A stretch of 64,000 bases of DNA, taken from assembly GCA_903937035.1 (NCBI GenBank), contig CAIZXS010000020.1, positions 3,443 through 67,442 on the forward strand. Reading direction: 5' to 3'. The stretch comes from an uncultured bacterium. Its GTDB lineage: Bacteria; Patescibacteriota; Minisyncoccia; Moranbacterales; UBA2206. The translations under genes were made by a program, and so were the position numbers. Numbering within the stretch: position 1 is the stretch's first letter; each line of letters opens with the position of its first letter. Below the pieces are notes generated by a model. That model was not told the DNA's origin. It worked only from the letters and a program-made list of their open reading frames with translations, and did no database searches. Shown piece by piece: positions 1 to 64,000 of the stretch.

Positions 1-397
1 CATCCGAGGACATGGCTACGCTAGACCACTCACGATTAGAATCTTTAGCTGTCCAGGTGTTCCCCGTATCACTAGAGATATAGATTTTATCATTATACGC
101 GACAGCTGTTTGGACTGAACCGTTTGAAGACATGGCGATACCCCTCCATTCGCGACTATCCCCTTTCGCTGTCCAAGTCTGACCAGAATCAGCAGAAACA
201 TAGATTCTGTCACCAGCTGCAACAGCTGTTTGAATTAAACCGCTTGAAGACATGGCGACATCTTTCCATGTGAGACTAAGCCCCACTGCTGTCCACGTAT
301 CACCGATGCTGCAAGTTGCGCCAATTGCCGATCCAGCGCTAAGAAAAGATAATGAAATTAAAAGACACAAAACAGGAAAGCTTTTTATTTTTATCAT
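1..397 (-). CDS. secreted BNR/Asp-box repeat protein (5'-complete, runs off the window start)
   Basis: Reverse translation from ATG at 395-397 gives a signal-peptide-like MIKIKSFPVLCLLISLSFLSAGSA, then S-x-D-x-G-x-T-W Asp-box motifs roughly every 40 aa (YVSADSGQTWTA, YISSDTGNTWTA). The DNA has ~120-bp tandem periodicity. It is absent from the ORF track because it has no in-window stop; track ORF 16..222 is an off-frame artefact. Confidence 0.6.
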   Translation of the reverse strand, partial: MIKIKSFPVLCLLISLSFLSAGSAIGATCSIGDTWTAVGLSLTWKDVAMSSSGLIQTAVAAGDRIYVSADSGQTWTAKGDSREWRGIAMSSNGSVQTAVAYNDKIYISSDTGNTWTAKDSNREWSSVAMSSD

Positions 398-453
398 TTT
401 TCTATTTATAATAAAATTATTTTGACTAAACATTGTTATCCAGACCAACAATC

Positions 454-945
454 CTATTTATTGAATTCCCCACCTTCAACTGAAACAGAAATTATATCAA
501 CTCTCTTGGTCAAATTGTCATATTCAACCTTTGCAAAATCACCAACTCGCAAATCAGATAGCTTTTTTCTTTCTATTAATCCCCCTTTCCCCATGAAAAA
601 TACCGAGGTTGCTTCAGTCGTTTTGAGAGAAACTGTCGGACTAGTACCATCTTTTATCAACTTTTTGAGCGGGCTACTATCATTCGCAATCACCAAACTA
701 TCACCCTTAATCGTGCTTATCACGCCAATCACCGCTAACTTGAGTGACTCAGAAGCATCCCTATTCTTCGTCAGATTTTCCTTTAGAAATGCACCCGTCA
801 AAGCTCCGCTCATATTTCCACGACTCCTTTTTTTTACAAAAAGCACAGCCGCCACAAAAACAGCTATGATCAATAATAGCAATAGAACTAGTTTCTTTTT
901 ATCCATACTTTTTATCTTTATTTTATATTTATCGTCTTGTCTCAA
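454..945 (-). CDS. small membrane-anchored protein of unknown function (paralogue of 12367..12798)
   Basis: N-terminal TM segment KKLVLLLLLIIAVFVAAVLFV (ATG at 945 or internal MDKKK near 906). C-terminal LRVGDFAKVEYDNLTKRVDIISV matches LKKGDLVKVTYDKTTKNVLMISV of ORF 12367..12798. The antisense ORF 422..973 was rejected. Confidence 0.55.
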   Translation of the reverse strand: MRQDDKYKIKIKSMDKKKLVLLLLLIIAVFVAAVLFVKKRSRGNMSGALTGAFLKENLTKNRDASESLKLAVIGVISTIKGDSLVIANDSSPLKKLIKDGTSPTVSLKTTEATSVFFMGKGGLIERKKLSDLRVGDFAKVEYDNLTKRVDIISVSVEGGEFNK

Positions 946-1046
946 ATTTTATTACAAAAATATTTCCAACTAAAAAAAGAAAAGCAACAATCAAAAAGAC
1001 TTATATTTAGCTAAATTATACTACGCTAACCCACTTATGACAACTG

Positions 1047-2057
1047 CTATAATCCAGCTTTTTTCTTATTTACAAGATGTTCTTCATACGTCTTAGCATA
1101 AAAAGTCTTCTTATCCACACCCTTTCCAGCTGTTAGAAAGAAGGAATAATCTGATTCCTCTGGATGGACTACTGCTAAAATTGCTTGCATCCCTGGATTA
1201 GCGATCGGTCCTGGCGTCAAGCCCTTAGTGTTATATGTATTATATGGTGAGATTATCTTGGTCTGCTCGTAAGTGTGACTATCAATAGTATCATCTAGAA
1301 AATATGACAGTGTCGCATCACTTTGTAAGGACATATTAATCGCTAACCTATTTTCAAAAATACCCGCTACAATTTTCATGTCCGCTGCCGTTGGCACTTC
1401 TTTTTCCACAATGCTAGCTAAAATAATAACATCCCTAAGTTCTTTTTTTTGCCTCCCTATTTCCGCCAAAATCGAATTGTCAATCCTATTTTCAAAATTA
1501 TCCAACATCTTTTTTATGATATTCTCCGCCGTTAACTCTTTTTTTAAAAAGTAGGTATCGGGGAACAAATAACCCTCAAGACTGGTAACTTTTTTGTCGC
1601 TGAGAAATGCATAGCGAGTGCGAAAACTTTCCGGAACATTACTCACTAGTTGCATAAATCCTTCGCTATCGAAACTATTTTTCTTGAGGAGCCCTGCCAT
1701 ATCGCGCGCAGTCAAACCTTCGGGAAAAGTAATTTTCACAGCTTGCGCTTCTGGGTTAGTGATTACATGCGCAATCTCAGGAATGCTTAAATTTCCACTT
1801 AGCATATATACCCCAGGCATAATTTTGTCCAGCAAGTGATTCGTATAGAAATAGTAATAAAAATATAATTCATTGGAAATAATTTTTTTGTCGAGCAAAT
1901 TAGCTGCAATCAACTTATTCCCCTCGCCCCTCTTAACTTCAAAAATCACCACCTGATTTTGCACCCCACGCGAATAATAAACCTGATTTCGAAAATAAAA
2001 AAAGCCACCAAAAAAGAGGATTAAAACGATTGCTAAAAAAAATATTATTTTACGCAT
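1047..2057 (-). CDS. mltG: endolytic murein transglycosylase MltG (YceG-like)
   Basis: N-terminal TM anchor and YceG-like core including the GLTPGPIANPG motif. Confidence 0.8.
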   Translation of the reverse strand: MRKIIFFLAIVLILFFGGFFYFRNQVYYSRGVQNQVVIFEVKRGEGNKLIAANLLDKKIISNELYFYYYFYTNHLLDKIMPGVYMLSGNLSIPEIAHVITNPEAQAVKITFPEGLTARDMAGLLKKNSFDSEGFMQLVSNVPESFRTRYAFLSDKKVTSLEGYLFPDTYFLKKELTAENIIKKMLDNFENRIDNSILAEIGRQKKELRDVIILASIVEKEVPTAADMKIVAGIFENRLAINMSLQSDATLSYFLDDTIDSHTYEQTKIISPYNTYNTKGLTPGPIANPGMQAILAVVHPEESDYSFFLTAGKGVDKKTFYAKTYEEHLVNKKKAGL

Positions 2058-2061
2058 TTGC

Positions 2062-2679
2062 TTAATTACTAATTAGAGGCACGAAAGAAAAGCCAGGATA
2101 TTCTTCTTTGGCAAATTCTTCCTCGCTTTTTTTCTCAAGATAGATCAAATTATTCCGAATTGGGATCACCAGCTTACCCCCGATTTTTAGTTGTTTTTTT
2201 AGTTCTTCCGGAATCTCTTCTGCTGAAGCCGACACCAATATTCGATCAAATGGGGCCTCGGAGGACAAGCCAAGGCTACCATCCCCAAGAACCATCTTCG
2301 CGCGTCCATCTTTAATGTATTTAAATTTATCCACGTTATACTCCCCCATCTCGAGCAATCCCGCCTTTCTCTCCACAGCAAAAACCTTTCCTTTTTCACC
2401 GACAATATATGACAAGAGCGCTGTTGACCAACCAGAACCAGAGCCAACATCCAAAACCTTGTGTCCTTCTTGAGGGTCAAGGAGCTCAAACATTAAAGCC
2501 ACTGTTGATGGTTGTGAAATTGTCTGACCATGGCCAATCGGCAAAGCCACATCGGCGTCTGCTTGCATGACAAACTCTTCTGGTACAAATTCCAGTCGAC
2601 TTATTTCTGAGAAAGCATCAACGGTCCGACTAGTTCTCAAACATCCCTTCCTAACCAGGTCATTTACCAATTTACTCAT
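2062..2679 (-). CDS. pcm: protein-L-isoaspartate O-methyltransferase
   Basis: GHGQTISQP and SAM-binding VLDVGSGSGW motifs. Confidence 0.85.
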   Translation of the reverse strand: MSKLVNDLVRKGCLRTSRTVDAFSEISRLEFVPEEFVMQADADVALPIGHGQTISQPSTVALMFELLDPQEGHKVLDVGSGSGWSTALLSYIVGEKGKVFAVERKAGLLEMGEYNVDKFKYIKDGRAKMVLGDGSLGLSSEAPFDRILVSASAEEIPEELKKQLKIGGKLVIPIRNNLIYLEKKSEEEFAKEEYPGFSFVPLISN

Positions 2680-2742
2680 ATATAAAATTCCCCTTTGTAA
2701 ATTTAACTATTCGTTCTTAATAGAAGATTACCAAAGCCCCAT

Positions 2743-3183
2743 CTAAAGCCCCATCACCTGAACGATTATCTCCCTTGTCCTTGCACCATCCATTTCTGCC
2801 ATAAAGATATTTTGTTTTGCGGTAATCATCATATGCCCCTTTTCAATCGGCAAGGTTTCACTAATCCCGAGAAGCATCACTTTGCAATGTGAATGACCAT
2901 TGCTCCGACCATCGGATTTATTTTTCTTAGCTAGTTCAAATAGATCATGAGAATAACGATCTTCAACTGGTGCTATGCGACATAGGACGCGCATAAAATC
3001 CTGAATTAACATCGACTCATTATGATTAACAAAAATTCCTGTTGAAGTGTGTGGGGAATAAACAAGAACCGTTCCTTCTCTCACACCGGACAAACCAATA
3101 ATTTCTTCTACTTTACTTGTGATGTCTATTATTTCTATACTGCTAGAGCTTTTTATTTCGATTTTTTTGCGATAAATTTTCAT
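2743..3183 (-). CDS. YjbQ/UPF0047 family protein (secondary thiamine-phosphate synthase-like)
   Basis: YjbQ-like sequence (VYSPHTSTGIFVNHNE ... HMMITAKQNIFMAEMDG). ATG at 3183 (MKIYRKK) preferred over the TTG-initiated track start at 3216. Confidence 0.7.
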   Translation of the reverse strand: MKIYRKKIEIKSSSSIEIIDITSKVEEIIGLSGVREGTVLVYSPHTSTGIFVNHNESMLIQDFMRVLCRIAPVEDRYSHDLFELAKKNKSDGRSNGHSHCKVMLLGISETLPIEKGHMMITAKQNIFMAEMDGARTREIIVQVMGL

Positions 3184-3193
3184 TATATTTGTC

Positions 3194-4318
3194 TTATTTT
3201 TTAAAAACATTGGCAACTTTTTTCACAACATTTCTATCCAACGCTCTTGGTATTATTTTATCACGAGTCGGCTTTTTTATCAAACTAGCAATAGCATAAG
3301 CGACTTTAATTTTATGCTCCTCGGTTATTATTTTCACTCGATTATCCAGAACTCCTCGAAAAATCCCCGGGAAGGCCAGAACATTGTTGATTTGATTGGC
3401 ATAATCGGAGCGACCTGTCGCCACAATCCATGCTCCGCCCGCGAATGCTCTTTCTGGCATAATTTCCGGCACCGGGTTAGCCATGGCAAACACGATTGAT
3501 TTCTTAGCCATGTGGGTAATATCTTCTTCAGTGAGAATGTTCGGCGCTGAAACACCAATGAACACATCCGCGCCAGTCAGCGCGTCGCGCACATTCCCCT
3601 TAGCATTTTCCGGGTTAGTAATTCCAGCAATTTCCATTTTTGATCCATTGAGGCCCCCAGCTCTTTCTTTATAAATAATGCCCATACGATCCAGCATAAT
3701 AATATGTTTCGCTCCAGCTCTAATGAGAAGCTTCGCGATTGCCACCCCTGCCGCGCCAGTTCCGGAAATAACAATTTTGATTTTCGCCAAATCTTTTTTG
3801 ACAACGTTGAGTGCATTGATAAGTCCGGCGAGAACTACAATAGCTGTTCCATGCTGATCATCATGAAAAACTGGAATATCCAATTCTTTTTTCAATGCTT
3901 CTTCCACATCGAAACAACGTGGAGCAGAAATATCCTCAAGGTTAATTCCGCCGAATGTTGGCGCTAAATATTTTATTGTTTTTATAATTTCTTCCGTATC
4001 TTGCGTCGCAAGCACAATCGGAATTGCATCCACTCCGCCCAGTTCTTTGAATAGAAGCGCTTTTCCTTCCATCACCGGCAATGCCGCTTCCGGACCAATA
4101 TTGCCCAACCCCAAAACTGCCGAGCCATCAGAGATAACAGCCACGGTGTTTTTGCGGATAGTATAACTAAAAGATAATTTTTTATCTTTCGCAATCGCTT
4201 TTGACACTTCCGCAACACCCGGAGTATACAAAACCGCCAGATTTTTCTCTGTCAGTTTTTCCTTGCTCCGAATTTCTATTTTGCCGCCGATTTTTTTGGA
4301 AAGCTGGATTGAATTCAT
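3194..4318 (-). CDS. NAD(P)-dependent malic enzyme (short, MaeB-type)
   Basis: Malic enzyme signatures: TPGVAEV, VISDGSAVLGLGNIGP, and the NAD-binding ISGTGAAGVAIAKLL. Confidence 0.85.
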   Translation of the reverse strand: MNSIQLSKKIGGKIEIRSKEKLTEKNLAVLYTPGVAEVSKAIAKDKKLSFSYTIRKNTVAVISDGSAVLGLGNIGPEAALPVMEGKALLFKELGGVDAIPIVLATQDTEEIIKTIKYLAPTFGGINLEDISAPRCFDVEEALKKELDIPVFHDDQHGTAIVVLAGLINALNVVKKDLAKIKIVISGTGAAGVAIAKLLIRAGAKHIIMLDRMGIIYKERAGGLNGSKMEIAGITNPENAKGNVRDALTGADVFIGVSAPNILTEEDITHMAKKSIVFAMANPVPEIMPERAFAGGAWIVATGRSDYANQINNVLAFPGIFRGVLDNRVKIITEEHKIKVAYAIASLIKKPTRDKIIPRALDRNVVKKVANVFKK

Positions 4319-4324
4319 AATAGT

Positions 4325-5035
4325 TTATGATAAATTTTTTATCTTTTTCATCTTGTAACATAATATACCAATATCCGCATACTGATTCACTAATAAAGGA
4401 TAAAACTTCTCTCCTTGCAGCTGCACTTCCTGAAAGTCCTTTATCCTACTAAGATAATTCGCATTTTTTGTAACTTTAATTTTTCCATACACATAAAAAA
4501 TCTGCTTTGGATTACTACTGCATTTTTCACCATCCATGTTTTCAATGAAGTTCTTAACTATGTCCACTGCCTTGCGCACTGCAATTTTTCTATTTCTATT
4601 TTTCATCCCAAACTCCAATTCCACCGCATTTTCAACCACACCACCAAGGGGTCCTCTGGGATTTGGCCACAACAAAACTCTATCCAAATTTAAACTGCCC
4701 ACCGGAAAATTTTCAGGCAAATGTTTCTTGGGAATAATAATAAAATCATCATAGCCTTCTCGCGCCTCATGGAGATCAATTACAAACTGATATTTTTGGG
4801 CGATTGATAAAATCTTTGAAGCTCTCCTTTTTTCGTATGAAGAAGCGAGTTTATCTCCTGGATACGCTCGATTTAGGTCAGTATCTAAAAAACGAACGTT
4901 TCTCTTTTCTGCTCGAGGATTAGCTATTATAAAATCAAAAGATGCTTCATAGCCTTGCTTCAACAGCTCGTCAATAACTTCAATTCCGATTTTTTCATCA
5001 CCATGAGTCGCAGCTATGATGAGTATTTTTTTCAT
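4325..5035 (-). CDS. succinylglutamate desuccinylase/aspartoacylase (AstE/AspA) family zinc hydrolase
   Basis: N-terminal ATHGDE zinc-binding motif and family-like length. Confidence 0.65.
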   Translation of the reverse strand: MKKILIIAATHGDEKIGIEVIDELLKQGYEASFDFIIANPRAEKRNVRFLDTDLNRAYPGDKLASSYEKRRASKILSIAQKYQFVIDLHEAREGYDDFIIIPKKHLPENFPVGSLNLDRVLLWPNPRGPLGGVVENAVELEFGMKNRNRKIAVRKAVDIVKNFIENMDGEKCSSNPKQIFYVYGKIKVTKNANYLSRIKDFQEVQLQGEKFYPLLVNQYADIGILCYKMKKIKNLS

Positions 5036-5042
5036 ACAAAAA

Positions 5043-5966
5043 CTATTTCAATTTAAGCATCTTATACGCCCCGTTCGCCGCCACAGCGCCTTCTGAACAG
5101 GCCGTTAAAATCTGGCGAAATTTATTTGATCCAGTTGTAATGTCCCCTGCTGCAAACACGCCCAACACATTCGTACTCATATCTGCATTCACTCTGATAA
5201 ATCCCTGTTCATCTGTTTCCACGCCCAGTCTTTGCGCCAATTCCACACCGGGATCCGATCCGATTTCCACAAAGACACCATCCACTTCGAGATACGTCTT
5301 GTCATTGTAGGTATTATCCAAAATTATTTTTTCCACTTTCTGCTCACCCTTGATTTCAATAATATTAGTATTTTTAATCACTTCGATTTTTGGGTTCGCC
5401 GCTATTTTATCCAGCCACACTGGTTCCGCTGGTAAACGGTCTCCGCGATAGACTAGATAAACTTTTGACGCAAAATCCGTAAGCCCTAAAGCTGATGTCA
5501 CCGCCGCGTTTCCTCCACCCACAACGCAAATGACTTTTTCTCGGAAAAACATCGCGTCACAAGTTGCGCAATATGAAACACCCTTGCCGGTCAGCTCCTT
5601 TTCTCCAGGAATATTCATCTTACGATACTCCGTTCCCATTGCCATAATCACAGCGCGCGCCTTGTGAGCATTTTTTCCTGTTTCAACTTCAAAAACATTT
5701 TCTTCATTTTTTTTCACAGAGACCACCGATTCGTTTTGTGGTGTAATTCCAAGGTTCTTAGTATGCTCCACAAACCGAGAAAGCAAATCAAGTCCCGAGA
5801 CAGACTTGTCCCCCGGCCAATTTTCCAATTGCCGTATTTCATTAATTTGCCCGCCAATCGTCGCGCCCAAAAGCAAATGATTGAGTTTATAACGCGAAGC
5901 GTAAATCGAAGCAGCAAGACCAGCTGGTCCCGCGCCAATAATAATTAAGTCGTATGTTTCTTGCAT
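5043..5966 (-). CDS. trxB: thioredoxin-disulfide reductase
   Basis: FAD motif DLIIIGAGPAGLAA, redox-active CATCD and NADPH-binding GGGNAA. ATG at 5966 (MQETYDLIIIG) preferred over the long track ORF to 6059. Confidence 0.9.
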   Translation of the reverse strand: MQETYDLIIIGAGPAGLAASIYASRYKLNHLLLGATIGGQINEIRQLENWPGDKSVSGLDLLSRFVEHTKNLGITPQNESVVSVKKNEENVFEVETGKNAHKARAVIMAMGTEYRKMNIPGEKELTGKGVSYCATCDAMFFREKVICVVGGGNAAVTSALGLTDFASKVYLVYRGDRLPAEPVWLDKIAANPKIEVIKNTNIIEIKGEQKVEKIILDNTYNDKTYLEVDGVFVEIGSDPGVELAQRLGVETDEQGFIRVNADMSTNVLGVFAAGDITTGSNKFRQILTACSEGAVAANGAYKMLKLK

Positions 5967-6192
5967 AATGATATTTTGAGAAATTCTATTTATATCCCCT
6001 TCTCCATTAGGGAGAAGGTGTACGAAGGGCGGATGAGGGAGAAACCTTTTGATAATCAACCAGCAATATTCATATAGCTTTTCTTTTTTATCAACGCCCT
6101 TTTTCCCTCACCTGTCACGAGTACGTGACATCCTCTCCCTAAGGGCGAGGAGAATATCTTAAGCGAGATAAATTAAAACTTAGACTGTTTAG

Positions 6193-6248
6193 ATGAAACT
6201 TGTTTCATGTTTCATGTTTCATGTTTCATGTTTCATGTTTCATGTTTT
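6193..6248. repeat. heptanucleotide microsatellite (TGTTTCA)x6 with inverted 5' copy
   Basis: atgaaac-t-tgtttca tgtttca tgtttca tgtttca tgtttca tgtttca tgtttt, immediately 3' of the trxA stop and 5' of trxB. Confidence 0.7.
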
Positions 6249-6561
6249 ACGCCTTCTCCAGCGCCTCCTTCAAGGTCTCCTTCGCCTGCATTCCCACAAA
6301 TTCCTGAACAACCTTTCCGCCCTTGAAGATTTTAAGTGCTGGGATGGACATAATAGAAAATTCTTGCGCTGTTTTGGAATTTTCATCGACATTGATTTTT
6401 CCCACTTTAGCTTTTCCATCAAATTCTTTGGCCAATTCTTCGATAATTGGACCCATTGCTAGACATGGCCCACACCAAGGTGCCCAGAAATCCACCAAAA
6501 CAGGCTTATCACTTTTTAAAACTTCCGCCTCAAAATTTTGATCCGTCAAAACTAGTTCCAT
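6247..6561 (-). CDS. trxA: thioredoxin
   Basis: WAPWCGPC active site. ATG at 6561 (MELVLTDQNFEAEV) preferred over the TTG-initiated extension to 6579. Confidence 0.9.
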   Translation of the reverse strand: MELVLTDQNFEAEVLKSDKPVLVDFWAPWCGPCLAMGPIIEELAKEFDGKAKVGKINVDENSKTAQEFSIMSIPALKIFKGGKVVQEFVGMQAKETLKEALEKA

Positions 6562-6701
6562 AAAAATATAACTTATCAATTGCAGTCTTTACTGCAAAGA
6601 ATAAGTGTTAATTAAAAAATTAAAACGTTACGTTGTTAGTCACTTGTTCACACATTCACATAAATTCGCCTGCCTGCCGGTAGGCAGGTAATTCGTAGGG
6701 A

Positions 6702-7415
6702 TCATGCCCCAAACCTCCTCTGCCTCCTCATATATTCTTCAAGCGCCTCCTCAAATTTCACCTCATCAAAATCAGGAAATTTTTCAGGTGAAAAAAATAG
6801 TTGCGCATCAGCCACATCCCACATCATAAACCCTGCGCTATTATGTGGCTCCCCTCCGGTTCTAATCATATAATCCACAGACGGAATCTTAGCTGTCATC
6901 AGATTCTCTTTTATCATTCCCGCTGTGATCTTCACGCCTTTTTCATATTTAGCACGAATTTTTTCAATCGCATAAAGCATCTCGTCTGTTCCTCCATATG
7001 CTAACATAAAGTTTAGCATTCGTTTTTGGTAATTTTTTGTTTTTTCAATTACTGCATAGATTATCTGCTTTAGAGAATCTGGAAATTGCTCCTCCCACCG
7101 CCCGATAAAATTCACTTGAACTTCATTTTCATAAATTTCCTTTCCCTCCAACATTTTCTTGAAATAATGTTTATAGATATTCAGCAGCGCTTTTTTTTCT
7201 TCCAAAGGCCGTTTTGTCAGATTATCAATAGACGAGCCCCAGATGGAAAGACATGCGATTCCTTTTTTGAGAGAATAACTGATTATTTTTTCAAAATTTT
7301 CCGCCCCAGCCTCATGCCCCTTCCATGGCGGAAGTCCCCTTTCGCACGCCCAACGCCGATTAGCATCGGGAATGATTGCAACATGCTTTGGCAAATTTTC
7401 CAACGTTTTTTCCAT
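6702..7415 (-). CDS. uppS: isoprenyl transferase (undecaprenyl-diphosphate synthase)
   Basis: HVAIIPDANRRWA signature and cis-prenyltransferase fold motifs. Confidence 0.9.
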   Translation of the reverse strand: MEKTLENLPKHVAIIPDANRRWACERGLPPWKGHEAGAENFEKIISYSLKKGIACLSIWGSSIDNLTKRPLEEKKALLNIYKHYFKKMLEGKEIYENEVQVNFIGRWEEQFPDSLKQIIYAVIEKTKNYQKRMLNFMLAYGGTDEMLYAIEKIRAKYEKGVKITAGMIKENLMTAKIPSVDYMIRTGGEPHNSAGFMMWDVADAQLFFSPEKFPDFDEVKFEEALEEYMRRQRRFGA

Positions 7416-7424
7416 AGTTTAATA

Positions 7425-8513
7425 TTACACTTCTCTTTTAATGATATATTCCGCAATACCCTCTAGAAATTTCTTCGCTTCATTATTCTTAAATTCAATA
7501 TTCTTCAAAGCCGCGAGCGATGTCGCAACCAGCTTCTCGGCTAATTTAAGTGAATAATCCAGAGAGCCAGTTTCTCGAATAATATTTCTAAAATCCCCGA
7601 TCTCACTTTCCGTCAGATCTCTTTTCCCAAGCAACCTTTTTATCTCGCCAACTTGTCGCGCGTCTCCATTTTGAAGAGCCTTAAAAACCAATAACGTTTG
7701 CTTTCCTTCTATTATATCAGCTCCCACAGATTTGCCTAGCTTAATCTCATTCCCAAAAATTCCCAAAATATCATCCTGAATCTGGAATGCCTTTCCGACT
7801 GGCAATGAATAGGCTGAAAAAGCATCAAATAGCTCAGTATTCTCGTGTCCCGCCAAAATACAGCCAAAGTGCAACGGCCCCTCGAAAGTATAGCGCGCGG
7901 TTTTTCCCTCATGCATTCGAATTATTTCTTCTTCGGTAGATGACCCTCTTGCTCCCATCAATATATCCAACATCTCCCCAGGAATAGTATGTGAAACAAT
8001 TTTTTGAATCTTCCTTAAAGCATTTAGGATTATTTCTGGCGTGAAATCTATATCGTACAGAATTTCATTAGCCATCGCATGCGTATAATCCCCTGCTGTA
8101 ATTGCCATGGAATTCCCAAAATGCACCGCTTCGCCTTCCTCAAGCTTCAGTTTTTTTCCCCAGGACCTATAGGTCTCATGAACCGTCTCAATTCCATGAC
8201 GAGTATCATCACGATCAATAATATCATCGTGAATAAGCAAAAACGCATGCGCTAACTCAATTGCCATCGAAGCTTCAACTATCTTTTCGCTATCCTCTCC
8301 TCCTCCGGCAAGATAGCCATAATAAGTCAGTGCTGGACGCAACCTTTTTCCACCAGAAAGTACAAATCGCTCTATGATTTCCAATGTCCTTACAGCTAAT
8401 GGGTCAAGTTTCTCTGCCTGCGCCATCTTTGATGATAAATACACTCTTAAAAAAGGATCCAACCGCTTTTTATACGCTTTCAACATTTCGATAGCTTGCA
8501 GATTATGTTCCAT
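7425..8513 (-). CDS. polyprenyl diphosphate synthase (trans-IPPS, IspA/IspB family)
   Basis: Aspartate-rich motifs LLIHDDIIDRDD and FQIQDDILG. Confidence 0.85.
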   Translation of the reverse strand: MEHNLQAIEMLKAYKKRLDPFLRVYLSSKMAQAEKLDPLAVRTLEIIERFVLSGGKRLRPALTYYGYLAGGGEDSEKIVEASMAIELAHAFLLIHDDIIDRDDTRHGIETVHETYRSWGKKLKLEEGEAVHFGNSMAITAGDYTHAMANEILYDIDFTPEIILNALRKIQKIVSHTIPGEMLDILMGARGSSTEEEIIRMHEGKTARYTFEGPLHFGCILAGHENTELFDAFSAYSLPVGKAFQIQDDILGIFGNEIKLGKSVGADIIEGKQTLLVFKALQNGDARQVGEIKRLLGKRDLTESEIGDFRNIIRETGSLDYSLKLAEKLVATSLAALKNIEFKNNEAKKFLEGIAEYIIKREV

Positions 8514-8641
8514 TCATTTACTCTTTAATGTTATTATCCACTACAACAAAATCAGAGCCTGATTTTACAACTATACTATAATATACAAGCAAAATCATCA
8601 CTTGTCGAGCAACTCCTTTTGTCTATGCGATTAGCTCAAAT

Positions 8642-9406
8642 TCACCGCAAATAATGCTCAAGTGTAAAAATCCAATTCTCATCATTTCCCTCACCCTGAT
8701 CCCTTACCCTAATTTTTTCGTTCAAAAGCCATTGTAGATAGCCCCGATCACGCCTGGCAACATCCGCCACACTCACACCAACATATTTCCCAAAATTAAA
8801 CTTCTTAACTAAAATTGGGCGAGAAGATATGTCTAACATCTCCCCAATTAAAGCCACCTCATCTTTCCCTTCAATCAACATTTTTTGAAAATAGTAATCA
8901 AACAATTTTTGGAGAACTCTAATATCTCCCAATGCATCATGCGCCGGGGCATCTAGTACTTCTAGGTCGTGGTAATAGCGCAAATACTGAAGAGCATATT
9001 TAGGAATCTCACCGCTGACATCAAAATATTGCGCCAACTTGAAAGTATCAATCATTGATTTCGGTTCCAAATTTTCCCGCCTGAGCATTTCTGCATCAAA
9101 CCCAACATTGTGCGCCACTAAAATATGTTCTCCGGAAAAAATTTCTGCTAAATGTTTTCGCATCTCAGAGTCGATAAAAGGCTCCTTGTCAGCCACCATT
9201 TTATTGGTAATATGCGCCACAGCCATCGCATCGACACCAATAGGAACAGGCGGTTTAAAGAGAGCTTCTTTCTCCAGTCCTTGAAATTTATACGCTACTT
9301 GGCATAAACGATCATCCGGTCCAATGCCAGTCGTTTCTGTGTCTAAAAAAATTAAGTGCGATTTGTTCATTGTTTTTCGAAAGTTATTATTTACTTGCAA
9401 CCTCAT
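8642..9406 (-). CDS. DEDDh 3'-5' exonuclease with ExoX-like C-terminal domain
   Basis: FLDTETTG exo motif I, HNVGFDAEML motif II and HDALGD motif III; C-terminal KFNFGKYVGVSVADVARRDRGYLQWLL. The start may be the internal ATG at 9370 (MNKSHLIFLDTETTG). Confidence 0.7.
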   Translation of the reverse strand: MRLQVNNNFRKTMNKSHLIFLDTETTGIGPDDRLCQVAYKFQGLEKEALFKPPVPIGVDAMAVAHITNKMVADKEPFIDSEMRKHLAEIFSGEHILVAHNVGFDAEMLRRENLEPKSMIDTFKLAQYFDVSGEIPKYALQYLRYYHDLEVLDAPAHDALGDIRVLQKLFDYYFQKMLIEGKDEVALIGEMLDISSRPILVKKFNFGKYVGVSVADVARRDRGYLQWLLNEKIRVRDQGEGNDENWIFTLEHYLR

Positions 9407-9476
9407 CCATTATGCCACATTATTTCTCAGTAGCAAATCAAAATAAAAAAATCCCAAGCAACTTGGGATTTTTTCT

Positions 9477-9497
9477 ATTTGTAGCCTCAGGGGGAAT
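9477..9497. repeat. partial duplicate of the 3' ~21 nt of the tRNA-Glu-like gene
   Basis: gtagcctcagggggaatcg at 9478-9497 matches gtagcctcaaggggaatcg at 9667-9686, with one A/G difference and one extra g. Confidence 0.5.
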
Positions 9498-9564
9498 CGT
9501 TCTTCATCCGTCTTTCGGCGTGCCTACGGCACATGCTTCACTCCTCCCTCAGAACCTGGGCTCT

Positions 9565-9592
9565 TAAAAAAGCAAAGCGGTTTGCTTTTTTA
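9565..9592. terminator. bidirectional intrinsic terminator
   Basis: aaaaaa-agcaaa-gcgg-tttgct-tttttt: a 6-bp stem flanked by an A-run and a T-run, downstream of smc and the tRNA on the minus strand. Confidence 0.55.
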
Positions 9593-9667
9593 ATTTGCCC
9601 GTCCGACTCTATAAAAAGTCATAGACCGAAAAACTCTTTGATTACAACTGCCTTTGAAAATAATACG

Positions 9668-9739
9668 TAGCCTCAAGGGGAATCGGACCCCTGTTTCCAG
9701 GATGAGAACCTGATGTCCTAGCCGCTAGACGATGAGGCC
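9668..9739 (-). tRNA. tRNA-Glu-like (anticodon CUC), 72 nt, no encoded CCA
   Basis: Reverse complement folds as a cloverleaf: acceptor GGCCTCA/TGAGGCT, D arm GTCT-AGCGGCTA-GGAC, anticodon stem TCAGG/CCTGG with loop TTCTCAT, T arm AGGGG-TCCGATT-CCCCT. The T loop has C where U55 is expected, so isotype and function are uncertain. Confidence 0.5.
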
Positions 9740-9798
9740 AAAATATCCAAAACTTAGCTTATCAGCAATTGGAAAAATTATCAAGTAAGTGACTCAAG

Positions 9799-12147
9799 CT
9801 ACTCAATTATCTTTCCGCCCTTTCCTACCTGATCAATTTTTACAGAAAGCATCTTCGACATTCCATCTTCTCCCATTGTAACGCCATAAAGCAAGGATGC
9901 TTGACGCATTGTTTCACGATTATGCGTAATAATCACAAATTGCGTGGAATCGGAAAGTTCTTGGATAATCCGACCAAAACGCTTTGAATTTGCTTCGTCA
10001 AGCGCCGCCTCCACTTCATCAAGAATTGAAAAAGGAGGTGGATTATGAGCAATTATGGCAAAAAGTAAAGCTAGCGAAGTAAGCGAACGCTCTCCACCAG
10101 AAAGCATCGCAAGGCTCGCTATTTTTTTGCCCGCAGGACACGCTGAGATATCAATACCAATTTCGTCCTTATCATCCTCATCCTCCGTAACAGCCTCATT
10201 TTCAACTTCGCCGTCCTGCTCATTAGCTTCACCATTCTCAGTAGAATCATCCTTCGTTCTGCGCGTTTTTATCTTAACCTTAGTCAGATGAGCGTCTCCA
10301 CCACCAAAAATAATGCGAAAATATTTGGAAAACTCTCTATTAATTTCATCAAAAGTCTCGTGAAACTTCTCATTAACTTTTTTCTCCATCTCTTTGATCA
10401 CTTCCCGAAGTGAAACCAAGGCATTTTCCAGATCGGCAGATTCAGTCGTCAAAAACTGAAAGCGTTTTTCAGTTTCATCATATTCAGTCACAACCAACGG
10501 ATCTATCCCGCCGATTTGCTCCATTTGAAATTTCAACTTAGCAATATCTCTTTCTAGTGAAAATTGATCAACAACCTCCAATGTTGTAGCTAGAAGTGCT
10601 ACATCCATCTTCAATTCTTCCAAAATACGCGCTCGCAAATCTTCTTCCCGCACTTCAATCTTTGCTAACGAAATTTTAAAATCATTGTACCGATCCTTGA
10701 AAGAATTGGCCTCCTCCTGTTTTAAGCGGAGCTCGCGCTCTATCTGAAAAAATTGCTGACGTTTATTGCGATCTAGTGCAATTTCGGCTTGAATTTCTTC
10801 AACTATTTTTCGCAAATCCTGCTCAAGCACGCTGATCTCCTCACGCACACGAAGCAACCTTGCTCGAAGATCAATAATCGCCTGAGAATCGACAGGCGCC
10901 GCCACCTCGACTGGTTTTATTTCCACTTTTTTCTCTGGAGCAGGAGCATCCTTCTTACCCTTTTCAATATCCCCCTTGAGCTCAGTTAACTTTATCTGAA
11001 TTTTTCGAGCCAATTCTCGCACAACCTCAAGATCATTCAAATCCTTGGCTGCGTTCAACTTTTGCACCAATGTTTCCTGATCACGCCGAATCTCCTCCAA
11101 ATTTCCCTTAACATAACTAAGGTCTACTGGTTGACTTTGAATCTTAATTTCTTCAATAATTTGAATACTTTTTTGCTTTTCCTTTTCGAGCTCAATCCGT
11201 CCTTCCGAAATAATCAACTCACGCTCCAAGTCATTTAGACTGCTCCGCTTTTCTCTCTGCAATTTTTCCAATTCCTGCAAAGCCTCATTCGTTTTTTCTT
11301 CCTTAGAGCGTCGATTTACTTCATCCACAAGTTTATCAGCTTCCCGCTGAATATTATTCATCTTCGCTCCCAAGGCGTCTTTCTCTTCATTCAGATTAAT
11401 CTTATCAGCATTAAACTTATTCCAAAGGTAGGTATAGAGCTTCGTTTGTTTTTCTTTCAGTTCCTTAGCGACAATCTCTCCCTGTGCCGCTTTTTCTGCT
11501 TGACGCTTAAGCACCTTCAGATGCGGCCGTATCTCTTCAATAAGTTCGCCCACTCGCACTAGATTTATCTTTGTTGTTTCTAATTTTCGGAGTGATCGTT
11601 CTTTTTTGATTTGATATTGCTTCACCCCTGCCGCTTCCTCAATCACAAATCGACGTTCGAGCGGCGTCGCATTGAGCACTGAATCTGCCATACCCTGATT
11701 GATGATGGCGTGACTTTCTTTGCCCACACCAGCTTTCGCCAAAATATCCACAATATCTTGCAATCTCACTCTTGAGCCATTGACCAAGTATTCACTTTCA
11801 CCACTGCGAAAAATTTTTCGAGAAATCGCCACCTCATCAAATTCCAATGGCAATCTTTTTTCGCTATTATCGAAATATAGTGTTACGACAGCGCTGCCCA
11901 ACTTGGCCTTTTTTCCTGATCCGGCAAAAATAATATCTTCCGATTTTTTACTCCGCAAGTTTTTCATCGATTGCTCACCAATCACCCAACGCATCGCATC
12001 GGCAATATTAGATTTTCCTGAACCATTCGGCCCGACAATAGCAGTTATCCCACGAACAGCGCCCTCCACGGGAGACGACGAAAAATCCAACACTGTTTTT
12101 GTTGCGAATGATTTAAATCCATTAATTTCCAATTTTTTCAAAAACAT
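9799..12147 (-). CDS. smc: chromosome partition protein SMC (short form)
   Basis: N-terminal Walker A (IVGPNGSGKSNI), long coiled-coil region, C-terminal LSGGERSLTSLALLFA signature and Walker B (ILDEVEAALD). ATG at 12147 (MFLKKLEINGFKSF) preferred over the track start at 12183. Confidence 0.85.
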   Translation of the reverse strand: MFLKKLEINGFKSFATKTVLDFSSSPVEGAVRGITAIVGPNGSGKSNIADAMRWVIGEQSMKNLRSKKSEDIIFAGSGKKAKLGSAVVTLYFDNSEKRLPLEFDEVAISRKIFRSGESEYLVNGSRVRLQDIVDILAKAGVGKESHAIINQGMADSVLNATPLERRFVIEEAAGVKQYQIKKERSLRKLETTKINLVRVGELIEEIRPHLKVLKRQAEKAAQGEIVAKELKEKQTKLYTYLWNKFNADKINLNEEKDALGAKMNNIQREADKLVDEVNRRSKEEKTNEALQELEKLQREKRSSLNDLERELIISEGRIELEKEKQKSIQIIEEIKIQSQPVDLSYVKGNLEEIRRDQETLVQKLNAAKDLNDLEVVRELARKIQIKLTELKGDIEKGKKDAPAPEKKVEIKPVEVAAPVDSQAIIDLRARLLRVREEISVLEQDLRKIVEEIQAEIALDRNKRQQFFQIERELRLKQEEANSFKDRYNDFKISLAKIEVREEDLRARILEELKMDVALLATTLEVVDQFSLERDIAKLKFQMEQIGGIDPLVVTEYDETEKRFQFLTTESADLENALVSLREVIKEMEKKVNEKFHETFDEINREFSKYFRIIFGGGDAHLTKVKIKTRRTKDDSTENGEANEQDGEVENEAVTEDEDDKDEIGIDISACPAGKKIASLAMLSGGERSLTSLALLFAIIAHNPPPFSILDEVEAALDEANSKRFGRIIQELSDSTQFVIITHNRETMRQASLLYGVTMGEDGMSKMLSVKIDQVGKGGKIIE

Positions 12148-12207
12148 CCTGTCATGAAGTATGAAACATAAAACACGAAACAAAAAGGCTTGAGCCTAAT
12201 TCGTCCT

Positions 12208-12256
12208 ATGTTATATGCTTCATGTTATATGTTACATGTTATGCTACATGTATTTT
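12208..12256. repeat. imperfect tandem 12-14-bp repeats (ATGTTATATGYTWC x3)
   Basis: atgttatatgcttc / atgttatatgttac / atgttatgctac / atgtatttt sit 60-110 bp upstream of the smc start. Confidence 0.5.
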
Positions 12257-12304
12257 CATTCTACAACACTTTTGAAAATAAATAAACTCAAAGTCACAAT
12301 TAAA

Positions 12305-12334
12305 CAAAAACACTAGATTACTCTGGTGTTTTTG
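12305..12334. terminator. intrinsic terminator after the Cys-rich protein operon
   Basis: aacactag-attact-ctggtgtt followed by ttttt; also a hairpin on the minus strand, downstream of ORF 12367..12798. Confidence 0.5.
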
Positions 12335-12366
12335 CCCTATCTTTTATCTAAATATCAAAGTCTCGA

Positions 12367-12798
12367 CTATTTTTTCTTCTCTACTGTCTGTGCTCTTGCG
12401 ACGGAAATCATTAAAACGTTTTTGGTTGTTTTGTCATATGTCACCTTAACTAAATCACCCTTCTTTAAGTCGGCCATCTGGCCAGCAGTTGGTTGATCTG
12501 CGCCCAAGGTGATTATGACCGGCGTGGCACCATTAATATTGACTAACGTTGATTCTTGGGGGGTTTTGATGGTAAGGGTCTTCTCAGCGATAACCTCTAC
12601 GCTACCCGAAATATCCACCCTAGCATTCTCATTGACTTTCGTCGCTTCTTGACCAAACATATTGTTTTTGACAATTGTTTTTTGGTCCACTGGCTTATTT
12701 GCTACGCTCTTATCTCGAATACTTTTGGCGATAATGAAAATTCCGCCAAAAAGAACAATGAGTGCAAAGACAAGAATGATTGTTTTTTTTGTATTCAT
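12367..12798 (-). CDS. small membrane-anchored protein of unknown function (paralogue of 454..945)
   Basis: N-terminal TM segment TIILVFALIVLFGGIFIIA and the conserved C-terminal GDLVKVTYDKTTKNVLMISV block. Confidence 0.55.
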   Translation of the reverse strand: MNTKKTIILVFALIVLFGGIFIIAKSIRDKSVANKPVDQKTIVKNNMFGQEATKVNENARVDISGSVEVIAEKTLTIKTPQESTLVNINGATPVIITLGADQPTAGQMADLKKGDLVKVTYDKTTKNVLMISVARAQTVEKKK

Positions 12799-12835
12799 GT
12801 TTTTTATTTACTATAAATTAACTTAAATTATTTAT

Positions 12836-15796
12836 CTACTTTTCTTGCCATTGACCAGAACCGCAAGGACCACAATATGCGGAATCACAAGTATTTGCCG
12901 GACAGCTCGCACAGATGCGAGGTTGTGTTCCGCAAACCCCCGCCCCACACGGATCCGAACAACCTGTAGTACAAGCTCCAGGTATACAGTCTATCACACA
13001 AGAATTTCCACTCCGTTTGAATCCAGCTTTGCAAGTGTATTCACATTTTCGAGCGCTGCCCGCCGGGAAGCTACAAGAGTCAACAACCAATCCGTCCATA
13101 TTTGCCGCTAAATAATCGTCATCACCAGGGCAAAGGTCGGCATTGGCAGGCGGATTGACGCAAGTAGCAGTGTTCAAAACACAAGTTCCAGCAGCGCCAT
13201 CCCAAATATAGCCATTCGCGCAAGAATAGCATTTCTGAGTACCACAGCAAACTGAACCATCAGTTACTATTTTGACGTTATATGTAGCTTCATCTATTGC
13301 TGAAAGCGGATTAATGCACGCCCGCATATCAGCACCAATAGGCTGACAAGTTGCTGCGCAAACACTTGCCGAAGTCATGCAGGGAGTTCCTGTAACTGTC
13401 CCATTGTAGGGCGTAAGTGAACAGCTGACCGTTCCAGTATCATTCAACATAACACCAAAGTTAGTATATTCCGAAGGGACATTGAGCCCATTGACTTGTG
13501 GCGTAAGCCCTGTGCAAGACAATGTGCAACCCTTAGCTTTCGTCGTTGTCCAGCTCAGAGGGCCCCAAGTGTCCTTAGAGTACGCTGTGCTACTAAAAGA
13601 AAAGGTAGTGCAAACAGGGGTTTGTGTATAATACTCACATGCCCCAGCCGCTCCAGTGCAACCGGTGGTTGCCACATCCTTCCAAAGAGTAACGCTAGGC
13701 AATCCTGATGTTTTCGTGCTAGGACAAACTTCTTGAAATTCAATCGGATCAGGCGGAGTGCCGGTACATGAATGAGGTACTGCCGGACCAACGGTTGTTG
13801 AGGCATAGCAAGGTGCACCTATAACTGCGCCCCTGCGAGGCAAAAGAGAGCAATTCACAGATCCTTCTCTATTTAGCATCACGCCATAATCAGTATATTG
13901 TTTATCAACAGTATTGCCAGAAAACTCAGGATCAAGACCCGTGCAAGACAGCGCGCAATCATCGGCATTCGTAGTTGTCCAGGTTAGTGGCCCCCAGACA
14001 TCCTTGACGTAGCTGCTACTACCAAAAGAAAATGTATTGCAAACAGGCGCTGCCACAACTTCATATCCATAATATAGCTCACCATAAGTTTGCGCAGTAT
14101 ACATGTAAGTAGAATATTGACTACCCCTAAAAAGTGCGGCATAATGGCCAGGCACTGATTGTGCGATACCAGTAGCAGTAGCTAACTGAGTGGTAGACTG
14201 TCCTGCCATTGGAGTTGAAGCTGAGAGCATGCCATATCTAGCCGCATTTATTTCCACATCCAATCCAACATAAGCCAATGCATTAGAACAAGTCGCTGCC
14301 CACGCCGTACCAGTAGCTTTAATCGCTTCTTCTGGTTTATAGACAGAGTTATTTAGACTTACAGTAAATGTAACCCCCCCAGCCGAGTCAGTAAACGTAA
14401 GCCCCTTCACGCCACTCGAAACTGATAACCCTGAAACGACCAAGATTAAAAGAATAAACGCATTAATATTCTTTTTTTTAATAAAAATGACCGTAAAAGA
14501 GATTATCGAAAGTAAAACGATGAAAGAAATTCCATAAATCAGTAAACTATTTTTTTGATTTTCTTTTTTTTGCGCCGGATCAATTGTAGCATTCCCTGAT
14601 ACGCTCTTGCTAATAAGCTTATAATCATTTTGATCAAGAATTAAACCTTTCGCATCTTGGATTGCGACACTGATTTGGGGGTTAAGACAATCAGTGGTGA
14701 TGGGAAAATCAAAAGATGGAGTTTTTTCCTTAGAATCAAGTTCTTTTTTACCATTTGCAGTAGTGCAATTGGCGTTGTTTTTATCTTTTATGGAAATTGT
14801 TACAAATAATTTTCCGCCATCTGTTGCACCAAAACGAGAGCCAGGAAAACTATCAGCAGAGGGAGTCCAAAAGAAAGAAGCCTTAGCAGTATCACCTTTT
14901 TGATAATAATCCTTGTCTAAGCGAAGATTCTGAATTGTAGCACTAGCTCCTCGCAACACATAATGAAAGACTACTTTATTAGAAATTACATCACCTTTAG
15001 TGTTAGCTAAATTAACAACAGCGTCATAAGCTTGAGGCATGATAGCTTTGGAAAGAGTAAAACTAACTTGCTTTTTTTCTTGTGGATTTAGTGCTAAAAC
15101 TTTTTGAGGCTCTTGGTTATCTGGAACAACTCGTCCAAAAGTAGTCCGCCAATGTGTTTCAATTTTTGGAGTAGCTGTCAACGCTACGCTGGAATGATTA
15201 GTGATTTCACAAGTCGCGATTAGCTTTTCTTCATTTTTAATATCCACACCCTGCCCTAACGTATATTGCTTGCCCCCCGCTTCTCCATCAACTTTCAAAA
15301 AGCAAGATTTAGCATTAATTTCCGCGTATTGCCCATCTCCATTTAATATCACATCGCCAGGATGAACCATCGCCAACATGAGGCCATTTTGATTTCTGGC
15401 GACAATCCAAAGTTGTAGATTACCAGAAAGATAAGCAGGGGCAACGTAAGCTATCTCTTTTGGAATTGTCTCATTTTCACCGAGATTGACTGCTTCTGGA
15501 TAAATCTGTTCGTCCATGACCACCTGAATACCCTTTTCTTCCTTAACTAGCCGTACAGCATATTTAACGTCCGGCTGGATATTGGCATGATTAGAAAGAT
15601 CAAAAAATAACTTGAACTTATTTTTATCTTGGGAAACTATTTTTGCGTTATAAACATCAACCATAGCCACAGTGACCTTATTTTTTTGTGTTGGCGCCGG
15701 AATTTCAGCGGCTTGAACACTTGAAACAAAAAATGTCAATACAAAAACGACCAAGATATTAATAGTTAATTGCTGGAAAACATTTTTTTGTTTCAT
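12836..15796 (-). CDS. large bipartite cysteine-rich surface protein, unknown function (paralogue of 15927..19352)
   Basis: Signal peptide (VFVLTFFVSSVQA), ~400-aa N-terminal domain, TM segment LLIYGISFIVLLSIISFTVIFI followed by KKK, a second signal-peptide-like segment AFILLILVVSGLSVSSG, then a ~520-aa Cys-rich region with two ~90-aa internal repeats (CNTFSFGSSSYVKDVWGPLTWTTT / CTTFSFSSTAYSKDTWGPLSWTTT) and CP..W..V...C....CEY modules. Confidence 0.7.
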   Translation of the reverse strand: MKQKNVFQQLTINILVVFVLTFFVSSVQAAEIPAPTQKNKVTVAMVDVYNAKIVSQDKNKFKLFFDLSNHANIQPDVKYAVRLVKEEKGIQVVMDEQIYPEAVNLGENETIPKEIAYVAPAYLSGNLQLWIVARNQNGLMLAMVHPGDVILNGDGQYAEINAKSCFLKVDGEAGGKQYTLGQGVDIKNEEKLIATCEITNHSSVALTATPKIETHWRTTFGRVVPDNQEPQKVLALNPQEKKQVSFTLSKAIMPQAYDAVVNLANTKGDVISNKVVFHYVLRGASATIQNLRLDKDYYQKGDTAKASFFWTPSADSFPGSRFGATDGGKLFVTISIKDKNNANCTTANGKKELDSKEKTPSFDFPITTDCLNPQISVAIQDAKGLILDQNDYKLISKSVSGNATIDPAQKKENQKNSLLIYGISFIVLLSIISFTVIFIKKKNINAFILLILVVSGLSVSSGVKGLTFTDSAGGVTFTVSLNNSVYKPEEAIKATGTAWAATCSNALAYVGLDVEINAARYGMLSASTPMAGQSTTQLATATGIAQSVPGHYAALFRGSQYSTYMYTAQTYGELYYGYEVVAAPVCNTFSFGSSSYVKDVWGPLTWTTTNADDCALSCTGLDPEFSGNTVDKQYTDYGVMLNREGSVNCSLLPRRGAVIGAPCYASTTVGPAVPHSCTGTPPDPIEFQEVCPSTKTSGLPSVTLWKDVATTGCTGAAGACEYYTQTPVCTTFSFSSTAYSKDTWGPLSWTTTKAKGCTLSCTGLTPQVNGLNVPSEYTNFGVMLNDTGTVSCSLTPYNGTVTGTPCMTSASVCAATCQPIGADMRACINPLSAIDEATYNVKIVTDGSVCCGTQKCYSCANGYIWDGAAGTCVLNTATCVNPPANADLCPGDDDYLAANMDGLVVDSCSFPAGSARKCEYTCKAGFKRSGNSCVIDCIPGACTTGCSDPCGAGVCGTQPRICASCPANTCDSAYCGPCGSGQWQEK

Positions 15797-15926
15797 TTTA
15801 TTGTTTTATTTTATTTATTAATCAACGAAAGTTTTTTACATTAATATATTACAACACATTTGAAAATTTGTCATTTTTTCCAATCAAGATTTACAATTCC
15901 GCCCTCAAAAAACTAAATTTTCTCAC

Positions 15927-18900
15927 CTATTGAATCTCCCGCCATCCGCCAGAATTACAAGGGCAATAAATTGATCCCGTGCAGCTACTAGCGGTACACG
16001 GATCGGCACAGCCAGAACCAATTGGTGCTGATGATGTGCATGTTTGATATTTATTTCCACAAATTCCTGCGCTGCATGTAAGCGTAGCGGGAGAACACAG
16101 AGCGCCAGGACATGCGATATATTCGCAAGAACCACCTACATTGCAAGTACCAACTGGTCCCCAATTTTTTGCCACTGCCAATCCAGTCTCTATCGTACCT
16201 GGGCATTTGTAAAAACCTGGGGGTACCGACAACCCGCAATCAAATAATGCTGGTGGCGTATAGTACTCGCAATTTCCTCCTGAGATACAGCTAAGTGCAC
16301 TGGGTCCCACATTATGCCATGGATTAGCAACATTTGTCAGTGTGGCTGGACACATCATTGAGCCTGCAGGGATAGAGCCTGTGCAAGAAAGTGATGTTGT
16401 GCAAGTTGCATTCGTTGGATCAAGAGAATTGCGACACACACCCGTTTCATATGAATAAGGCGCAACTTCTCGTCCAAGAGAAGTGCTGTAACAAATTCCA
16501 TTGGGGATATTTCTACAGGCATAACTTTGATTATCCACATGCCAATAGTTCAAGCCACAGGGCTCATTACAGCTAGCAGCATCTTTACAAGTAGTGCTGT
16601 CCAAAACATTGCCGGTATTGCGACAATAACAAGTACTAGTTCCGTCGCAACCATCCATTCCACCATAACAATCCATAGGGTAACTGCACATAGATGTGTC
16701 AGTGCATGTGCCATTGCAAGGTTCTTTTGTTACGCAAGGGCTACATGTTGGATCACCAGTTCCATTGCAAGTCGTAATGCAACCAAAAATTGGATAACAA
16801 TCAAGACCGGCCTGACAGTCACTGTCAGTGGAACAAGCTCCGCGACAACCAGATGGTACGACTAGCGGAGTATAATACTCACACTTTCTTGGGTCCGAAC
16901 AACTCCCATATGAAGTTCCCACATATCGCCAAGGAATAACTACCGTCAATCCAGTGTCATCCCCCGGGCACATTATGGAATCAGCAGGAACAGATCCAGT
17001 ACATGCTGTCGACGGAACACAATTGCAACCATCACAAGTCGTCCCAGAAGGACAACTTCCACCACTGAAAACCAAGCTGCACGCACAGTTTTTCGTACAC
17101 ATCGTTCCATTCCAGGTATAACCAGCAGCAGTGTCACATTCATAGCAAGATGTTCCACCGCAACAAGTAGCGGAGGTCGTAATGCCATTAGTCAAAGACG
17201 CCATACAGCCAGGACCAGTGGAGCATGTGGCACTACAACAATTTTTGATCGAATAATCGATACTACCTTCGCCAATTTTGTCATAGTCCGCTGCCACATC
17301 ACTAACATAACCATGTTTAAAAGCATACGTAAATTTAGCTGAGTAATTTCCGCAAGTCCAACCACTGGTACTGAAATTATATGCACCAGCACTGATAGCG
17401 CCCTCGTTAGTGATATAGGACGAATTAATAATCCACTGCGCGGGGTTACTTCCTGTTGTTTGCACAACCATTCCCGTTGTCACGCCGTTATTGCAAATAT
17501 TGGCCCCGATTGAGAGGCCAGCAGCCTGAATGGTGGTCCCTTGATCAACAGAGCATCCGCTACTATTGCAACTGCCGCCGGAGCCATTATTCAAATTATA
17601 GGAGAACTGAACAATATCCCTATAACAACCATGAACTTTACCATCAACAGAATACCAATAAGCGTTATTATTACTAAATCTACACAGAGAGACAGACTGG
17701 TAGTCCACAGGGCACACTGGAGTGGCATCTAAGGTCGCCTGCGAAACTCCACAATTGAGCATACTAACAAACTGTGTCCCCGTCGCAGCAGATTCATCGA
17801 ATGTTTGCCAAAAAGAATCCCCCTCCAATACTGCCACCGATATCGCCCAGGACTGATTTGTCCATAAAAAAGAAGCTGCGAAAACCAAAAAGAAAATACC
17901 AGTCTTGGAAATATTTGCGATTCTCCACTTCTTCCAATGAAACCAATTCACGATTACCAATATTAAAACTAAAATTAAACCGATGATTACCACGAGAAAA
18001 TTATTTTTACCTTCCCGCTGAACAGCTGACTTAGCCTGCTCTTTTCCCGGCTCAGTCTTGATGATTTTTTCATATAAAAGCTGCCCTTCATTAATCAATT
18101 TAATGGTAACAATAGGATAGAGACAATCTTTTTCCATTGGAACAGTCAGGATGGTTTTAAATTCTCCGGTTTTCTGAGTTAATTTCCCACCACAAGAATT
18201 TCCCTTAACATCTCTAAATTCAACTTCAAAGCGAGGATCTTTTAAATAGCTTCCACCAGTCCGAGAATCACGAAAAGTGTCCGCCGATCCTGCCCATAGC
18301 AAAGCTAGCTGAGCATTCTCTCTTGCTTTATATTGATTTTTGTCGAGACTGGCATTGATAATGGTGCCGCTTTTGCCAGAAAGAACAAAGTGAGCGAAGA
18401 CTGGATTGGAAACAATTTTTCCCTCTTTCTTGAAAACAATCTTGGCATCATAGGCTTGAGGATTTTCCGGCAAACGAATAGCGAGCTTGACCAATTTTTC
18501 CTCATCCTTGTTGAAAGTAACGGCTTCGTTTTGCGATACTTCTAATTCTCCAGTTTTTCTCCCATAGAAATCTCTTTGATAGAATTCAACCGTGGGCAGA
18601 ACTGTCACGTCCTCTCCGATAAGATTTTTAATCTGACAGTTGAAAAAAAGTTTTTCTTCTTTTTTCAAATCCACTCCTTGACTCAGATTATATTTCTTGT
18701 CATTTTCTCCTTCAATTGTCAAATAGCACGAACTACTTTGCTCGATGAATTTTTTTGATCCAGCTAGATTGACATTGAACGATTGACCAGCCAAGACCAT
18801 TCCGCTTTCATCTTTAACTTTGAGCCAAAGAACAAAAACGCCATTCAAGTATTCTGGAGCTTGATAGATAATCTCTCGGCGAACTGACTTATTTTTTTCG

Positions 18901-19352
18901 ATTGTAATTTTATCTTCTGAAAAAATTTTGACATCCGCAAGGCTAGTCCCATTATTCTCTCCCTCTTTGAACAACTCCAAGCCATAAATCAAGTTGGATT
19001 GAAGTTCCATAGAATTATCCACATTGAAAACTAGCCTCAACTGATCCTTTTTTAATTCGCTTATTTCAGCATTGCTAATGTTAACATCAGCAATAATTTC
19101 GACTTTTGCCTTGGAACCATTTCCTATCTTAGTCAGATCATCAGCGGTCAGAATCTCCTCTGCGCTACCGCTCTCAACTGGCTTCGCCAACTCCTCAAAA
19201 ATAGCCTTAGTATCATCAACTGCCAAAGTAGTTTTTCCGGAGCACAATAAAATGATTACTAAAAAAACCGGGAGGACTAATTTATTTTTCATTTTGTTTT
19301 TTAAATTTAAATTAATTTTAACTACCCCAATTATTTTCAAACAATAGCACAT
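15927..19352 (-). CDS. large bipartite cysteine-rich surface protein, unknown function (paralogue of 12836..15796)
   Basis: Same architecture: signal peptide (probable start at internal MKNKLVLPVFLVIILLC), homologous N-terminal domain (YQAPEYLNGVFVLWL vs YVAPAYLSGNLQLWI; PQAYDAKIVF vs PQAYDAVVNL), TM segment FLVVIIGLILVLILVIV, second signal-like segment GIFFLVFAASFLWTNQSWA, and a ~640-aa Cys-rich region with repeated CPGDD/CP...W..VG...C.....CEY modules. Both proteins end in CPC.SG.W.E. Confidence 0.7.
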   Translation of the reverse strand: MCYCLKIIGVVKINLNLKNKMKNKLVLPVFLVIILLCSGKTTLAVDDTKAIFEELAKPVESGSAEEILTADDLTKIGNGSKAKVEIIADVNISNAEISELKKDQLRLVFNVDNSMELQSNLIYGLELFKEGENNGTSLADVKIFSEDKITIEKNKSVRREIIYQAPEYLNGVFVLWLKVKDESGMVLAGQSFNVNLAGSKKFIEQSSSCYLTIEGENDKKYNLSQGVDLKKEEKLFFNCQIKNLIGEDVTVLPTVEFYQRDFYGRKTGELEVSQNEAVTFNKDEEKLVKLAIRLPENPQAYDAKIVFKKEGKIVSNPVFAHFVLSGKSGTIINASLDKNQYKARENAQLALLWAGSADTFRDSRTGGSYLKDPRFEVEFRDVKGNSCGGKLTQKTGEFKTILTVPMEKDCLYPIVTIKLINEGQLLYEKIIKTEPGKEQAKSAVQREGKNNFLVVIIGLILVLILVIVNWFHWKKWRIANISKTGIFFLVFAASFLWTNQSWAISVAVLEGDSFWQTFDESAATGTQFVSMLNCGVSQATLDATPVCPVDYQSVSLCRFSNNNAYWYSVDGKVHGCYRDIVQFSYNLNNGSGGSCNSSGCSVDQGTTIQAAGLSIGANICNNGVTTGMVVQTTGSNPAQWIINSSYITNEGAISAGAYNFSTSGWTCGNYSAKFTYAFKHGYVSDVAADYDKIGEGSIDYSIKNCCSATCSTGPGCMASLTNGITTSATCCGGTSCYECDTAAGYTWNGTMCTKNCACSLVFSGGSCPSGTTCDGCNCVPSTACTGSVPADSIMCPGDDTGLTVVIPWRYVGTSYGSCSDPRKCEYYTPLVVPSGCRGACSTDSDCQAGLDCYPIFGCITTCNGTGDPTCSPCVTKEPCNGTCTDTSMCSYPMDCYGGMDGCDGTSTCYCRNTGNVLDSTTCKDAASCNEPCGLNYWHVDNQSYACRNIPNGICYSTSLGREVAPYSYETGVCRNSLDPTNATCTTSLSCTGSIPAGSMMCPATLTNVANPWHNVGPSALSCISGGNCEYYTPPALFDCGLSVPPGFYKCPGTIETGLAVAKNWGPVGTCNVGGSCEYIACPGALCSPATLTCSAGICGNKYQTCTSSAPIGSGCADPCTASSCTGSIYCPCNSGGWREIQ

Positions 19353-19490
19353 CTAAGCAAAATCCTTTTTGAGAGTCACTCTCCCTACTAGCTTTTCTAT
19401 TTCTAAAATATTCACACGCTCATTGCGCCACCAATCCCTTTTCTTATTTAAGTCATTTCTAATAAATATATTCTACATCATTTCGAAAAA

Positions 19491-19519
19491 TTGGACAATG
19501 AGCCTTTTGCTGATATAAT
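19491..19519 (+). promoter_or_regulatory. sigma70-like promoter for corA
   Basis: ttggac(a) -35 at 19491-19497, 16-17-bp spacer, consensus TATAAT -10 at 19514-19519. Confidence 0.55.
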
Positions 19520-19564
19520 TAATGTGCGCTTAAAAATAAATAAAAAATGACACTACAAACCTCC

Positions 19565-19599
19565 TTCGTCCGCCCTGGGCGGACTATGGCGGTCGAAGC
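19565..19599 (+). promoter_or_regulatory. GC-rich leader hairpin overlapping the corA Shine-Dalgarno
   Basis: cttcg-tccgccc-tgg-gcggac-tatggcggt-cgaag: the outer cttcg/cgaag stem pairs the gaag SD 4-8 nt before ATG 19603. ccgcc has two alternative ggcgg partners. Confidence 0.4.
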
Positions 19600-19602
19600 A
19601 AG

Positions 19603-20508
19603 ATGCAAGAAATAAAAACCGAAAAATTTAGCTGGATTGATTTTCAAGAACCGAATGCTGATGATGTTCTCCGAATCCAGAAAAGATTCAAACTCCACCC
19701 CCTGGTCGTGGAAGAATTTTCCACCCCGACACTAAGGCCCAAGGCGGCAGAATATGACAACTGCGTCTATCTCGCCATCCATATCCCCCTCTACGACAGC
19801 GAGAATAAAACCACCTATCCCGGAGAATTGGATATCGTAATTTGCGAAAACACGCTCATTACCTCTCATGACGTGGAGATATACCAATTGAATGACTTTT
19901 TCAATGAACTGAAAAAAAGTAAAAAAAAGCGCGAGGTCTATATGCAACAAAGCCCAGGAGCACTCCTGCGTTATCTTCTTGAAATGCTCCTCGAATCCTG
20001 CTTTCCACGCCTAGATCACATCTCCCGAAAACTGGACAACATTGAAAGAGAAATTTTTGCCCAACATGAAAAGGAGATGGTATTTGAAATTTCCTTAGTC
20101 AAAAGAGACATTCTCAATTTTCGTCGCACCATGAAACCACAACGTAGTGTTTTCGAGTCTCTCACTCAAGAACACAAATATATCGAAAAAGAACTCAGGC
20201 CATATTTCCAAGACCTCATCGGCACAAACATTCGCATCTGGAATATGTTGGAAAGCGCCAAGGAAACGATTGAGTCTCTGGAATCCACCAACAATTCCCT
20301 CCTTTCCAACCAGCTCGACATGACCATGAAAGTGCTCACGATTTTTTCCGCTGTAATGCTCCCGATGACTGTCTATTCCAATATCCTTGCTATGAGCGCC
20401 GATATCCCGTTTGGAAAGGATCCTAACGCTTTCTGGATTCATTTAAGCATCATGCTTGCGTTATCACTGATTACTATTACTTTTTTTAAAGCAAGAAAGT
20501 GGCTATAA
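19603..20508 (+). CDS. corA: CorA-family divalent cation transporter with non-canonical AMS in place of GMN
   Basis: CorA-like cytoplasmic domain plus two C-terminal TM helices. The segment LPMTVYSNILAMSADIPFG aligns to the canonical LP.TFIAGIYGMNF..MPE. Confidence 0.75.
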   Translation: MQEIKTEKFSWIDFQEPNADDVLRIQKRFKLHPLVVEEFSTPTLRPKAAEYDNCVYLAIHIPLYDSENKTTYPGELDIVICENTLITSHDVEIYQLNDFFNELKKSKKKREVYMQQSPGALLRYLLEMLLESCFPRLDHISRKLDNIEREIFAQHEKEMVFEISLVKRDILNFRRTMKPQRSVFESLTQEHKYIEKELRPYFQDLIGTNIRIWNMLESAKETIESLESTNNSLLSNQLDMTMKVLTIFSAVMLPMTVYSNILAMSADIPFGKDPNAFWIHLSIMLALSLITITFFKARKWL

Positions 20509-20525
20509 TTATGAAAAGTTAAATT

Positions 20526-22001
20526 ATGCTAAAACTCTACAACACCCTCTCTCGGACAAAAGAAGAATTCAGGCCAATTAACCCCGGTAAAGTTGGTTTT
20601 TACACTTGTGGCCCCACTGTCTATGACTATATCCATATCGGAAACATCAAATCCTACATGACTGCTGATACGCTGCGTCGCTACCTAACCCATCTTGGCT
20701 ATGAGGTAAAACACATTAAAAACATCACGGACGTTGGGCATCTCACTGAAGATGACATCGCTCAAGGTGACAGCGGTGATGACAAGCTGGCAAAAAAAGC
20801 CATAGCGGAAAAAAAGTCTCCAGCTGAAGTAGCCAAATTCTATGAAAATTATTTTCACGAAGCAGAGAAAAAAATAAATATCCTGCCGGCACATTTTTTT
20901 CCCAGAGCAACAGCACATATTCCACAGATGATCAAAATTATCACTGCACTCATTGAAAAAGGATTCGCCTATGAAAAAAATGGTAATGTTTTTTTTAGTG
21001 TTAAAAAATTTCCTGATTATGGAAAACTTTCCGGCAATACCCTGTCCAATTTGAAAGTCGGCGCACGTCTAGAAGAGCACCCCGACAAGGACGACCCATG
21101 GGATTTCGCTCTCTGGCTGCGCGCACCCAAAGAACACTTAATGAAATTTGACTCTCCTTGGTCAATCGGCTATCCTGGCTGGCACATTGAATGCTCAGCC
21201 ATGAGTTCAGACTACCTGGACGACACTTTTGATATTCACACTGGAGGTGAAGATAATATTTTTCCTCATCATGAAGCAGAAATCGCACAAAGTGAATGTT
21301 TTTCTGGAAAAAAATTCGTTAATTATTGGCTACACACTCGACTACTCTTGGTAGATGGGATAAAGATGTCCAAATCTAAGGGTAATTTTTATCGACTAGA
21401 TGATGTCCTGGCGAAAGGCTACGATGCCATGGCCCTGCGCATCTTGATTCTATCTTCTCATTATCGAAGCCAGATGAATTTTACCTGGGAATCGATGGAC
21501 CAAGCCAAAAGTAATTTCGAAAGAATAGTGTCCTGGCTCAATAATTTAAAAAATATTGCCACAGATACCCCACAGACAAAAACCGAGATTAGTTTTACCC
21601 ATATCTACCAAAAACGCTTCGAAGAGGCGATGAATGATGACCTCAATACTCCACTCGCACTCAGCGTGATTTATGATTTGATTACCGAAACCAACAAGCT
21701 ATCATCGGAAGATAAGCTTTCTCCTACCACCGCCAAAGAAATCTTATCTTTTTGGAATCGAATCAATAAGGTTTTTGGACTTATTATTTCTAATCAAGAA
21801 AAAATTCCTGAAAATGTAATTCTTATCGCCGAGAGGAGAAAGCAAGCGAGGAATGAAAAAGATTTTCAACTCTCCGATGATTTGCGTGGAGAAATTGAAA
21901 ACCTTGGTTATTCGATAGAAGATATTAAAGATAATAATTATTCACTTAAACCTGCCCGCAATGCTTCGCATAGCGATGCAGGTGTGGAAAAAATAATATG
22001 A
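20526..22001 (+). CDS. cysS: cysteine--tRNA ligase
   Basis: HIGN (HIGH-type) and KMSKS motifs, plus Cys-binding GWHIECSAM. Confidence 0.95.
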   Translation: MLKLYNTLSRTKEEFRPINPGKVGFYTCGPTVYDYIHIGNIKSYMTADTLRRYLTHLGYEVKHIKNITDVGHLTEDDIAQGDSGDDKLAKKAIAEKKSPAEVAKFYENYFHEAEKKINILPAHFFPRATAHIPQMIKIITALIEKGFAYEKNGNVFFSVKKFPDYGKLSGNTLSNLKVGARLEEHPDKDDPWDFALWLRAPKEHLMKFDSPWSIGYPGWHIECSAMSSDYLDDTFDIHTGGEDNIFPHHEAEIAQSECFSGKKFVNYWLHTRLLLVDGIKMSKSKGNFYRLDDVLAKGYDAMALRILILSSHYRSQMNFTWESMDQAKSNFERIVSWLNNLKNIATDTPQTKTEISFTHIYQKRFEEAMNDDLNTPLALSVIYDLITETNKLSSEDKLSPTTAKEILSFWNRINKVFGLIISNQEKIPENVILIAERRKQARNEKDFQLSDDLRGEIENLGYSIEDIKDNNYSLKPARNASHSDAGVEKII

Positions 22002-22228
22002 ACGATTTCTGCGATTGCTCACAATGTCCACATCATTGCTCGGGAGATGACGAGTCGATAGATTCACCTACTGCTGCAACTTCAGTTTTTGATGATTCCG
22101 AGGAAACATCAAATGATAAAGATACCAAAGCTTCAGCCGAAAAGAAGGTTAAAAAACTCAAAAAGGATATCAAGGCTCTCGGCTTTAAGTTAAAAGATAC
22201 GGATAAAGGAATTAGGGTAACGATGTAG
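21998..22228 (+). CDS. small hypothetical protein with N-terminal CxCxxCxxxC motif, translationally coupled to cysS
   Basis: ATGA start/stop overlap with cysS. N-terminus MNDFCDCSQCPHHC, acidic middle, lysine-rich C-terminus. Confidence 0.4.
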   Translation: MNDFCDCSQCPHHCSGDDESIDSPTAATSVFDDSEETSNDKDTKASAEKKVKKLKKDIKALGFKLKDTDKGIRVTM

Positions 22229-22235
22229 CTATATG

Positions 22236-22439
22236 TGTCATTCCCGCGAAGGCGGCCTGCCTGCTGGTAGGCAGGGAATCCAGTCTCTAGGCCATAGCAA
22301 AAACGAGCATCGTCCTGATTGGCGATTCTTTGTTTGTAAAAATTCATTTTTTGCACCTATTTTCTCAGCTTATCAAAATACAAAGTTAGTAATTCTTACT
22401 AAGTCTTTACACTGGATCCCCGCCTGCGCGGGGATGACA
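22236..22439. repeat. GC-rich hairpin-pair composite element (MITE-like), copy 1
   Basis: Left end tgtcattcccgcgaaggcgg[cctgcctgctggtaggcagg]gaatccag (22236-22283); right end ctggatccccgcctgcgcggggatgaca (22412-22439) in inverted orientation. It fills the whole cysS/small-ORF to dus intergenic gap. Confidence 0.6.
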
Positions 22440-22452
22440 ATTTTTTATTTAT

Positions 22453-23436
22453 ATGACCAAAAACTTCTGGCAAAAAATTAAAAAACCGATTTTAGCATTA
22501 GCCCCAATGGCCGGAATCACTGATAGCGCTTTTCGTCAGATTTGTCGTGAAAATAGCGCTGATGTGACATATTCCGAGATGGCCAGCGTGAGTGCGCTAT
22601 TCTATAAGCCGCAAAAAACCCTAGAGTTAGTTAGATTTAATAAGAAAGAACGGCCCTATGTCGTGCAACTCTTTGGCAATAAGCCGGAACATTTTGCTGT
22701 CGCCACGAAAATTATTAGCAAAGAAGTCAAGCCGGACGGCATCGACATTAATTTCGGCTGCCCTGCTAAAAAAGTTTTTAAACATGGTAGCGGTTGCGCT
22801 CTCATGCCTCAGATTGAACTGGCGCGCGAAATCATTTCTGCGGTTTGCGGAAATACTACTCTGCCAGTTTCGATCAAAATTCGTGCAGGAATTGGAGGAA
22901 AAGACGCATCGCAATGCGTCTCTACGGCCATTAAATTTATCAAAAAGACCAAAGACCTTCCCTACTCGGCCGTTATGGTTCATGGCCGCACCTATGAAGG
23001 CGGATTTTCTGGTCCGGTTGATTGGGAAATAATTTCCCAGATCAAAAAAATCATTCCCGAAAAAATTGTTCTGGGCAATGGCGGAATCACCACCCCCGAA
23101 AATGCATTAGAAGTTTTACAAAAATATCCCAACATTGACGGCCTCGGCATTGCCCGCGGCGCCTGGGGCAAGCCCTATCTTTTTGAACAAATTAAAAAAT
23201 ACGTCCATACCATAGGGGCGGTTCATGAACCGCCCCTACCACCGGTTTTTTCCAAAATCAAAAAAATAATGCTCACCCACGCTAAACTAATTTTTGCCGA
23301 CAAATCAGAAATGGGGAAATTTGAAATCCGAAAACACCTTGCCTGGTACATTAAAGGCTTCCCCGGCGCCTCCGAGCTCCGTCAAAAGCTAGTTCGAGCC
23401 GAAAGCGTCAAAGAAATCAAGGAAATTTTAAGATAA
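22453..23436 (+). CDS. dusB: tRNA-dihydrouridine synthase
   Basis: LAPMAGITD FMN-binding motif and DINFGCP Dus family signature. Confidence 0.9.
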   Translation: MTKNFWQKIKKPILALAPMAGITDSAFRQICRENSADVTYSEMASVSALFYKPQKTLELVRFNKKERPYVVQLFGNKPEHFAVATKIISKEVKPDGIDINFGCPAKKVFKHGSGCALMPQIELAREIISAVCGNTTLPVSIKIRAGIGGKDASQCVSTAIKFIKKTKDLPYSAVMVHGRTYEGGFSGPVDWEIISQIKKIIPEKIVLGNGGITTPENALEVLQKYPNIDGLGIARGAWGKPYLFEQIKKYVHTIGAVHEPPLPPVFSKIKKIMLTHAKLIFADKSEMGKFEIRKHLAWYIKGFPGASELRQKLVRAESVKEIKEILR

Positions 23437-23440
23437 CAGG

Positions 23441-23582
23441 ACTTACGCGCTTGCCAAGAGCAAGCTTTTCTATGGCCAAGGTTAATTCTGAAAAACTTTA
23501 ATGGCTTCAGCTGTTAAAATAGATTAAAATAACCTCTAAGCAGCCATGCGCTTTAAAGATTGCTCTTGGTAAGCGTGTAAGT
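23441..23582 (+). promoter_or_regulatory. candidate structured RNA element / dnaB leader
   Basis: 23-nt arms acttacgcgcttgccaagagcaa (23441-23463) and ttgctcttggtaagcgtgtaagt (23560-23582) are complementary except for two positions that give G-U pairs only in the plus-strand RNA. ttgctctt recurs at 23642. Confidence 0.4.
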
Positions 23583-23671
23583 CATACATAAATAATGTGC
23601 ACAATCAGCGCATAAGTTGGGCAAAAGTGCAAGTTGCCGAGTTGCTCTTCTCTTGCTAGAATAGATTAGCT

Positions 23672-25033
23672 ATGGCAACAGCTGAAAACAAAGACTTGAA
23701 ACTTCCACCCCAAAACATCGACGCGGAAAAATCCGTGCTCGGTGCTTTAATGTTGGACAAAGACGCCATTATCCGTGTCGCTAACCTCGTACGCCTCGGT
23801 GATTTCTATAAAGACACACACAATCTGATCTATGAAACAATGATTGATCTCTATGAAAAGAGAGAGCCAATCGACGTACTCAGCCTTTCCAACCGTCTTG
23901 AAGAAAAGGGTCAACTTGACACTATTGGCGGATCAAGTTATCTTGCCACGTTAGTCAATACTGTTCCTTCAAGTTCGAATGTTTCTCACTACGCGAAAGT
24001 CGTACAAAAAAAATCAACACTGCGAAAATTAATTGAAACAGCCAGTGAAATTGTTGAGCTCGGCTATCATGAAGAAGAAGACGTGGATAAACTGCTTGAC
24101 GAAGCTGAGCAAAAACTTTTTGCTGTTTCGCAAAAGTACATCAAGCAAGATTTTGTGCCAATCCGTTCCATTCTGGAGGCAGCCTTCAATCGCATTGATG
24201 AGCTGCATAAAGGTGACCATCAGTTGCGAGGAATTCCGACTGGCTACACCGACCTCAATAATGTTCTCGCTGGTTTCCAAAAATCCGACCTCATCATTTT
24301 GGCAGCGCGTCCTAGTATCGGAAAATCCACTCTAGCCATGGACTTTGCCAGAAGCATTGCCGTGAAAGAAAAAATCGGTGTCGGTGTCTTTTCCTTGGAA
24401 ATGGGCGCTGATCAATTGATTGATAGGATGCTCGCCGCTCAATCAGGAGTGGACTTGTGGCGTTTACGCACGGGTCGCCTCAAAACTGGCGATGGTGATG
24501 ACGACTTCCAGCGAATCGGCGAAGCAATGGGAGTGCTTTCAGAGGCGCCAATTTTCATTGATGACTCTGGTTCTGCCAACATTATGGAAATTCGCACCAT
24601 GGCAAGGCGCCTTCAAATGGAACATAATGTTGGGATGATTATTATTGACTACCTGCAACTTATGGAAGGTCGCTCATCTAGTGGCGATAACCGCGTCAAT
24701 GAAATTTCCGAAATATCTCGCTCCCTAAAACAGCTAGCCCGTGAACTCAACATCCCCGTTATTGCCCTCTCGCAACTCTCCCGTAACGTCGAATCACGCA
24801 GTCCGCAAATTCCAAAGCTATCCGACTTGCGTGAATCTGGTTCGATTGAGCAGGACGCTGACATCGTGCTATTCCTCTATCGTGAAGACCGTGAAAAACC
24901 AGACACTCCTAATAAAAATATCGTCGAGGTTCACATCGCCAAACACCGCAACGGTCCCGTTGGGAAAATATCCCTCTATTTCGATGAGTCATCCGCAACC
25001 TTTAAATCACTGGAACGAGTGCATACGGAATAG
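23672..25033 (+). CDS. dnaB: replicative DNA helicase DnaB
   Basis: DnaB N-terminal domain, Walker A (GARPSIGKST), and the H2, H3 and H4 motifs. Confidence 0.95.
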   Translation: MATAENKDLKLPPQNIDAEKSVLGALMLDKDAIIRVANLVRLGDFYKDTHNLIYETMIDLYEKREPIDVLSLSNRLEEKGQLDTIGGSSYLATLVNTVPSSSNVSHYAKVVQKKSTLRKLIETASEIVELGYHEEEDVDKLLDEAEQKLFAVSQKYIKQDFVPIRSILEAAFNRIDELHKGDHQLRGIPTGYTDLNNVLAGFQKSDLIILAARPSIGKSTLAMDFARSIAVKEKIGVGVFSLEMGADQLIDRMLAAQSGVDLWRLRTGRLKTGDGDDDFQRIGEAMGVLSEAPIFIDDSGSANIMEIRTMARRLQMEHNVGMIIIDYLQLMEGRSSSGDNRVNEISEISRSLKQLARELNIPVIALSQLSRNVESRSPQIPKLSDLRESGSIEQDADIVLFLYREDREKPDTPNKNIVEVHIAKHRNGPVGKISLYFDESSATFKSLERVHTE

Positions 25034-25165
25034 CCTAAAAATCCAAAGCCCAAATGACAAATGTCAATTCAAATCAAAAGTTCAAATATCAAATTTTCTA
25101 TTTTTGCATTTTGTCATTTGATATTGATTTGAAATTTGGATTTTGAAATTTGAAATTTATAGCAT
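25034..25165. repeat. long AT-rich imperfect palindrome (aaatttcaaa / tttgacattt family), copy A
   Basis: aaatccaaagcccaaatgacaaatgtcaa ... ttttgtcatttgatattgatttgaaatttggattttgaaatttgaaattt, between dnaB and recR. Confidence 0.5.
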
Positions 25166-25759
25166 ATGTATCCCAAATCTTTCAAAAAACTAATCGACAA
25201 CTTCGCGGCTTTGCCCTCCATCGGTCCTAAAATGGCCGAACGCTTGGTATTGTATTTATTCAAAGAAGATAATCAAAAATTATCTGAGTTTGCCAAAAGC
25301 CTTGAGGATTTCAAGAAGAATCTTCGTCACTGTAAAAAATGCTGGAATATCAGCGAAGAAGAATATTGCTCAATTTGCAAAGATAGCTCACGCGATCAAG
25401 CCACAATTTGCGTCGTAGAAGATGCACTGGATGTTTTTGCGATCGAAAAAACTAAAAAATATAACGGCATATACCATGTTCTCGGCGGAGTGCTTAACCC
25501 AACAAGAACCGTCGGATCGGACAATTTGCATTTCAAGGACTTGGAAAATAGAGCTGAAAAAGAAGAAATCAAAGAAGTGATTCTAGCCATGAATCCAACC
25601 ACAGAAGGCGACGCCACAGCGCTCTATATCACCAGAAACCTAAAAGATAAAGGCGCGAAGATTACCCGCCTCGCAAGGGGCCTCGCCACTGGCGCTGACA
25701 TTGAACATGCGGATGAGCTAACACTCAGTTCGTCTCTTGCCAATAGGAGGGAAGTTTAA
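25166..25759 (+). CDS. recR: recombination protein RecR
   Basis: C4 zinc finger CKKCWNISEEEYCSIC and a Toprim domain. Confidence 0.9.
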   Translation: MYPKSFKKLIDNFAALPSIGPKMAERLVLYLFKEDNQKLSEFAKSLEDFKKNLRHCKKCWNISEEEYCSICKDSSRDQATICVVEDALDVFAIEKTKKYNGIYHVLGGVLNPTRTVGSDNLHFKDLENRAEKEEIKEVILAMNPTTEGDATALYITRNLKDKGAKITRLARGLATGADIEHADELTLSSSLANRREV

Positions 25760-25764
25760 AAAAA

Positions 25765-25799
25765 CAAAAAAACTCGGATCCTCTCGGTCCGAGTTTTTA
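25765..25799. terminator. bidirectional intrinsic terminator between recR and rplU
   Basis: aaaaacaaaaaa-actcgga-tcctctcgg-tccgagt-ttttaa. Confidence 0.6.
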
Positions 25800-25816
25800 A
25801 TATTTCAAAAGAAAAC

Positions 25817-26137
25817 TTAAGCAATCTTAGTAATTTCCACTTCTGTAAAGATTTGGCGATGTCCAAATTTAACCTTGTATCTTTTCTTGGCTTTAAATTT
25901 AATACCAGTCACTTTGTCGCCTTGCTCAGTGCGCAGAATCTTGCCTTCCACTATTGCGCCAGTAAGAAAGGGTGTTCCGACTTTTATTTCTTTTTCATCA
26001 CCCACAAAAAGGACTTCGGAAAAAACGATTGTGCTTCCAACTGCATCTTCTAGTTTTTCAACCTTAACCTTATCCCCCACTTTTACTTTATACTGCTTGC
26101 CACCAGTCTTGATAATTGCCAACATAATAGAATTCAC
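25817..26137 (-). CDS. rplU: 50S ribosomal protein L21
   Basis: MLAIIKTGGKQYKVKVGDKVKVEKLE L21 signature. No rpmA is adjacent. Confidence 0.9.
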   Translation of the reverse strand: MNSIMLAIIKTGGKQYKVKVGDKVKVEKLEDAVGSTIVFSEVLFVGDEKEIKVGTPFLTGAIVEGKILRTEQGDKVTGIKFKAKKRYKVKFGHRQIFTEVEITKIA

Positions 26138-26166
26138 TAAATTTAATTAAAAGCTTTAACTTAGCC

Positions 26167-26195
26167 ATTGTACCGTACTTTTTGGCTCCTGTCAA
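26167..26195 (-). promoter_or_regulatory. consensus sigma70 promoter for rplU
   Basis: Minus strand TTGACA-ggagccaaaaagtacgg-TACAAT: -35 at 26190-26195, 17-bp spacer, -10 at 26167-26172. Confidence 0.65.
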
Positions 26196-26244
26196 TAACC
26201 AGCCCGCAACTTGTCCGCCTTGGGCAAAAAACTCACAATAAATC

Positions 26245-26976
26245 CTAAATTTCTGACCGGTCGATACCAATGCTCGCAAGAAGCTCTAACTGCTCAGGGC
26301 CTTCAATTTCTCGATATTCTCGCGTTTTAAGGCCTCCCAGTTTAATATTCATAATTCTCACTCGCTTAAGTTCAGTCACCTTGCGCTCTAATTTTTCACA
26401 CATTCGCCTAATTTGTCTTTTTTTGCCTTCTGTAAGCACGATAGAAAAAGCTAAATCATTAACTTTTTCGACCACGCAAGGCCTTGTCCTGTATCCATCA
26501 TCTAAAATTACCCCTTCAGCCATATTCTTTATAAACGCCGGGCTAATCGTCCTGTCAACTTTGACCAAGTATTCCTTTTCGTGATAATGGTCAGGATTGA
26601 GAAGTCTGTCTGTCACGCGACCATCGTTTGTGAGAATAATCAGTCCATGCGAATCCTTGTCGAGCCTGCCAACCGGAAAAACTTTTTGCGAATAGTTGAA
26701 AATATCCTCAATACTTTTCTCCCCCTTCTGAGGACTATGCGTCACGATGCCTTGTGGCTTATTATAAGCCAAGTACACCATTTTTTTATTACGGCGGATG
26801 TCCTTGTCGATTGTCACTTCATCAGCTTCGTTAACCTTAGCACCAAGAACTGCCACTTGACCACTGATTTTGACTCGGCCAGATTTAATGATTTCATCTG
26901 CTGCGCGACGTGTGCAAAAATTATTATAAGCCAGATACTTATTAATTCTGATGGGATAAATTATTTCTTTTTTCAT
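26245..26976 (-). CDS. rluB: rRNA pseudouridine synthase (RsuA/RluB family)
   Basis: N-terminal S4 domain (RINKYLAYNNFCTRRAADEII) and catalytic GRLDKDSHGLIILTNDG. Confidence 0.85.
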   Translation of the reverse strand: MKKEIIYPIRINKYLAYNNFCTRRAADEIIKSGRVKISGQVAVLGAKVNEADEVTIDKDIRRNKKMVYLAYNKPQGIVTHSPQKGEKSIEDIFNYSQKVFPVGRLDKDSHGLIILTNDGRVTDRLLNPDHYHEKEYLVKVDRTISPAFIKNMAEGVILDDGYRTRPCVVEKVNDLAFSIVLTEGKKRQIRRMCEKLERKVTELKRVRIMNIKLGGLKTREYREIEGPEQLELLASIGIDRSEI

Positions 26977-27000
26977 TTAATTATGATAGACCGCCATATT

Positions 27001-27158
27001 TGTCATTCCCGCGAAGGCGGGAATCCAGGCTCCACTAGTTATAAATTACAAACAATCAAGTTATAAATCCCCTAACTTCTTATTATCAACCAGTAAATTC
27101 TGTTTTTCTTTTTCTTAAAACCTGAGGTGCCTGGATCCCCGACTTCTCGGGGATGACA
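27001..27158. repeat. GC-rich hairpin-pair composite element (MITE-like), copy 2
   Basis: tgtcattcccgcgaaggcgggaatccag (27001-27028) ... ctggatccccgacttctcggggatgaca (27131-27158), between rluB and ispH. Confidence 0.6.
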
Positions 27159-27195
27159 CGGAAGAGAGAATCGCACTAAAAGATTAAACTCTACC

Positions 27196-28032
27196 TTAGC
27201 ACAAACTCTCAACCTTGTCCACCACCTCATCAATTAGAAACTGCGCTGTCGAAGCGCCAGCGGCGATGCCAACCTTTTTGACCCCTGCAAACCATTCAAG
27301 TTGTAACTCGGAAGCTGTTTCAATGTGTTTGGTGGGTGTTTTTTGCGCTTCACTCAATTGCACCAACTTTCCAGTATTACTGGAATTCCTTCCTCCAATC
27401 ACGAGCACAATATCCACCTCTTTTGCTAATGCTGAGACTTCTGCTTGCTTGGTCGAACTATCAAGGCAAATCGTATTTTCAATAACCAGGTGCTTTGTTT
27501 TTTTCAATAGCTCTGCAACAATATCCTGCAAAAGCTCTACCTTTTGGGTAGTTTGACTAAGAATCCCAACGGTTCCCTTGAATTTCATGCTACTCACTTC
27601 ATTTGCATCATGGATTATTTTCGCCGAATTACTAGCCCAAGCATTTATTCCGATCACTTCAGCATGCTCCGGATCGCCACAAATAACCACATCGAAGCCA
27701 TCATTATGAAATTTCTCCGCAACCATTTGTGCGCGCCGCACAAAAGGACAAGTTGCGTCTAAGATTTCTCCGTTCTGAGCAATGATATCCTTCACAATAT
27801 TCGGATCAATCCCATGACTACGCACCAAAAAAAGACTCCCTACTGGAACTTCCGCCGGATCTTTGACGGTCACAAGTCCCCGTTGCTCCAACTTTTCAAT
27901 CACTTGCTGATTATGAATAAGGGAGCCCAAGCAATAAACTCTGCGCCCGCCCTCCAAGGCTTTTTCCGCCATGTCCACCGCACGCCTAACTCCGAAACAA
28001 AAACCAGCATGCTTAGCAATTATAATTTCCAT
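27196..28032 (-). CDS. ispH: 4-hydroxy-3-methylbut-2-enyl diphosphate reductase
   Basis: LytB family: N-terminal GFCFGVRRAV and conserved Cys and His ligands. Confidence 0.9.
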   Translation of the reverse strand: MEIIIAKHAGFCFGVRRAVDMAEKALEGGRRVYCLGSLIHNQQVIEKLEQRGLVTVKDPAEVPVGSLFLVRSHGIDPNIVKDIIAQNGEILDATCPFVRRAQMVAEKFHNDGFDVVICGDPEHAEVIGINAWASNSAKIIHDANEVSSMKFKGTVGILSQTTQKVELLQDIVAELLKKTKHLVIENTICLDSSTKQAEVSALAKEVDIVLVIGGRNSSNTGKLVQLSEAQKTPTKHIETASELQLEWFAGVKKVGIAAGASTAQFLIDEVVDKVESLC

Positions 28033-28559
28033 ATTTTAGAATAAAATTTATTGACAAAATAAATCGCAATTACACCATAAACGATTCCCAAGGTTGATCC
28101 CGCTAAAACATCACTTGGGTAGTGCATACCATCATGCATTCTAGCAAAAGCCATAAATAATACAAACATACCCATCACCGGCCAAAATTTTCTATAATAA
28201 TAGAAATACACCGAAAGCACAGCGAGAGTGCTCGCCATATGACTAGAGGGAAAGGATGAATCGGCATATAATTTTCCAAGCGGGAGAATGCTATGATCAA
28301 AAATATATGGCCTTATTCTAAAAAAATAGTCAGCTAGAAAATGCTTTATGAAACCTTCACTGATAGAGAAATGCAAAATCAAAGCTATCACAACTGCCAA
28401 TAGCACCTTCTTGCCACTACGCTTATCCAAAAATAAGATTGCGAGAGTAATCAATGTCCACAATACGATCAAGAAGAGTTCATTACTGACAAAAACAGTA
28501 ACGGGATTCACCCAACCAAACCACACGTGATTTAAATATTCAACGATTGATAGTTCCAT
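28020..28559 (-). CDS. PAP2-family membrane phosphatase (PgpB/undecaprenyl-diphosphatase-like)
   Basis: PAP2 motifs KxxxxxxRP (FRIRP), PSSH (SFPSSHMAS) and ARMHDGMHYPSDV; multi-TM. Confidence 0.7.
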   Translation of the reverse strand: MELSIVEYLNHVWFGWVNPVTVFVSNELFLIVLWTLITLAILFLDKRSGKKVLLAVVIALILHFSISEGFIKHFLADYFFRIRPYIFDHSILPLGKLYADSSFPSSHMASTLAVLSVYFYYYRKFWPVMGMFVLFMAFARMHDGMHYPSDVLAGSTLGIVYGVIAIYFVNKFYSKIWKL

Positions 28560-29646
28560 ATTCTTTAATTGACCTATTAATTTCAGCTAAAATTTTAGCA
28601 TTATCCTCTTTTGGATATTGTTCCAAATTTATCTGATACTCAGAAATTTTATCCAAAAAATCATTAATCACTCGCATGGTCATTTTTTCACAAAACACAC
28701 CATAACCCATCTTTTCTAAATAATAGGCATTAATAATTTGCTCAAAATGATTTTTGAGTGGAATCGCGAAATAGGGTTTTCCCAAATATAGTGCTTCGCT
28801 GATGAGACCAAAACCAGCGTTAGCGATAATTCCTCGGCACCGGCACAAATCATCCAAAAATCCTTCCTGGCTAGGCTTTTTGTAAACTATATTTTTTTCA
28901 CGTCCCACTCTTCCTAGACCATAGACAATAAATTGGCAATCAATCCCTTTTAAATATTCCACAGCGCCCTCAAAACCTGCTGTCAGATAAACTAGAATAT
29001 AATCCTCTGTAGTAGGTTTTAGTGCAAGAATTTCTTTTCGTAAAATTGGAGAAAACAGGAGGACTTTTTTATTAATTATCCGCTCTTTTACAAAAGTAAG
29101 GGCAAGATATTTCTTCGCATTAGGCACGAATAGCTGGACAAAGGCATTGGTCATCAAAGCCTCCTTTGCATATTTTTTCGGATATTCTATCGCCGTTCCC
29201 GAAATGAAATGTTGATTGTCAATTGAGATAAGCGGAATGCGATTAGTTCTCGCCGCCACCGCGCAAGTTGGCTCAAAATCAGTGATTATAATATTTGGTC
29301 TAAACTCCTTCACGAGCCTATCAACATCAACATAACTTCCCAATATTTCTTTCAGCTTTTTACCATTTTTGATAAATGTCTCAATATACTTAACCTGATT
29401 ATTCTCAAAACTAAACCCAAGTCCTTCAATTTCCATAACGTCAAACAACAGACTCAAGCTTTTATATCCCCGATCATATGACACTACCCTTACTTGGTGA
29501 CCAACTGAAAGCAAATAATTTATAATTTCTTTTGCTCGCATCGCGTGGCCAGTTCCCTCTCCCGCTACGCCATAAAGAATTTTAGCCATAAGTATTATTG
29601 CTTTAAAAGAAGATCGCTTGTAACAGCCAACTCCGTTCTCTTCCAA
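28540..29646 (-). CDS. GT28-family glycosyltransferase (MurG/MGDG-synthase-like)
   Basis: N-terminal GVAGEGTGHAMR glycine-rich motif and C-terminal GT-B nucleotide-binding region. The start may be the internal MAKILYG. Confidence 0.65.
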   Translation of the reverse strand: MEENGVGCYKRSSFKAIILMAKILYGVAGEGTGHAMRAKEIINYLLSVGHQVRVVSYDRGYKSLSLLFDVMEIEGLGFSFENNQVKYIETFIKNGKKLKEILGSYVDVDRLVKEFRPNIIITDFEPTCAVAARTNRIPLISIDNQHFISGTAIEYPKKYAKEALMTNAFVQLFVPNAKKYLALTFVKERIINKKVLLFSPILRKEILALKPTTEDYILVYLTAGFEGAVEYLKGIDCQFIVYGLGRVGREKNIVYKKPSQEGFLDDLCRCRGIIANAGFGLISEALYLGKPYFAIPLKNHFEQIINAYYLEKMGYGVFCEKMTMRVINDFLDKISEYQINLEQYPKEDNAKILAEINRSIKEYGTINR

Positions 29647-31319
29647 CTCTGGCGAAAACCTTCCAGATCACCAAAAAATGATTTTTTGGTTTTCTCATCC
29701 GCATCAATAAAATATATCAGATCAAAAAGCTTTTTCTGCTGCTCGTATTTTTCATCAAAATCCTCCGCAATATGATTGGAACTCAAGACCATCCGACCGG
29801 AGACTGTGCGCAATTGATAACCCATCATCGGATACGCCTTATAGAAAAGTTCGGAACATACGATAGAATTGTCTGTCAAAAAATCGAAGTCAAAATCATA
29901 AGGCTTTCCAAATTGTTCAAAAGCATAAATCAAAGCTTTCAATTTTTCTTCCTGAGAAATTTTTGGTCGAAGAACCACCGCATAATCTGCTGACATACTT
30001 TTCTCCAGGGTAAAAGAAACTACCCCTTCGCTTTCCGCCTCAAGTGTTCTTTTTTTATTATCCTTCAATTCTTCGTATAATTTCGGAAAATCTCTCTCGA
30101 TATATTCACTCATCGAAAGACCTTTCGTTAACTCCGACGGAGGGAAACTCAAATCCAAATCAGCCAGACTTCCTATGTAAATCACGGTGTGTTTCCAAAA
30201 TCCCGGCAGTCCCGCGTTACTCAGGTACCAATTCCTTCTTTGCAAAAAGACATCTCCGGGCAGAATATTGCTCTCGATTTGCTTGATTTTATCAGAATCG
30301 ATAAAAACAACATTGTCCAAAGGTATTCGCGTATCCCCAACTTTCTTCGCCACTTCTTTTTGAACAGGAAACCACCCTACAAACATATTCTTTTCGAAAT
30401 AATCGATTGCCCCATTGAAACCTATTTCCGGATTCTTACCAGTTCTTACTAGAATGTTCTTAAAATCCTTCTCAGCATATTGCTTAAGCCTAGCTAGGCC
30501 TCCCTGACTAATTTTTTGCCCATAAGCCTGCCCCGCAATTGTCTGAAGCATATTCTCTGATCGTAGCAAGTTTTTTTGAATCCTATAATAACTATTTTGA
30601 GGAATCTCATAGCTCGCAACTTCCTCATTTAATATTGTCTCGGTCAAAGGAATCGCTTCCACTTGCTTGACCAGATTCAATGAAGATGAGTAGTTAGCCA
30701 AAAATGTCGCATAAGCCAACATAAAACTGCGCTCATTAAGCTCCCGATCTGTCAGATAATTTATTTGATAAAAATAGCGATTCTCATTAGTAATATCCTC
30801 AAGGGCCAAGGAATAATTCAAATAATCTTGCCAAAGCTCCCTAGTCTTATTTTTATCTTCTAGGGTCAAAGCACTCAAGGAGTTGCTTTTAATTTGCCCC
30901 AGTAATAGCTTTTCTGTTTCGCGTAATTTTTGGATGTAATTTTCGGCGTACACTTGCTCTGAATTCATTTTTTCCGTCAAAGCGATTTTGTCTGCCTTAG
31001 CCATTTCAAAATTATCGACAGGGAAAAAACTCAAAATCATCCAAAGCGTCACAAATAATCCAAGCGAAATCACTAAAAACGGCAACCACCTCAAAAGAAC
31101 TTTCTTGTGTTCATTGTATTTTTTTGACAGAGCCATTATCAGCGCATAGATAAATATAGCCCAAGAAATTCCATACACAACAAAAGCCAGCGTTCGATGA
31201 TAGGGATAGAGCACCTTGAGCATTAAAATCGATAATGCGGTTATATTTACCACGTAACTCAAAACAATCAGCCAAGCGATTTTTTTGATGTTTACCTTTT
31301 TTTTGCTATTTTTTTTCAT
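29595..31319 (-). CDS. multi-TM membrane protein with C-terminal permuted papain-like (YiiX-like) putative hydrolase domain
   Basis: Four to five N-terminal TM segments. C-terminal GDVFLQRRNWYLSNAGLPGFWKHTVIYIG ... IVCSELFYKAYP has a His-then-Cys order. Start moved to MKKNSKKK at ~31319 because the longer track ORF (to 31481) overlaps the tRNA-Gln gene. Confidence 0.45.
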   Translation of the reverse strand: MKKNSKKKVNIKKIAWLIVLSYVVNITALSILMLKVLYPYHRTLAFVVYGISWAIFIYALIMALSKKYNEHKKVLLRWLPFLVISLGLFVTLWMILSFFPVDNFEMAKADKIALTEKMNSEQVYAENYIQKLRETEKLLLGQIKSNSLSALTLEDKNKTRELWQDYLNYSLALEDITNENRYFYQINYLTDRELNERSFMLAYATFLANYSSSLNLVKQVEAIPLTETILNEEVASYEIPQNSYYRIQKNLLRSENMLQTIAGQAYGQKISQGGLARLKQYAEKDFKNILVRTGKNPEIGFNGAIDYFEKNMFVGWFPVQKEVAKKVGDTRIPLDNVVFIDSDKIKQIESNILPGDVFLQRRNWYLSNAGLPGFWKHTVIYIGSLADLDLSFPPSELTKGLSMSEYIERDFPKLYEELKDNKKRTLEAESEGVVSFTLEKSMSADYAVVLRPKISQEEKLKALIYAFEQFGKPYDFDFDFLTDNSIVCSELFYKAYPMMGYQLRTVSGRMVLSSNHIAEDFDEKYEQQKKLFDLIYFIDADEKTKKSFFGDLEGFRQSWKRTELAVTSDLLLKQ

Positions 31320-31381
31320 AGTTACCACACTCAAACAAGATGCAAAAAACCACTCAGACAAGAAAGGCGCTATATTATTAG

Positions 31382-31452
31382 TTCGGAGATAGGGATTCGA
31401 ACCCCAATTAACAGAGTCAGAGTCTGTTGTCCTACCGTTAGACGATCTCCGA
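31382..31452 (-). tRNA. tRNA-Gln (anticodon CUG), no encoded CCA
   Basis: Reverse complement: acceptor TCGGAGA/TCTCCGA, D arm GTCT-AACGGTA-GGAC, anticodon stem ACAGA/TCTGT with loop CTCTGAC, T arm TGGGG-TTCGAAT-CCCTA, discriminator A. Confidence 0.8.
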
Positions 31453-31548
31453 ATATTCCATTTTATTACAACGCTATCCATATCCGGAAGTCTTATTTAC
31501 CTTACTTCGCTCCGCCGCAGTGCCGAGTACTCTCGGGACGAAGGAGAG

Positions 31549-31568
31549 CCGTTAGACGATCTCCGAAT
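31549..31568. repeat. duplicate of the 5' 19 nt of tRNA-Gln, embedded in a GC-rich palindrome
   Basis: ccgttagacgatctccgaa at 31550-31568 is identical to 31434-31452. Adjacent cttcgctccgccgcagtgccgagtactctcgggacgaag hairpin at 31485-31523. Confidence 0.55.
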
Positions 31569-31603
31569 GACTCCTAAATCATATTACAAAACAACTGCTT
31601 TGG

Positions 31604-31634
31604 CAAAAAAATTCAGGCCTGCTTGGCCTGAATC
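31604..31634 (-). terminator. intrinsic terminator downstream of ftsZ
   Basis: attcaggcc-tgctt-ggcctgaat, followed on the minus strand by ttttttt. Confidence 0.65.
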
Positions 31635-31657
31635 TTAAAAGCTAAAATAATTCCTGC

Positions 31658-32890
31658 CTATTTCCCCATTTTTCTGCGAATAAAGGCTGGGATTTCCAAC
31701 TCGTCGTCGTCATCCTCATCGGACAATTCCTTATCTTTTTGCATGAAAGCTGTTGATCTTTGAATTTTTGGTGGAACCTTTTCTTCGATAATCATTCTTG
31801 ATTCCTCTCTGACTGAAAAAGTGTTTTTCAAATCTTCCTCTGGCTCATCGCGAATAATGGAAATTTCCGGCTCAGCTGCCACTTTCACTCTTGATAATCT
31901 TTCCATCGGAGACAAGCGAGACTCACTAATCATCTCCTCATCAAATCCAGTTGCCACAACGGTAATTTGCACCTCACCTTTTTTGAGCGTTTCATCAACC
32001 ACCGCTCCAAAGATAACCTTCGCATTTGGATCGATTGCTTCCGTGATGATGTTAGCCGCTTCATTAATCTCGAGCATCGTAAGATCAGAAGATCCAGAGA
32101 CATTGAAAAGCACGCCTTTAGCACCATCAATTGAAAGCTCTAGTAGCGGACTGTTAATTGCCGCTTTCGCTGCTTCGGCTGCACGATTCTCACCAGTACC
32201 AATTCCGATTCCCATAAGCGCTGAACCACTATTACTCATAATGGCCTTCACGTCAGCAAAGTCAACATTAACGATACCTGGCTTAGTAATTAAATCAGAA
32301 ATACCTTGCACACCTTGACGGAGTACATCATCAACAATCTTAAAAGAATTAATAAGGGTGGTTTTCTTGTCAATTATTTGCAGCAACTTATCATTAGGAA
32401 TCGTAATTAGCGTGTCCACTCGTTCTCGCAAATTCTGCAGACCTTCCTCAGCAATTGCTCTTCTTTGCGCACCCTCAAAGCTAAAAGGTTTCGTAACAAC
32501 AGCCACCGTAAGAGCGCCTAGCTCCTTTGCGGCCTCTGCAACAATCGGAGCAGCTCCGGTTCCCGTTCCTCCACCGAGTCCACAAGTAATGAAAACCATA
32601 TCAGCACCTTTCAGCACATCCAAAATTTCATCACGATTTTCCTCCGCTGCTTGACGACCGATATCCGGGTTCATTCCTGCGCCAAGACCCTTGGTCAAAT
32701 TCTTTCCGATGTGCACTTTCTCAGCTGCTTTATTATGATGCAAATCTTGAGCATCCGTATTGATTGCAACAAATTCTACTCCTTTAATTTTAGTTTCGAT
32801 CATGCGACTGATTCCATGCCCTCCTGATCCGCCGACACCAACCACTTTGATGCGCGCAAAAGTTTCTACCGGTGGTTTTATTTCTGCCAT
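31658..32890 (-). CDS. ftsZ: cell division GTPase FtsZ
   Basis: Tubulin signature GGGTGTG, T7 loop, acidic C-terminal tail. Confidence 0.95.
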   Translation of the reverse strand: MAEIKPPVETFARIKVVGVGGSGGHGISRMIETKIKGVEFVAINTDAQDLHHNKAAEKVHIGKNLTKGLGAGMNPDIGRQAAEENRDEILDVLKGADMVFITCGLGGGTGTGAAPIVAEAAKELGALTVAVVTKPFSFEGAQRRAIAEEGLQNLRERVDTLITIPNDKLLQIIDKKTTLINSFKIVDDVLRQGVQGISDLITKPGIVNVDFADVKAIMSNSGSALMGIGIGTGENRAAEAAKAAINSPLLELSIDGAKGVLFNVSGSSDLTMLEINEAANIITEAIDPNAKVIFGAVVDETLKKGEVQITVVATGFDEEMISESRLSPMERLSRVKVAAEPEISIIRDEPEEDLKNTFSVREESRMIIEEKVPPKIQRSTAFMQKDKELSDEDDDDELEIPAFIRRKMGK

Positions 32891-33120
32891 ATATTTTTAT
32901 TGATGAATAGAAAATTTAAATAAACAAAAACACAGATTCTTCGAAATCTATTTTAAAAATTTTATTTTTTATTTTGGTTTTACTGACTGCCAATCGGCAT
33001 CGATTCTCAGCCCTTTTTTCGTTAATTAAATCTAGCATATTAGATTAGTAACTGTCAAACAGAGAATTAATACCACTTAACGACAACTTCAAAACCCAAA
33101 TCGCCCAATTTTAGGGCAAA

Positions 33121-34386
33121 TTAGGGTAAAAATTTTCCAAACCATTTCTTCATACCATCTACCTTTCCTCCCATATCCGAGATAACCCCTCCAACCATTT
33201 TATTTCCAAAACCACCCCCACCCTTCTTGGACCCCTGACCCTCCTCAAGTCCCCATAAAATCAGACCAACCACTGTCGCGAAAGCGGGATCATCAATTTT
33301 ATCCACCAAACCACCTAAAGGAATAGGGAAACCAGTTTGCGAAGGCAGGGCTAAAATGTTCTTTGCCAAATCAACACAACCCGGCAATTTCGCAGTACCA
33401 CCAGTAATCACCGCTCCAGCAGGAAGTAAACGTTCCTTTCCAATTAGCTTTAATTCCTTATTTACCATCGTGAAAATCTCTTCCAACCGAGCTTCAATTA
33501 TTTCTGCCACATGATGCCGAGAAACAATCCCTTCTTCACTTGAATCCATCTGAGAAAGATCGATATTTTCTTTTTTTCCAATCTCTTTTGGACTCGCGTT
33601 GCCAAATTCTAATTTAATTTTCTCCGCCACATCAATTGAGGTGCGAAGACCAATCGCGATATCATTGGTAATATGATTGCCACCAATCGGGATAACTGAA
33701 ACACGAAGTAAGTCATTTTCCTCAAAAACAGCGACCGACGTTGAGCCACCGCCAATGTCAACAAGCACCACTCCAAGTTCTTTTTGTCTTTTGGAAAGCA
33801 CTGCCTTGGCAGCAGCCAAGGGAGAGAGAACGAAACTTTCCGCAACAACGCCCGCCTCCTCAATACATTTATTCAAATTTTTAATATGCGGGGTTGATCC
33901 TTCAATGATCATGGCGTCAACTTCAAGCCTCACACCACTCATGCCAAGCGGATCGCGAATATTTTTTTGATCATCCAATGAATAGTTTTTGGGAATTATA
34001 TGGATAATTTCCTTATTTGGCGGAATCGAAATGGCTTGTGCAGCATTAATCACACGAGCGATATCATCAGATACCACTTCTCCATCAGCCCTACCAACCG
34101 CAATCACACCCTTGGAATACTGTGAAGATATGTGATTTCCTCCAATTCCCGTAATGGCATACTTGACTTCAACACCAGCAGTCCTTTCTGCAACCGCCAT
34201 AGATTCATTGATTGATTTAATAATCTCCTCAAGATCGACAATAATTCCACGCCGCACACCAAACGCAGGCGCCATTCCAACGCCAATCACTCGCAAGTTT
34301 TCTTCCGTAGGAATAATCTGAGCAATCACTGTGCGAACAAATGAAGAGCCGATATCTAGGCCCACAATAATCTCTTTTTTTGACAT
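33121..34386 (-). CDS. ftsA: cell division protein FtsA
   Basis: Actin-like ATPase fold (DIGSSFVRTVIA, VDIGGGSTSVAVF) and Gly-rich C-terminus. Confidence 0.9.
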   Translation of the reverse strand: MSKKEIIVGLDIGSSFVRTVIAQIIPTEENLRVIGVGMAPAFGVRRGIIVDLEEIIKSINESMAVAERTAGVEVKYAITGIGGNHISSQYSKGVIAVGRADGEVVSDDIARVINAAQAISIPPNKEIIHIIPKNYSLDDQKNIRDPLGMSGVRLEVDAMIIEGSTPHIKNLNKCIEEAGVVAESFVLSPLAAAKAVLSKRQKELGVVLVDIGGGSTSVAVFEENDLLRVSVIPIGGNHITNDIAIGLRTSIDVAEKIKLEFGNASPKEIGKKENIDLSQMDSSEEGIVSRHHVAEIIEARLEEIFTMVNKELKLIGKERLLPAGAVITGGTAKLPGCVDLAKNILALPSQTGFPIPLGGLVDKIDDPAFATVVGLILWGLEEGQGSKKGGGGFGNKMVGGVISDMGGKVDGMKKWFGKFLP

Positions 34387-34463
34387 GCCTTATTTTTATT
34401 TCTTAACTCGCATTATAAATTATATTACATTTAACCATAATCAACAACACCCAGAAACGTAGA

Positions 34464-34844
34464 CTAAAAGCGCCAAAGAGCAAAAATGTACGGTAAAAAA
34501 ATAATAAAACCAATAATCACTGCAAAAATCGCCGATATAAGGACAATTGCCGCCATCAAATCTTTGATCAGTCGCGCATAAGGATGTATCCTTGGCTTCA
34601 AGATATCCACCACTCTTTCTACTACGGTGTTTAAAAGCTCCAAGATCAAAACGCCAGCAATCACCAAAACCAGAGCGACTGTTTCTGTGCGCGTTACATT
34701 AAAATAAATCATGGCCAAGATAACCACGAAAGATATCACTAATTCATTTTGAAAATTCTTCTCATTCTTGATAACATGCACCAGTCCGCGCAGCGCACAA
34801 GAGAGGCTTTTGACAAATTGATCAATTCGGTTTATTCCAGTCAT
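34464..34844 (-). CDS. dgkA: diacylglycerol kinase (prokaryotic DgkA family)
   Basis: Three-TM small protein with the ELLNTVVERVVD motif. Confidence 0.8.
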   Translation of the reverse strand: MTGINRIDQFVKSLSCALRGLVHVIKNEKNFQNELVISFVVILAMIYFNVTRTETVALVLVIAGVLILELLNTVVERVVDILKPRIHPYARLIKDLMAAIVLISAIFAVIIGFIIFLPYIFALWRF

Positions 34845-34891
34845 TATATAAATAAATTACCAGTTAATAAGATCTACTCTAAAACTCTTCT

Positions 34892-35356
34892 TCACACTGT
34901 AGTTTCAGCGAAGGAGGATGCCACGGCATCCTGAAGAGCGAACATCTTCTTGCCATGCAAAAATCCAAGCAAATGCAAAACACCATGAGCAATAATTCTT
35001 GCCAGTTCTTTTTGCAAATCATTTTCTGAGGAACACTGGGTGGCAGATTCTTTAATATAATTATAACACAAAATAAGCTCTCCGAGAAATAGTTCCGATT
35101 CAAGATTTTTTCGCAGCTGACTTGTGTCGTCATATTCACAAAAAGACAAAACGTCTGTGGCTTTGTTTTTCTTGCGATAAAGCTTATTAATCTCTCGCAT
35201 CTCACTTTCCGAAACCCAGGCCATGCTCAAATTAAGACTCTTATCAGCCAATTCAAAATAGCCACTCTTCTCCAGCGTTCTTGAGACTACTTTTTTGATA
35301 AAAGCTTTTCTGACTGGACTCTTATCGGTATTATTAATTTCTAGGATTAGTTTCAT
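34892..35356 (-). CDS. ybeY: rRNA maturation RNase YbeY
   Basis: HGVLHLLGFLH zinc-binding motif. Confidence 0.9.
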   Translation of the reverse strand: MKLILEINNTDKSPVRKAFIKKVVSRTLEKSGYFELADKSLNLSMAWVSESEMREINKLYRKKNKATDVLSFCEYDDTSQLRKNLESELFLGELILCYNYIKESATQCSSENDLQKELARIIAHGVLHLLGFLHGKKMFALQDAVASSFAETTV

Positions 35357-35359
35357 AGT

Positions 35360-36070
35360 CTATTTTTTCCTTGCAATTAAAATAATATTTTTTCCACTGG
35401 CCAAAAAACATTTTTCAATTTCAAATCCCGCTGATTGAAAAATATTTGAGAGGCTTTTTGTGGTATACATGCGATGATAACGATTGAACACCTCGCCTTG
35501 ATTTATTTGAAATGGAATGAAAATATCACCAAGCCCAAAACCACGATATTTTCCTGATTGAAAAATTTTTCCAAAAAAAGCCGGAAAATTGAAGATATCT
35601 TTGCGTCTTTTCTTTTGCCAAAGATTCCAGGCTGTAATCACAACCGTTCCACCAGGCTTCGTAATGCGAAAGAGTTCTTTTGTTATATCGCCGGCATGTT
35701 CCTTTGGAAAGTGATGAAAAACTGCCACGGAAACAATTCTATTGAAAAAATCCGCCGGAAATGCTAGACTAGCTTGACTGGTGATCTTAGAAATAGACGC
35801 CACATGTTCAGGATACTTTACCTTTGCCAAGTCAATCAGTTTTTGCGAAACATCCACTCCGACATATTCGATTTTTTTGTCTTTCAAAATTTCCAAAAGT
35901 CGACCATTGCCACAGCCATAATCAAGAATCTTGTCCCCATCATGGATATAATCGGCAATAAAAGCTAAATCGCCCCAAAAGTTTTTTCGAGTATGCGAAA
36001 ACTTATCAGCTACCAAATCATAGCCACTCTCCGTTTCCTTGAGAATATTTAATATTATCTCTTGTTTCAT
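35360..36070 (-). CDS. class I SAM-dependent methyltransferase
   Basis: ILDYGCGNGRL motif I. ATG at 36070 (MKQEIILN) preferred over the TTG-initiated track start at 36109. Confidence 0.7.
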   Translation of the reverse strand: MKQEIILNILKETESGYDLVADKFSHTRKNFWGDLAFIADYIHDGDKILDYGCGNGRLLEILKDKKIEYVGVDVSQKLIDLAKVKYPEHVASISKITSQASLAFPADFFNRIVSVAVFHHFPKEHAGDITKELFRITKPGGTVVITAWNLWQKKRRKDIFNFPAFFGKIFQSGKYRGFGLGDIFIPFQINQGEVFNRYHRMYTTKSLSNIFQSAGFEIEKCFLASGKNIILIARKK

Positions 36071-36072
36071 AT

Positions 36073-37701
36073 ATGCTTCAATCCTACGACGAATTTGTAA
36101 AATGTGCAATGAAAGAGCTTATATCCACCTCTGGTGAGTTTTTGCGTATCAAAAAAAATGTCTCTAAACTCTTACAAATTCCCGTCCCAACCAACGCTGA
36201 CCTACGCGAAGCTTATGAAAAATTAATCCTAGTAAAAAAAATTAAAAGAAATCTGGCTTTTGAAAACGTCCTTATTAGCAAAAAAATTCGCACACGCTCT
36301 GGTGTTGCTGTTATCGCAGTTCTCACTAAGCCTTATCCTTGCCCAGGAAAATGCCTCTATTGCCCCAGTGAATCCAAGATGCCCAAGAGTTACCTTAAAA
36401 ATGAGCCAGCTGTTATGCGAGCCATCTCCGTCAAATTCAATCCCTACGCCCAAGTGCAAAAACGCTTGCACGCGTTGGAATTAAATGGACACAAAACGGA
36501 CAAAATTGAACTGATCGTGATGGGTGGAACCTTTTCCTATTTTCCCAAAAAATATCAAAGTTGGTTTATTCTGGAATGTTTTCGGGCAGCGAATGATTAT
36601 GGTCATAAAACATATAACATAAAACATAAAACAATAGATGCAAAGACGCCCCAGCGTGGCGTCTCTACCACATTAGGCCGCGAACAAAAGAAAAATGAAA
36701 CCGCCAAACGCCGAATTATTGGGCTAACATTAGAAACTCGACCAGATTATATCGATGAAAAAGAAATTCTCAATTTTCGTGCCCTTGGTTGCACAAGAGT
36801 AGAACTGGGCGTGCAAAGTATTTTTGATGACGTGCTCGAAAAGAATAACCGCGGGCATGATGTGTCCGAAACAATCCGCGCCACAAAGTTTCTCAAAAAC
36901 GCCGGCTTCAAAATCAACTATCACATGATGCCGGGACTTTATGGGTCGGACGCCAAAAAAGATTATCAAATGTTCGAAAAATTGTTCTCCTCGCCAGATT
37001 TCCAACCTGATATGCTTAAAATCTATCCAACGGTTGTTCTACGCGATAGCGCGCTCTATGCTGTTTGGAAAAAAGGAAAATATAAAGCGCTAAGCGACAA
37101 ACAATTTGAAGAATTCATTCTTCGCGTAAAAAATAATCTCATCCCCCCTTACGTCCGAATTGCTCGCCTTGTGCGCGACGTCCCAGCTGAATCAATCATT
37201 GCTGGACCGATTGTTTCTAATTTACGGCAATTGATTGCCGAAAAATCCCAGTGTCAATGCATTCGTTGCCGAGAGGTTGGTGGAAATTTCAAGCCCAAGG
37301 AAAGTATAATTCTCAACCGCATCGATTATGATGCATCAAATGGGAAGGAAATATTTTTGGAATACGTAACGAAAGACACAAAAAAACTTTTTGCTCTTCT
37401 ACGCTTGCGCATAAATCCACTTGAGACGAGAAATCAAAAAACTGGCGTTCCCGCTCTCAAAAATTCCGCCATCATCCGCGAAGTACATACTTATGGAAAA
37501 ATGACACAGCTTAATAAAAAAGATCTAAAATCACCTCAACATATTGGCCTTGGAAAAAAACTCATTGCCGAAGCCCAAAAAATTGCCAAGGATGAATTTG
37601 GCCTCAAAAAAATTGCTGTTATTTCCGGCATCGGCGCGAGAGAATATTATAGAAAGCTGGGATATAAACTAAAAGATAGTTATATGCTAAAATATCTTTA
37701 A
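36073..37701 (+). CDS. elp3: Elp3-family radical SAM / GNAT tRNA modification enzyme
   Basis: KPYPCPGKCLYCP radical-SAM cluster motif and C-terminal GNAT fold (GLGKKLIAEAQKIA). The start may be the internal MKELIS at 36109. Confidence 0.8.
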   Translation: MLQSYDEFVKCAMKELISTSGEFLRIKKNVSKLLQIPVPTNADLREAYEKLILVKKIKRNLAFENVLISKKIRTRSGVAVIAVLTKPYPCPGKCLYCPSESKMPKSYLKNEPAVMRAISVKFNPYAQVQKRLHALELNGHKTDKIELIVMGGTFSYFPKKYQSWFILECFRAANDYGHKTYNIKHKTIDAKTPQRGVSTTLGREQKKNETAKRRIIGLTLETRPDYIDEKEILNFRALGCTRVELGVQSIFDDVLEKNNRGHDVSETIRATKFLKNAGFKINYHMMPGLYGSDAKKDYQMFEKLFSSPDFQPDMLKIYPTVVLRDSALYAVWKKGKYKALSDKQFEEFILRVKNNLIPPYVRIARLVRDVPAESIIAGPIVSNLRQLIAEKSQCQCIRCREVGGNFKPKESIILNRIDYDASNGKEIFLEYVTKDTKKLFALLRLRINPLETRNQKTGVPALKNSAIIREVHTYGKMTQLNKKDLKSPQHIGLGKKLIAEAQKIAKDEFGLKKIAVISGIGAREYYRKLGYKLKDSYMLKYL

Positions 37702-37722
37702 CCTAATTTTTAATAAAAAACT

Positions 37723-38121
37723 ATGAACCCAAAAATCATCATCGCATCTGGTCCAGTCATTGTAGAGGACAATAAAGTTCTCCTTGCTGTTCAAGGAGAA
37801 GATAATTTCTGGAAGTTTTGCGGAGGAAGAGTGAAGGAAGGCGAGACGCTTGAAGAAACTACCAAGAGAAGAGCAAAAGAAGAATTAGGAATTGAAATTG
37901 AAATCACGGACGAAAAACCACAACTCTTTCACACCACAAAAGAATCCGCAGATGGACCAATTGATGTTATCCTTGTACACTACGCCGCAAAACGGATCGG
38001 GGAGATACGGCCAGGATCAGACATTCGCGAATGGAAATGGATTGTAATCGAAGAATTGGAATCAGAAAATCTAGCACCAAATATTCTTCCAACACTCATG
38101 AATTTTGGACTTTTCGCATAA
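37723..38121 (+). CDS. NUDIX hydrolase
   Basis: Nudix box GGRVKEGETLEETTKRRAKEELGIE. Confidence 0.8.
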   Translation: MNPKIIIASGPVIVEDNKVLLAVQGEDNFWKFCGGRVKEGETLEETTKRRAKEELGIEIEITDEKPQLFHTTKESADGPIDVILVHYAAKRIGEIRPGSDIREWKWIVIEELESENLAPNILPTLMNFGLFA

Positions 38122-38163
38122 AACGCGACCCTTAAACCACAAATCGCATTAGAAAAACCATCA

Positions 38164-38193
38164 AACGCCACTCTTGACAAGATGGCGTTTTTG
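38164..38193 (+). terminator. intrinsic terminator after the NUDIX gene, overlapping a promoter
   Basis: acgcca-ctcttgacaaga-tggcgt-ttttt. Embedded TTGACA (38174-38179), 17-bp spacer, tagtat (38197-38202). Confidence 0.5.
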
Positions 38194-38251
38194 TGCTAGT
38201 ATTAAGGGCTATAAAATAAAACAAACCACAAACAATAAAAGGAGGCAAAAA

Positions 38252-38533
38252 ATGAAATTTCCAGATAATTTCATTAGAAAGGTTATGGCAACATACGCCA
38301 ATCCCAAGTACCCAGGAGCATCAAGAAAGCTTAGAAGGATCCTGGTCAATGGGAATGTTGCGTATCTGGAACTGTTTCTAAATGTTGGAGCGAAAAGTCT
38401 TGAAATGGGCTTCTACGAGGAACTCGTCGCTGCCATTGAAGACAGACCAAGGCTAAACGCCAGAAAAATTGCCCACGCACAGCGGGCAAAGTTATACCAA
38501 GAATTCAAAGAAATGTTTGAACACGCGAGCTAA
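38252..38533 (+). CDS. hypothetical protein (93 aa)
   Basis: Strong AGGAGG RBS 7 nt upstream of ATG 38252 (MKFPDNF); the track ORF starting at 38174 was rejected. Confidence 0.45.
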   Translation: MKFPDNFIRKVMATYANPKYPGASRKLRRILVNGNVAYLELFLNVGAKSLEMGFYEELVAAIEDRPRLNARKIAHAQRAKLYQEFKEMFEHAS

Positions 38534-38555
38534 TATACTGTCCGCATTCACATTT

Positions 38556-38594
38556 CGAAAACCGCCAAATTCTCTCAAGGATAGGCGGTTTTTC
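38556..38594. terminator. bidirectional terminator between convergent genes
   Basis: aaaaccgcc-(17-nt loop)-ggcggttttt. Confidence 0.45.
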
Positions 38595-38606
38595 ATTGAT
38601 TGAAAC

Positions 38607-39269
38607 CTAAATACTGTCAAAATATTCAATTACTTGTCCAAAATCCTTGGCCACATAATCAGCTTCTCTGGCGACATTTTCGCGAAAAACATTTTCAACA
38701 TAAGCGATAAACTTATTTGCCACGCCAGACTTCCTAACCTCAAAGTCTGTCCAACCATCTCCAACAATAACAATCTCTCCCTGCAAGCCCAAAGCCTTAA
38801 TTTGATTAGATTTTCCATTAACATTCGCCAGCAAAGAATTTTTATCCACCCCAGTTAAAATTCCTTTTTCATCAAACACAAATCGATTGGCTAGAACATG
38901 ACTTCTCTCTATTCCCAATTTATCAGTCGTAGGAAAAATTAAATCTTCAAACCCGCCAGTAATAATGAAAATATCTTCTTTATTTTTTCTGAAATATTCC
39001 AGATTAGCCAAAACAGAATTGGAAATCTCCTGCTCAAAAGTTTTCGCCACTTCCGCCACTGTTTTACTATTTGTCCGGATAAGTGCAATTCTTCGACTTA
39101 AAGATTCAGGAAAAGTAATTTCACCGACCATTCCCAGCTCAGTTATGCTTTTTATTTCGCAAAGAATCTTCTCGTAATTGGCATTATTCTCCAGCGCTTT
39201 TTCCGCCAACTTATCCAAAGTTTCAACCTTAACTAATGTGCTGTCAAAATCAATAATCAGTTTTTTCAT
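38607..39269 (-). CDS. HAD-family phosphatase (phosphoserine phosphatase-like)
   Basis: DFDSTL motif I, HAD motifs II and III (GDGWTD). Confidence 0.75.
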   Translation of the reverse strand: MKKLIIDFDSTLVKVETLDKLAEKALENNANYEKILCEIKSITELGMVGEITFPESLSRRIALIRTNSKTVAEVAKTFEQEISNSVLANLEYFRKNKEDIFIITGGFEDLIFPTTDKLGIERSHVLANRFVFDEKGILTGVDKNSLLANVNGKSNQIKALGLQGEIVIVGDGWTDFEVRKSGVANKFIAYVENVFRENVAREADYVAKDFGQVIEYFDSI

Positions 39270-39289
39270 ATTTTTTAATCAATATATTT

Positions 39290-40396
39290 CTACTTTCCAG
39301 CCAACTGTCCACAAGCCCCTTCCACCTCTTGCCCAAGACTTTTTCTGATTGTTACACTCATTCCACCTCTTTCCAAATAGTCCCTAAAGAGATGCGTTTT
39401 ATTGCCAGAAGAAGCCTTGAGTTCTTTCCCAGTTTCGTTATAGGCAATTAAATTGACATGCAAAAGCTGACGATTGCCAATTGATTTTAAATAGGTCGAG
39501 AGTGCATAGGCATCTTCTTCACTATCATTTATTCCAGAGAGCATTACATATTCCACGAAAACTTGTCTGTTAGTTTTGGAAAAATAATCCTTGAGCGCTT
39601 TTTTTAGTTCTTCAAGATTATATTTTCGATTGATTGGCATAAACTGACTTCTTTTTTCATCTGTCGCAAAATGCAAAGAAATCGCCAAATTTATTTGCGG
39701 AAATTCTTCAGCCAAGTTCTTGATTCCCTCCGGAATCCCCGCCGTCGAAACGGAGATGCTCCGTGAGCCAAATGCAAAAAGATCCTTATCAATCAAATCT
39801 CTAAGACTTCTCTTAACCTCCTCCCAATTCAAAAACGGCTCCCCCATCCCCATATAGACAATATTACTTATCACTCCCCTCTCCTTTATAAGGAGATTCT
39901 GTTTCTGCCAGGTGGCGGAAGCAGAAGGGTAAGGTGGATTTTTTTCCTGATCACTATTCACTGTTCCCTGTTTTTTGAGGTACTGCCTCCAAAACAAAAC
40001 CTGATCACTGATTTCTTCCGCCGTCAGATTTCTTTGAAATCCGCTTTTCCCTGTCGCGCAAAAACCGCAATTCAGTGGACAACCAACTTGCGATGAAATA
40101 CAAACTGACCATTTATTTTCCACAGGCGAAAGCAAGACCGATTCAATCTTATTCCCATCAGCTAATTTCAAAAGTGCTTTCAGAGATTTTTCATCTTTCG
40201 AAACTAGAACTTTTTCCACTTCAAAAGACAAGATTTTCATTTCTTTTTCCAGCTGTTCACGCAAGTTTTTGGAAATAGTTGAGATTTCCGAAAAATCAGA
40301 AACGCCATCCTGATAGATGGCTTTTTGAATTTGGCTCAGACGAAATTTCGGTTCGCCGTTTTCAGTGAGAATTTTTCTTAGTTTTTCTAGCTGCAT
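39290..40396 (-). CDS. rlmN: 23S rRNA/tRNA adenine C2-methyltransferase RlmN (radical SAM)
   Basis: CPLNCGFCATG cluster motif and conserved C-terminal catalytic Cys. Confidence 0.9.
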   Translation of the reverse strand: MQLEKLRKILTENGEPKFRLSQIQKAIYQDGVSDFSEISTISKNLREQLEKEMKILSFEVEKVLVSKDEKSLKALLKLADGNKIESVLLSPVENKWSVCISSQVGCPLNCGFCATGKSGFQRNLTAEEISDQVLFWRQYLKKQGTVNSDQEKNPPYPSASATWQKQNLLIKERGVISNIVYMGMGEPFLNWEEVKRSLRDLIDKDLFAFGSRSISVSTAGIPEGIKNLAEEFPQINLAISLHFATDEKRSQFMPINRKYNLEELKKALKDYFSKTNRQVFVEYVMLSGINDSEEDAYALSTYLKSIGNRQLLHVNLIAYNETGKELKASSGNKTHLFRDYLERGGMSVTIRKSLGQEVEGACGQLAGK

Positions 40397-40432
40397 ATTA
40401 TTATTCCAAAACTCGTGTGCTCAAAATTAAAC

Positions 40433-40572
40433 TGTCATCCTGAGCGAAGTCCTGTACTCAGGGCGAAGCCGAAGGATCTGCCCACTAAAACCTCAAGCTT
40501 TACAAATATAAATAAGATCCGATTAACCCAGAGCAGATTCTTCGACTCCGCTACGCTCCGCTCAGAATGACA
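40433..40572. repeat. GC-rich hairpin-pair composite element (MITE-like), copy 3
   Basis: tgtcatcctgagcgaagtc[ctgtactcagggcgaag]ccgaaggatc (40433-40478) ... gattcttcgactccgctacgctccgctcagaatgaca (40536-40572), between rlmN and ogt. Confidence 0.6.
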
Positions 40573-40586
40573 AAAAGAGTTTAGTT

Positions 40587-40916
40587 TTAATTGAAATGAA
40601 AAATTTTCTTCTCAAAATCCACAATCTTACCGTCTCTTACTTTTACCCCATCTCTCCTCAAAAGTCCAGCCTTGACTTTTGAGCCACTTACAAACCCACC
40701 AATTTTTCCATCAGTTTTCACCACCCTGTGACATGGAACAACTGGCGCATAAGGATTGCAATTAAGCGCATTGCCAACAGCGCGCGACGCACCAGGTCTT
40801 CCAATTGCCTTCGCAATCTGACCATAGGTCACTACACGACCACGCGGAATAAGACTAGTTTTCTCATAAACTAAATCAGCGAAAGAATTTGAGGTATTTT
40901 GGGTAAAATATTTCAT
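40587..40916 (-). CDS. ogt: methylated-DNA--protein-cysteine methyltransferase (DNA-binding domain only)
   Basis: VPCHRVV active-site motif. Confidence 0.85.
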   Translation of the reverse strand: MKYFTQNTSNSFADLVYEKTSLIPRGRVVTYGQIAKAIGRPGASRAVGNALNCNPYAPVVPCHRVVKTDGKIGGFVSGSKVKAGLLRRDGVKVRDGKIVDFEKKIFHFN

Positions 40917-40985
40917 TCGGTCCTTAATCGCAAAATATCCAAAAAAACACTTTACTCACTGAAGTAAAAACACCAACTTTCCTGC

Positions 40986-41300
40986 TCACTGATTAATGAA
41001 ACGTAAAGCATATGAAATGAGTAGTATAGCAGCTATCCCAAAGGAAATCCAGCACCAAAGCAAAGCTCTCTTGGAATATTTTATTGCTTCCTCAAAATTA
41101 CCTTCTTTGATCTTATTATTTACTTGAAGAGAACTTATCAAAGCAACTAACCCAGTGGGTAGAAAAAAAAGAATCATTGCCACAATGGACGCCTTCGTGT
41201 ATGAAGGAATATTTGGAACATTTAATTTTACTCCGCAGTGAGCGCAATTTATTTCATATTTTTTTGTTTCTTGGCCACAGCCCTGACAGAATGTTTTCAT
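40986..41300 (-). CDS. zinc-ribbon membrane protein
   Basis: N-terminal CxxC...CxxC (CQGCGQ...CAHCG) followed by two TM helices. Confidence 0.5.
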   Translation of the reverse strand: MKTFCQGCGQETKKYEINCAHCGVKLNVPNIPSYTKASIVAMILFFLPTGLVALISSLQVNNKIKEGNFEEAIKYSKRALLWCWISFGIAAILLISYALRFINQ

Positions 41301-41304
41301 AAGT

Positions 41305-41664
41305 TTAATACATTATTCTTCCCTTTACTAAAAGTAAATATACCAAAGCGGCCGTTCCTATGGAGCCAGCAATTAAGCCAAAAATTATCCTGCCCTTTCC
41401 AAGTTTTCCCGGGTTTTTCTGAAACTGTACCCAGGCAATAATAGAAACAACTAACGCAATTGGCGCAAGCGGAGGAACAAGCGCGCAAAGTCCCAAATAT
41501 CCCGACACAATGGAAAGACCAGTTCTCCCTATCGGCACAACCGAACTGAGATTGACTGATTCATTTTTGTCTATCAATTGACTAGGAGTCTTCAAGTTCA
41601 ACTCACATTTAACACAAAACTCCGCGTTATCATCATTCTGCGCACCACAATTTGGACAAAACAT
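41305..41664 (-). CDS. zinc-ribbon DUF4190-like membrane protein
   Basis: MFCPNCGAQ...CVKCE zinc ribbon, then GLSIVSGYLGLCAL...GKGRIIFGLIAGSIG, typical of DUF4190. Confidence 0.55.
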   Translation of the reverse strand: MFCPNCGAQNDDNAEFCVKCELNLKTPSQLIDKNESVNLSSVVPIGRTGLSIVSGYLGLCALVPPLAPIALVVSIIAWVQFQKNPGKLGKGRIIFGLIAGSIGTAALVYLLLVKGRIMY

Positions 41665-41694
41665 ATTTTTTATTTTTATTTTATTATTAGAAAA

Positions 41695-42249
41695 CTACTT
41701 AATTTTATTACAACGCGAAGATAATTTTCCACTATCAATAATTTGATTCAATTCTTTTTCCAGTTCTCCAAATTCACTGCGACTACCGCAATCATAAATT
41801 TCCAAAAAAGGATCACTATCCACTAGCATGCCAAATAGTTTTTCGGGAGACGGCAATTCCTTCAAGGCCGCGTATTCTTCCATAGTAAGCTTTAAAAAGC
41901 CACTATTGACACTTACATTTCCGAAAAGGTAACCCTTGTTCAGCTTTTTCGGGTAATTATTTGGCAACATATCCGTCATATTAGGATATGAAACGATCGA
42001 TTTCTTGTCTTGGGAAACGCCAACAGGAACCAACTTAGCATAATCTGCTTTTGTTTTATAGATAATAGTTGGGGGTCCTGCTACTGGAGTGACGTCCGAT
42101 TTTTTCATCTCCGTTCCTTTTTCATTCTTCTTACCACTCTCACCGCCCAAAAAACCAGCCCTTCGCAGCAAAACAAAAACGCCGACCGCAACAACCAGTA
42201 ATAGTACAATTCTAATAATATTTTTCCTAGTAGCCATATCTGTTTCCAT
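41695..42249 (-). CDS. membrane-anchored hypothetical protein
   Basis: Single N-terminal TM segment IIRIVLLLVVAVGVFVLL; no recognisable domain. Confidence 0.45.
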   Translation of the reverse strand: METDMATRKNIIRIVLLLVVAVGVFVLLRRAGFLGGESGKKNEKGTEMKKSDVTPVAGPPTIIYKTKADYAKLVPVGVSQDKKSIVSYPNMTDMLPNNYPKKLNKGYLFGNVSVNSGFLKLTMEEYAALKELPSPEKLFGMLVDSDPFLEIYDCGSRSEFGELEKELNQIIDSGKLSSRCNKIK

Positions 42250-42280
42250 TTTTTAATTCAATGTAAATCCTTTTAAAATT

Positions 42281-43186
42281 TTAAAGCCCACACAAACTCG
42301 CAATCCTCGCGAACTCATCATTAACTATTTTTTGAATCTTACCTAGAATCAATTTATTCTTAGGAAGAAATAAATGCTTAAAGCGTCCTTGGGTTTTCAA
42401 GAATTCCGTCACCGGCTTTATTGTTTTCGGTTCCCAGCTTAGCTTATATTTACCATTTTCAATTTCATAGAGTGGCCAAAAATTGGTTTCCGTCGCCAGT
42501 TTGGCAATCGCCACATATTGCGAAGTGGGAAATTTCCAATTATTCGTGCAAGGTGAAAAAACCGTGAGAAAACTCGGGCCATCCACTGCTAAGGCTTTTT
42601 TGGCTTTCATTTTGAGGTCAGCCAAATTTGCAATATTAGCTTGCGCGGCATAAGGAATGTTGTGCGCTGCCACGATTCCCATGAGATTTTTCCGCATTTC
42701 CACCTTACCAAAAGACTCATCTCCAACCGGTGTCGTTTCTGTCCCAGCGCCATAGGGAGTCGCTGATGATCTTTGATTACCAGTATTCATGTAACCACCA
42801 TTGTCATAGACAACATAGAGAAAATTATGTCCGCGTTCGAGTGCACCAGAGAGTGCTTGGAGCCCAATATCATAGGTTCCACCATCTCCACCAAAAGCAA
42901 CGAATTTGATTTTCTTCTTAATCTTGCCTTTTTTTCGCATTGCCAAATACGCCCTTTCTACACCAGAAATAGTCGCCGCCGCGTTTTCAAAAGCACTGTG
43001 GATATATGGCACGTTCCATGCGGTGTAGGGATAGATGGTCGAAGTCACTTCAAGACAACCCGTCGCATTGGAAATCACCACTGGCGTGGTCGCTTCGCCC
43101 AAAATCGTTCGCACAATTGAGGGAAAAGCGCATCCTGCGCAAGCACTGTGACCGGGAGCTAAATTTTTTGCTAAGTCTTTGTTCAT
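42281..43186 (-). CDS. porB: pyruvate/2-oxoacid:ferredoxin oxidoreductase beta subunit (TPP-binding)
   Basis: TPP motif GGDGGTYDIGLQAL...YDNGGYMNTGNQ. Confidence 0.85.
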   Translation of the reverse strand: MNKDLAKNLAPGHSACAGCAFPSIVRTILGEATTPVVISNATGCLEVTSTIYPYTAWNVPYIHSAFENAAATISGVERAYLAMRKKGKIKKKIKFVAFGGDGGTYDIGLQALSGALERGHNFLYVVYDNGGYMNTGNQRSSATPYGAGTETTPVGDESFGKVEMRKNLMGIVAAHNIPYAAQANIANLADLKMKAKKALAVDGPSFLTVFSPCTNNWKFPTSQYVAIAKLATETNFWPLYEIENGKYKLSWEPKTIKPVTEFLKTQGRFKHLFLPKNKLILGKIQKIVNDEFARIASLCGL

Positions 43187-43203
43187 GAATTTATCAATTT
43201 AAA

Positions 43204-43890
43204 TCATTTACCCATAAGTTCATCTTTAATTTTTGGAAAATACATCCTCCATGAGAAAGCAAAATCAGCAAATGTATTTACCGCTGCAACAAATAGAAAA
43301 ACACTCAGCCCGACAAGATATGTCAAATTCAAAAAATACACAATAATTAAGATTAAGGCACAAATCGAATTATTCAAAGCCCACCGCAGAGAACTTGCCA
43401 TTTCCAATCTATTGCGATTAACTGAATTTGTTTTAAAATATACAAAATATAACCAGGCTGAATTAATACAGAGTATGATAATGAGAATCTGATAAAAATA
43501 AACAAAATTCGTGATAGCAGAGGCGAGCATATAGAAAAATATGGAATGGATAACCAGGGAAATAAAATCTATAAATCTCGAGGCAGGACTATAATCTTCA
43601 ACATGGGAAGCACCGCGTTTAAATTCTAAATATTTCAAATCAAGATACCGCAAATCACCCAAAAAAAATCGAATAAAAAAAAGTAAAAAAACCACAAAAA
43701 GCAGATTGGTCTCTATGCTCAATTCTTGCCACGGCCGTATATCCCAAATTCCGGTCTTGGCATTAGTGTGCATGATCATATTTTGCAGAGCCACAATCAA
43801 AGGAGCGCTCATAATAACCGTATAAATGATTTTATAGTTCGATTCCAATCTCTCGAGGCTCTTTTTTGATTTTTCTGTAATCTGCCGCAT
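43204..43890 (-). CDS. polytopic membrane protein of unknown function inserted between porA and porB
   Basis: Six to seven predicted TM helices; no recognisable motif. Confidence 0.5.
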   Translation of the reverse strand: MRQITEKSKKSLERLESNYKIIYTVIMSAPLIVALQNMIMHTNAKTGIWDIRPWQELSIETNLLFVVFLLFFIRFFLGDLRYLDLKYLEFKRGASHVEDYSPASRFIDFISLVIHSIFFYMLASAITNFVYFYQILIIILCINSAWLYFVYFKTNSVNRNRLEMASSLRWALNNSICALILIIVYFLNLTYLVGLSVFLFVAAVNTFADFAFSWRMYFPKIKDELMGK

Positions 43891-43897
43891 ACGCTTT

Positions 43898-45040
43898 TTA
43901 ACTTAAATATTTTTCCCGAAATCTACCCTCCAAAATCTGCTCAATCTGTTTTTTGAACACATCTCGTCCGCCCAAGCCATAAACGATGCTGGAAACTTTT
44001 GTATTACTCGCATTTTGCAGACTGACCATAATTTCCGAATACAGTGGTGGATGCGAACCGATTGATTGCGCGCGATCCATCACAATTATTTCTTTGGCGT
44101 TTTTTAGCGCAATAGCAATTTCTGAAAATAGAAACGGGCGAAACAGTTCAATTTTCAAAAGTCCTACTTTTTGGTCTTTCTTTCGCAGGACGTCAATTGC
44201 ATCTTTAGCTGTGCCTGCAACCGATCCAATCAGCACTAAAACTTTTTCTGCACCCTCTAAATCATATTCTTCAAACAAAGCATATTTTCTGCCACTAATT
44301 TCAGCATACTCTTTTGCAATTTTCTTATATTCTTCAGCTACCGTTGCCATCGCCACTTCTTGATCAATTTTGAATTCAAAATAGGATTCTTGCAGTGCAA
44401 CTGGACCGTACGTCACCGGATTTTCAATATCGAGCAGTGATTTTTCTGGAGCATATTCTCCGACAAACTTTTTGACAATTTTAGCGTCCAAGATTTCCAA
44501 ATTCTCCACACTGTGCGAAGTGTTAAATCCATCCATAATCACCATCACCGGCAGTCCGACGCGTTCCGCTAGTTTCATGCCAATGATTGTTTTATCATAA
44601 ACCTCTTGCGGGTTTTCACAAAAAATTTGCACCCAACCAGCGTCGCGAGAGCCCATTACATCGCTATGATCACCGTGGATGCTCAGAGGCGCAGAAAGCG
44701 CACGAGCTGCCACAACCATCAAAATTGGCAAGCGCATACCAGAAGCTATATAGAGCATTTCGTGCATATAGGCAAGCCCCTGTGAGCTTGTGGCTGTTGC
44801 TGTGCGTGCTCCCGCGGCTGAGGCACCAATCGCCGCACTCATTGCGCTATGTTCCGATTCCACTTCAATCATTTCAGTTTCTACTTCTCCATCAGCCACA
44901 AATTTAGCATAAGTCTCAATAATTGGCGTCTGTGGTGTGATTGGATAGATCGGCATCACATCCGGTTCGATTTGTTTTAAGGCATACGCCGCAGCATAAC
45001 CACCGGTCAGCGCCAATTTTTTTTTATCTTTTATTAACAT
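43898..45040 (-). CDS. porA: pyruvate/2-oxoacid:ferredoxin oxidoreductase alpha subunit
   Basis: PFOR domain I (GGYAAAYALKQIEPDVMPIYPITPQT) and domain VI-like C-terminus. Confidence 0.85.
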   Translation of the reverse strand: MLIKDKKKLALTGGYAAAYALKQIEPDVMPIYPITPQTPIIETYAKFVADGEVETEMIEVESEHSAMSAAIGASAAGARTATATSSQGLAYMHEMLYIASGMRLPILMVVAARALSAPLSIHGDHSDVMGSRDAGWVQIFCENPQEVYDKTIIGMKLAERVGLPVMVIMDGFNTSHSVENLEILDAKIVKKFVGEYAPEKSLLDIENPVTYGPVALQESYFEFKIDQEVAMATVAEEYKKIAKEYAEISGRKYALFEEYDLEGAEKVLVLIGSVAGTAKDAIDVLRKKDQKVGLLKIELFRPFLFSEIAIALKNAKEIIVMDRAQSIGSHPPLYSEIMVSLQNASNTKVSSIVYGLGGRDVFKKQIEQILEGRFREKYLS

Positions 45041-45043
45041 AAG

Positions 45044-45304
45044 TTAATTCTTCTTCATAATTATAGCCCGAACCGGACAAATTTGCGCACAAACTCCACA
45101 ACCCTTGCAAAATTCATAGTCAATATCCGCCTTATCCCGCTTATCGTTTTTATGCTTTTTCATTTCAATGCATGCATCTGGACAAAACGGCACACAAGTC
45201 GCACAGCCAATGCACTTGTCCTTATCCACTTCCGGCTTCATATACCGCCAAGAACCAGTCCGGGGAGATTTTTTGATATCATGTTTGATGATTGCGCCTT
45301 TTTC
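45044..45304 (-). CDS. porD: PFOR delta subunit (2x[4Fe-4S] ferredoxin)
   Basis: CIGCATCVPFCP and CKGCGVCAQICP cluster motifs. ATG at 45304 (MEKGAII) preferred, which removes the overlap with the upstream channel gene. Confidence 0.85.
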   Translation of the reverse strand, partial: EKGAIIKHDIKKSPRTGSWRYMKPEVDKDKCIGCATCVPFCPDACIEMKKHKNDKRDKADIDYEFCKGCGVCAQICPVRAIIMKKN

Positions 45305-45314
45305 CATTATATTT

Positions 45315-46349
45315 TTATTCCATTTTAGTATTATCGCCAAACCATTTTACATATAATTCGTCATACTTTCCAGATTCTCGCAATTCCAATAATACTCTAT
45401 TTATGGCTTCTCGTAAAACAGTTGCGCCCTCTTTAGTTACAATCCCATAGACATGCGGATTAAAGACATCGCCCACAATTTCAAATTCCTTCATGCCAGC
45501 ATTTCTGACGAAATAGAGAAGCGATGGTGCATCAAAAACTACCGCGTCCACCAGGCCTGCTTTTAATTTCTCATAGGCTTTTTCAATACGCTTAACCGGC
45601 ACAATCTTAGCATTCAATTTTCTCAAAACCTCAACACTGATTGTTTTTTCTACTGTTGCTACGTTTTTTCCTGCCAAATCCTTATGCCCGCTAATATTGC
45701 CTTGCAATTTTGACATTGTGATAAGGGAACTAGTTTCAGCGATAAAAAAGCCAAAAATAATGTACCCGCCAAGAATCACCACTGTACTGAAAATTCTACC
45801 GATCCAAGATTGAGGAACAAAATCTCCATAACCAACCGTACTCATTGTCACAATAGCCCACCAAAATGACTCAAAAATTCCCGGAAAATAATGACTATTA
45901 AACGTTCCCGCATTCTTCTCCGCAAGCCAAATAATATTTCCAAATACTCCAATAAAAAGAGCAATGCCAAGGATAGCTTCCAATATTTTTTTATACCCAT
46001 TCTTAATCAGATTTCTAATCGTAATAAAAATATTAATATTTTTATCGCTAGAAACTAACACTAAGAGCCCTGACTCAAGCGTATTGTGGGAAAAATCAAT
46101 AATCTCTTCTCGCTCTTTATTGATGGTTATTCCAGCTAGTGCCAAATCCGCTTTTCCATCACAAACACTTTCAAGTATACTGGAAAACCCTACTTTTTTA
46201 TATTGAAAATCCAACTTTAGCCTTCGTGCAATCATGCCCCAAAGCTCGATTTCAAAACCAGAAAAATTCTTCCCTTTTTTCATCACTAAAGGTGGAATCT
46301 CGCTTACAGCAACGGTTAAAACTGCTTTCTTAGTAACACTATTTTTCAT
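45315..46349 (-). CDS. GluR0-like ligand-gated potassium channel (substrate-binding domain split by a K+ channel pore)
   Basis: SBP type-3 lobe 1 (FSGFEIELW...DLALAGITINKEREEIIDFS), M1 helix, pore TMSTVGYGDFVP with the K+ selectivity filter TVGYGD, M2 helix, then SBP lobe 2 (VDAVVFDAPSLLY). Confidence 0.8.
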   Translation of the reverse strand: MKNSVTKKAVLTVAVSEIPPLVMKKGKNFSGFEIELWGMIARRLKLDFQYKKVGFSSILESVCDGKADLALAGITINKEREEIIDFSHNTLESGLLVLVSSDKNINIFITIRNLIKNGYKKILEAILGIALFIGVFGNIIWLAEKNAGTFNSHYFPGIFESFWWAIVTMSTVGYGDFVPQSWIGRIFSTVVILGGYIIFGFFIAETSSLITMSKLQGNISGHKDLAGKNVATVEKTISVEVLRKLNAKIVPVKRIEKAYEKLKAGLVDAVVFDAPSLLYFVRNAGMKEFEIVGDVFNPHVYGIVTKEGATVLREAINRVLLELRESGKYDELYVKWFGDNTKME

Positions 46350-46383
46350 TAATTTTTGTTTTTATTTCCCACTTATCCATCCG

Positions 46384-46953
46384 CTAAATCGCGTCATAAG
46401 CCCTTTCAATCGCTAAAATATTTTTTTCGCAATTCTCTTTGCCGATTTTTTCTTCGAAAATTTTACGGAATTCTTCTAAAATACTCTTCAACTTAACAAC
46501 TTCCGTCACTTTGATAATTTTACCAAGAATTACCGTGTTTGGTCTTGGTTGACCAACGATGGCCATGGAAATTCCATTAGCATCCACGGCGTGAATTTTT
46601 CCGTCGAAACGAATCAAATCTCGAATTTCATGTGGGCTTTTGGCAGAATTGATAATCAGCGCCTCATTTCTATCCAACCCTTCAGTTACTTTCTGACTAG
46701 AAAGCAAAGTATCATCCAAAACTACCACCACATCCGGATCAACAACTGGCTCTTTGGTGCGAATAGCCTTATCGGAAATGCGCAAGTAGGTCTTAGTCGG
46801 CGCACCGCTTCTTTCCGGCCCAAAATTGGGAAAAGTTTGCACAAAATTTCCCTCGAGCACTGCCGCCTGCGCAATAATTTCTGCCGCGGTTTTTGCCCCT
46901 TGCCCACCCCGCGCAAAAAAGATGATTTCCATTGTGTCTTTGTGGTATTTCAT
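46384..46953 (-). CDS. porG: PFOR gamma subunit
   Basis: IIFFARGGQGAKTAAEIIAQAA motif. The start may be the internal MEIIFF. Confidence 0.8.
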   Translation of the reverse strand: MKYHKDTMEIIFFARGGQGAKTAAEIIAQAAVLEGNFVQTFPNFGPERSGAPTKTYLRISDKAIRTKEPVVDPDVVVVLDDTLLSSQKVTEGLDRNEALIINSAKSPHEIRDLIRFDGKIHAVDANGISMAIVGQPRPNTVILGKIIKVTEVVKLKSILEEFRKIFEEKIGKENCEKNILAIERAYDAI

Positions 46954-46988
46954 ATGGATAGTATAGCATAAATTTATTTATTATTGTA

Positions 46989-47019
46989 GAGACGAGCCCG
47001 CCGGCTGGCGGGCTCGTCT
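46989..47019. other. perfect 12-13-bp GC-rich hairpin upstream of the por operon
   Basis: agacgagcccgcc-ggct-ggcgggctcgtct. A second hairpin agacgag-acaatgc-ctcgtttct at ~47060-47083 shares the same stem sequence. Confidence 0.5.
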
Positions 47020-47097
47020 TAGCGCTATTGACTTACCGCCCTAACATTGTATGTTTTTTAGACGAGACAATGCCTCGTTTCTACAATTATTGCCAAA

Positions 47098-47128
47098 CTA
47101 AAAAAAGACGCCCTGGCAGGACGTCTTC
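47098..47128 (-). terminator. intrinsic terminator downstream of the DsbA-like gene
   Basis: Minus strand aagacg-tcctgccaggg-cgtctt followed by ttttttt. Confidence 0.6.
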
Positions 47129-47149
47129 ACAATCCAGGATAAACAAATC

Positions 47150-48202
47150 TTATTTACTCAGTTCTGCTTCAATTGATGATTTCAATTGTTCATAGGAAAC
47201 AGCACCCTCTTGGAATTGATCATTCACAAACACGCCTGGCGTTCCAGAAATAGCGAAACTATCTGCTTCTTTTTTATCGCTGTCAATCCTATCTTGATAT
47301 TTTTTACTATCCAAGCACTGGTTAAACTTAGCACTATCCAATTTTAAAATCCTCGCATACTCCTTAAATTTATTCACATCCTTAGTTCCACCCCAAACTG
47401 TTTGATCGGCATAAAGTTTGTCAGCGTATTCCCAGAATTTTTCTTGTTCTAAGGCGCATGCAGAGGCGAGCGCGGCACTATTGGCTTGGGGATGAATCTC
47501 AAGTGGCAAGAATTTATAATCAAAAGCAACCCTATCACCATAGTTTTTAATCGCATCCCGCATTGCTTTGTGAAAAAGCTTGCAATACGGACATTGAAAA
47601 TCAGAAAAAACTATTACCTTAACCTTGGTCTCAACTGCCCCGGCGATAGCATCACCTTCATTGATTGTAGGAGTGGCAAGATATTTTCCCACAGGAATCC
47701 CAATATCCTGCGTTCGCAGGGAAAACTGACTGTTCTTTTCATCAAAAAGAGTTTTTGCTTGTGTGTAGAAATCGGTTTTTGTCACAGGCTCTGCGAAAAT
47801 AAAAGCTGGCAATGTTTTTATTCCAAATCTCTCAATCAACTCCTTGCCGTTGTCTGATTTATAGTCGACTTTTTCAGTTGAAACAGTTGGCACAATACGA
47901 CGAAGCCAAACTAACACCTCGGAAACATCACATTTCTCACATGCATCATCATTAATTAATGAAACTGTGACAGCCGGCTCACTATAAGCCACCCATGTTT
48001 TTCCACTAGCTTCAAAAATATCAGATTTATTGAGATTTTTTTCAGAAAAACCACTCTTTCTCACAAGCTGCGCAGTATCAATAAAAAGGCTCCCTAAAAA
48101 CATTCCCAAAAGCAAGATGATAATGGAAATCAAATTTTGCGTTTTCTTTTTTTGCTCCAGAATCTCCTTTGCCTCGATTTCTTTTTGCATATCCTCTTCC
48201 AT
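47150..48202 (-). CDS. membrane-anchored DsbA-family thiol:disulfide oxidoreductase (tandem thioredoxin-like domains)
   Basis: N-terminal TM; second domain carries the CPYC active site (FSDFQCPYCKLF). Confidence 0.75.
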   Translation of the reverse strand: MEEDMQKEIEAKEILEQKKKTQNLISIIILLLGMFLGSLFIDTAQLVRKSGFSEKNLNKSDIFEASGKTWVAYSEPAVTVSLINDDACEKCDVSEVLVWLRRIVPTVSTEKVDYKSDNGKELIERFGIKTLPAFIFAEPVTKTDFYTQAKTLFDEKNSQFSLRTQDIGIPVGKYLATPTINEGDAIAGAVETKVKVIVFSDFQCPYCKLFHKAMRDAIKNYGDRVAFDYKFLPLEIHPQANSAALASACALEQEKFWEYADKLYADQTVWGGTKDVNKFKEYARILKLDSAKFNQCLDSKKYQDRIDSDKKEADSFAISGTPGVFVNDQFQEGAVSYEQLKSSIEAELSK

Positions 48203-48229
48203 AAGCTTATTTTAGATTATTTAAAAAAT

Positions 48230-48727
48230 TTAATTTCCTTCTTGATTAGTCGCCCCTTCAGGACTGGTCTGAGCACCGTCTGACGCCGGAGCATCTGAAT
48301 CATCGATGCTTCCTGAATCATCGACACTACCCTGCTCTTGCGATTTTGTATCATCCTCAATTTGCTTTTGCAATTTAGTCTGAATCTCATTGATATCAAA
48401 GCTTTGCGGTTTTATCTTCATCAAATAGTCATCATAGCCAATAGTAATTTTTTTCAGTGCTTCAGCTTTAAATGCAATACCAACCAAAAATCCAAGTATT
48501 AGCGTGAGAATAAGGCGTGAGCGCAGTTCCGATTTAGTTTTTTTAGCACGCGCTTCTTTCTCGATTTCATCATCTCCGCCAATAGCTTCTCCCGCATTTT
48601 CTTCCTGTGGATCATCTGCCTTGTCCGATTGGGAAATTTCAGCATCTTGAATCTTATTTTCTTCGTTAGTTTCCATACTTCGATACGACGAAGCGTTCTC
48701 TTGGTTTACCATAACTCTTTTACCCAC
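48230..48727 (-). CDS. acidic low-complexity membrane protein, unknown function
   Basis: Single TM (LILTLILGFLVGIAF) flanked by D/E/S-rich regions. Confidence 0.4.
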   Translation of the reverse strand: MGKRVMVNQENASSYRSMETNEENKIQDAEISQSDKADDPQEENAGEAIGGDDEIEKEARAKKTKSELRSRLILTLILGFLVGIAFKAEALKKITIGYDDYLMKIKPQSFDINEIQTKLQKQIEDDTKSQEQGSVDDSGSIDDSDAPASDGAQTSPEGATNQEGN

Positions 48728-48822
48728 CGCAACCCTAGGGTGGAGAGTTCCTGCAAAGAAGATTGGCGTAGTCGATTTATGACTTATACTTTCTTAAATT
48801 CCTTGCTAGCAGTCTACCACAA

Positions 48823-48853
48823 ACAAAAAAGCGCTACAACTTGCGCTTTTTTA
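48823..48853. terminator. bidirectional intrinsic terminator after the efflux cluster
   Basis: aaaaaa-gcgc-tacaactt-gcgc-tttttt. Confidence 0.55.
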
Positions 48854-48878
48854 GGATTTATTGTGTAATTTTTCAAGG

Positions 48879-50132
48879 CTAATCCTTGCGTAAAGCCTCC
48901 ATCGGACTTAAACGCGAAGCCGTGCGGGCAGGATAATAGCCAAAAATTACGCCTGTGGCGACAGAAAAACTAACTGCGAGACTAATCGCATTAGCACTAA
49001 GATTAAAATTAATAGGAAAACCAAAAGAAGCAGATGCATAGGAAAGAACCAGGAGCAAAAAATAACCCAAAATAATTCCGACCATTCCGCCAAAAAAAGT
49101 GATGAAAATTGCTTCCCAAAGAAACTGGCGTAAGATATTTTTCGACTTAGCCCCAACAGCTTTTCGCAAGCCAATCTCAAATGTCCGCTCCGCCACAGCC
49201 ACATACATCACATTCATAATTCCCACTCCACCTACAATCAAAGAAATTGAAGTAAGCGCCAAAAGCAAAATATTGATCGTTTTGAAAACTTTTTCAATCG
49301 TCGCTTGCGCTTCCTTGATCGAGGTCACGCCAAAATCATCTTTGTTGGGATCGGTGATTTTATGTAAACGGCGCATCTCTGCGGTGAGCTCAGCTGAGGT
49401 CACATCGATCAATTTTTCATTGCTCACCTTGACCATAATAAAACGGATGTAGTTGATGCCGAGAATCTTTTTTTGCATCGTCTGGACTGGGATATAGATG
49501 AGATCATCATAGTTAAAACCAGCCACCGCTCCCCGCTCACCAGCCAGTCCGACCACTTTGTAGTTTTGATTATTGATGCGAATGTTTTTTCCTAACGGAT
49601 TATCGTCACCAAAAAAAGCCTCTCGGATATTGCTACCGATAACCGCCACTTGCGCCAGACTTTCATCATCACTCTGTGAAAAAAATGCACCTTCGGTCAA
49701 TTTAGTGTTTTGATCAATTTGATTATATTGCGCGCCAACACCAAACAAAAAAACTCGCTTATTAGTATTTTGATAGCTCGCCAGTTCTTGTGTCATTGTT
49801 CCTGAAGCATAGGCTGCGATATTAGGCACTTTGCTGATTTCTTTCGCGTCGTCAATCGTCATGGTTGTGATTTGAATGCCCGACGCCTGACCAACGGCAT
49901 TTTGGGTTGAGGCTTTGCCGGTAGCGGGCACTTTTACTTCAATCTGAATCAGATCTGTGCCAAAAGCACCCACTTGACTCAAGATAAATCCCTTAACCCC
50001 CTGCCCGAGAGAACTAACTAGAATAACAGCAATCACTCCAATCACAACCCCGACCAAAGTCAAAATTGTTCGTCCCATATTAGAGCGAAGATTTTTAAAA
50101 GCTAATTTAATTGAGACTACTAGCTCATGCAT
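48879..50132 (-). CDS. ABC transporter permease (MacB/FtsX family)
   Basis: MacB_PCD-like periplasmic domain between TM1 and a C-terminal FtsX triple-TM bundle. Confidence 0.8.
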   Translation of the reverse strand: MHELVVSIKLAFKNLRSNMGRTILTLVGVVIGVIAVILVSSLGQGVKGFILSQVGAFGTDLIQIEVKVPATGKASTQNAVGQASGIQITTMTIDDAKEISKVPNIAAYASGTMTQELASYQNTNKRVFLFGVGAQYNQIDQNTKLTEGAFFSQSDDESLAQVAVIGSNIREAFFGDDNPLGKNIRINNQNYKVVGLAGERGAVAGFNYDDLIYIPVQTMQKKILGINYIRFIMVKVSNEKLIDVTSAELTAEMRRLHKITDPNKDDFGVTSIKEAQATIEKVFKTINILLLALTSISLIVGGVGIMNVMYVAVAERTFEIGLRKAVGAKSKNILRQFLWEAIFITFFGGMVGIILGYFLLLVLSYASASFGFPINFNLSANAISLAVSFSVATGVIFGYYPARTASRLSPMEALRKD

Positions 50133-50313
50133 GTTCTATAATATAAAAACCAATTAAAAATGATGCACCCCTTAATTTCAAAATCCTAATGCCAAATTTC
50201 CAATCAACCTCAAAATTCAAAGCTCAAAATATTTTTTGACATTTGGATTTTTAATTTTGTTTGACATTGGAAATTTGAGCTTTGAAATTATCTTGGATTT
50301 GGATTTAGCAATT
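50133..50313. repeat. long AT-rich imperfect palindrome, copy B
   Basis: ttaatttcaaaatcctaatgccaaatttccaa...aaattcaaagctcaaaat // ttgtttgacattggaaatttgagctttgaaatt. Shares 17-25-nt blocks with copy C. Confidence 0.55.
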
Positions 50314-51555
50314 TTACTCGTATCTCAGCGCCTCCATCGGGCTTATCTTTGAAGCTTTGCGAGCAGGATATATTCCAAAAATTAGGCCGATGGCAACAGA
50401 GACTGAAGTTGCGAGAAATATGGCGCTAAGAGTAATAATAAATTCCCAATCATATCCGAGACTTTTAATAATTACTGCGGCCAAGAACGCCACTAAAATA
50501 CCAAAAATTATGCCAAAAATCCCCCCCATCAGTGTGATAAAAATTGACTCAATGAGAAACTGCGAAATAATATGGATATTTTTTGCTCCAACTGCCTTCC
50601 TAAGTCCCACCTCTCTTACTCGCTGATGGACAGAAATAAGCATAATATTCATGATGCCCACGCCACCCACAATAAGTGAAATAGCAGCCACAGCAGCCAA
50701 GAAATATTTCAAAACATTTGTCACGGTTGTGAGCGTTTCAATCGCTTGAGCACTATTTCTTACAGAAAAATCGTCACTCGCATCTGCCCTTATTTTGTGT
50801 TGCTCACGCAAAGTTTTTTTCACATCAATAACGGCACGTTCTAAGTTATCTTTGGAATCAACCTTTATCCGCATAAAATTGATGTAATCAATTCCCAAAA
50901 GTAATTTTTGACCACTAAAAAGAGGAACGTAAATCATATTATCAGTATTGGAAAATCCAACTGAACCACGTTCAGCTAGAACGCCCACAACAGTAAAATT
51001 TGTGTCTTTCAAGGTAATTGTTTTTCCAATCGGATCAACATTTGGAAAAAGATCATGCACTCTATTGGACCCGAGAACTGCCACGTGTGCCAAATTTGTA
51101 TCTTCCTCTTTAATAAAAAATCGGCCGGATTTTAGCTTTATGTCCTCGACGCCCAAGAGGCTAGCAGTAACTCCTTGATAACTAGTTTGATATGAGCCAT
51201 TCTTATTCTTCAGCGTCGCAGAACCTGTCACGTAGGCCACAGCGTCTACCAAGCTTGGCACATTTCTTTTTTCTTGTAGAGCTTTAAGATCGGCGTATTT
51301 CAGAGTCGTCACAACGATTCCCATGGCTGATGCCGGCGGCCCCTCCTCTTCTGACGCTCCCGGCAAAACTCCAATTAGATTTGATCCAACGCCAGAAACT
51401 TGATTTAGAATAAGTTTTTGAGCACTTCCACCGATTGCCATCACCACAATCACGGAAGCAATTCCAATTATGATCCCCAGAATCGTCAAAAAAGAACGGA
51501 GCTTGGCCGCTACTAAATTTTTGTAGGAAATTTTAATTGGAGAAAGGATATTCAT
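50314..51555 (-). CDS. ABC transporter permease (MacB/FtsX family, paralogue)
   Basis: Same architecture as 48879..50132. Confidence 0.8.
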   Translation of the reverse strand: MNILSPIKISYKNLVAAKLRSFLTILGIIIGIASVIVVMAIGGSAQKLILNQVSGVGSNLIGVLPGASEEEGPPASAMGIVVTTLKYADLKALQEKRNVPSLVDAVAYVTGSATLKNKNGSYQTSYQGVTASLLGVEDIKLKSGRFFIKEEDTNLAHVAVLGSNRVHDLFPNVDPIGKTITLKDTNFTVVGVLAERGSVGFSNTDNMIYVPLFSGQKLLLGIDYINFMRIKVDSKDNLERAVIDVKKTLREQHKIRADASDDFSVRNSAQAIETLTTVTNVLKYFLAAVAAISLIVGGVGIMNIMLISVHQRVREVGLRKAVGAKNIHIISQFLIESIFITLMGGIFGIIFGILVAFLAAVIIKSLGYDWEFIITLSAIFLATSVSVAIGLIFGIYPARKASKISPMEALRYE

Positions 51556-51687
51556 AAATCAAAATGGAAAAATCAAAAATCAAAATGACAAAGCAAAATT
51601 AAAAATGAGTTTTAGCAATTTTGTATTTTACATTGTCATTTTCCCTACCTACCGGCAGGCAGACATTTTGAGCTTTGATTTTTCCAT
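51556..51687. repeat. AT-rich palindrome, copy D, plus degenerate GC hairpin
   Basis: caaaatgacaaagcaaaatt ... attttgtattttacattgtcatttt, followed by cctacctaccggcaggcag (related to the inner hairpin of element copy 1). Confidence 0.45.
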
Positions 51688-52416
51688 TTACTTTAATAGT
51701 TCCTTCTCTCCATCCGCAATCCGCCTATGCTTCACCGGATCATCTGCAATAATACTACCATCCTTAACATAGATTATTCTTTTTGCATGTTCGGCAGTAT
51801 ACGTCTCATGTGTAACCAAAATTACGGTATGCCCAGAATCATTTAATTTCTGTAAAATTTTCATCACTTGAAGCCCTGACTTTGAATCCAGATTTCCTGT
51901 TGGCTCATCAGCAAAAATCACCTCTGGATCATTGACTAGGGCTCTTGCTATTGCCACGCGCTGTTTTTCCCCACCAGACAATTGGTTGGAAAAATATTGT
52001 GCCCGATGTTCCATGTCAACAGCATTAAGGGCATCCATCACTTTTTTGGCATTGCTTTTATTTGGCTTTTCATCATAAAGCAAGGGAAGCTCGACATTTT
52101 CGAATACTGTCGTTCTGGACAGCAAATTAAAAGACTGAAAGACAAAGCCAATTTTTCTATTCCTAATCCTAGCCAAAGTATCATCATCAAATGTGAAAGT
52201 ATCTTTGCCTTCGAAAAAATATTTCCCCTCCGTCGGCCGATCCAGAAATCCCAAAATTTGCATCAAAGTTGATTTACCAGAACCTGATGGGCCCATAATA
52301 GAAATGAACTCACCTTTTTCAATTTCAAATGTCGCGCCACAAAGCGCCCGCGTTTCCACACCGTCATTAGAATAGGTCTTGCAAAGATTTCTAACTTGAA
52401 TTAGGGGGTTTGACAT
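51688..52416 (-). CDS. ABC transporter ATP-binding protein (MacB/LolD-type)
   Basis: Walker [10 protein letters not shown], signature [15 protein letters not shown], Walker [13 protein letters not shown]. Confidence 0.9.
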
Positions 52417-52491
52417 AAAAAATGATTAGACTATCATAGAATACAAGAAGCTGGTTCCTTTTTAAAACGCTTATTCGAAAGGAAGATGCCC

Positions 52492-52746
52492 ATGATATTC
52501 AAAACAGATACAATACTTTGCAGTTTGGCAAAATGCGAAAAATGCATTTACCGAAAAAATTGCGGTAGGACTTTTGAAGCGTGCAAGGGTAAATTTTTTT
52601 TCCCTGCATACTGCGGATATTGCACTAATGAAACAGGTAGTGGATGCTCAAAAAATCTGAGTATCTACAATCTTGACTCACCTCCAGATTGCTGGGATTT
52701 TTTTCCAAAAACAGTTTGGGGCGTAACAGTTGGCGCAAGAATTTAA
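52492..52746 (+). CDS. small cysteine-rich protein (84 aa) encoded antisense within the efflux cluster
   Basis: AGGAAG RBS 6 nt before ATG 52492; 11 Cys (CEKCIYRKNCG...CKGKFFFPAYCGYCTNETGSGC); own hairpin terminator; no signal peptide. Confidence 0.4.
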   Translation: MIFKTDTILCSLAKCEKCIYRKNCGRTFEACKGKFFFPAYCGYCTNETGSGCSKNLSIYNLDSPPDCWDFFPKTVWGVTVGARI

Positions 52747-52760
52747 GCTCCCACTCCGCC

Positions 52761-52810
52761 GAAAAGCATGCAGTATGTCAGCGAACATACATAAGCCATG
52801 CTTTCTTTTT
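52761..52810. terminator. bidirectional hairpin terminator shared by the small Cys-rich ORF (+) and the HlyD-family gene (-)
   Basis: aaagcatg-ca-gtatgt-cagcga-acatac-ataagc-catgcttt-cttttt. Confidence 0.5.
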
Positions 52811-52812
52811 AT

Positions 52813-54111
52813 TTAAATCGCTTTTGTAAAAGTAACGACTTTGTCACCATTTTTTAAGCCAGATTTTGCCTCAACCATCCCCCCATCACCCTCAAGTCCA
52901 GTGGTAATTTTCACTTCTTGGACCAAATTATTATCACTCAAAACATCCACAAATTTCTCTCCATTTCTGATTTTAATGGCTCTAAGAGGAATCATAAGCA
53001 CATCACCTTTTTCATTGGTCCGCACATCAACATTGGCACTCATTCCTGGCTTCAACCTCAAATCAATTGTGGAAAGTTTCAACTTAATCCCATAATAAAC
53101 TACGTCTTGAATAACAGTTTCAGCTGGATTAATTTCAATGAGCTCTGCCTCGAATTCATCGCCAGTTGGCAGCGCATCAAAAGTAACTTTGGCTTTTTGA
53201 CCAAGCTTTAGTTTCACAATATCCGACTCGGGAATATTAGACTCAATAATAAAATCATCAGCAATAATCCGCGCAAAGGATTCTTTAATCACGCCGGTAC
53301 CCAAAATTTCTCCCACCTTATTATTCACTTCCACGATTGTGCCAGAAACCGGTGCTTTGAGCACGGCTTTCGAGAGATTATTGAGCGCAATCTCATAATT
53401 GGCTTTGGCGTTGTCCACCGAGGCGTTCTTGGAATTGAGCGTGAAATCCGATTCAGTCGTTTTCAATCTAGCTTTCGCCGCGTCCAAAGAATTCTCCGCC
53501 GAAGTAATCGCCAAATCGCGAGATTTTTTAGCAGTATCCAATGCTTCCTCGGCCGCTTTCTTGCTGTTTAGGGCCGTAGTCAAAGTCAACTTATTATTCT
53601 TGGTCGGGCTGTCATTATAAAAATCCAACGCGTCAGAATAATAGTCCTTGGCATTATCGAGTGCCGTCTCCGCCGCGTCAACTCTTTGTTTTTCCAACTT
53701 CTCTGTTTCATCCAAAAAATTATCAGCATTATCCACCGCCACGTCTGATTCACGGATTGCATCATTATTTGATCCAGCATCGGCCACCGCTTTGTTGAGT
53801 GTTGCCTTCGCTACCGCGACTTGACCGGACAGATTGACATTGTCAAGCATCGCGATTGAATCACCCGCAGCTACCTTGTTGCCTTTTTTAATGAAGACTT
53901 TGCTAATTCTTCCACCCAATTCGAAATTAAGCACGATCTCAGAGTCATCCTTTAAATCCCCGGTCGCTGAAACAGTTTGCGATAGATTTCCTTTTTCCAC
54001 CGTTGCGGTCGTATATTCAACTTTGGGTTTTTTGGATTTGGAATAGAAAAAATAGCCTCCGGCAACAAACAAGATTAGGACAAATATGATGGTTTTTTTG
54101 TATCTAAACAT
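52813..54111 (-). CDS. HlyD-family efflux periplasmic adaptor (MacA-like)
   Basis: N-terminal TM, coiled-coil hairpin, beta-barrel and MP domain motifs. Confidence 0.8.
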   Translation of the reverse strand: MFRYKKTIIFVLILFVAGGYFFYSKSKKPKVEYTTATVEKGNLSQTVSATGDLKDDSEIVLNFELGGRISKVFIKKGNKVAAGDSIAMLDNVNLSGQVAVAKATLNKAVADAGSNNDAIRESDVAVDNADNFLDETEKLEKQRVDAAETALDNAKDYYSDALDFYNDSPTKNNKLTLTTALNSKKAAEEALDTAKKSRDLAITSAENSLDAAKARLKTTESDFTLNSKNASVDNAKANYEIALNNLSKAVLKAPVSGTIVEVNNKVGEILGTGVIKESFARIIADDFIIESNIPESDIVKLKLGQKAKVTFDALPTGDEFEAELIEINPAETVIQDVVYYGIKLKLSTIDLRLKPGMSANVDVRTNEKGDVLMIPLRAIKIRNGEKFVDVLSDNNLVQEVKITTGLEGDGGMVEAKSGLKNGDKVVTFTKAI

Positions 54112-54279
54112 GAGTTTTTAATTTCAAAATCCTAATTTCAAATGTCAAATCAATGCCAAAATCCAAATAACAAAATAATTCTAGTGGCTTACTTTTTTGG
54201 ATTTTGTTTGACATTGGAAATTGGAAATTTGGAATTATTATCGAATTGATTCAACATTAGGATTTTTAAATTTCATAGT
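54112..54279. repeat. long AT-rich imperfect palindrome, copy C
   Basis: Outer arms ttaatttcaaaatcctaat / attaggatttttaaatttcat; inner arms caaatgtcaaatcaa...aaaatccaaa / tttggattttgtttgacattgg. Confidence 0.55.
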
Positions 54280-54711
54280 TTACATTAAAATCCCTTGCTT
54301 TTTCTGTCCATCCAACGCTTCATTCACCAGCGCATCCGCAATGGTATTTTTCTCCCTAGGTATATGATAAAACCTAACTGATTTAAAATCAAGCATAAGA
54401 TTCCAAATTTCAATAAAATTCTTTTGAATATATTCCTCTTTCAATTTATACTCGTGATTCAATTGTTTTACAACCAATTCTGAATCTAAACGACATTCAA
54501 TCTCATATTGTCGCGTCTTATCCTTGCCTAAAAGTTGCTTTAGCTTTTTCAGTCCAAATATGAGCGCAGCGTATTCAGCGACATTATTTGTTGCAATGCC
54601 AATGCATTCGCCATATTTTTTGTCTAATGTTTCTACCCAAACACCAATTCCCGCCGGTCCGGGATTGCCCCTTGATCCACCATCGGTATAAATTACGATT
54701 TTATTTGACAT
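54280..54711 (-). CDS. rnhA: ribonuclease HI
   Basis: IYTDGGSRGNPGPAGIGV and DEDD catalytic residues. Confidence 0.9.
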   Translation of the reverse strand: MSNKIVIYTDGGSRGNPGPAGIGVWVETLDKKYGECIGIATNNVAEYAALIFGLKKLKQLLGKDKTRQYEIECRLDSELVVKQLNHEYKLKEEYIQKNFIEIWNLMLDFKSVRFYHIPREKNTIADALVNEALDGQKKQGILM

Positions 54712-54756
54712 AAAATGATGTATTAAATATTACATGATTTACGCGCTTGTCCTGTA

Positions 54757-56469
54757 TTATACAGATTGTCGCAAATCAATTATTTTCATTTGAATTTTTT
54801 TACTTCCATTCCATTCGTCCTCGCTTAAATTGAAAACAATATCAATCTGATCATCATTTTTTAAATCAGGAAATTCAGTTCCTAGCTTAAATCCGATCGC
54901 ATCAAATATCTTTGGATTTCCATCTGTTGACCGAAGTGCTAGTTTCAAATGTTTACTACCATTTCCCACCATTCTCACATCACTGATACGCATATTGCGA
55001 AGCATGAACACGGGCTCTTTGTTTCCCATTCCAAATGGTTCCATTTGCCTCAGTTCACTAATAAACTTCCATTCGATATCTTCTGCTTTTAGCTCAGAAT
55101 CAATTACTATGGTGGAAATTATTTCTTTTTCTGTAAGTTCAAGCTCAATGATCTCTGTCATTTTTGCACAAAATTGCAAAACGTTTTCCGGCACGATTCG
55201 CACACCAGCCGCCTGAGAATGTCCACCGAATTTAGAAAGCAAGTCAGCACACTGCTCCAAGCATTCCACAATATTAATCTCTGGAATACTACGAAGAGAT
55301 CCCACATACTCTTTTTCTTGAATTTGAAAAACAACTGCCGGTTTCTTATATTTGTCCACTACCTTTCCAGCAACAAGACCCAAAATTCCGACTGGCCAAT
55401 GTTCACTCTTAGCAAAAACGAATTTCTTGTCGGAAAAATCACGCTCAGCAACTTCTTCAATCTCTTTGACGATTTCTGCGGTCATTTTTTGTCTTTCTTG
55501 ATTTTTTTCTTCAACTTCCAATGCCAGAACTCGCGCTGCAACACGATCCTTTTCCATGATTAGCTTATAGGAGACACTAGCATGATCCATCCTGCCAGCC
55601 GCATTTATTCTCGGCGCGATCTGATAGGCAATTTTTTGCGTATCAGGAATATTATCCTCTGAAATTTCAATCCGCCCAACCTTAAACATTTCCAAAAGTC
55701 CCACGCGGCGCGTTTTGGAAAGCACAACTAGTCCGTATTTTACAAATGTACGATTTTCTCCAAGTAGTTGCACGCAATCAGCTACAGTCCCAATCGCCAC
55801 AAGATCAAGCATCCACTTCAGCTGATCAATCTTCTCTGGTGCCATCTTTTGATATAGAGCCTGAGCCAATTTAAATGCCACTCCAACACCAGCTAGATCA
55901 GAAAAATCGAAACCGGAATTTTCAAGATGCGGATTGATAACCGCGACTGCTTTTGGTAAAATTTCTGGCGCATGATGGTGATCAGTTATGATCACATCTA
56001 TTCCTAAACTTTTCGCTTTTTCTACTTCAGGGACATTGGTTATTCCCGAGTCCACAGTAATAATTAAAGTAACTCCCTCCTTTTGTAAAAATTCAATTGC
56101 CCTATCATTCATACCATAGCCCTCTAATTGGCGGTCAGGGATATAATAAGTCAGATTGGCGAAACCTAGACTTTCTAAGGTTTCATGAAGCAATGCTGTT
56201 GCGGTAACTCCATCGGCGTCGTAATCACCAAAAATAGCCACCTTTTCCTGATGTTTCTGCGCAATCACAATTCGAGCCACAGCGTCAGACATTCCAGAAA
56301 TCTTCAAAAGATTATCCGAAACAACATAATTAAAACTAAAAAAATCCTCAATTTCTTCTTGAGACACAATACCTCGTCCGGATAATAATTCCAAGATTCG
56401 AGAACTATACTTTTCCGACAAAGAAAAGGCGTTATTATTTTTTTCTCTCAATTCCCATTTTTTTTGCAT
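54757..56469 (-). CDS. recJ: single-stranded-DNA-specific exonuclease RecJ
   Basis: DHH motifs (IITDHHHA) and DHHA1 domain. Confidence 0.9.
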   Translation of the reverse strand: MQKKWELREKNNNAFSLSEKYSSRILELLSGRGIVSQEEIEDFFSFNYVVSDNLLKISGMSDAVARIVIAQKHQEKVAIFGDYDADGVTATALLHETLESLGFANLTYYIPDRQLEGYGMNDRAIEFLQKEGVTLIITVDSGITNVPEVEKAKSLGIDVIITDHHHAPEILPKAVAVINPHLENSGFDFSDLAGVGVAFKLAQALYQKMAPEKIDQLKWMLDLVAIGTVADCVQLLGENRTFVKYGLVVLSKTRRVGLLEMFKVGRIEISEDNIPDTQKIAYQIAPRINAAGRMDHASVSYKLIMEKDRVAARVLALEVEEKNQERQKMTAEIVKEIEEVAERDFSDKKFVFAKSEHWPVGILGLVAGKVVDKYKKPAVVFQIQEKEYVGSLRSIPEINIVECLEQCADLLSKFGGHSQAAGVRIVPENVLQFCAKMTEIIELELTEKEIISTIVIDSELKAEDIEWKFISELRQMEPFGMGNKEPVFMLRNMRISDVRMVGNGSKHLKLALRSTDGNPKIFDAIGFKLGTEFPDLKNDDQIDIVFNLSEDEWNGSKKIQMKIIDLRQSV

Positions 56470-56525
56470 TTCTTGTTTTTTTCAGATTATTCAGCCTGTC
56501 AGCAATATTGCACAAACTGTCAACA

Positions 56526-57095
56526 CTACGCTTGACTAGAATCACACCTCAAGCAAATAATTTTTCCTGTAAATTCTCTTCTTTCCACATTTGTCATTTC
56601 CATATTCAATACCAAATCCTCTCCACAATTTGTACAAGAAAAATCTTCTTTCAATCCCAAGTCATTTGTTAATTTAGAAATATCCCCACCCTTAATATTT
56701 AATTTCAATTTATATCTAACTCGACTAAACAAACCAACAACGCGTGCCACAACCTCCTTTGGCGTAATCATACCTGCTACGAAGAATTCCTTAACTCCCG
56801 CCTCGTCTGCTTTTTTTCGATCCTCTTCTCTTCCAATATGCGAAGACATCACTACTGGAATATTGCTTGTTGCAACATTTTTTGAAAGGGCCTCCTTCAT
56901 TCCAAATCCATCCATCTTTGGCATGATAATACCAGAAAAAATAACGTCGGGAATATTTGCAATTGCCTTATTTATTCCGTCCAGTCCATCTTCCGCTTCT
57001 ATTACCTTAAAGCCTTCCGCCCTAAACACATCTGAATATAGGCTTCTTGTCGCTGCATCATCATCAACAATCAAAATTTTATATTTCTTTTCCAT
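56526..57095 (-). CDS. orphan response regulator (REC domain) with C-terminal zinc-ribbon-like CxxC...CxxC
   Basis: ILIVDDDAATRSLY receiver motif with phospho-acceptor Asp; C-terminus CTNCGED...CLRCD; no HTH output domain and no adjacent kinase. Confidence 0.7.
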   Translation of the reverse strand: MEKKYKILIVDDDAATRSLYSDVFRAEGFKVIEAEDGLDGINKAIANIPDVIFSGIIMPKMDGFGMKEALSKNVATSNIPVVMSSHIGREEDRKKADEAGVKEFFVAGMITPKEVVARVVGLFSRVRYKLKLNIKGGDISKLTNDLGLKEDFSCTNCGEDLVLNMEMTNVERREFTGKIICLRCDSSQA

Positions 57096-57104
57096 ATATT
57101 AAAT

Positions 57105-59168
57105 TTAAATGATTATTTTAACGTCAACTCCGACCGCCTCATTTCCATTATTATAAACCAGAAGTGGATTTATATCAAACTCGGCAACATCTCCTGCTTC
57201 CTGCGAAAATTCACCCAAAGCCAAAATAATTTGCGCCAACTCCGAAACATTATATGTTTTCTGCCCACGCACGCCCCGGAAAAGAAAACCCAGTTTTCCC
57301 TCTCGCAAAGATTTCTCTATGGCCTCTTTTGAAAAAGGTGGGATAACCATCTCGGCTAATTTGAATACTTCCGTGTAAATTCCTCCTAGGCCGTAGACAA
57401 CAACTGGGCCAAAATTAGCATCTTTTTTGATTCCGAGGATTATTTCCATATCTCTTCCAAGCATTGGCTGGATAATCAATCTCGCCCCAGGAAAATTATT
57501 CCGCATCTTTTGAAATGCCATCTCCAATTCAAGCTGATTTTTTAGATTCAAAATCAATCCCTGCTTATCAGTTTTATGCAAAACCGCGTCACTATCCACT
57601 TTGAGCACTACTGGAAAATTATTATGAACCGGCAAGGCCTCGCCAACACAAACCTCAAAAGCATCAACTGTTTTGATGCCGTACATCTCCATAATTTTTC
57701 GACTTTCTGAAAAATAAAGCGCATGTCTATTTTCCGCTCTGGCAAAGTTGATAAATGCCGCCACGTGATCCTTTCGCCCTTGGTTCATATTGTCAGAAAA
57801 ATTTTCATCATGGCTATCTTCCTTCAAATTCCAACGATAATACGCATCCAAAACAGAAACAGCACCCTCGGGAAAAGCAAAATTAAAAATATTATCCATT
57901 CGCAATTTTTTTATTCCCTTTTCTACTTTCTTACCACCCACAAATGATGCCACGATTGTTTTTTCACTCTTTGCATTAAATCTCGTAATCACGCGAGCAA
58001 TTTTTTCCACGGGTGTTTGATCTTGAGGAGTCAAAAGACAAATAATCGCGCTAATCTCCGAGTCTTTTTCAATGACTTGTAACACTTTCTTGTAGCGGTC
58101 TTCCTTCGCATCACCCAGCAGATCAATTGGGTTTTCCACAGAGGCTTCTTCTGGCAAAATTCTCCTGAGAGCTTGCTTTGTTTTTTCACTAAGCTCCGCC
58201 AAAACAATCTCTTTTTGAAAAAACGCATCTGTCGTAAGGACGCCAAGCCCTCCTGCATTAGTAATGACCGCAATTTTATTTTTCTCCATTTTCTTGTTAT
58301 GTGAAATAAATCCGATCAGATTGAAAAACTCTTCCAAATCCTTGGCACGCAAAATTCCTGCCTTTCTAAATGCCACGTTCATTATTTCATCACTACCGGC
58401 TAAAGCTCCCGTGTGCGAAGCAATCGCCTTTTGAGAACGCTCCGTTTTCCCCGCTTTCAGAATTACTATTGGCTTGCTCTTCGAAACGCGACTCGCGATT
58501 TTCATGAATTCAACACCATCTTCGATTCCTTCAAGATACATTCCGATCACTGCTGTATCTTCGTCTTTTTCCAAATAGTCCAGCATTTCGGTCTCAGTTA
58601 TATTCATCTTGTTGCCAATCGAAACAATTTTGGAAAAATAGATTTTTTCCGCCTTGGCCAGATCCGTAAGCGCCACCGCGAGTGCCCCTGATTGAGTCAC
58701 GAAAGCGATATTCCCTGCTTCAGGCAGACCACTTGCAAACGAAGCATTAAGATTCAATTTGGGAATAATGAAGCCCAAACAATTCGGGCCTAAAATATTC
58801 AAATCATGCTCTTTTGCAAGCTGCAAAAGCTCTGCTTCACGCGCCTTACCCTCTTCGCCATTTTCCGAAAAACCAGCAGAAATAATCACAAAATTTTTTG
58901 CTTTACCCATATTTTCACGAATCTCACTAGCCACAAATTTGGCCGGAATTGCCATAATCACCAAATCAACCTCGCCTTCCACATCAGTTAGTTTGTGGTA
59001 ACATCTAGCATCAGAGATTTGATCATATTTTGGATTGACCAAGAAGACTTTTCCCACATAACCAAGTTCCAAAATATTTTTCGCGATAACCGTTCCCACT
59101 TTTCCCGCTTCCTGCGAAGCACCGACAATAGCAATGGACTTCGGGTTAAATAGTTTTTCTAGATTCAT
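57105..59168 (-). CDS. ADP-forming acetyl-CoA synthetase (fused alpha/beta, NDP-forming acyl-CoA ligase)
   Basis: CoA-binding IAIVGAS...GKVG, succinyl-CoA-synthetase-like ligase core, C-terminal ATP-grasp. Confidence 0.85.
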   Translation of the reverse strand: MNLEKLFNPKSIAIVGASQEAGKVGTVIAKNILELGYVGKVFLVNPKYDQISDARCYHKLTDVEGEVDLVIMAIPAKFVASEIRENMGKAKNFVIISAGFSENGEEGKAREAELLQLAKEHDLNILGPNCLGFIIPKLNLNASFASGLPEAGNIAFVTQSGALAVALTDLAKAEKIYFSKIVSIGNKMNITETEMLDYLEKDEDTAVIGMYLEGIEDGVEFMKIASRVSKSKPIVILKAGKTERSQKAIASHTGALAGSDEIMNVAFRKAGILRAKDLEEFFNLIGFISHNKKMEKNKIAVITNAGGLGVLTTDAFFQKEIVLAELSEKTKQALRRILPEEASVENPIDLLGDAKEDRYKKVLQVIEKDSEISAIICLLTPQDQTPVEKIARVITRFNAKSEKTIVASFVGGKKVEKGIKKLRMDNIFNFAFPEGAVSVLDAYYRWNLKEDSHDENFSDNMNQGRKDHVAAFINFARAENRHALYFSESRKIMEMYGIKTVDAFEVCVGEALPVHNNFPVVLKVDSDAVLHKTDKQGLILNLKNQLELEMAFQKMRNNFPGARLIIQPMLGRDMEIILGIKKDANFGPVVVYGLGGIYTEVFKLAEMVIPPFSKEAIEKSLREGKLGFLFRGVRGQKTYNVSELAQIILALGEFSQEAGDVAEFDINPLLVYNNGNEAVGVDVKIII

Positions 59169-59183
59169 AATTTTTAATTTAGA

Positions 59184-60161
59184 TTATTTTATTTTCAAAA
59201 TCCCCTCCTCATCCAACAGTCCATCAATCGAGCCATAAAATTGCACTTCATTAGAGCTATTAGCAATGCCCCAATCCAGACACTCTTTTAAGGTTTTTTC
59301 CTTAAGATAGCTCCCCAGAAAACCGCTAGCAAAAGCATCGCCCGCGCCAGTAGAATCAAGCGCTTTAACTTTCCGACCAGGCACAAAAAAAGTCTCCGTG
59401 CCATCACTCGCCCAAGCGCCACGCACACCGTCCGTCATCACAACAATTTCCGCTCCGATTTTTTTCAACCCTGCTAGAAGAAAATCTTCATTTTCTAATT
59501 CTTCAGTGGAAAAATCATTTGTCTGAGAAAGAATTTCTAATGCCTCATCTTTGTTAAGAAATAATATCTTTGTTCCCGCTATTATTTCTACTATTTTTTT
59601 TACGTCATCATGAATATTGATTTGCTTTGGATTATAGGCAAGCTTAACCTTATTTTCTCGCGCCACATTGAAAATCAAATCCAAATGCCCCTGCCAATTT
59701 CCATGTAAATCACCAATAAAAATCCACTCCGCGGAACTGATTTTTCCCGGAATTATTTCTAAATTAGCATTAGCTTTTTGATTGGAAAAAATCACCCGCT
59801 CAGCCGAGGCCCTGTCCACAATAATGGCTGACATATCGCTGGATAATTTTTCATCTTTAGTTATAAATTCCGTTCCAACATTGTTCTTTTTTAACTCCAC
59901 AAGAATCCAATCGGCGATGTGATCGTTGCCAATATGCGAATAGCACGAAACTTGAGTCCCTAAGCGCGCGAGTCCTACTGCCACATTAACAGCGCAACCA
60001 CCAAGTGCCTCATAACGATCCTCAATTTTATATTTAGCGCCCAGCTCAAACTCAATTTTCTTTTGACTCAGAATTTCGTCTGGCGTTTCCACGATCCTTC
60101 CTTCGGAAGTTGGAAAAAAAACATCCTTGCAAGCTGAACCGATACAAATTATTTTATTCAT
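59184..60161 (-). CDS. PfkB-family carbohydrate kinase
   Basis: GGCAVNVAVGLARLG and DSTGAGDAFASGFL motifs. Confidence 0.8.
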   Translation of the reverse strand: MNKIICIGSACKDVFFPTSEGRIVETPDEILSQKKIEFELGAKYKIEDRYEALGGCAVNVAVGLARLGTQVSCYSHIGNDHIADWILVELKKNNVGTEFITKDEKLSSDMSAIIVDRASAERVIFSNQKANANLEIIPGKISSAEWIFIGDLHGNWQGHLDLIFNVARENKVKLAYNPKQINIHDDVKKIVEIIAGTKILFLNKDEALEILSQTNDFSTEELENEDFLLAGLKKIGAEIVVMTDGVRGAWASDGTETFFVPGRKVKALDSTGAGDAFASGFLGSYLKEKTLKECLDWGIANSSNEVQFYGSIDGLLDEEGILKIK

Positions 60162-60182
60162 ATTTTTTTTACCTAGTTAAAT

Positions 60183-61736
60183 TTATTTTAGCAACGAATT
60201 CTTAGACATTAGTTTTGGCTTATCGATTCCCAGTATATCCAAGATAGTTGGCGCAATATTCCCCAGCGTTCCTCCATCACGCAATTTTTTGTCTTTAAAC
60301 TTTTCTGAAACGATGAGAAAAGGCACTGGGTTTTTGGTGTGATAGGTATTAGGCTGATCACTATCAAAGTCAATCATATCATCAGCGTTACCATGATCTG
60401 CGGTAATAACCAAATTACCGCCTAATTTCAAAACCTCGCGCTCTAAACTCTCTACTTGTTCATCCAAAAACTCAACTGCTTTTATCGTCGCGGCCAAATC
60501 GCCCGTATGGCCCACCATATCAGCATTGGCATAATTTATCACGATAAAATCGTATTCTTTCTTTTCCAAAGCCGCTAATGCTACATCAGTCACAAGCTTA
60601 GCTGACATTTCCGGCACATTTGCGTAGGAATCGACAACGGGAGACTTAATCATAACCCGCACTTCCCCATCAACTGGATCAGCATAGCCACCATTGAGAA
60701 AATATGTCACATGGGCAAATTTTTCAGACTCAGCGATATAGAGTTGGCGAAGTTGTCCAAGCGCCATCGGCAATGTTGCCAGAATCGTATGTTCAGGAAA
60801 AGCCGTGTGCTCATCCAACCCAGGACCAAAATCAGTGAGGGCTACGAAGTATAGATTTTTAATCTTATCGATAATCGGCATGTCATCATTTAAAATACTT
60901 TTTTCATCAACTGCAACAAATAGTTTGCTAAATTGCCTCGCTCTATCTGAACGAAAATTATAGAAAATAACCGAATCATCTCTTTTAATTTGAACGACGG
61001 GCGCACCATTTTCTAGGATTACCGTCGGCAAAAGATATTCATCCGTGAGACCAGCTGCATAGGCTTTTTCGATTGCCTCCTCGGCTGAAGCTGCCTTTTC
61101 GCCACGAGCAAACACTGCGGCGTCATAAGCCAGAGTTAGTCGTTTCCAATTTTTTGCTCGATCCATCGCATAAAACCGACCAGAAAGCGTGGCAATTATT
61201 CCAATGCCTTCTTCTGCAATAATGCGCCTAAAATATTTCAAATGCTCCAGTGCACTTTTGGGATAAGAATCTCGGCCATCGGAAAATAAATGACAATAGA
61301 CTTCTTTGATATTATTTTTCTTTGCTAATCTGAGAATTGCACGGAAATGCTCCGGATCACTGTGTGGACTATCCCCATTGCCCATTAGCCCCATTACATG
61401 AAGATTGCTTCCAGACTCTTTTACGTGTCTTATCGCGCCAGTCATAGCTGGATTCATGAAAAAGCTACCATCCTTGATGCTATCAGAAATATATTTTGAA
61501 TCTTGCGGCACGATCCTCCCAGCTCCAATATTCATATGCCCCGCTTCCGAGCCACTCATCTTATGATCAGGAAGTCCCACGCAAGTACCTGTCGCACAAA
61601 GCGTTGTTGATGGATACATCTCAAATAACCGATCAATCGTCGGTTTTTTCGCCAAAGTGATCGCATTGCCTTTCCCAGGCGGAGCAATGCCATAGCCATC
61701 AAGAATTACCAGAAGTGTCGGAGATCCATTATTCAT
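60183..61736 (-). CDS. gpmI: 2,3-bisphosphoglycerate-independent phosphoglycerate mutase
   Basis: LVILDGYGI N-terminus and the metalloenzyme and alkaline-phosphatase-like domains. Confidence 0.9.
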   Translation of the reverse strand: MNNGSPTLLVILDGYGIAPPGKGNAITLAKKPTIDRLFEMYPSTTLCATGTCVGLPDHKMSGSEAGHMNIGAGRIVPQDSKYISDSIKDGSFFMNPAMTGAIRHVKESGSNLHVMGLMGNGDSPHSDPEHFRAILRLAKKNNIKEVYCHLFSDGRDSYPKSALEHLKYFRRIIAEEGIGIIATLSGRFYAMDRAKNWKRLTLAYDAAVFARGEKAASAEEAIEKAYAAGLTDEYLLPTVILENGAPVVQIKRDDSVIFYNFRSDRARQFSKLFVAVDEKSILNDDMPIIDKIKNLYFVALTDFGPGLDEHTAFPEHTILATLPMALGQLRQLYIAESEKFAHVTYFLNGGYADPVDGEVRVMIKSPVVDSYANVPEMSAKLVTDVALAALEKKEYDFIVINYANADMVGHTGDLAATIKAVEFLDEQVESLEREVLKLGGNLVITADHGNADDMIDFDSDQPNTYHTKNPVPFLIVSEKFKDKKLRDGGTLGNIAPTILDILGIDKPKLMSKNSLLK

Positions 61737-61770
61737 AGCGATTATTCTTTAAAAATCTTTTAATAAAATA

Positions 61771-62700
61771 TTAGGAAGCTTTGCAATAACCCCTGAGCCA
61801 ATCCTTATCAGAAACCCAAGAGCATTGCATCTCCAAATTACAAGAAGCCGCATCACTAGAGCTGAAACATTTCACATCCGCCCCACTAGCATCAATACAG
61901 GCGCCATTTCGACAACCGTTAGTACATTTAAAGGTATCGCCACCGTAAGCGTAACCATTGTTATCACACATTGCCTCCATTAAAAGATCAGAATCAGGCA
62001 AGCAAAGATCATTGGTTTTATTTTTCTTCCCGTCTCTACTATACCATTCCACATATCCAAATTTATCTGGCCGGTATCCACCATCAGAATCAACACACTC
62101 CTTACCCGCCTTGGCCAATTCACCATTTTCAGCTTTGGAGATACTCGTTCTAATTCGCAATTCTCTCACAAATGACTCTCCTGGCTGAAGATCATTCACC
62201 TCAACTGTTTCATGAAACATTCGATCACTCTCATTAAAAAATTCTACCCAATAATTTTGAAATGGCTGCATATCGAAAAAATAGCATTCCCCATTGGCAT
62301 CCGTTTTTTTGCTATAGAGTCCAGTGGTTGTTAGATTTGGATTTTTCTGCACAACCGAAAGCTGGCACAATAGTCCGGGAACAACAGCTCCATCTAACTT
62401 CTTAACTGTTACCAAAATAGTTCCGTACTTTGAGTTATTATTTCCAGAAATCGACTCTTCTGATTGATGCGCAGGCTCAGCTTTTGGCACTTCAATTGAC
62501 CTTTGATCATTTCCATTATCCACAAGAGAATCGGCACCATTCATTGCCTCCCTGGAAAACAATGATTCACCATCTCTCAGCTCATCCGTTATGTTTCTTT
62601 TTGGCGGGTCATAAACAGACAAGAAATAAGCAAAAACAGCAACGACAAAAAACAGCATCATCCCTATTCCTGTAGCAATTATTTTTTTTCGGTGATCCAT
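61771..62700 (-). CDS. membrane-anchored protein with carboxypeptidase-regulatory-like fold and Cys-rich C-terminus, unknown function
   Basis: N-terminal TM (IGMMLFFVVAVFAYFL), GTILVTVKKLDGAVVPG transthyretin-like segment, 12 Cys in the last 90 aa. Confidence 0.45.
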   Translation of the reverse strand: MDHRKKIIATGIGMMLFFVVAVFAYFLSVYDPPKRNITDELRDGESLFSREAMNGADSLVDNGNDQRSIEVPKAEPAHQSEESISGNNNSKYGTILVTVKKLDGAVVPGLLCQLSVVQKNPNLTTTGLYSKKTDANGECYFFDMQPFQNYWVEFFNESDRMFHETVEVNDLQPGESFVRELRIRTSISKAENGELAKAGKECVDSDGGYRPDKFGYVEWYSRDGKKNKTNDLCLPDSDLLMEAMCDNNGYAYGGDTFKCTNGCRNGACIDASGADVKCFSSSDAASCNLEMQCSWVSDKDWLRGYCKAS

Positions 62701-62712
62701 CGGTGTTATAGA

Positions 62713-63966
62713 CTATATTTCTTCTTCAATTCGGAGAAGCCGATTATATTTGCAAATCCTCTCTCCGCGTGAAAGTGAGCCAGATTTAATATACTCCGCG
62801 GAAGTTCCAACCGCCAAATCAGCAATAAAATCATCTGTTGTTTCACCAGAGCGGTGCGAAACAACGATTTTCATCTTATTTTTCTTGGCCAATTTTATAC
62901 AATCAATTGTTTCGCTAAGCGTTCCGATCTGGTTAACTTTGATAAGCACGGCGTTACAAGCTTTCTTGGCAATTGCCATCTTGAGCCTTTTGACATTTGT
63001 CACCAGCAGATCATCTCCGATTGTCATCACCTTCCCTCCAATCTTATCATTCATCTTGGCCCAACCATCAAAATCATCTTCAGAAAGACCATCTTCCACG
63101 GAAATAACATTATATTTTCTGATCCATTCAGCATAGATATTAACCAAAGCCTCTCGACTCAAAACAGCATTTTCCGGCTTGAAGAGATATTGTTTTTCCG
63201 CTTCATTGAAAAACGAACTCGCTGCCGCGTCAATTCCCAAATTAACTTCTTGCCCTTTTTTATAACCAGCCTTTTCAATTGCCAGATTAATTAGTTCCAG
63301 TGCTTGAGCATTACTCTCAAGTTTTGGAGCAAACCCTCCCTCATCACCCACGCCAATGCTAAAACCCTCGGCAGACAGCAACTTTTGAAGGGCATGAAAA
63401 ACCTCACTACCCGCGCGAAGCTGCTCCTTGAACTTCTTAACTCCATTGGGAACTAGCTTATATTCTTGGATGGAAAGTCCTGAGTCACTATGTTGACCAC
63501 CATTGATAATATTGAACATTGGGATTGGCAATTTGAACTTTTTTGGTAGCTTATACGTCTGCGCGATATATTTATATAGCGGCAAATTAAGTTCATGAGC
63601 CATTGCGCGACAAACCGCCACGGAAACGCCCAAAATAGCATTTGCCCCCAAGTTAGTCTTATTTTCCGTTCCATCTAACACCAGCATTGCTTTGTCAATT
63701 TCCTTCTGATTTCCTGCCTCCATGCCAATGAGCGCTTTTTGAATTTTTTCATTGACATTAGCCACCGCATTTTGAACACCCAGTCCGTTATAGCGAGAAC
63801 TGTCACCATCTCGCATTTCTAGCGCCTCATGCACTCCTGTTGATGCGCCAGATGGAACCATAAAATTCCCCACCGCGCCAGACGCAAGTCTCACTTCCAC
63901 CTCCACAGTGGGATTACCACGAGAATCTAAAATTTCTCGCGCGTAAATTTTTTTGATTTTTGACAT
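62713..63966 (-). CDS. eno: enolase
   Basis: Enolase signature SHRSGETTD and Mg-binding residues. Confidence 0.95.
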   Translation of the reverse strand: MSKIKKIYAREILDSRGNPTVEVEVRLASGAVGNFMVPSGASTGVHEALEMRDGDSSRYNGLGVQNAVANVNEKIQKALIGMEAGNQKEIDKAMLVLDGTENKTNLGANAILGVSVAVCRAMAHELNLPLYKYIAQTYKLPKKFKLPIPMFNIINGGQHSDSGLSIQEYKLVPNGVKKFKEQLRAGSEVFHALQKLLSAEGFSIGVGDEGGFAPKLESNAQALELINLAIEKAGYKKGQEVNLGIDAAASSFFNEAEKQYLFKPENAVLSREALVNIYAEWIRKYNVISVEDGLSEDDFDGWAKMNDKIGGKVMTIGDDLLVTNVKRLKMAIAKKACNAVLIKVNQIGTLSETIDCIKLAKKNKMKIVVSHRSGETTDDFIADLAVGTSAEYIKSGSLSRGERICKYNRLLRIEEEI

Positions 63967-64000
63967 AGTTATTATAATAAATAAATTATTAAATTTTTAT

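Follow-up and report, generated by a model that had tools for sequence, protein, structure and literature searches.

Palindromic Gaps in and around the Efflux Cluster

The genes of a MacAB/HlyD efflux cluster in a 64-kb stretch of DNA (the window) from a member of Candidatus Moranbacteria (CPR) are separated by AT-rich intergenic sequences, which raises the question of whether these sequences are parts of the efflux system or passengers between its genes. A sequence-only reading of the window proposed that imperfect palindromes occupy every gap of the cluster and recur after dnaB, and offered three options for their nature: REP-like RNA stability hairpins, repeated operator sites, or an AT-rich MITE family. 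The four gaps at issue were correctly placed, each falling exactly between open reading frames (ORFs), and all four contain an imperfect palindrome, have a GC content of 23–29% compared with ~40% for the window, and show no coding capacity. Element A (54112–54279) fills the junction between an RNase H gene upstream (54280–54711, minus strand; Pfam: RNase_H/RVT_3) and the gene for a HlyD-family membrane-fusion protein (MFP) downstream (52813–54111, minus strand; Pfam: HlyD_D23, HlyD_3), and therefore borders the cluster on its upstream side and is not inside it as proposed. Element B (51556–51687) fills the junction between the genes for an ABC transporter ATPase (51688–52416, minus strand; Pfam: ABC_tran) and a first MacB-type permease (50314–51555, minus strand; Pfam: MacB_PCD and FtsX), and element C (50133–50313) that between permease 1 and a second MacB-type permease (48879–50132, minus strand; Pfam: MacB_PCD and FtsX). 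Element D (25034–25165) fills the junction between the plus-strand genes dnaB (23672–25033; Pfam: DnaB, DnaB_C) and recR (25166–25759; Pfam: RecR domains).

The proposal that every gap of the cluster is palindromic does not hold. The 396-bp gap between the MFP and ATPase genes (52417–52812) is the only one in the cluster that lacks an AT palindrome; it contains a hairpin after the MFP stop codon, a poorly conserved ORF on the opposite strand (52486–52746), and a conserved promoter-like box immediately before the ATPase ATG, and the corresponding spacer is 7 bp in relative L242. The gap after permease 2 was found in a terminator scan to contain a canonical terminator composed of a GC stem and a T tract (48824–48853, minus strand), which is identical in sequence in L007, L008, and L010; the transcription unit containing B and C ends there. 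Overall, the AT-palindrome pattern is present in 4 of the 31 gaps of the window.

Architecture and Relatedness of the Elements

Each element forms a single long, imperfect palindrome, and both arms consist of 7-nt words repeated in tandem: A/C-rich words ending in CAAA make up the 5′ arm, and their complements, beginning with TTTG, the 3′ arm. Of 368 distances from one CAAA to the next, 216 equal 7 nt, lag-7 z scores range from 4.4 to 6.9 across the window elements (4.9 for A and 6.9 for D), and TRF reports period-7 arrays (ATTTGAA × 4.6 in D). The window also contains heptad repeats outside the four elements. The main arms of A (54119–54161/54195–54237) are 43 nt long and 79% matched, and those of C (50173–50229/50234–50290) are 57 nt long and 70% matched, next to a nonpalindromic tail of 40 nt (50133–50172). 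Element B has nested arms (51564–51587/51664–51687, 92%, and 51582–51606/51618–51642, 84%), and D has several arms of 17–20 nt (80–88%). The palindromes outperform shuffled sequences, with RNA folding z scores against dinucleotide shuffles of −4.8 (A), −6.1 (B), −2.7 (C), and −2.2 (D); however, the stems are long but poor, with a longest perfect helix of 10–15 bp, and D is marginal.

Similarity explained by AT-richness alone can be ruled out, given that the A/C/D pairs align with z scores of 10–24.5 relative to shuffling controls. On the basis of these alignments (A–C, z = 24.5; A–D, z = 10–11.5; C–D, z = 12–13), A, C, and D are clearly homologous, and B is a weaker relative with significant similarity to D only (z = 5–7.6). 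Two blocks cited earlier as shared are exact but were assigned to the wrong pair of gaps; these blocks of 19 and 21 nt are confined to positions 50172/54118 and 50255/54202, that is, to C and A and not to the gap at 51556, and ~0.01 chance matches are expected. Within the 64 kb, the word family is confined to these four places. The words of B form a second sub-vocabulary, AAATCAAAATGACAAA/ATGGAAAAATCAAA, and nested at its centre is a GC-rich hairpin, ccctacctaccggcaggcagac (51643–51664), that belongs to a separate small family of GC-rich palindromes with near-identical units at ~6680–6700 of the window and in L007 and L038.

The Same Junctions in Relatives

In relatives that are 78–91% identical, these junctions consist of 4–13 bp, other palindromes, or small genes (encoding PF05635, DUF559, or an unknown protein in an 80-aa ORF). 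Junctions A, B, and C measure 4, 13, and 6 bp in L134, L243, and L244 and at most 9 bp in L242. Considered singly, junction A is 4–9 bp in L134, L243, L244, and L009; junction B is 5–13 bp in L134 and L242–L244 and is occupied by a PF05635 gene in L007 and L132; junction C is 6–13 bp in L008, L010, L133, L134, and L242–L244; and the dnaB/recR junction is 9 bp in L009. Tight junctions are the commonest state among 68 MacB loci, and relatives of 87–88% identity lack elements at all three efflux junctions. A faint Y1-transposase-like gene is located beside the operon only in relatives with empty junctions. These comparisons show that the elements are insertions into junctions of only 4–13 bp in close relatives. 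Counting against a mobile family, no target-site duplication was recognizable between filled and empty junctions, and six assemblies that are 99.98–100% identical showed no within-population polymorphism.

Judged by alignment score, copies group by genome and not by locus: A and C score 108 within the window and 118 within L007, compared with 30–32 for orthologous positions between genomes. The junction A copy of L132 aligns better in inverted than in direct orientation (118 vs. 84), and the vocabulary of element B is found at junction A in L131 (score of 78). The elements come and go over short evolutionary distances, are replaced or turned around, and become partly homogenized among the copies of a genome.

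An alternative, which we judge unlikely although worth a small share of belief, is that the elements are selected intraoperon RNA structures, in the style of REP or intercistronic stabilizers, that set differential mRNA stability, processing, or translation in both the efflux operon and dnaB–recR. The elements do lie within transcription units and upstream of the conserved terminator, fold better than shuffles, and abut stop and start codons, and the core of element C is identical to the L132 copy at 65 of 71 positions (92%), whereas flanking third codon positions are only ~0.5 identical, a conservation beyond neutral sites for which selection for host function could be the explanation. However, a selected function of the kind first suggested for REP-like stability hairpins is not supported by the empty junctions of the 87–88% identical relatives, the changing occupants of the same junctions, and the inverted orthologous copy. 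In addition, folding stability does not differ between the sense and antisense strands (mean difference of −0.2 kcal/mol, p = 0.81, n = 29), and family members are also found in phages, in other phyla, and at unrelated junctions.

Distribution and Genomic Placement

The heptad vocabulary is present in many phyla, although this sharing is partly by construction because a 19-mer from the window served as the query for the cross-phylum set. Phage contigs contain nine elements in 246 kb, and element density in the window is approximately ten-fold above that of unselected DNA. This distribution bears on whether the AT-rich spacers could have grown locally and without transposition, lengthened by slippage of heptads and kept palindromic by quasi-palindrome template switching. 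The variable copy number of the tandem heptads agrees with such an origin, as do the common core but different outer heptads of the window and L132 copies of C, the other heptad repeats in the window, and the varying heptamer number of the Coxiella intervening sequence. Slippage alone, however, leaves unexplained the exact 19- and 21-nt blocks 4 kb apart, the homology to a locus 25 kb away, the use of one sub-vocabulary at different junctions in different genomes, and the presence in phage contigs and distant phyla; furthermore, the empty sites of 4–13 bp contain no seed. We consider a local origin improbable.

Codirectional genes flank 29 of 33 elements (Fisher p = 0.012), and the stems finish a median of 9–10 nt short of the neighboring stop and start codons. 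Convergent gaps contain only 1 of the 33, although 16% would be expected there. This depletion argues against the elements being bidirectional terminators or insulators, in which an A-rich 5′ arm and a U-rich 3′ arm around a hairpin would act in both directions. The elements do resemble such terminators in their strand-symmetric arrangement of A-rich 5′ flank, hairpin, and T-rich 3′ flank: arm polarity (A/C-rich 5′, T/G-rich 3′) is strong (44 vs. 1, 3 vs. 0, and 9 vs. 0), with unrelated AT palindromes sharing it weakly (15 vs. 5), and some family members have a central GC-rich hairpin (window B, L085, and L038). Unlike terminators, A, C, and D have neither a GC-rich stem nor a T-run behind the stem, no terminator was found in a scan of the four gaps, and the elements lie inside operons, where they divide junctions that are tightly coupled in relatives; the genome has canonical terminators at unit ends, including the conserved one after permease 2. 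We thus assign this function a very low probability.

We are similarly doubtful, and to a marked degree, that the heptad arrays serve a cooperatively binding protein as operators or centromere-like sites. Cooperative binding to arrays of 7-bp heptads is a property of the omega repressor, and the strict period of 7 bp, in which a CAAA core is conserved and the other positions vary, the convergence of the arrays, and the frequent TTGACA-like words would suit such a protein. However, no candidate binding-protein gene is adjacent, no sense-strand sigma-70-like promoter was found in gaps A, B, and C, and the elements are absent in close relatives and flanked by genes without a common function. The specific proposal of operator sites for efflux is disfavored because the family is also found at dnaB/recR, at unrelated junctions of other phyla, and in phages.

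Tas-associated TIGR arrays and integron attC sites were also considered. TIGR arrays are AT-rich, poorly conserved, and occur in CPR and phages, and attC sites are imperfect palindromes of 60–140 bp between codirectional ORFs that are similar within a genome, which speaks for such identities. Both identities were refuted on defining features and retain a negligible probability: the elements have no 18- or 36-nt periodicity, are one palindrome each instead of a one-directional tandem array, have no Nop-domain gene nearby, lack attC R″/R′ core pairs, and are flanked by syntenic core genes, not cassettes.

A Proposed IVS-Like Hairpin Family

The AT-rich MITE family is the option that fits best, given that the elements are multicopy and noncoding, vary in presence at orthologous junctions, cluster by genome, and occur in other genomes and phages. 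The 92% identity of the C core between genomes, set against the low identity of its flanks, also counts in favor of this reading. Bacterial MITEs are often cotranscribed with neighboring genes; Neisseria Correia elements and Rickettsia palindromic elements are 100–200 bp long with inverted termini and many copies, and the Correia RNA hairpin is cut by RNase III. The window elements are similar in size and inverted termini and are likewise multicopy but differ in that they show neither a recognizable target-site duplication nor a parent insertion sequence, are low-complexity heptad palindromes throughout, are inserted almost exclusively into the spacer that separates a stop codon from the following ribosome-binding site or start codon, and form a class that spans phyla and phages. 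REPINs, which are genome-specific populations of noncoding, hairpin-forming doublets of ~100 nt (PMC3116915), are likewise extragenic and more alike within a genome than at orthologous positions. In contrast to these RAYT-mobilized repeats, our elements have arms built of heptads in tandem instead of one 20–40-bp REP, and A, C, and D contain neither of the REP head motifs GTAG and CGTC (PMC3733652). The window encodes no transposase, RAYT, or PF05635 protein, which counts against a mobile family.

The closest architectural parallel involves small PF05635 ("23S rRNA intervening-sequence protein")/PDDEXK_3 genes, which are bracketed by the same type of arms. The inverted-repeat score at the flanks of these genes has a median of 30, compared with 12 for 1,452 controls (p = 4e-6), with 9 of 12 genes exceeding the 95th percentile of the controls, and the word vocabulary of the arms is shared in sister genomes: the genes of L132, L027, and L117 are bracketed by arms written in the window's own words. 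In Coxiella, the terminal inverted repeats of the 23S intervening sequence (IVS) are cut by RNase III, a PF05635 ORF is located in the loop, and tandem heptamers vary in copy number (PMC4990558); CPR 23S genes have short ORF-less insertions at IVS sites (PMC11270868). The elements resemble the 23S rRNA IVS of Coxiella burnetii, Leptospira, and Salmonella in having terminal inverted repeats that form a long stem, in the optional presence of a PF05635 (S23p) ORF within its loop, in the variable tandem heptameric repeats adjoining the ORF, and in their sporadic distribution; IVS are regarded as selfish (PMC4990558, PMC11270868). Unlike these IVS, the window elements separate protein-coding genes instead of interrupting helices 25/45 of 23S rRNA, none contains an ORF, RNase III cleavage is only proposed, and the stems exceed the 28-bp Coxiella stem in length but are paired less perfectly.

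On balance, then, the four gaps are probably copies of a multicopy, noncoding, MITE/REPIN-like family of "IVS-like" hairpin repeats, and the ORF-less palindromes would be, on the simplest reading, an "IVS-like" hairpin cassette in miniature. The mechanism of mobility and any processing of the RNA are inferred here. Cotranscription with the flanking genes would produce an AU-rich stem with its predicted base ~10 nt away from both the stop codon before it and the start codon after it, a geometry that would hold the two cistrons near each other. By analogy with rRNA intervening sequences, which the host is said to tolerate because RNase III acts on the RNA so that the stem is taken out or held together, this stem is a plausible RNase III substrate, although cleavage is not assured given the imperfect stems. 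Such geometry and processing may explain how insertions are tolerated at tightly coupled junctions. The elements behave like selfish DNA and not like parts of the efflux system: their insertion at tight junctions and the architecture that they share with the stems around IVS genes make them look like selfish passengers instead of regulators of the pump.

Structure of the Palindromic Elements

The window has a GC content of ~40%, and its minus strand carries the majority of the genes. Four of its gaps, assigned to their neighbors with Pfam, are filled by AT-rich elements: gap A (54112-54279) has RNase H upstream and an HlyD-family MFP downstream, gap B (51556-51687) an ABC ATPase upstream and MacB-type permease 1 downstream, gap C (50133-50313) permease 1 upstream and permease 2 downstream, and gap D (25034-25165) DnaB upstream and RecR downstream. 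As the sequence-only reading proposed, each of these gaps contains an imperfect palindrome. The gaps are exactly inter-ORF (23–29% GC), the arms are 70–92% complementary, and all four fold more stably than dinucleotide shuffles (z = −4.8, −6.1, −2.7, and −2.2 for A, B, C, and D, respectively). The further claim that such palindromes occupy every gap of the efflux cluster is wrong, given that the 396-bp gap between the MFP and ATPase genes (52417-52812) lacks one and the gap following permease 2 contains a canonical terminator instead. The proposed similarity of the four copies is only partly upheld: local alignments against 300 shuffles support beyond composition the homology of A, C, and D (z = 10–25), whereas B is significantly similar to D alone (z = 5–7.6). 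Likewise, the two blocks quoted as common to B and C are exact, with ~0.01 chance matches expected, but are found in the gaps beginning at 54112 and 50133 and not in the gap beginning at 51556.

The arms of the elements are tandem heptad arrays. A lag of 7 gives the strongest autocorrelation in each of A–D (z = 4.4–6.9), and TRF identifies period-7 arrays such as ATTGGAA, ATTTGAA, and TCAAAAA. A and C dominate the 5' arm, where G is scarce, and T and G dominate the 3' arm, where C is scarce; the stems comprise 34–54 pairs, of which the longest perfect helices span just 10–15 bp. Coding capacity is nil: each gap contains 15–24 stop codons, and its ORFs do not exceed 35 aa. The 9-mers common to the elements occur nowhere else in the window, and of the 31 gaps that span 50 bp or more, only 4 are built in this way. 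Because six independent assemblies carry the elements at 99.98–100% identity, the sequences are not an assembly artefact; the same-species contigs (L001–L006), being 99.98–100% identical, are uninformative for comparison.

Turnover at Orthologous Junctions

We read the junctions corresponding to gaps A, B, and C (168, 132, and 181 bp in the window, B including a GC core) in eleven fetched orthologous loci, identified here by permease 1 identity. Permease 1 orthologues place the host among Candidatus Moranbacteria. In L131 (91%), the three junctions contain, in order, an 89-bp palindrome built from the second set of short words that the window uses in B, an 80-aa ORF, and a DUF559 gene; in L007 (90%), a 162-bp palindrome of AATTTCT words, a PF05635 gene between inverted arms, and a 159-bp palindrome; and in L132 (89%), 143 bp of the CAAA/TTTG heptad vocabulary of the window, a PF05635 gene with arms of that vocabulary, and 82 bp of the same. 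L008 (89%) has 172 bp of GC-rich hairpins, a 105-bp unrelated palindrome, and 8 bp, and L009 (81%) has 9 bp, a 96-bp unrelated palindrome, and 143 bp with AATTTTC words. The remaining loci are mostly tight: L242 (88%) has no gap at junction A, where the ORF calls overlap, followed by 5 and 9 bp; L243 (88%), L244 (87%), and L134 (87%) have 4, 13, and 6 bp; L133 (87%) has a different upstream gene context at A, an 80-aa ORF at B, and 6 bp at C; and L010 (78%) has 50, 46, and 13 bp. Orthologous copies are limited to L132, and three further relatives have empty junctions. At dnaB/recR, the L009 junction spans 9 bp. Both permease 1 junctions are most often shorter than 30 bp across 68 MacB loci, and ~10% have AT-rich palindromes. 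Given that the junctions are mostly tight both in the relatives and in the MacB loci, we conclude that the ancestral operon was tightly packed and that the palindromes are insertions. A selected function of the elements for the efflux operon is unlikely because the junctions are empty in close relatives.

The element copies group by genome rather than by locus: alignment scores between the A and C copies are 108 within the window and 118 within L007, versus 30–32 for orthologous positions between genomes. Element A aligns better with the junction A copy of L132 in inverted orientation (118 vs. 84). Over 48879-54711, window and L132 segments of ~95% identity (third positions ~0.88) alternate with segments of ~79% identity (third positions ~0.5), a mosaic that suggests recombination between lineages inside the operon. 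Element C lies in a diverged segment, with flanking third positions ~0.5 identical, yet its core is identical to that of L132 at 65 of 71 positions, which indicates either constraint on the element or its more recent acquisition or homogenization.

The ATPase/permease 1 junction is a recurrent target. The 80-aa ORF, with a hydrophobic C-terminus, is conserved at this junction in both loci that carry it (6755-6997 in L131 and 6755-6997 in L133), and in a relative only 59% identical (L136, 4707-4947) the junction contains a truncated PF05635 gene with heptad repeats after it. In relatives, DUF559, GIY-YIG, KilA-N, and PDDEXK_3 genes, of nuclease-fold or phage type, are also found at junctions within and near the operon; small inserted genes of this kind lie at 8293-8516 in L131, 21130-21242 in L007, and 10348-11009 in L133. 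An 86-aa Cys-rich ORF (52486-52746, plus strand) is antisense to the cluster in the MFP/ATPase gap; it is probably not a real gene, since it is unconserved (equivalents in relatives are only 15–25% identical) and the L242 spacer at its position is 7 bp.

Distribution, Polarity, and Genomic Niche

The end block common to A, C, and D, scanned against species-representative genomes, matched at least 120 stretches. A word-based detector found at least 44 elements in ~973 kb composed of the window, the orthologous loci, and the listed matches, nearly all of them in the pattern matches. The detected elements use the vocabulary of the window, and their hosts include Omnitrophota, Thermodesulfobacteriota, Syntrophaceae, Calditrichota, Cloacimonadota, Brocadiales, many CPR lineages, and others. 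In a metagenome scan for close orthologues, the matches listed were of at most 66% identity, and these served as an unselected control set; element density is ~0.5 per 100 kb in unselected DNA versus 4.7 in the window.

The CAAA arm precedes the TTTG arm in 44 elements versus 1 in the ~973-kb set, 3 versus 0 in 586 kb of unselected DNA, and 9 versus 0 in phage contigs. Polarity is weaker among unrelated AT palindromes (only 15 vs. 5), so common descent within the family may partly explain that of the elements, and polarity as proof of function is weakened. The sense and the antisense fold do not differ in stability (p = 0.81), and a test for selection on the sense-strand RNA through G-U asymmetry gave no signal. 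Among 33 elements with callable neighbors, the flanking genes are co-directional for 29, divergent for 3, and convergent for 1, against a background of 67, 17, and 16%, respectively (Fisher p = 0.012), and the stems end at medians of 9 nt past the stop codon and 10 nt ahead of the next start codon.

Comparison with Known Element Classes

The elements resemble MITEs in several respects: they are short, non-coding, and multi-copy, with four copies in 64 kb of which three are clearly homologous; they have terminal inverted repeats, the whole element being an imperfect palindrome; and they show presence/absence variation, with 4–13 bp at junctions in L008, L009, L010, L133, L134, and L242–L244 versus 132–181 bp in the window. 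No clear target-site duplication emerged from comparisons of filled and empty junctions, in which short duplications are not callable because the flanks are low-complexity A/T. The elements in phage contigs L220 (~720-880), L223 (~2130-2290), L234 (~2920-3080), and L240 (~5500-5660) have AAGGAGGAA on both flanks, one copy of which is the Shine-Dalgarno sequence of the downstream gene; these flanks may represent a target-site duplication. No PF05635, transposase, RAYT, or Nop-domain gene is encoded within the 64-kb window. In L134 (9537-10139), L243 (7537-8133), and L244 (7537-8133), permease 2 is followed by a ~200-aa gene that faintly matches Y1 transposase (PF01797), and all relatives in which this gene lies close to the operon have empty junctions.

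The elements differ from REPs and REPINs in that the GTAG/CGTC head is absent from A, C, and D and occurs in B only inside a nested GC-rich hairpin. This hairpin, at the center of B, is a member of a separate small palindrome family. The ~20-nt palindrome cctgcctgccggtaggcagg is present at 6680-6700 and 51643-51664 of the window and in L007 and L038, and is free-standing or nested in AT palindromes, both in this genome and elsewhere among Patescibacteria; the GGTAGG within it could mark it as a GTAG-type REP. Other families of GC-rich hairpin repeats, for example gtcattcccgcgaaggcgggaatcc, tgtcatcctgagcgaag...cgctcagaatgaca, and cctctccctaagggcgaggag, fill other gaps of the window (6090-6160, 22400-22450, 26990-27190, 40420-40580, and 46990-47120); in relatives, GC-rich hairpin repeats (7272-7443 in L008 and 5957-6274 in L007) are found at the same junctions as the AT palindromes of the window. 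Heptad slippage also occurs outside the palindromes, as one-directional tandems of CATGTTT (six copies) and ATGTTAT-like units at 6203-6246 and 12200-12250 that adjoin a thioredoxin gene and a gene encoding a 143-aa unknown protein. Elsewhere in the window, two adjacent large minus-strand ORFs lack a Pfam match (12836-15796, 986 aa; 15927-19352, 1141 aa), and an apparently ORF-free 1-kb stretch (28560-29594) is a gene-calling artefact that corresponds to a TTG-initiated 368-aa gene.

Several other classes were rejected. TIGR arrays, defined by two alternating 8–12-nt repeats, 9-nt spacers, box C/D motifs, and an adjacent Nop-domain tas gene, do not fit elements that have a period of 7 nt (neither in the pooled set nor in any one window element do lags 18 and 36 rise above the shuffled baseline), that form a single palindrome rather than one-directional tandem units of ~36 nt, and that neighbor RNase H, MFP, ABC ATPase, permease, DnaB, and RecR genes in a window without a Nop-domain protein. 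Integron attC sites are rejected by the lack of any R'' (RYYYAAC)/R' (GTTRRRY) pair on either strand of the four gaps, by flanks that are core genes syntenic across relatives and not cassettes, and by the lack of an integrase in the window. A terminator scan found no GC-rich stem with a U-tract in the gaps and did find a canonical terminator at 48824-48853. Only tRNAs exceeded the Rfam gathering threshold, and the single match from a sensitive Rfam scan scored 23 bits, to a plant miRNA hairpin whose gathering score is 102. A promoter function is likewise rejected: A, B, and C lack a sigma-70-like site on the sense strand, and by-eye TTGACA-N17-GAAATT arrangements are inconsistent from copy to copy. 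The elements had no blastn match in annotated phages and plasmids.

Association with PF05635 Genes

In five of the other loci compared (L007, L132, L027, L117, and L051), inverted arms of repeated short words bracket small PF05635 or PDDEXK_3 genes, and in L132, L027, and L117 these arms use the window vocabulary. Across all fetched loci, the median inverted-repeat score of the flanks is 30 for 12 PF05635/PDDEXK_3 genes versus 12 for 1,452 control ORFs (Mann–Whitney p = 4e-6), with 9 of the 12 above the control 95th percentile. The only relatives of the elements that bear an ORF carry PF05635, a family that is not a known transposase. A viral search for PF05635 genes yielded one locus only.

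Classical 23S rRNA intervening sequences (IVSs) are made of matching components. The Coxiella IVS has terminal inverted repeats that are cut by RNase III, a PF05635 ORF in its loop, and variable tandem heptamers (PMC4990558), and short ORF-less insertions at IVS sites have been reported in CPR 23S genes (PMC11270868). Like IVSs, the heptad palindromes have complementary termini that pair into a long stem; a PF05635 ORF may or may not lie in the loop, and the window copies are ORF-less. Unlike IVSs, they do not match insertion at helix 25 or 45: all four elements lie between protein-coding genes, and the window contains no rRNA.

Interpretation and Significance

Our comparisons establish a homologous family of non-coding heptad palindromes that is inserted in tight junctions, turns over rapidly, undergoes within-genome exchange and inversion, and is structurally linked to PF05635 cassettes. 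We posit that the elements are mobile and that they are co-transcribed with the flanking genes, given that the conserved canonical terminator lies only after permease 2. Folding would bring the stop and start codons together, and the stems could be cleaved by RNase III. A Shine-Dalgarno-like motif precedes only 4 of 59 window genes; this scarcity, with the tight empty junctions, implies that keeping cistrons close may matter. Many window genes have a TAnAnT box 6–10 nt before the ATG, for example tgatagtctaat before the ATPase gene, which is conserved in relatives; the boxes and the rarity of Shine-Dalgarno sequences suggest widespread leaderless or near-leaderless mRNAs.

In kind, the elements belong with known selfish hairpin repeats (MITE, REPIN, IVS). 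We found no description of them in the literature searched, Rfam, or annotated phage and plasmid collections; their heptad-array architecture, their niche in the stop/start spacer, and their spread across phyla and phages with an explicit tie to PF05635 cassettes appear to be new. A further reading, which we consider rather improbable, treats heptad palindromes with or without a PF05635/PDDEXK_3 loop gene as a single, distinct class of mobile hairpin cassettes that amount to intervening sequences of mRNAs. Within operons, such cassettes would be directed to the spacer that separates one stop codon from the next start codon, would be carried between phyla by phages, and would be tolerated through RNase III cleavage of the RNA stem or through its folding out of the way; a bAvd-like four-helix-bundle protein would serve as the mobility or maintenance factor, with the ORF-less copies as its non-autonomous derivatives.

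In practical terms, the elements inflate intergenic distances and may mislead the prediction of operons, terminators, and small RNAs in metagenome-assembled genomes. If our interpretation is correct, the finding bears not on efflux regulation but on a widespread, apparently undescribed selfish hairpin population in CPR, other uncultivated bacteria, and their phages, which connects ORF-less intergenic palindromes, genes for the PF05635 "23S rRNA IVS protein," and classical rRNA intervening sequences. It would then predict RNase III cuts in polycistronic mRNAs, an insertion preference for stop/start spacers, and binding of the heptad arms by PF05635 proteins. PF05635 genes are enigmatic and abundant in these genomes, and the origin and mobility of rRNA IVSs have been unexplained for ~35 years; a single class of hairpin cassettes, if real, would bring the classical 23S rRNA IVSs together with a far larger population of intergenic elements, so far unnoticed, in uncultivated bacteria.
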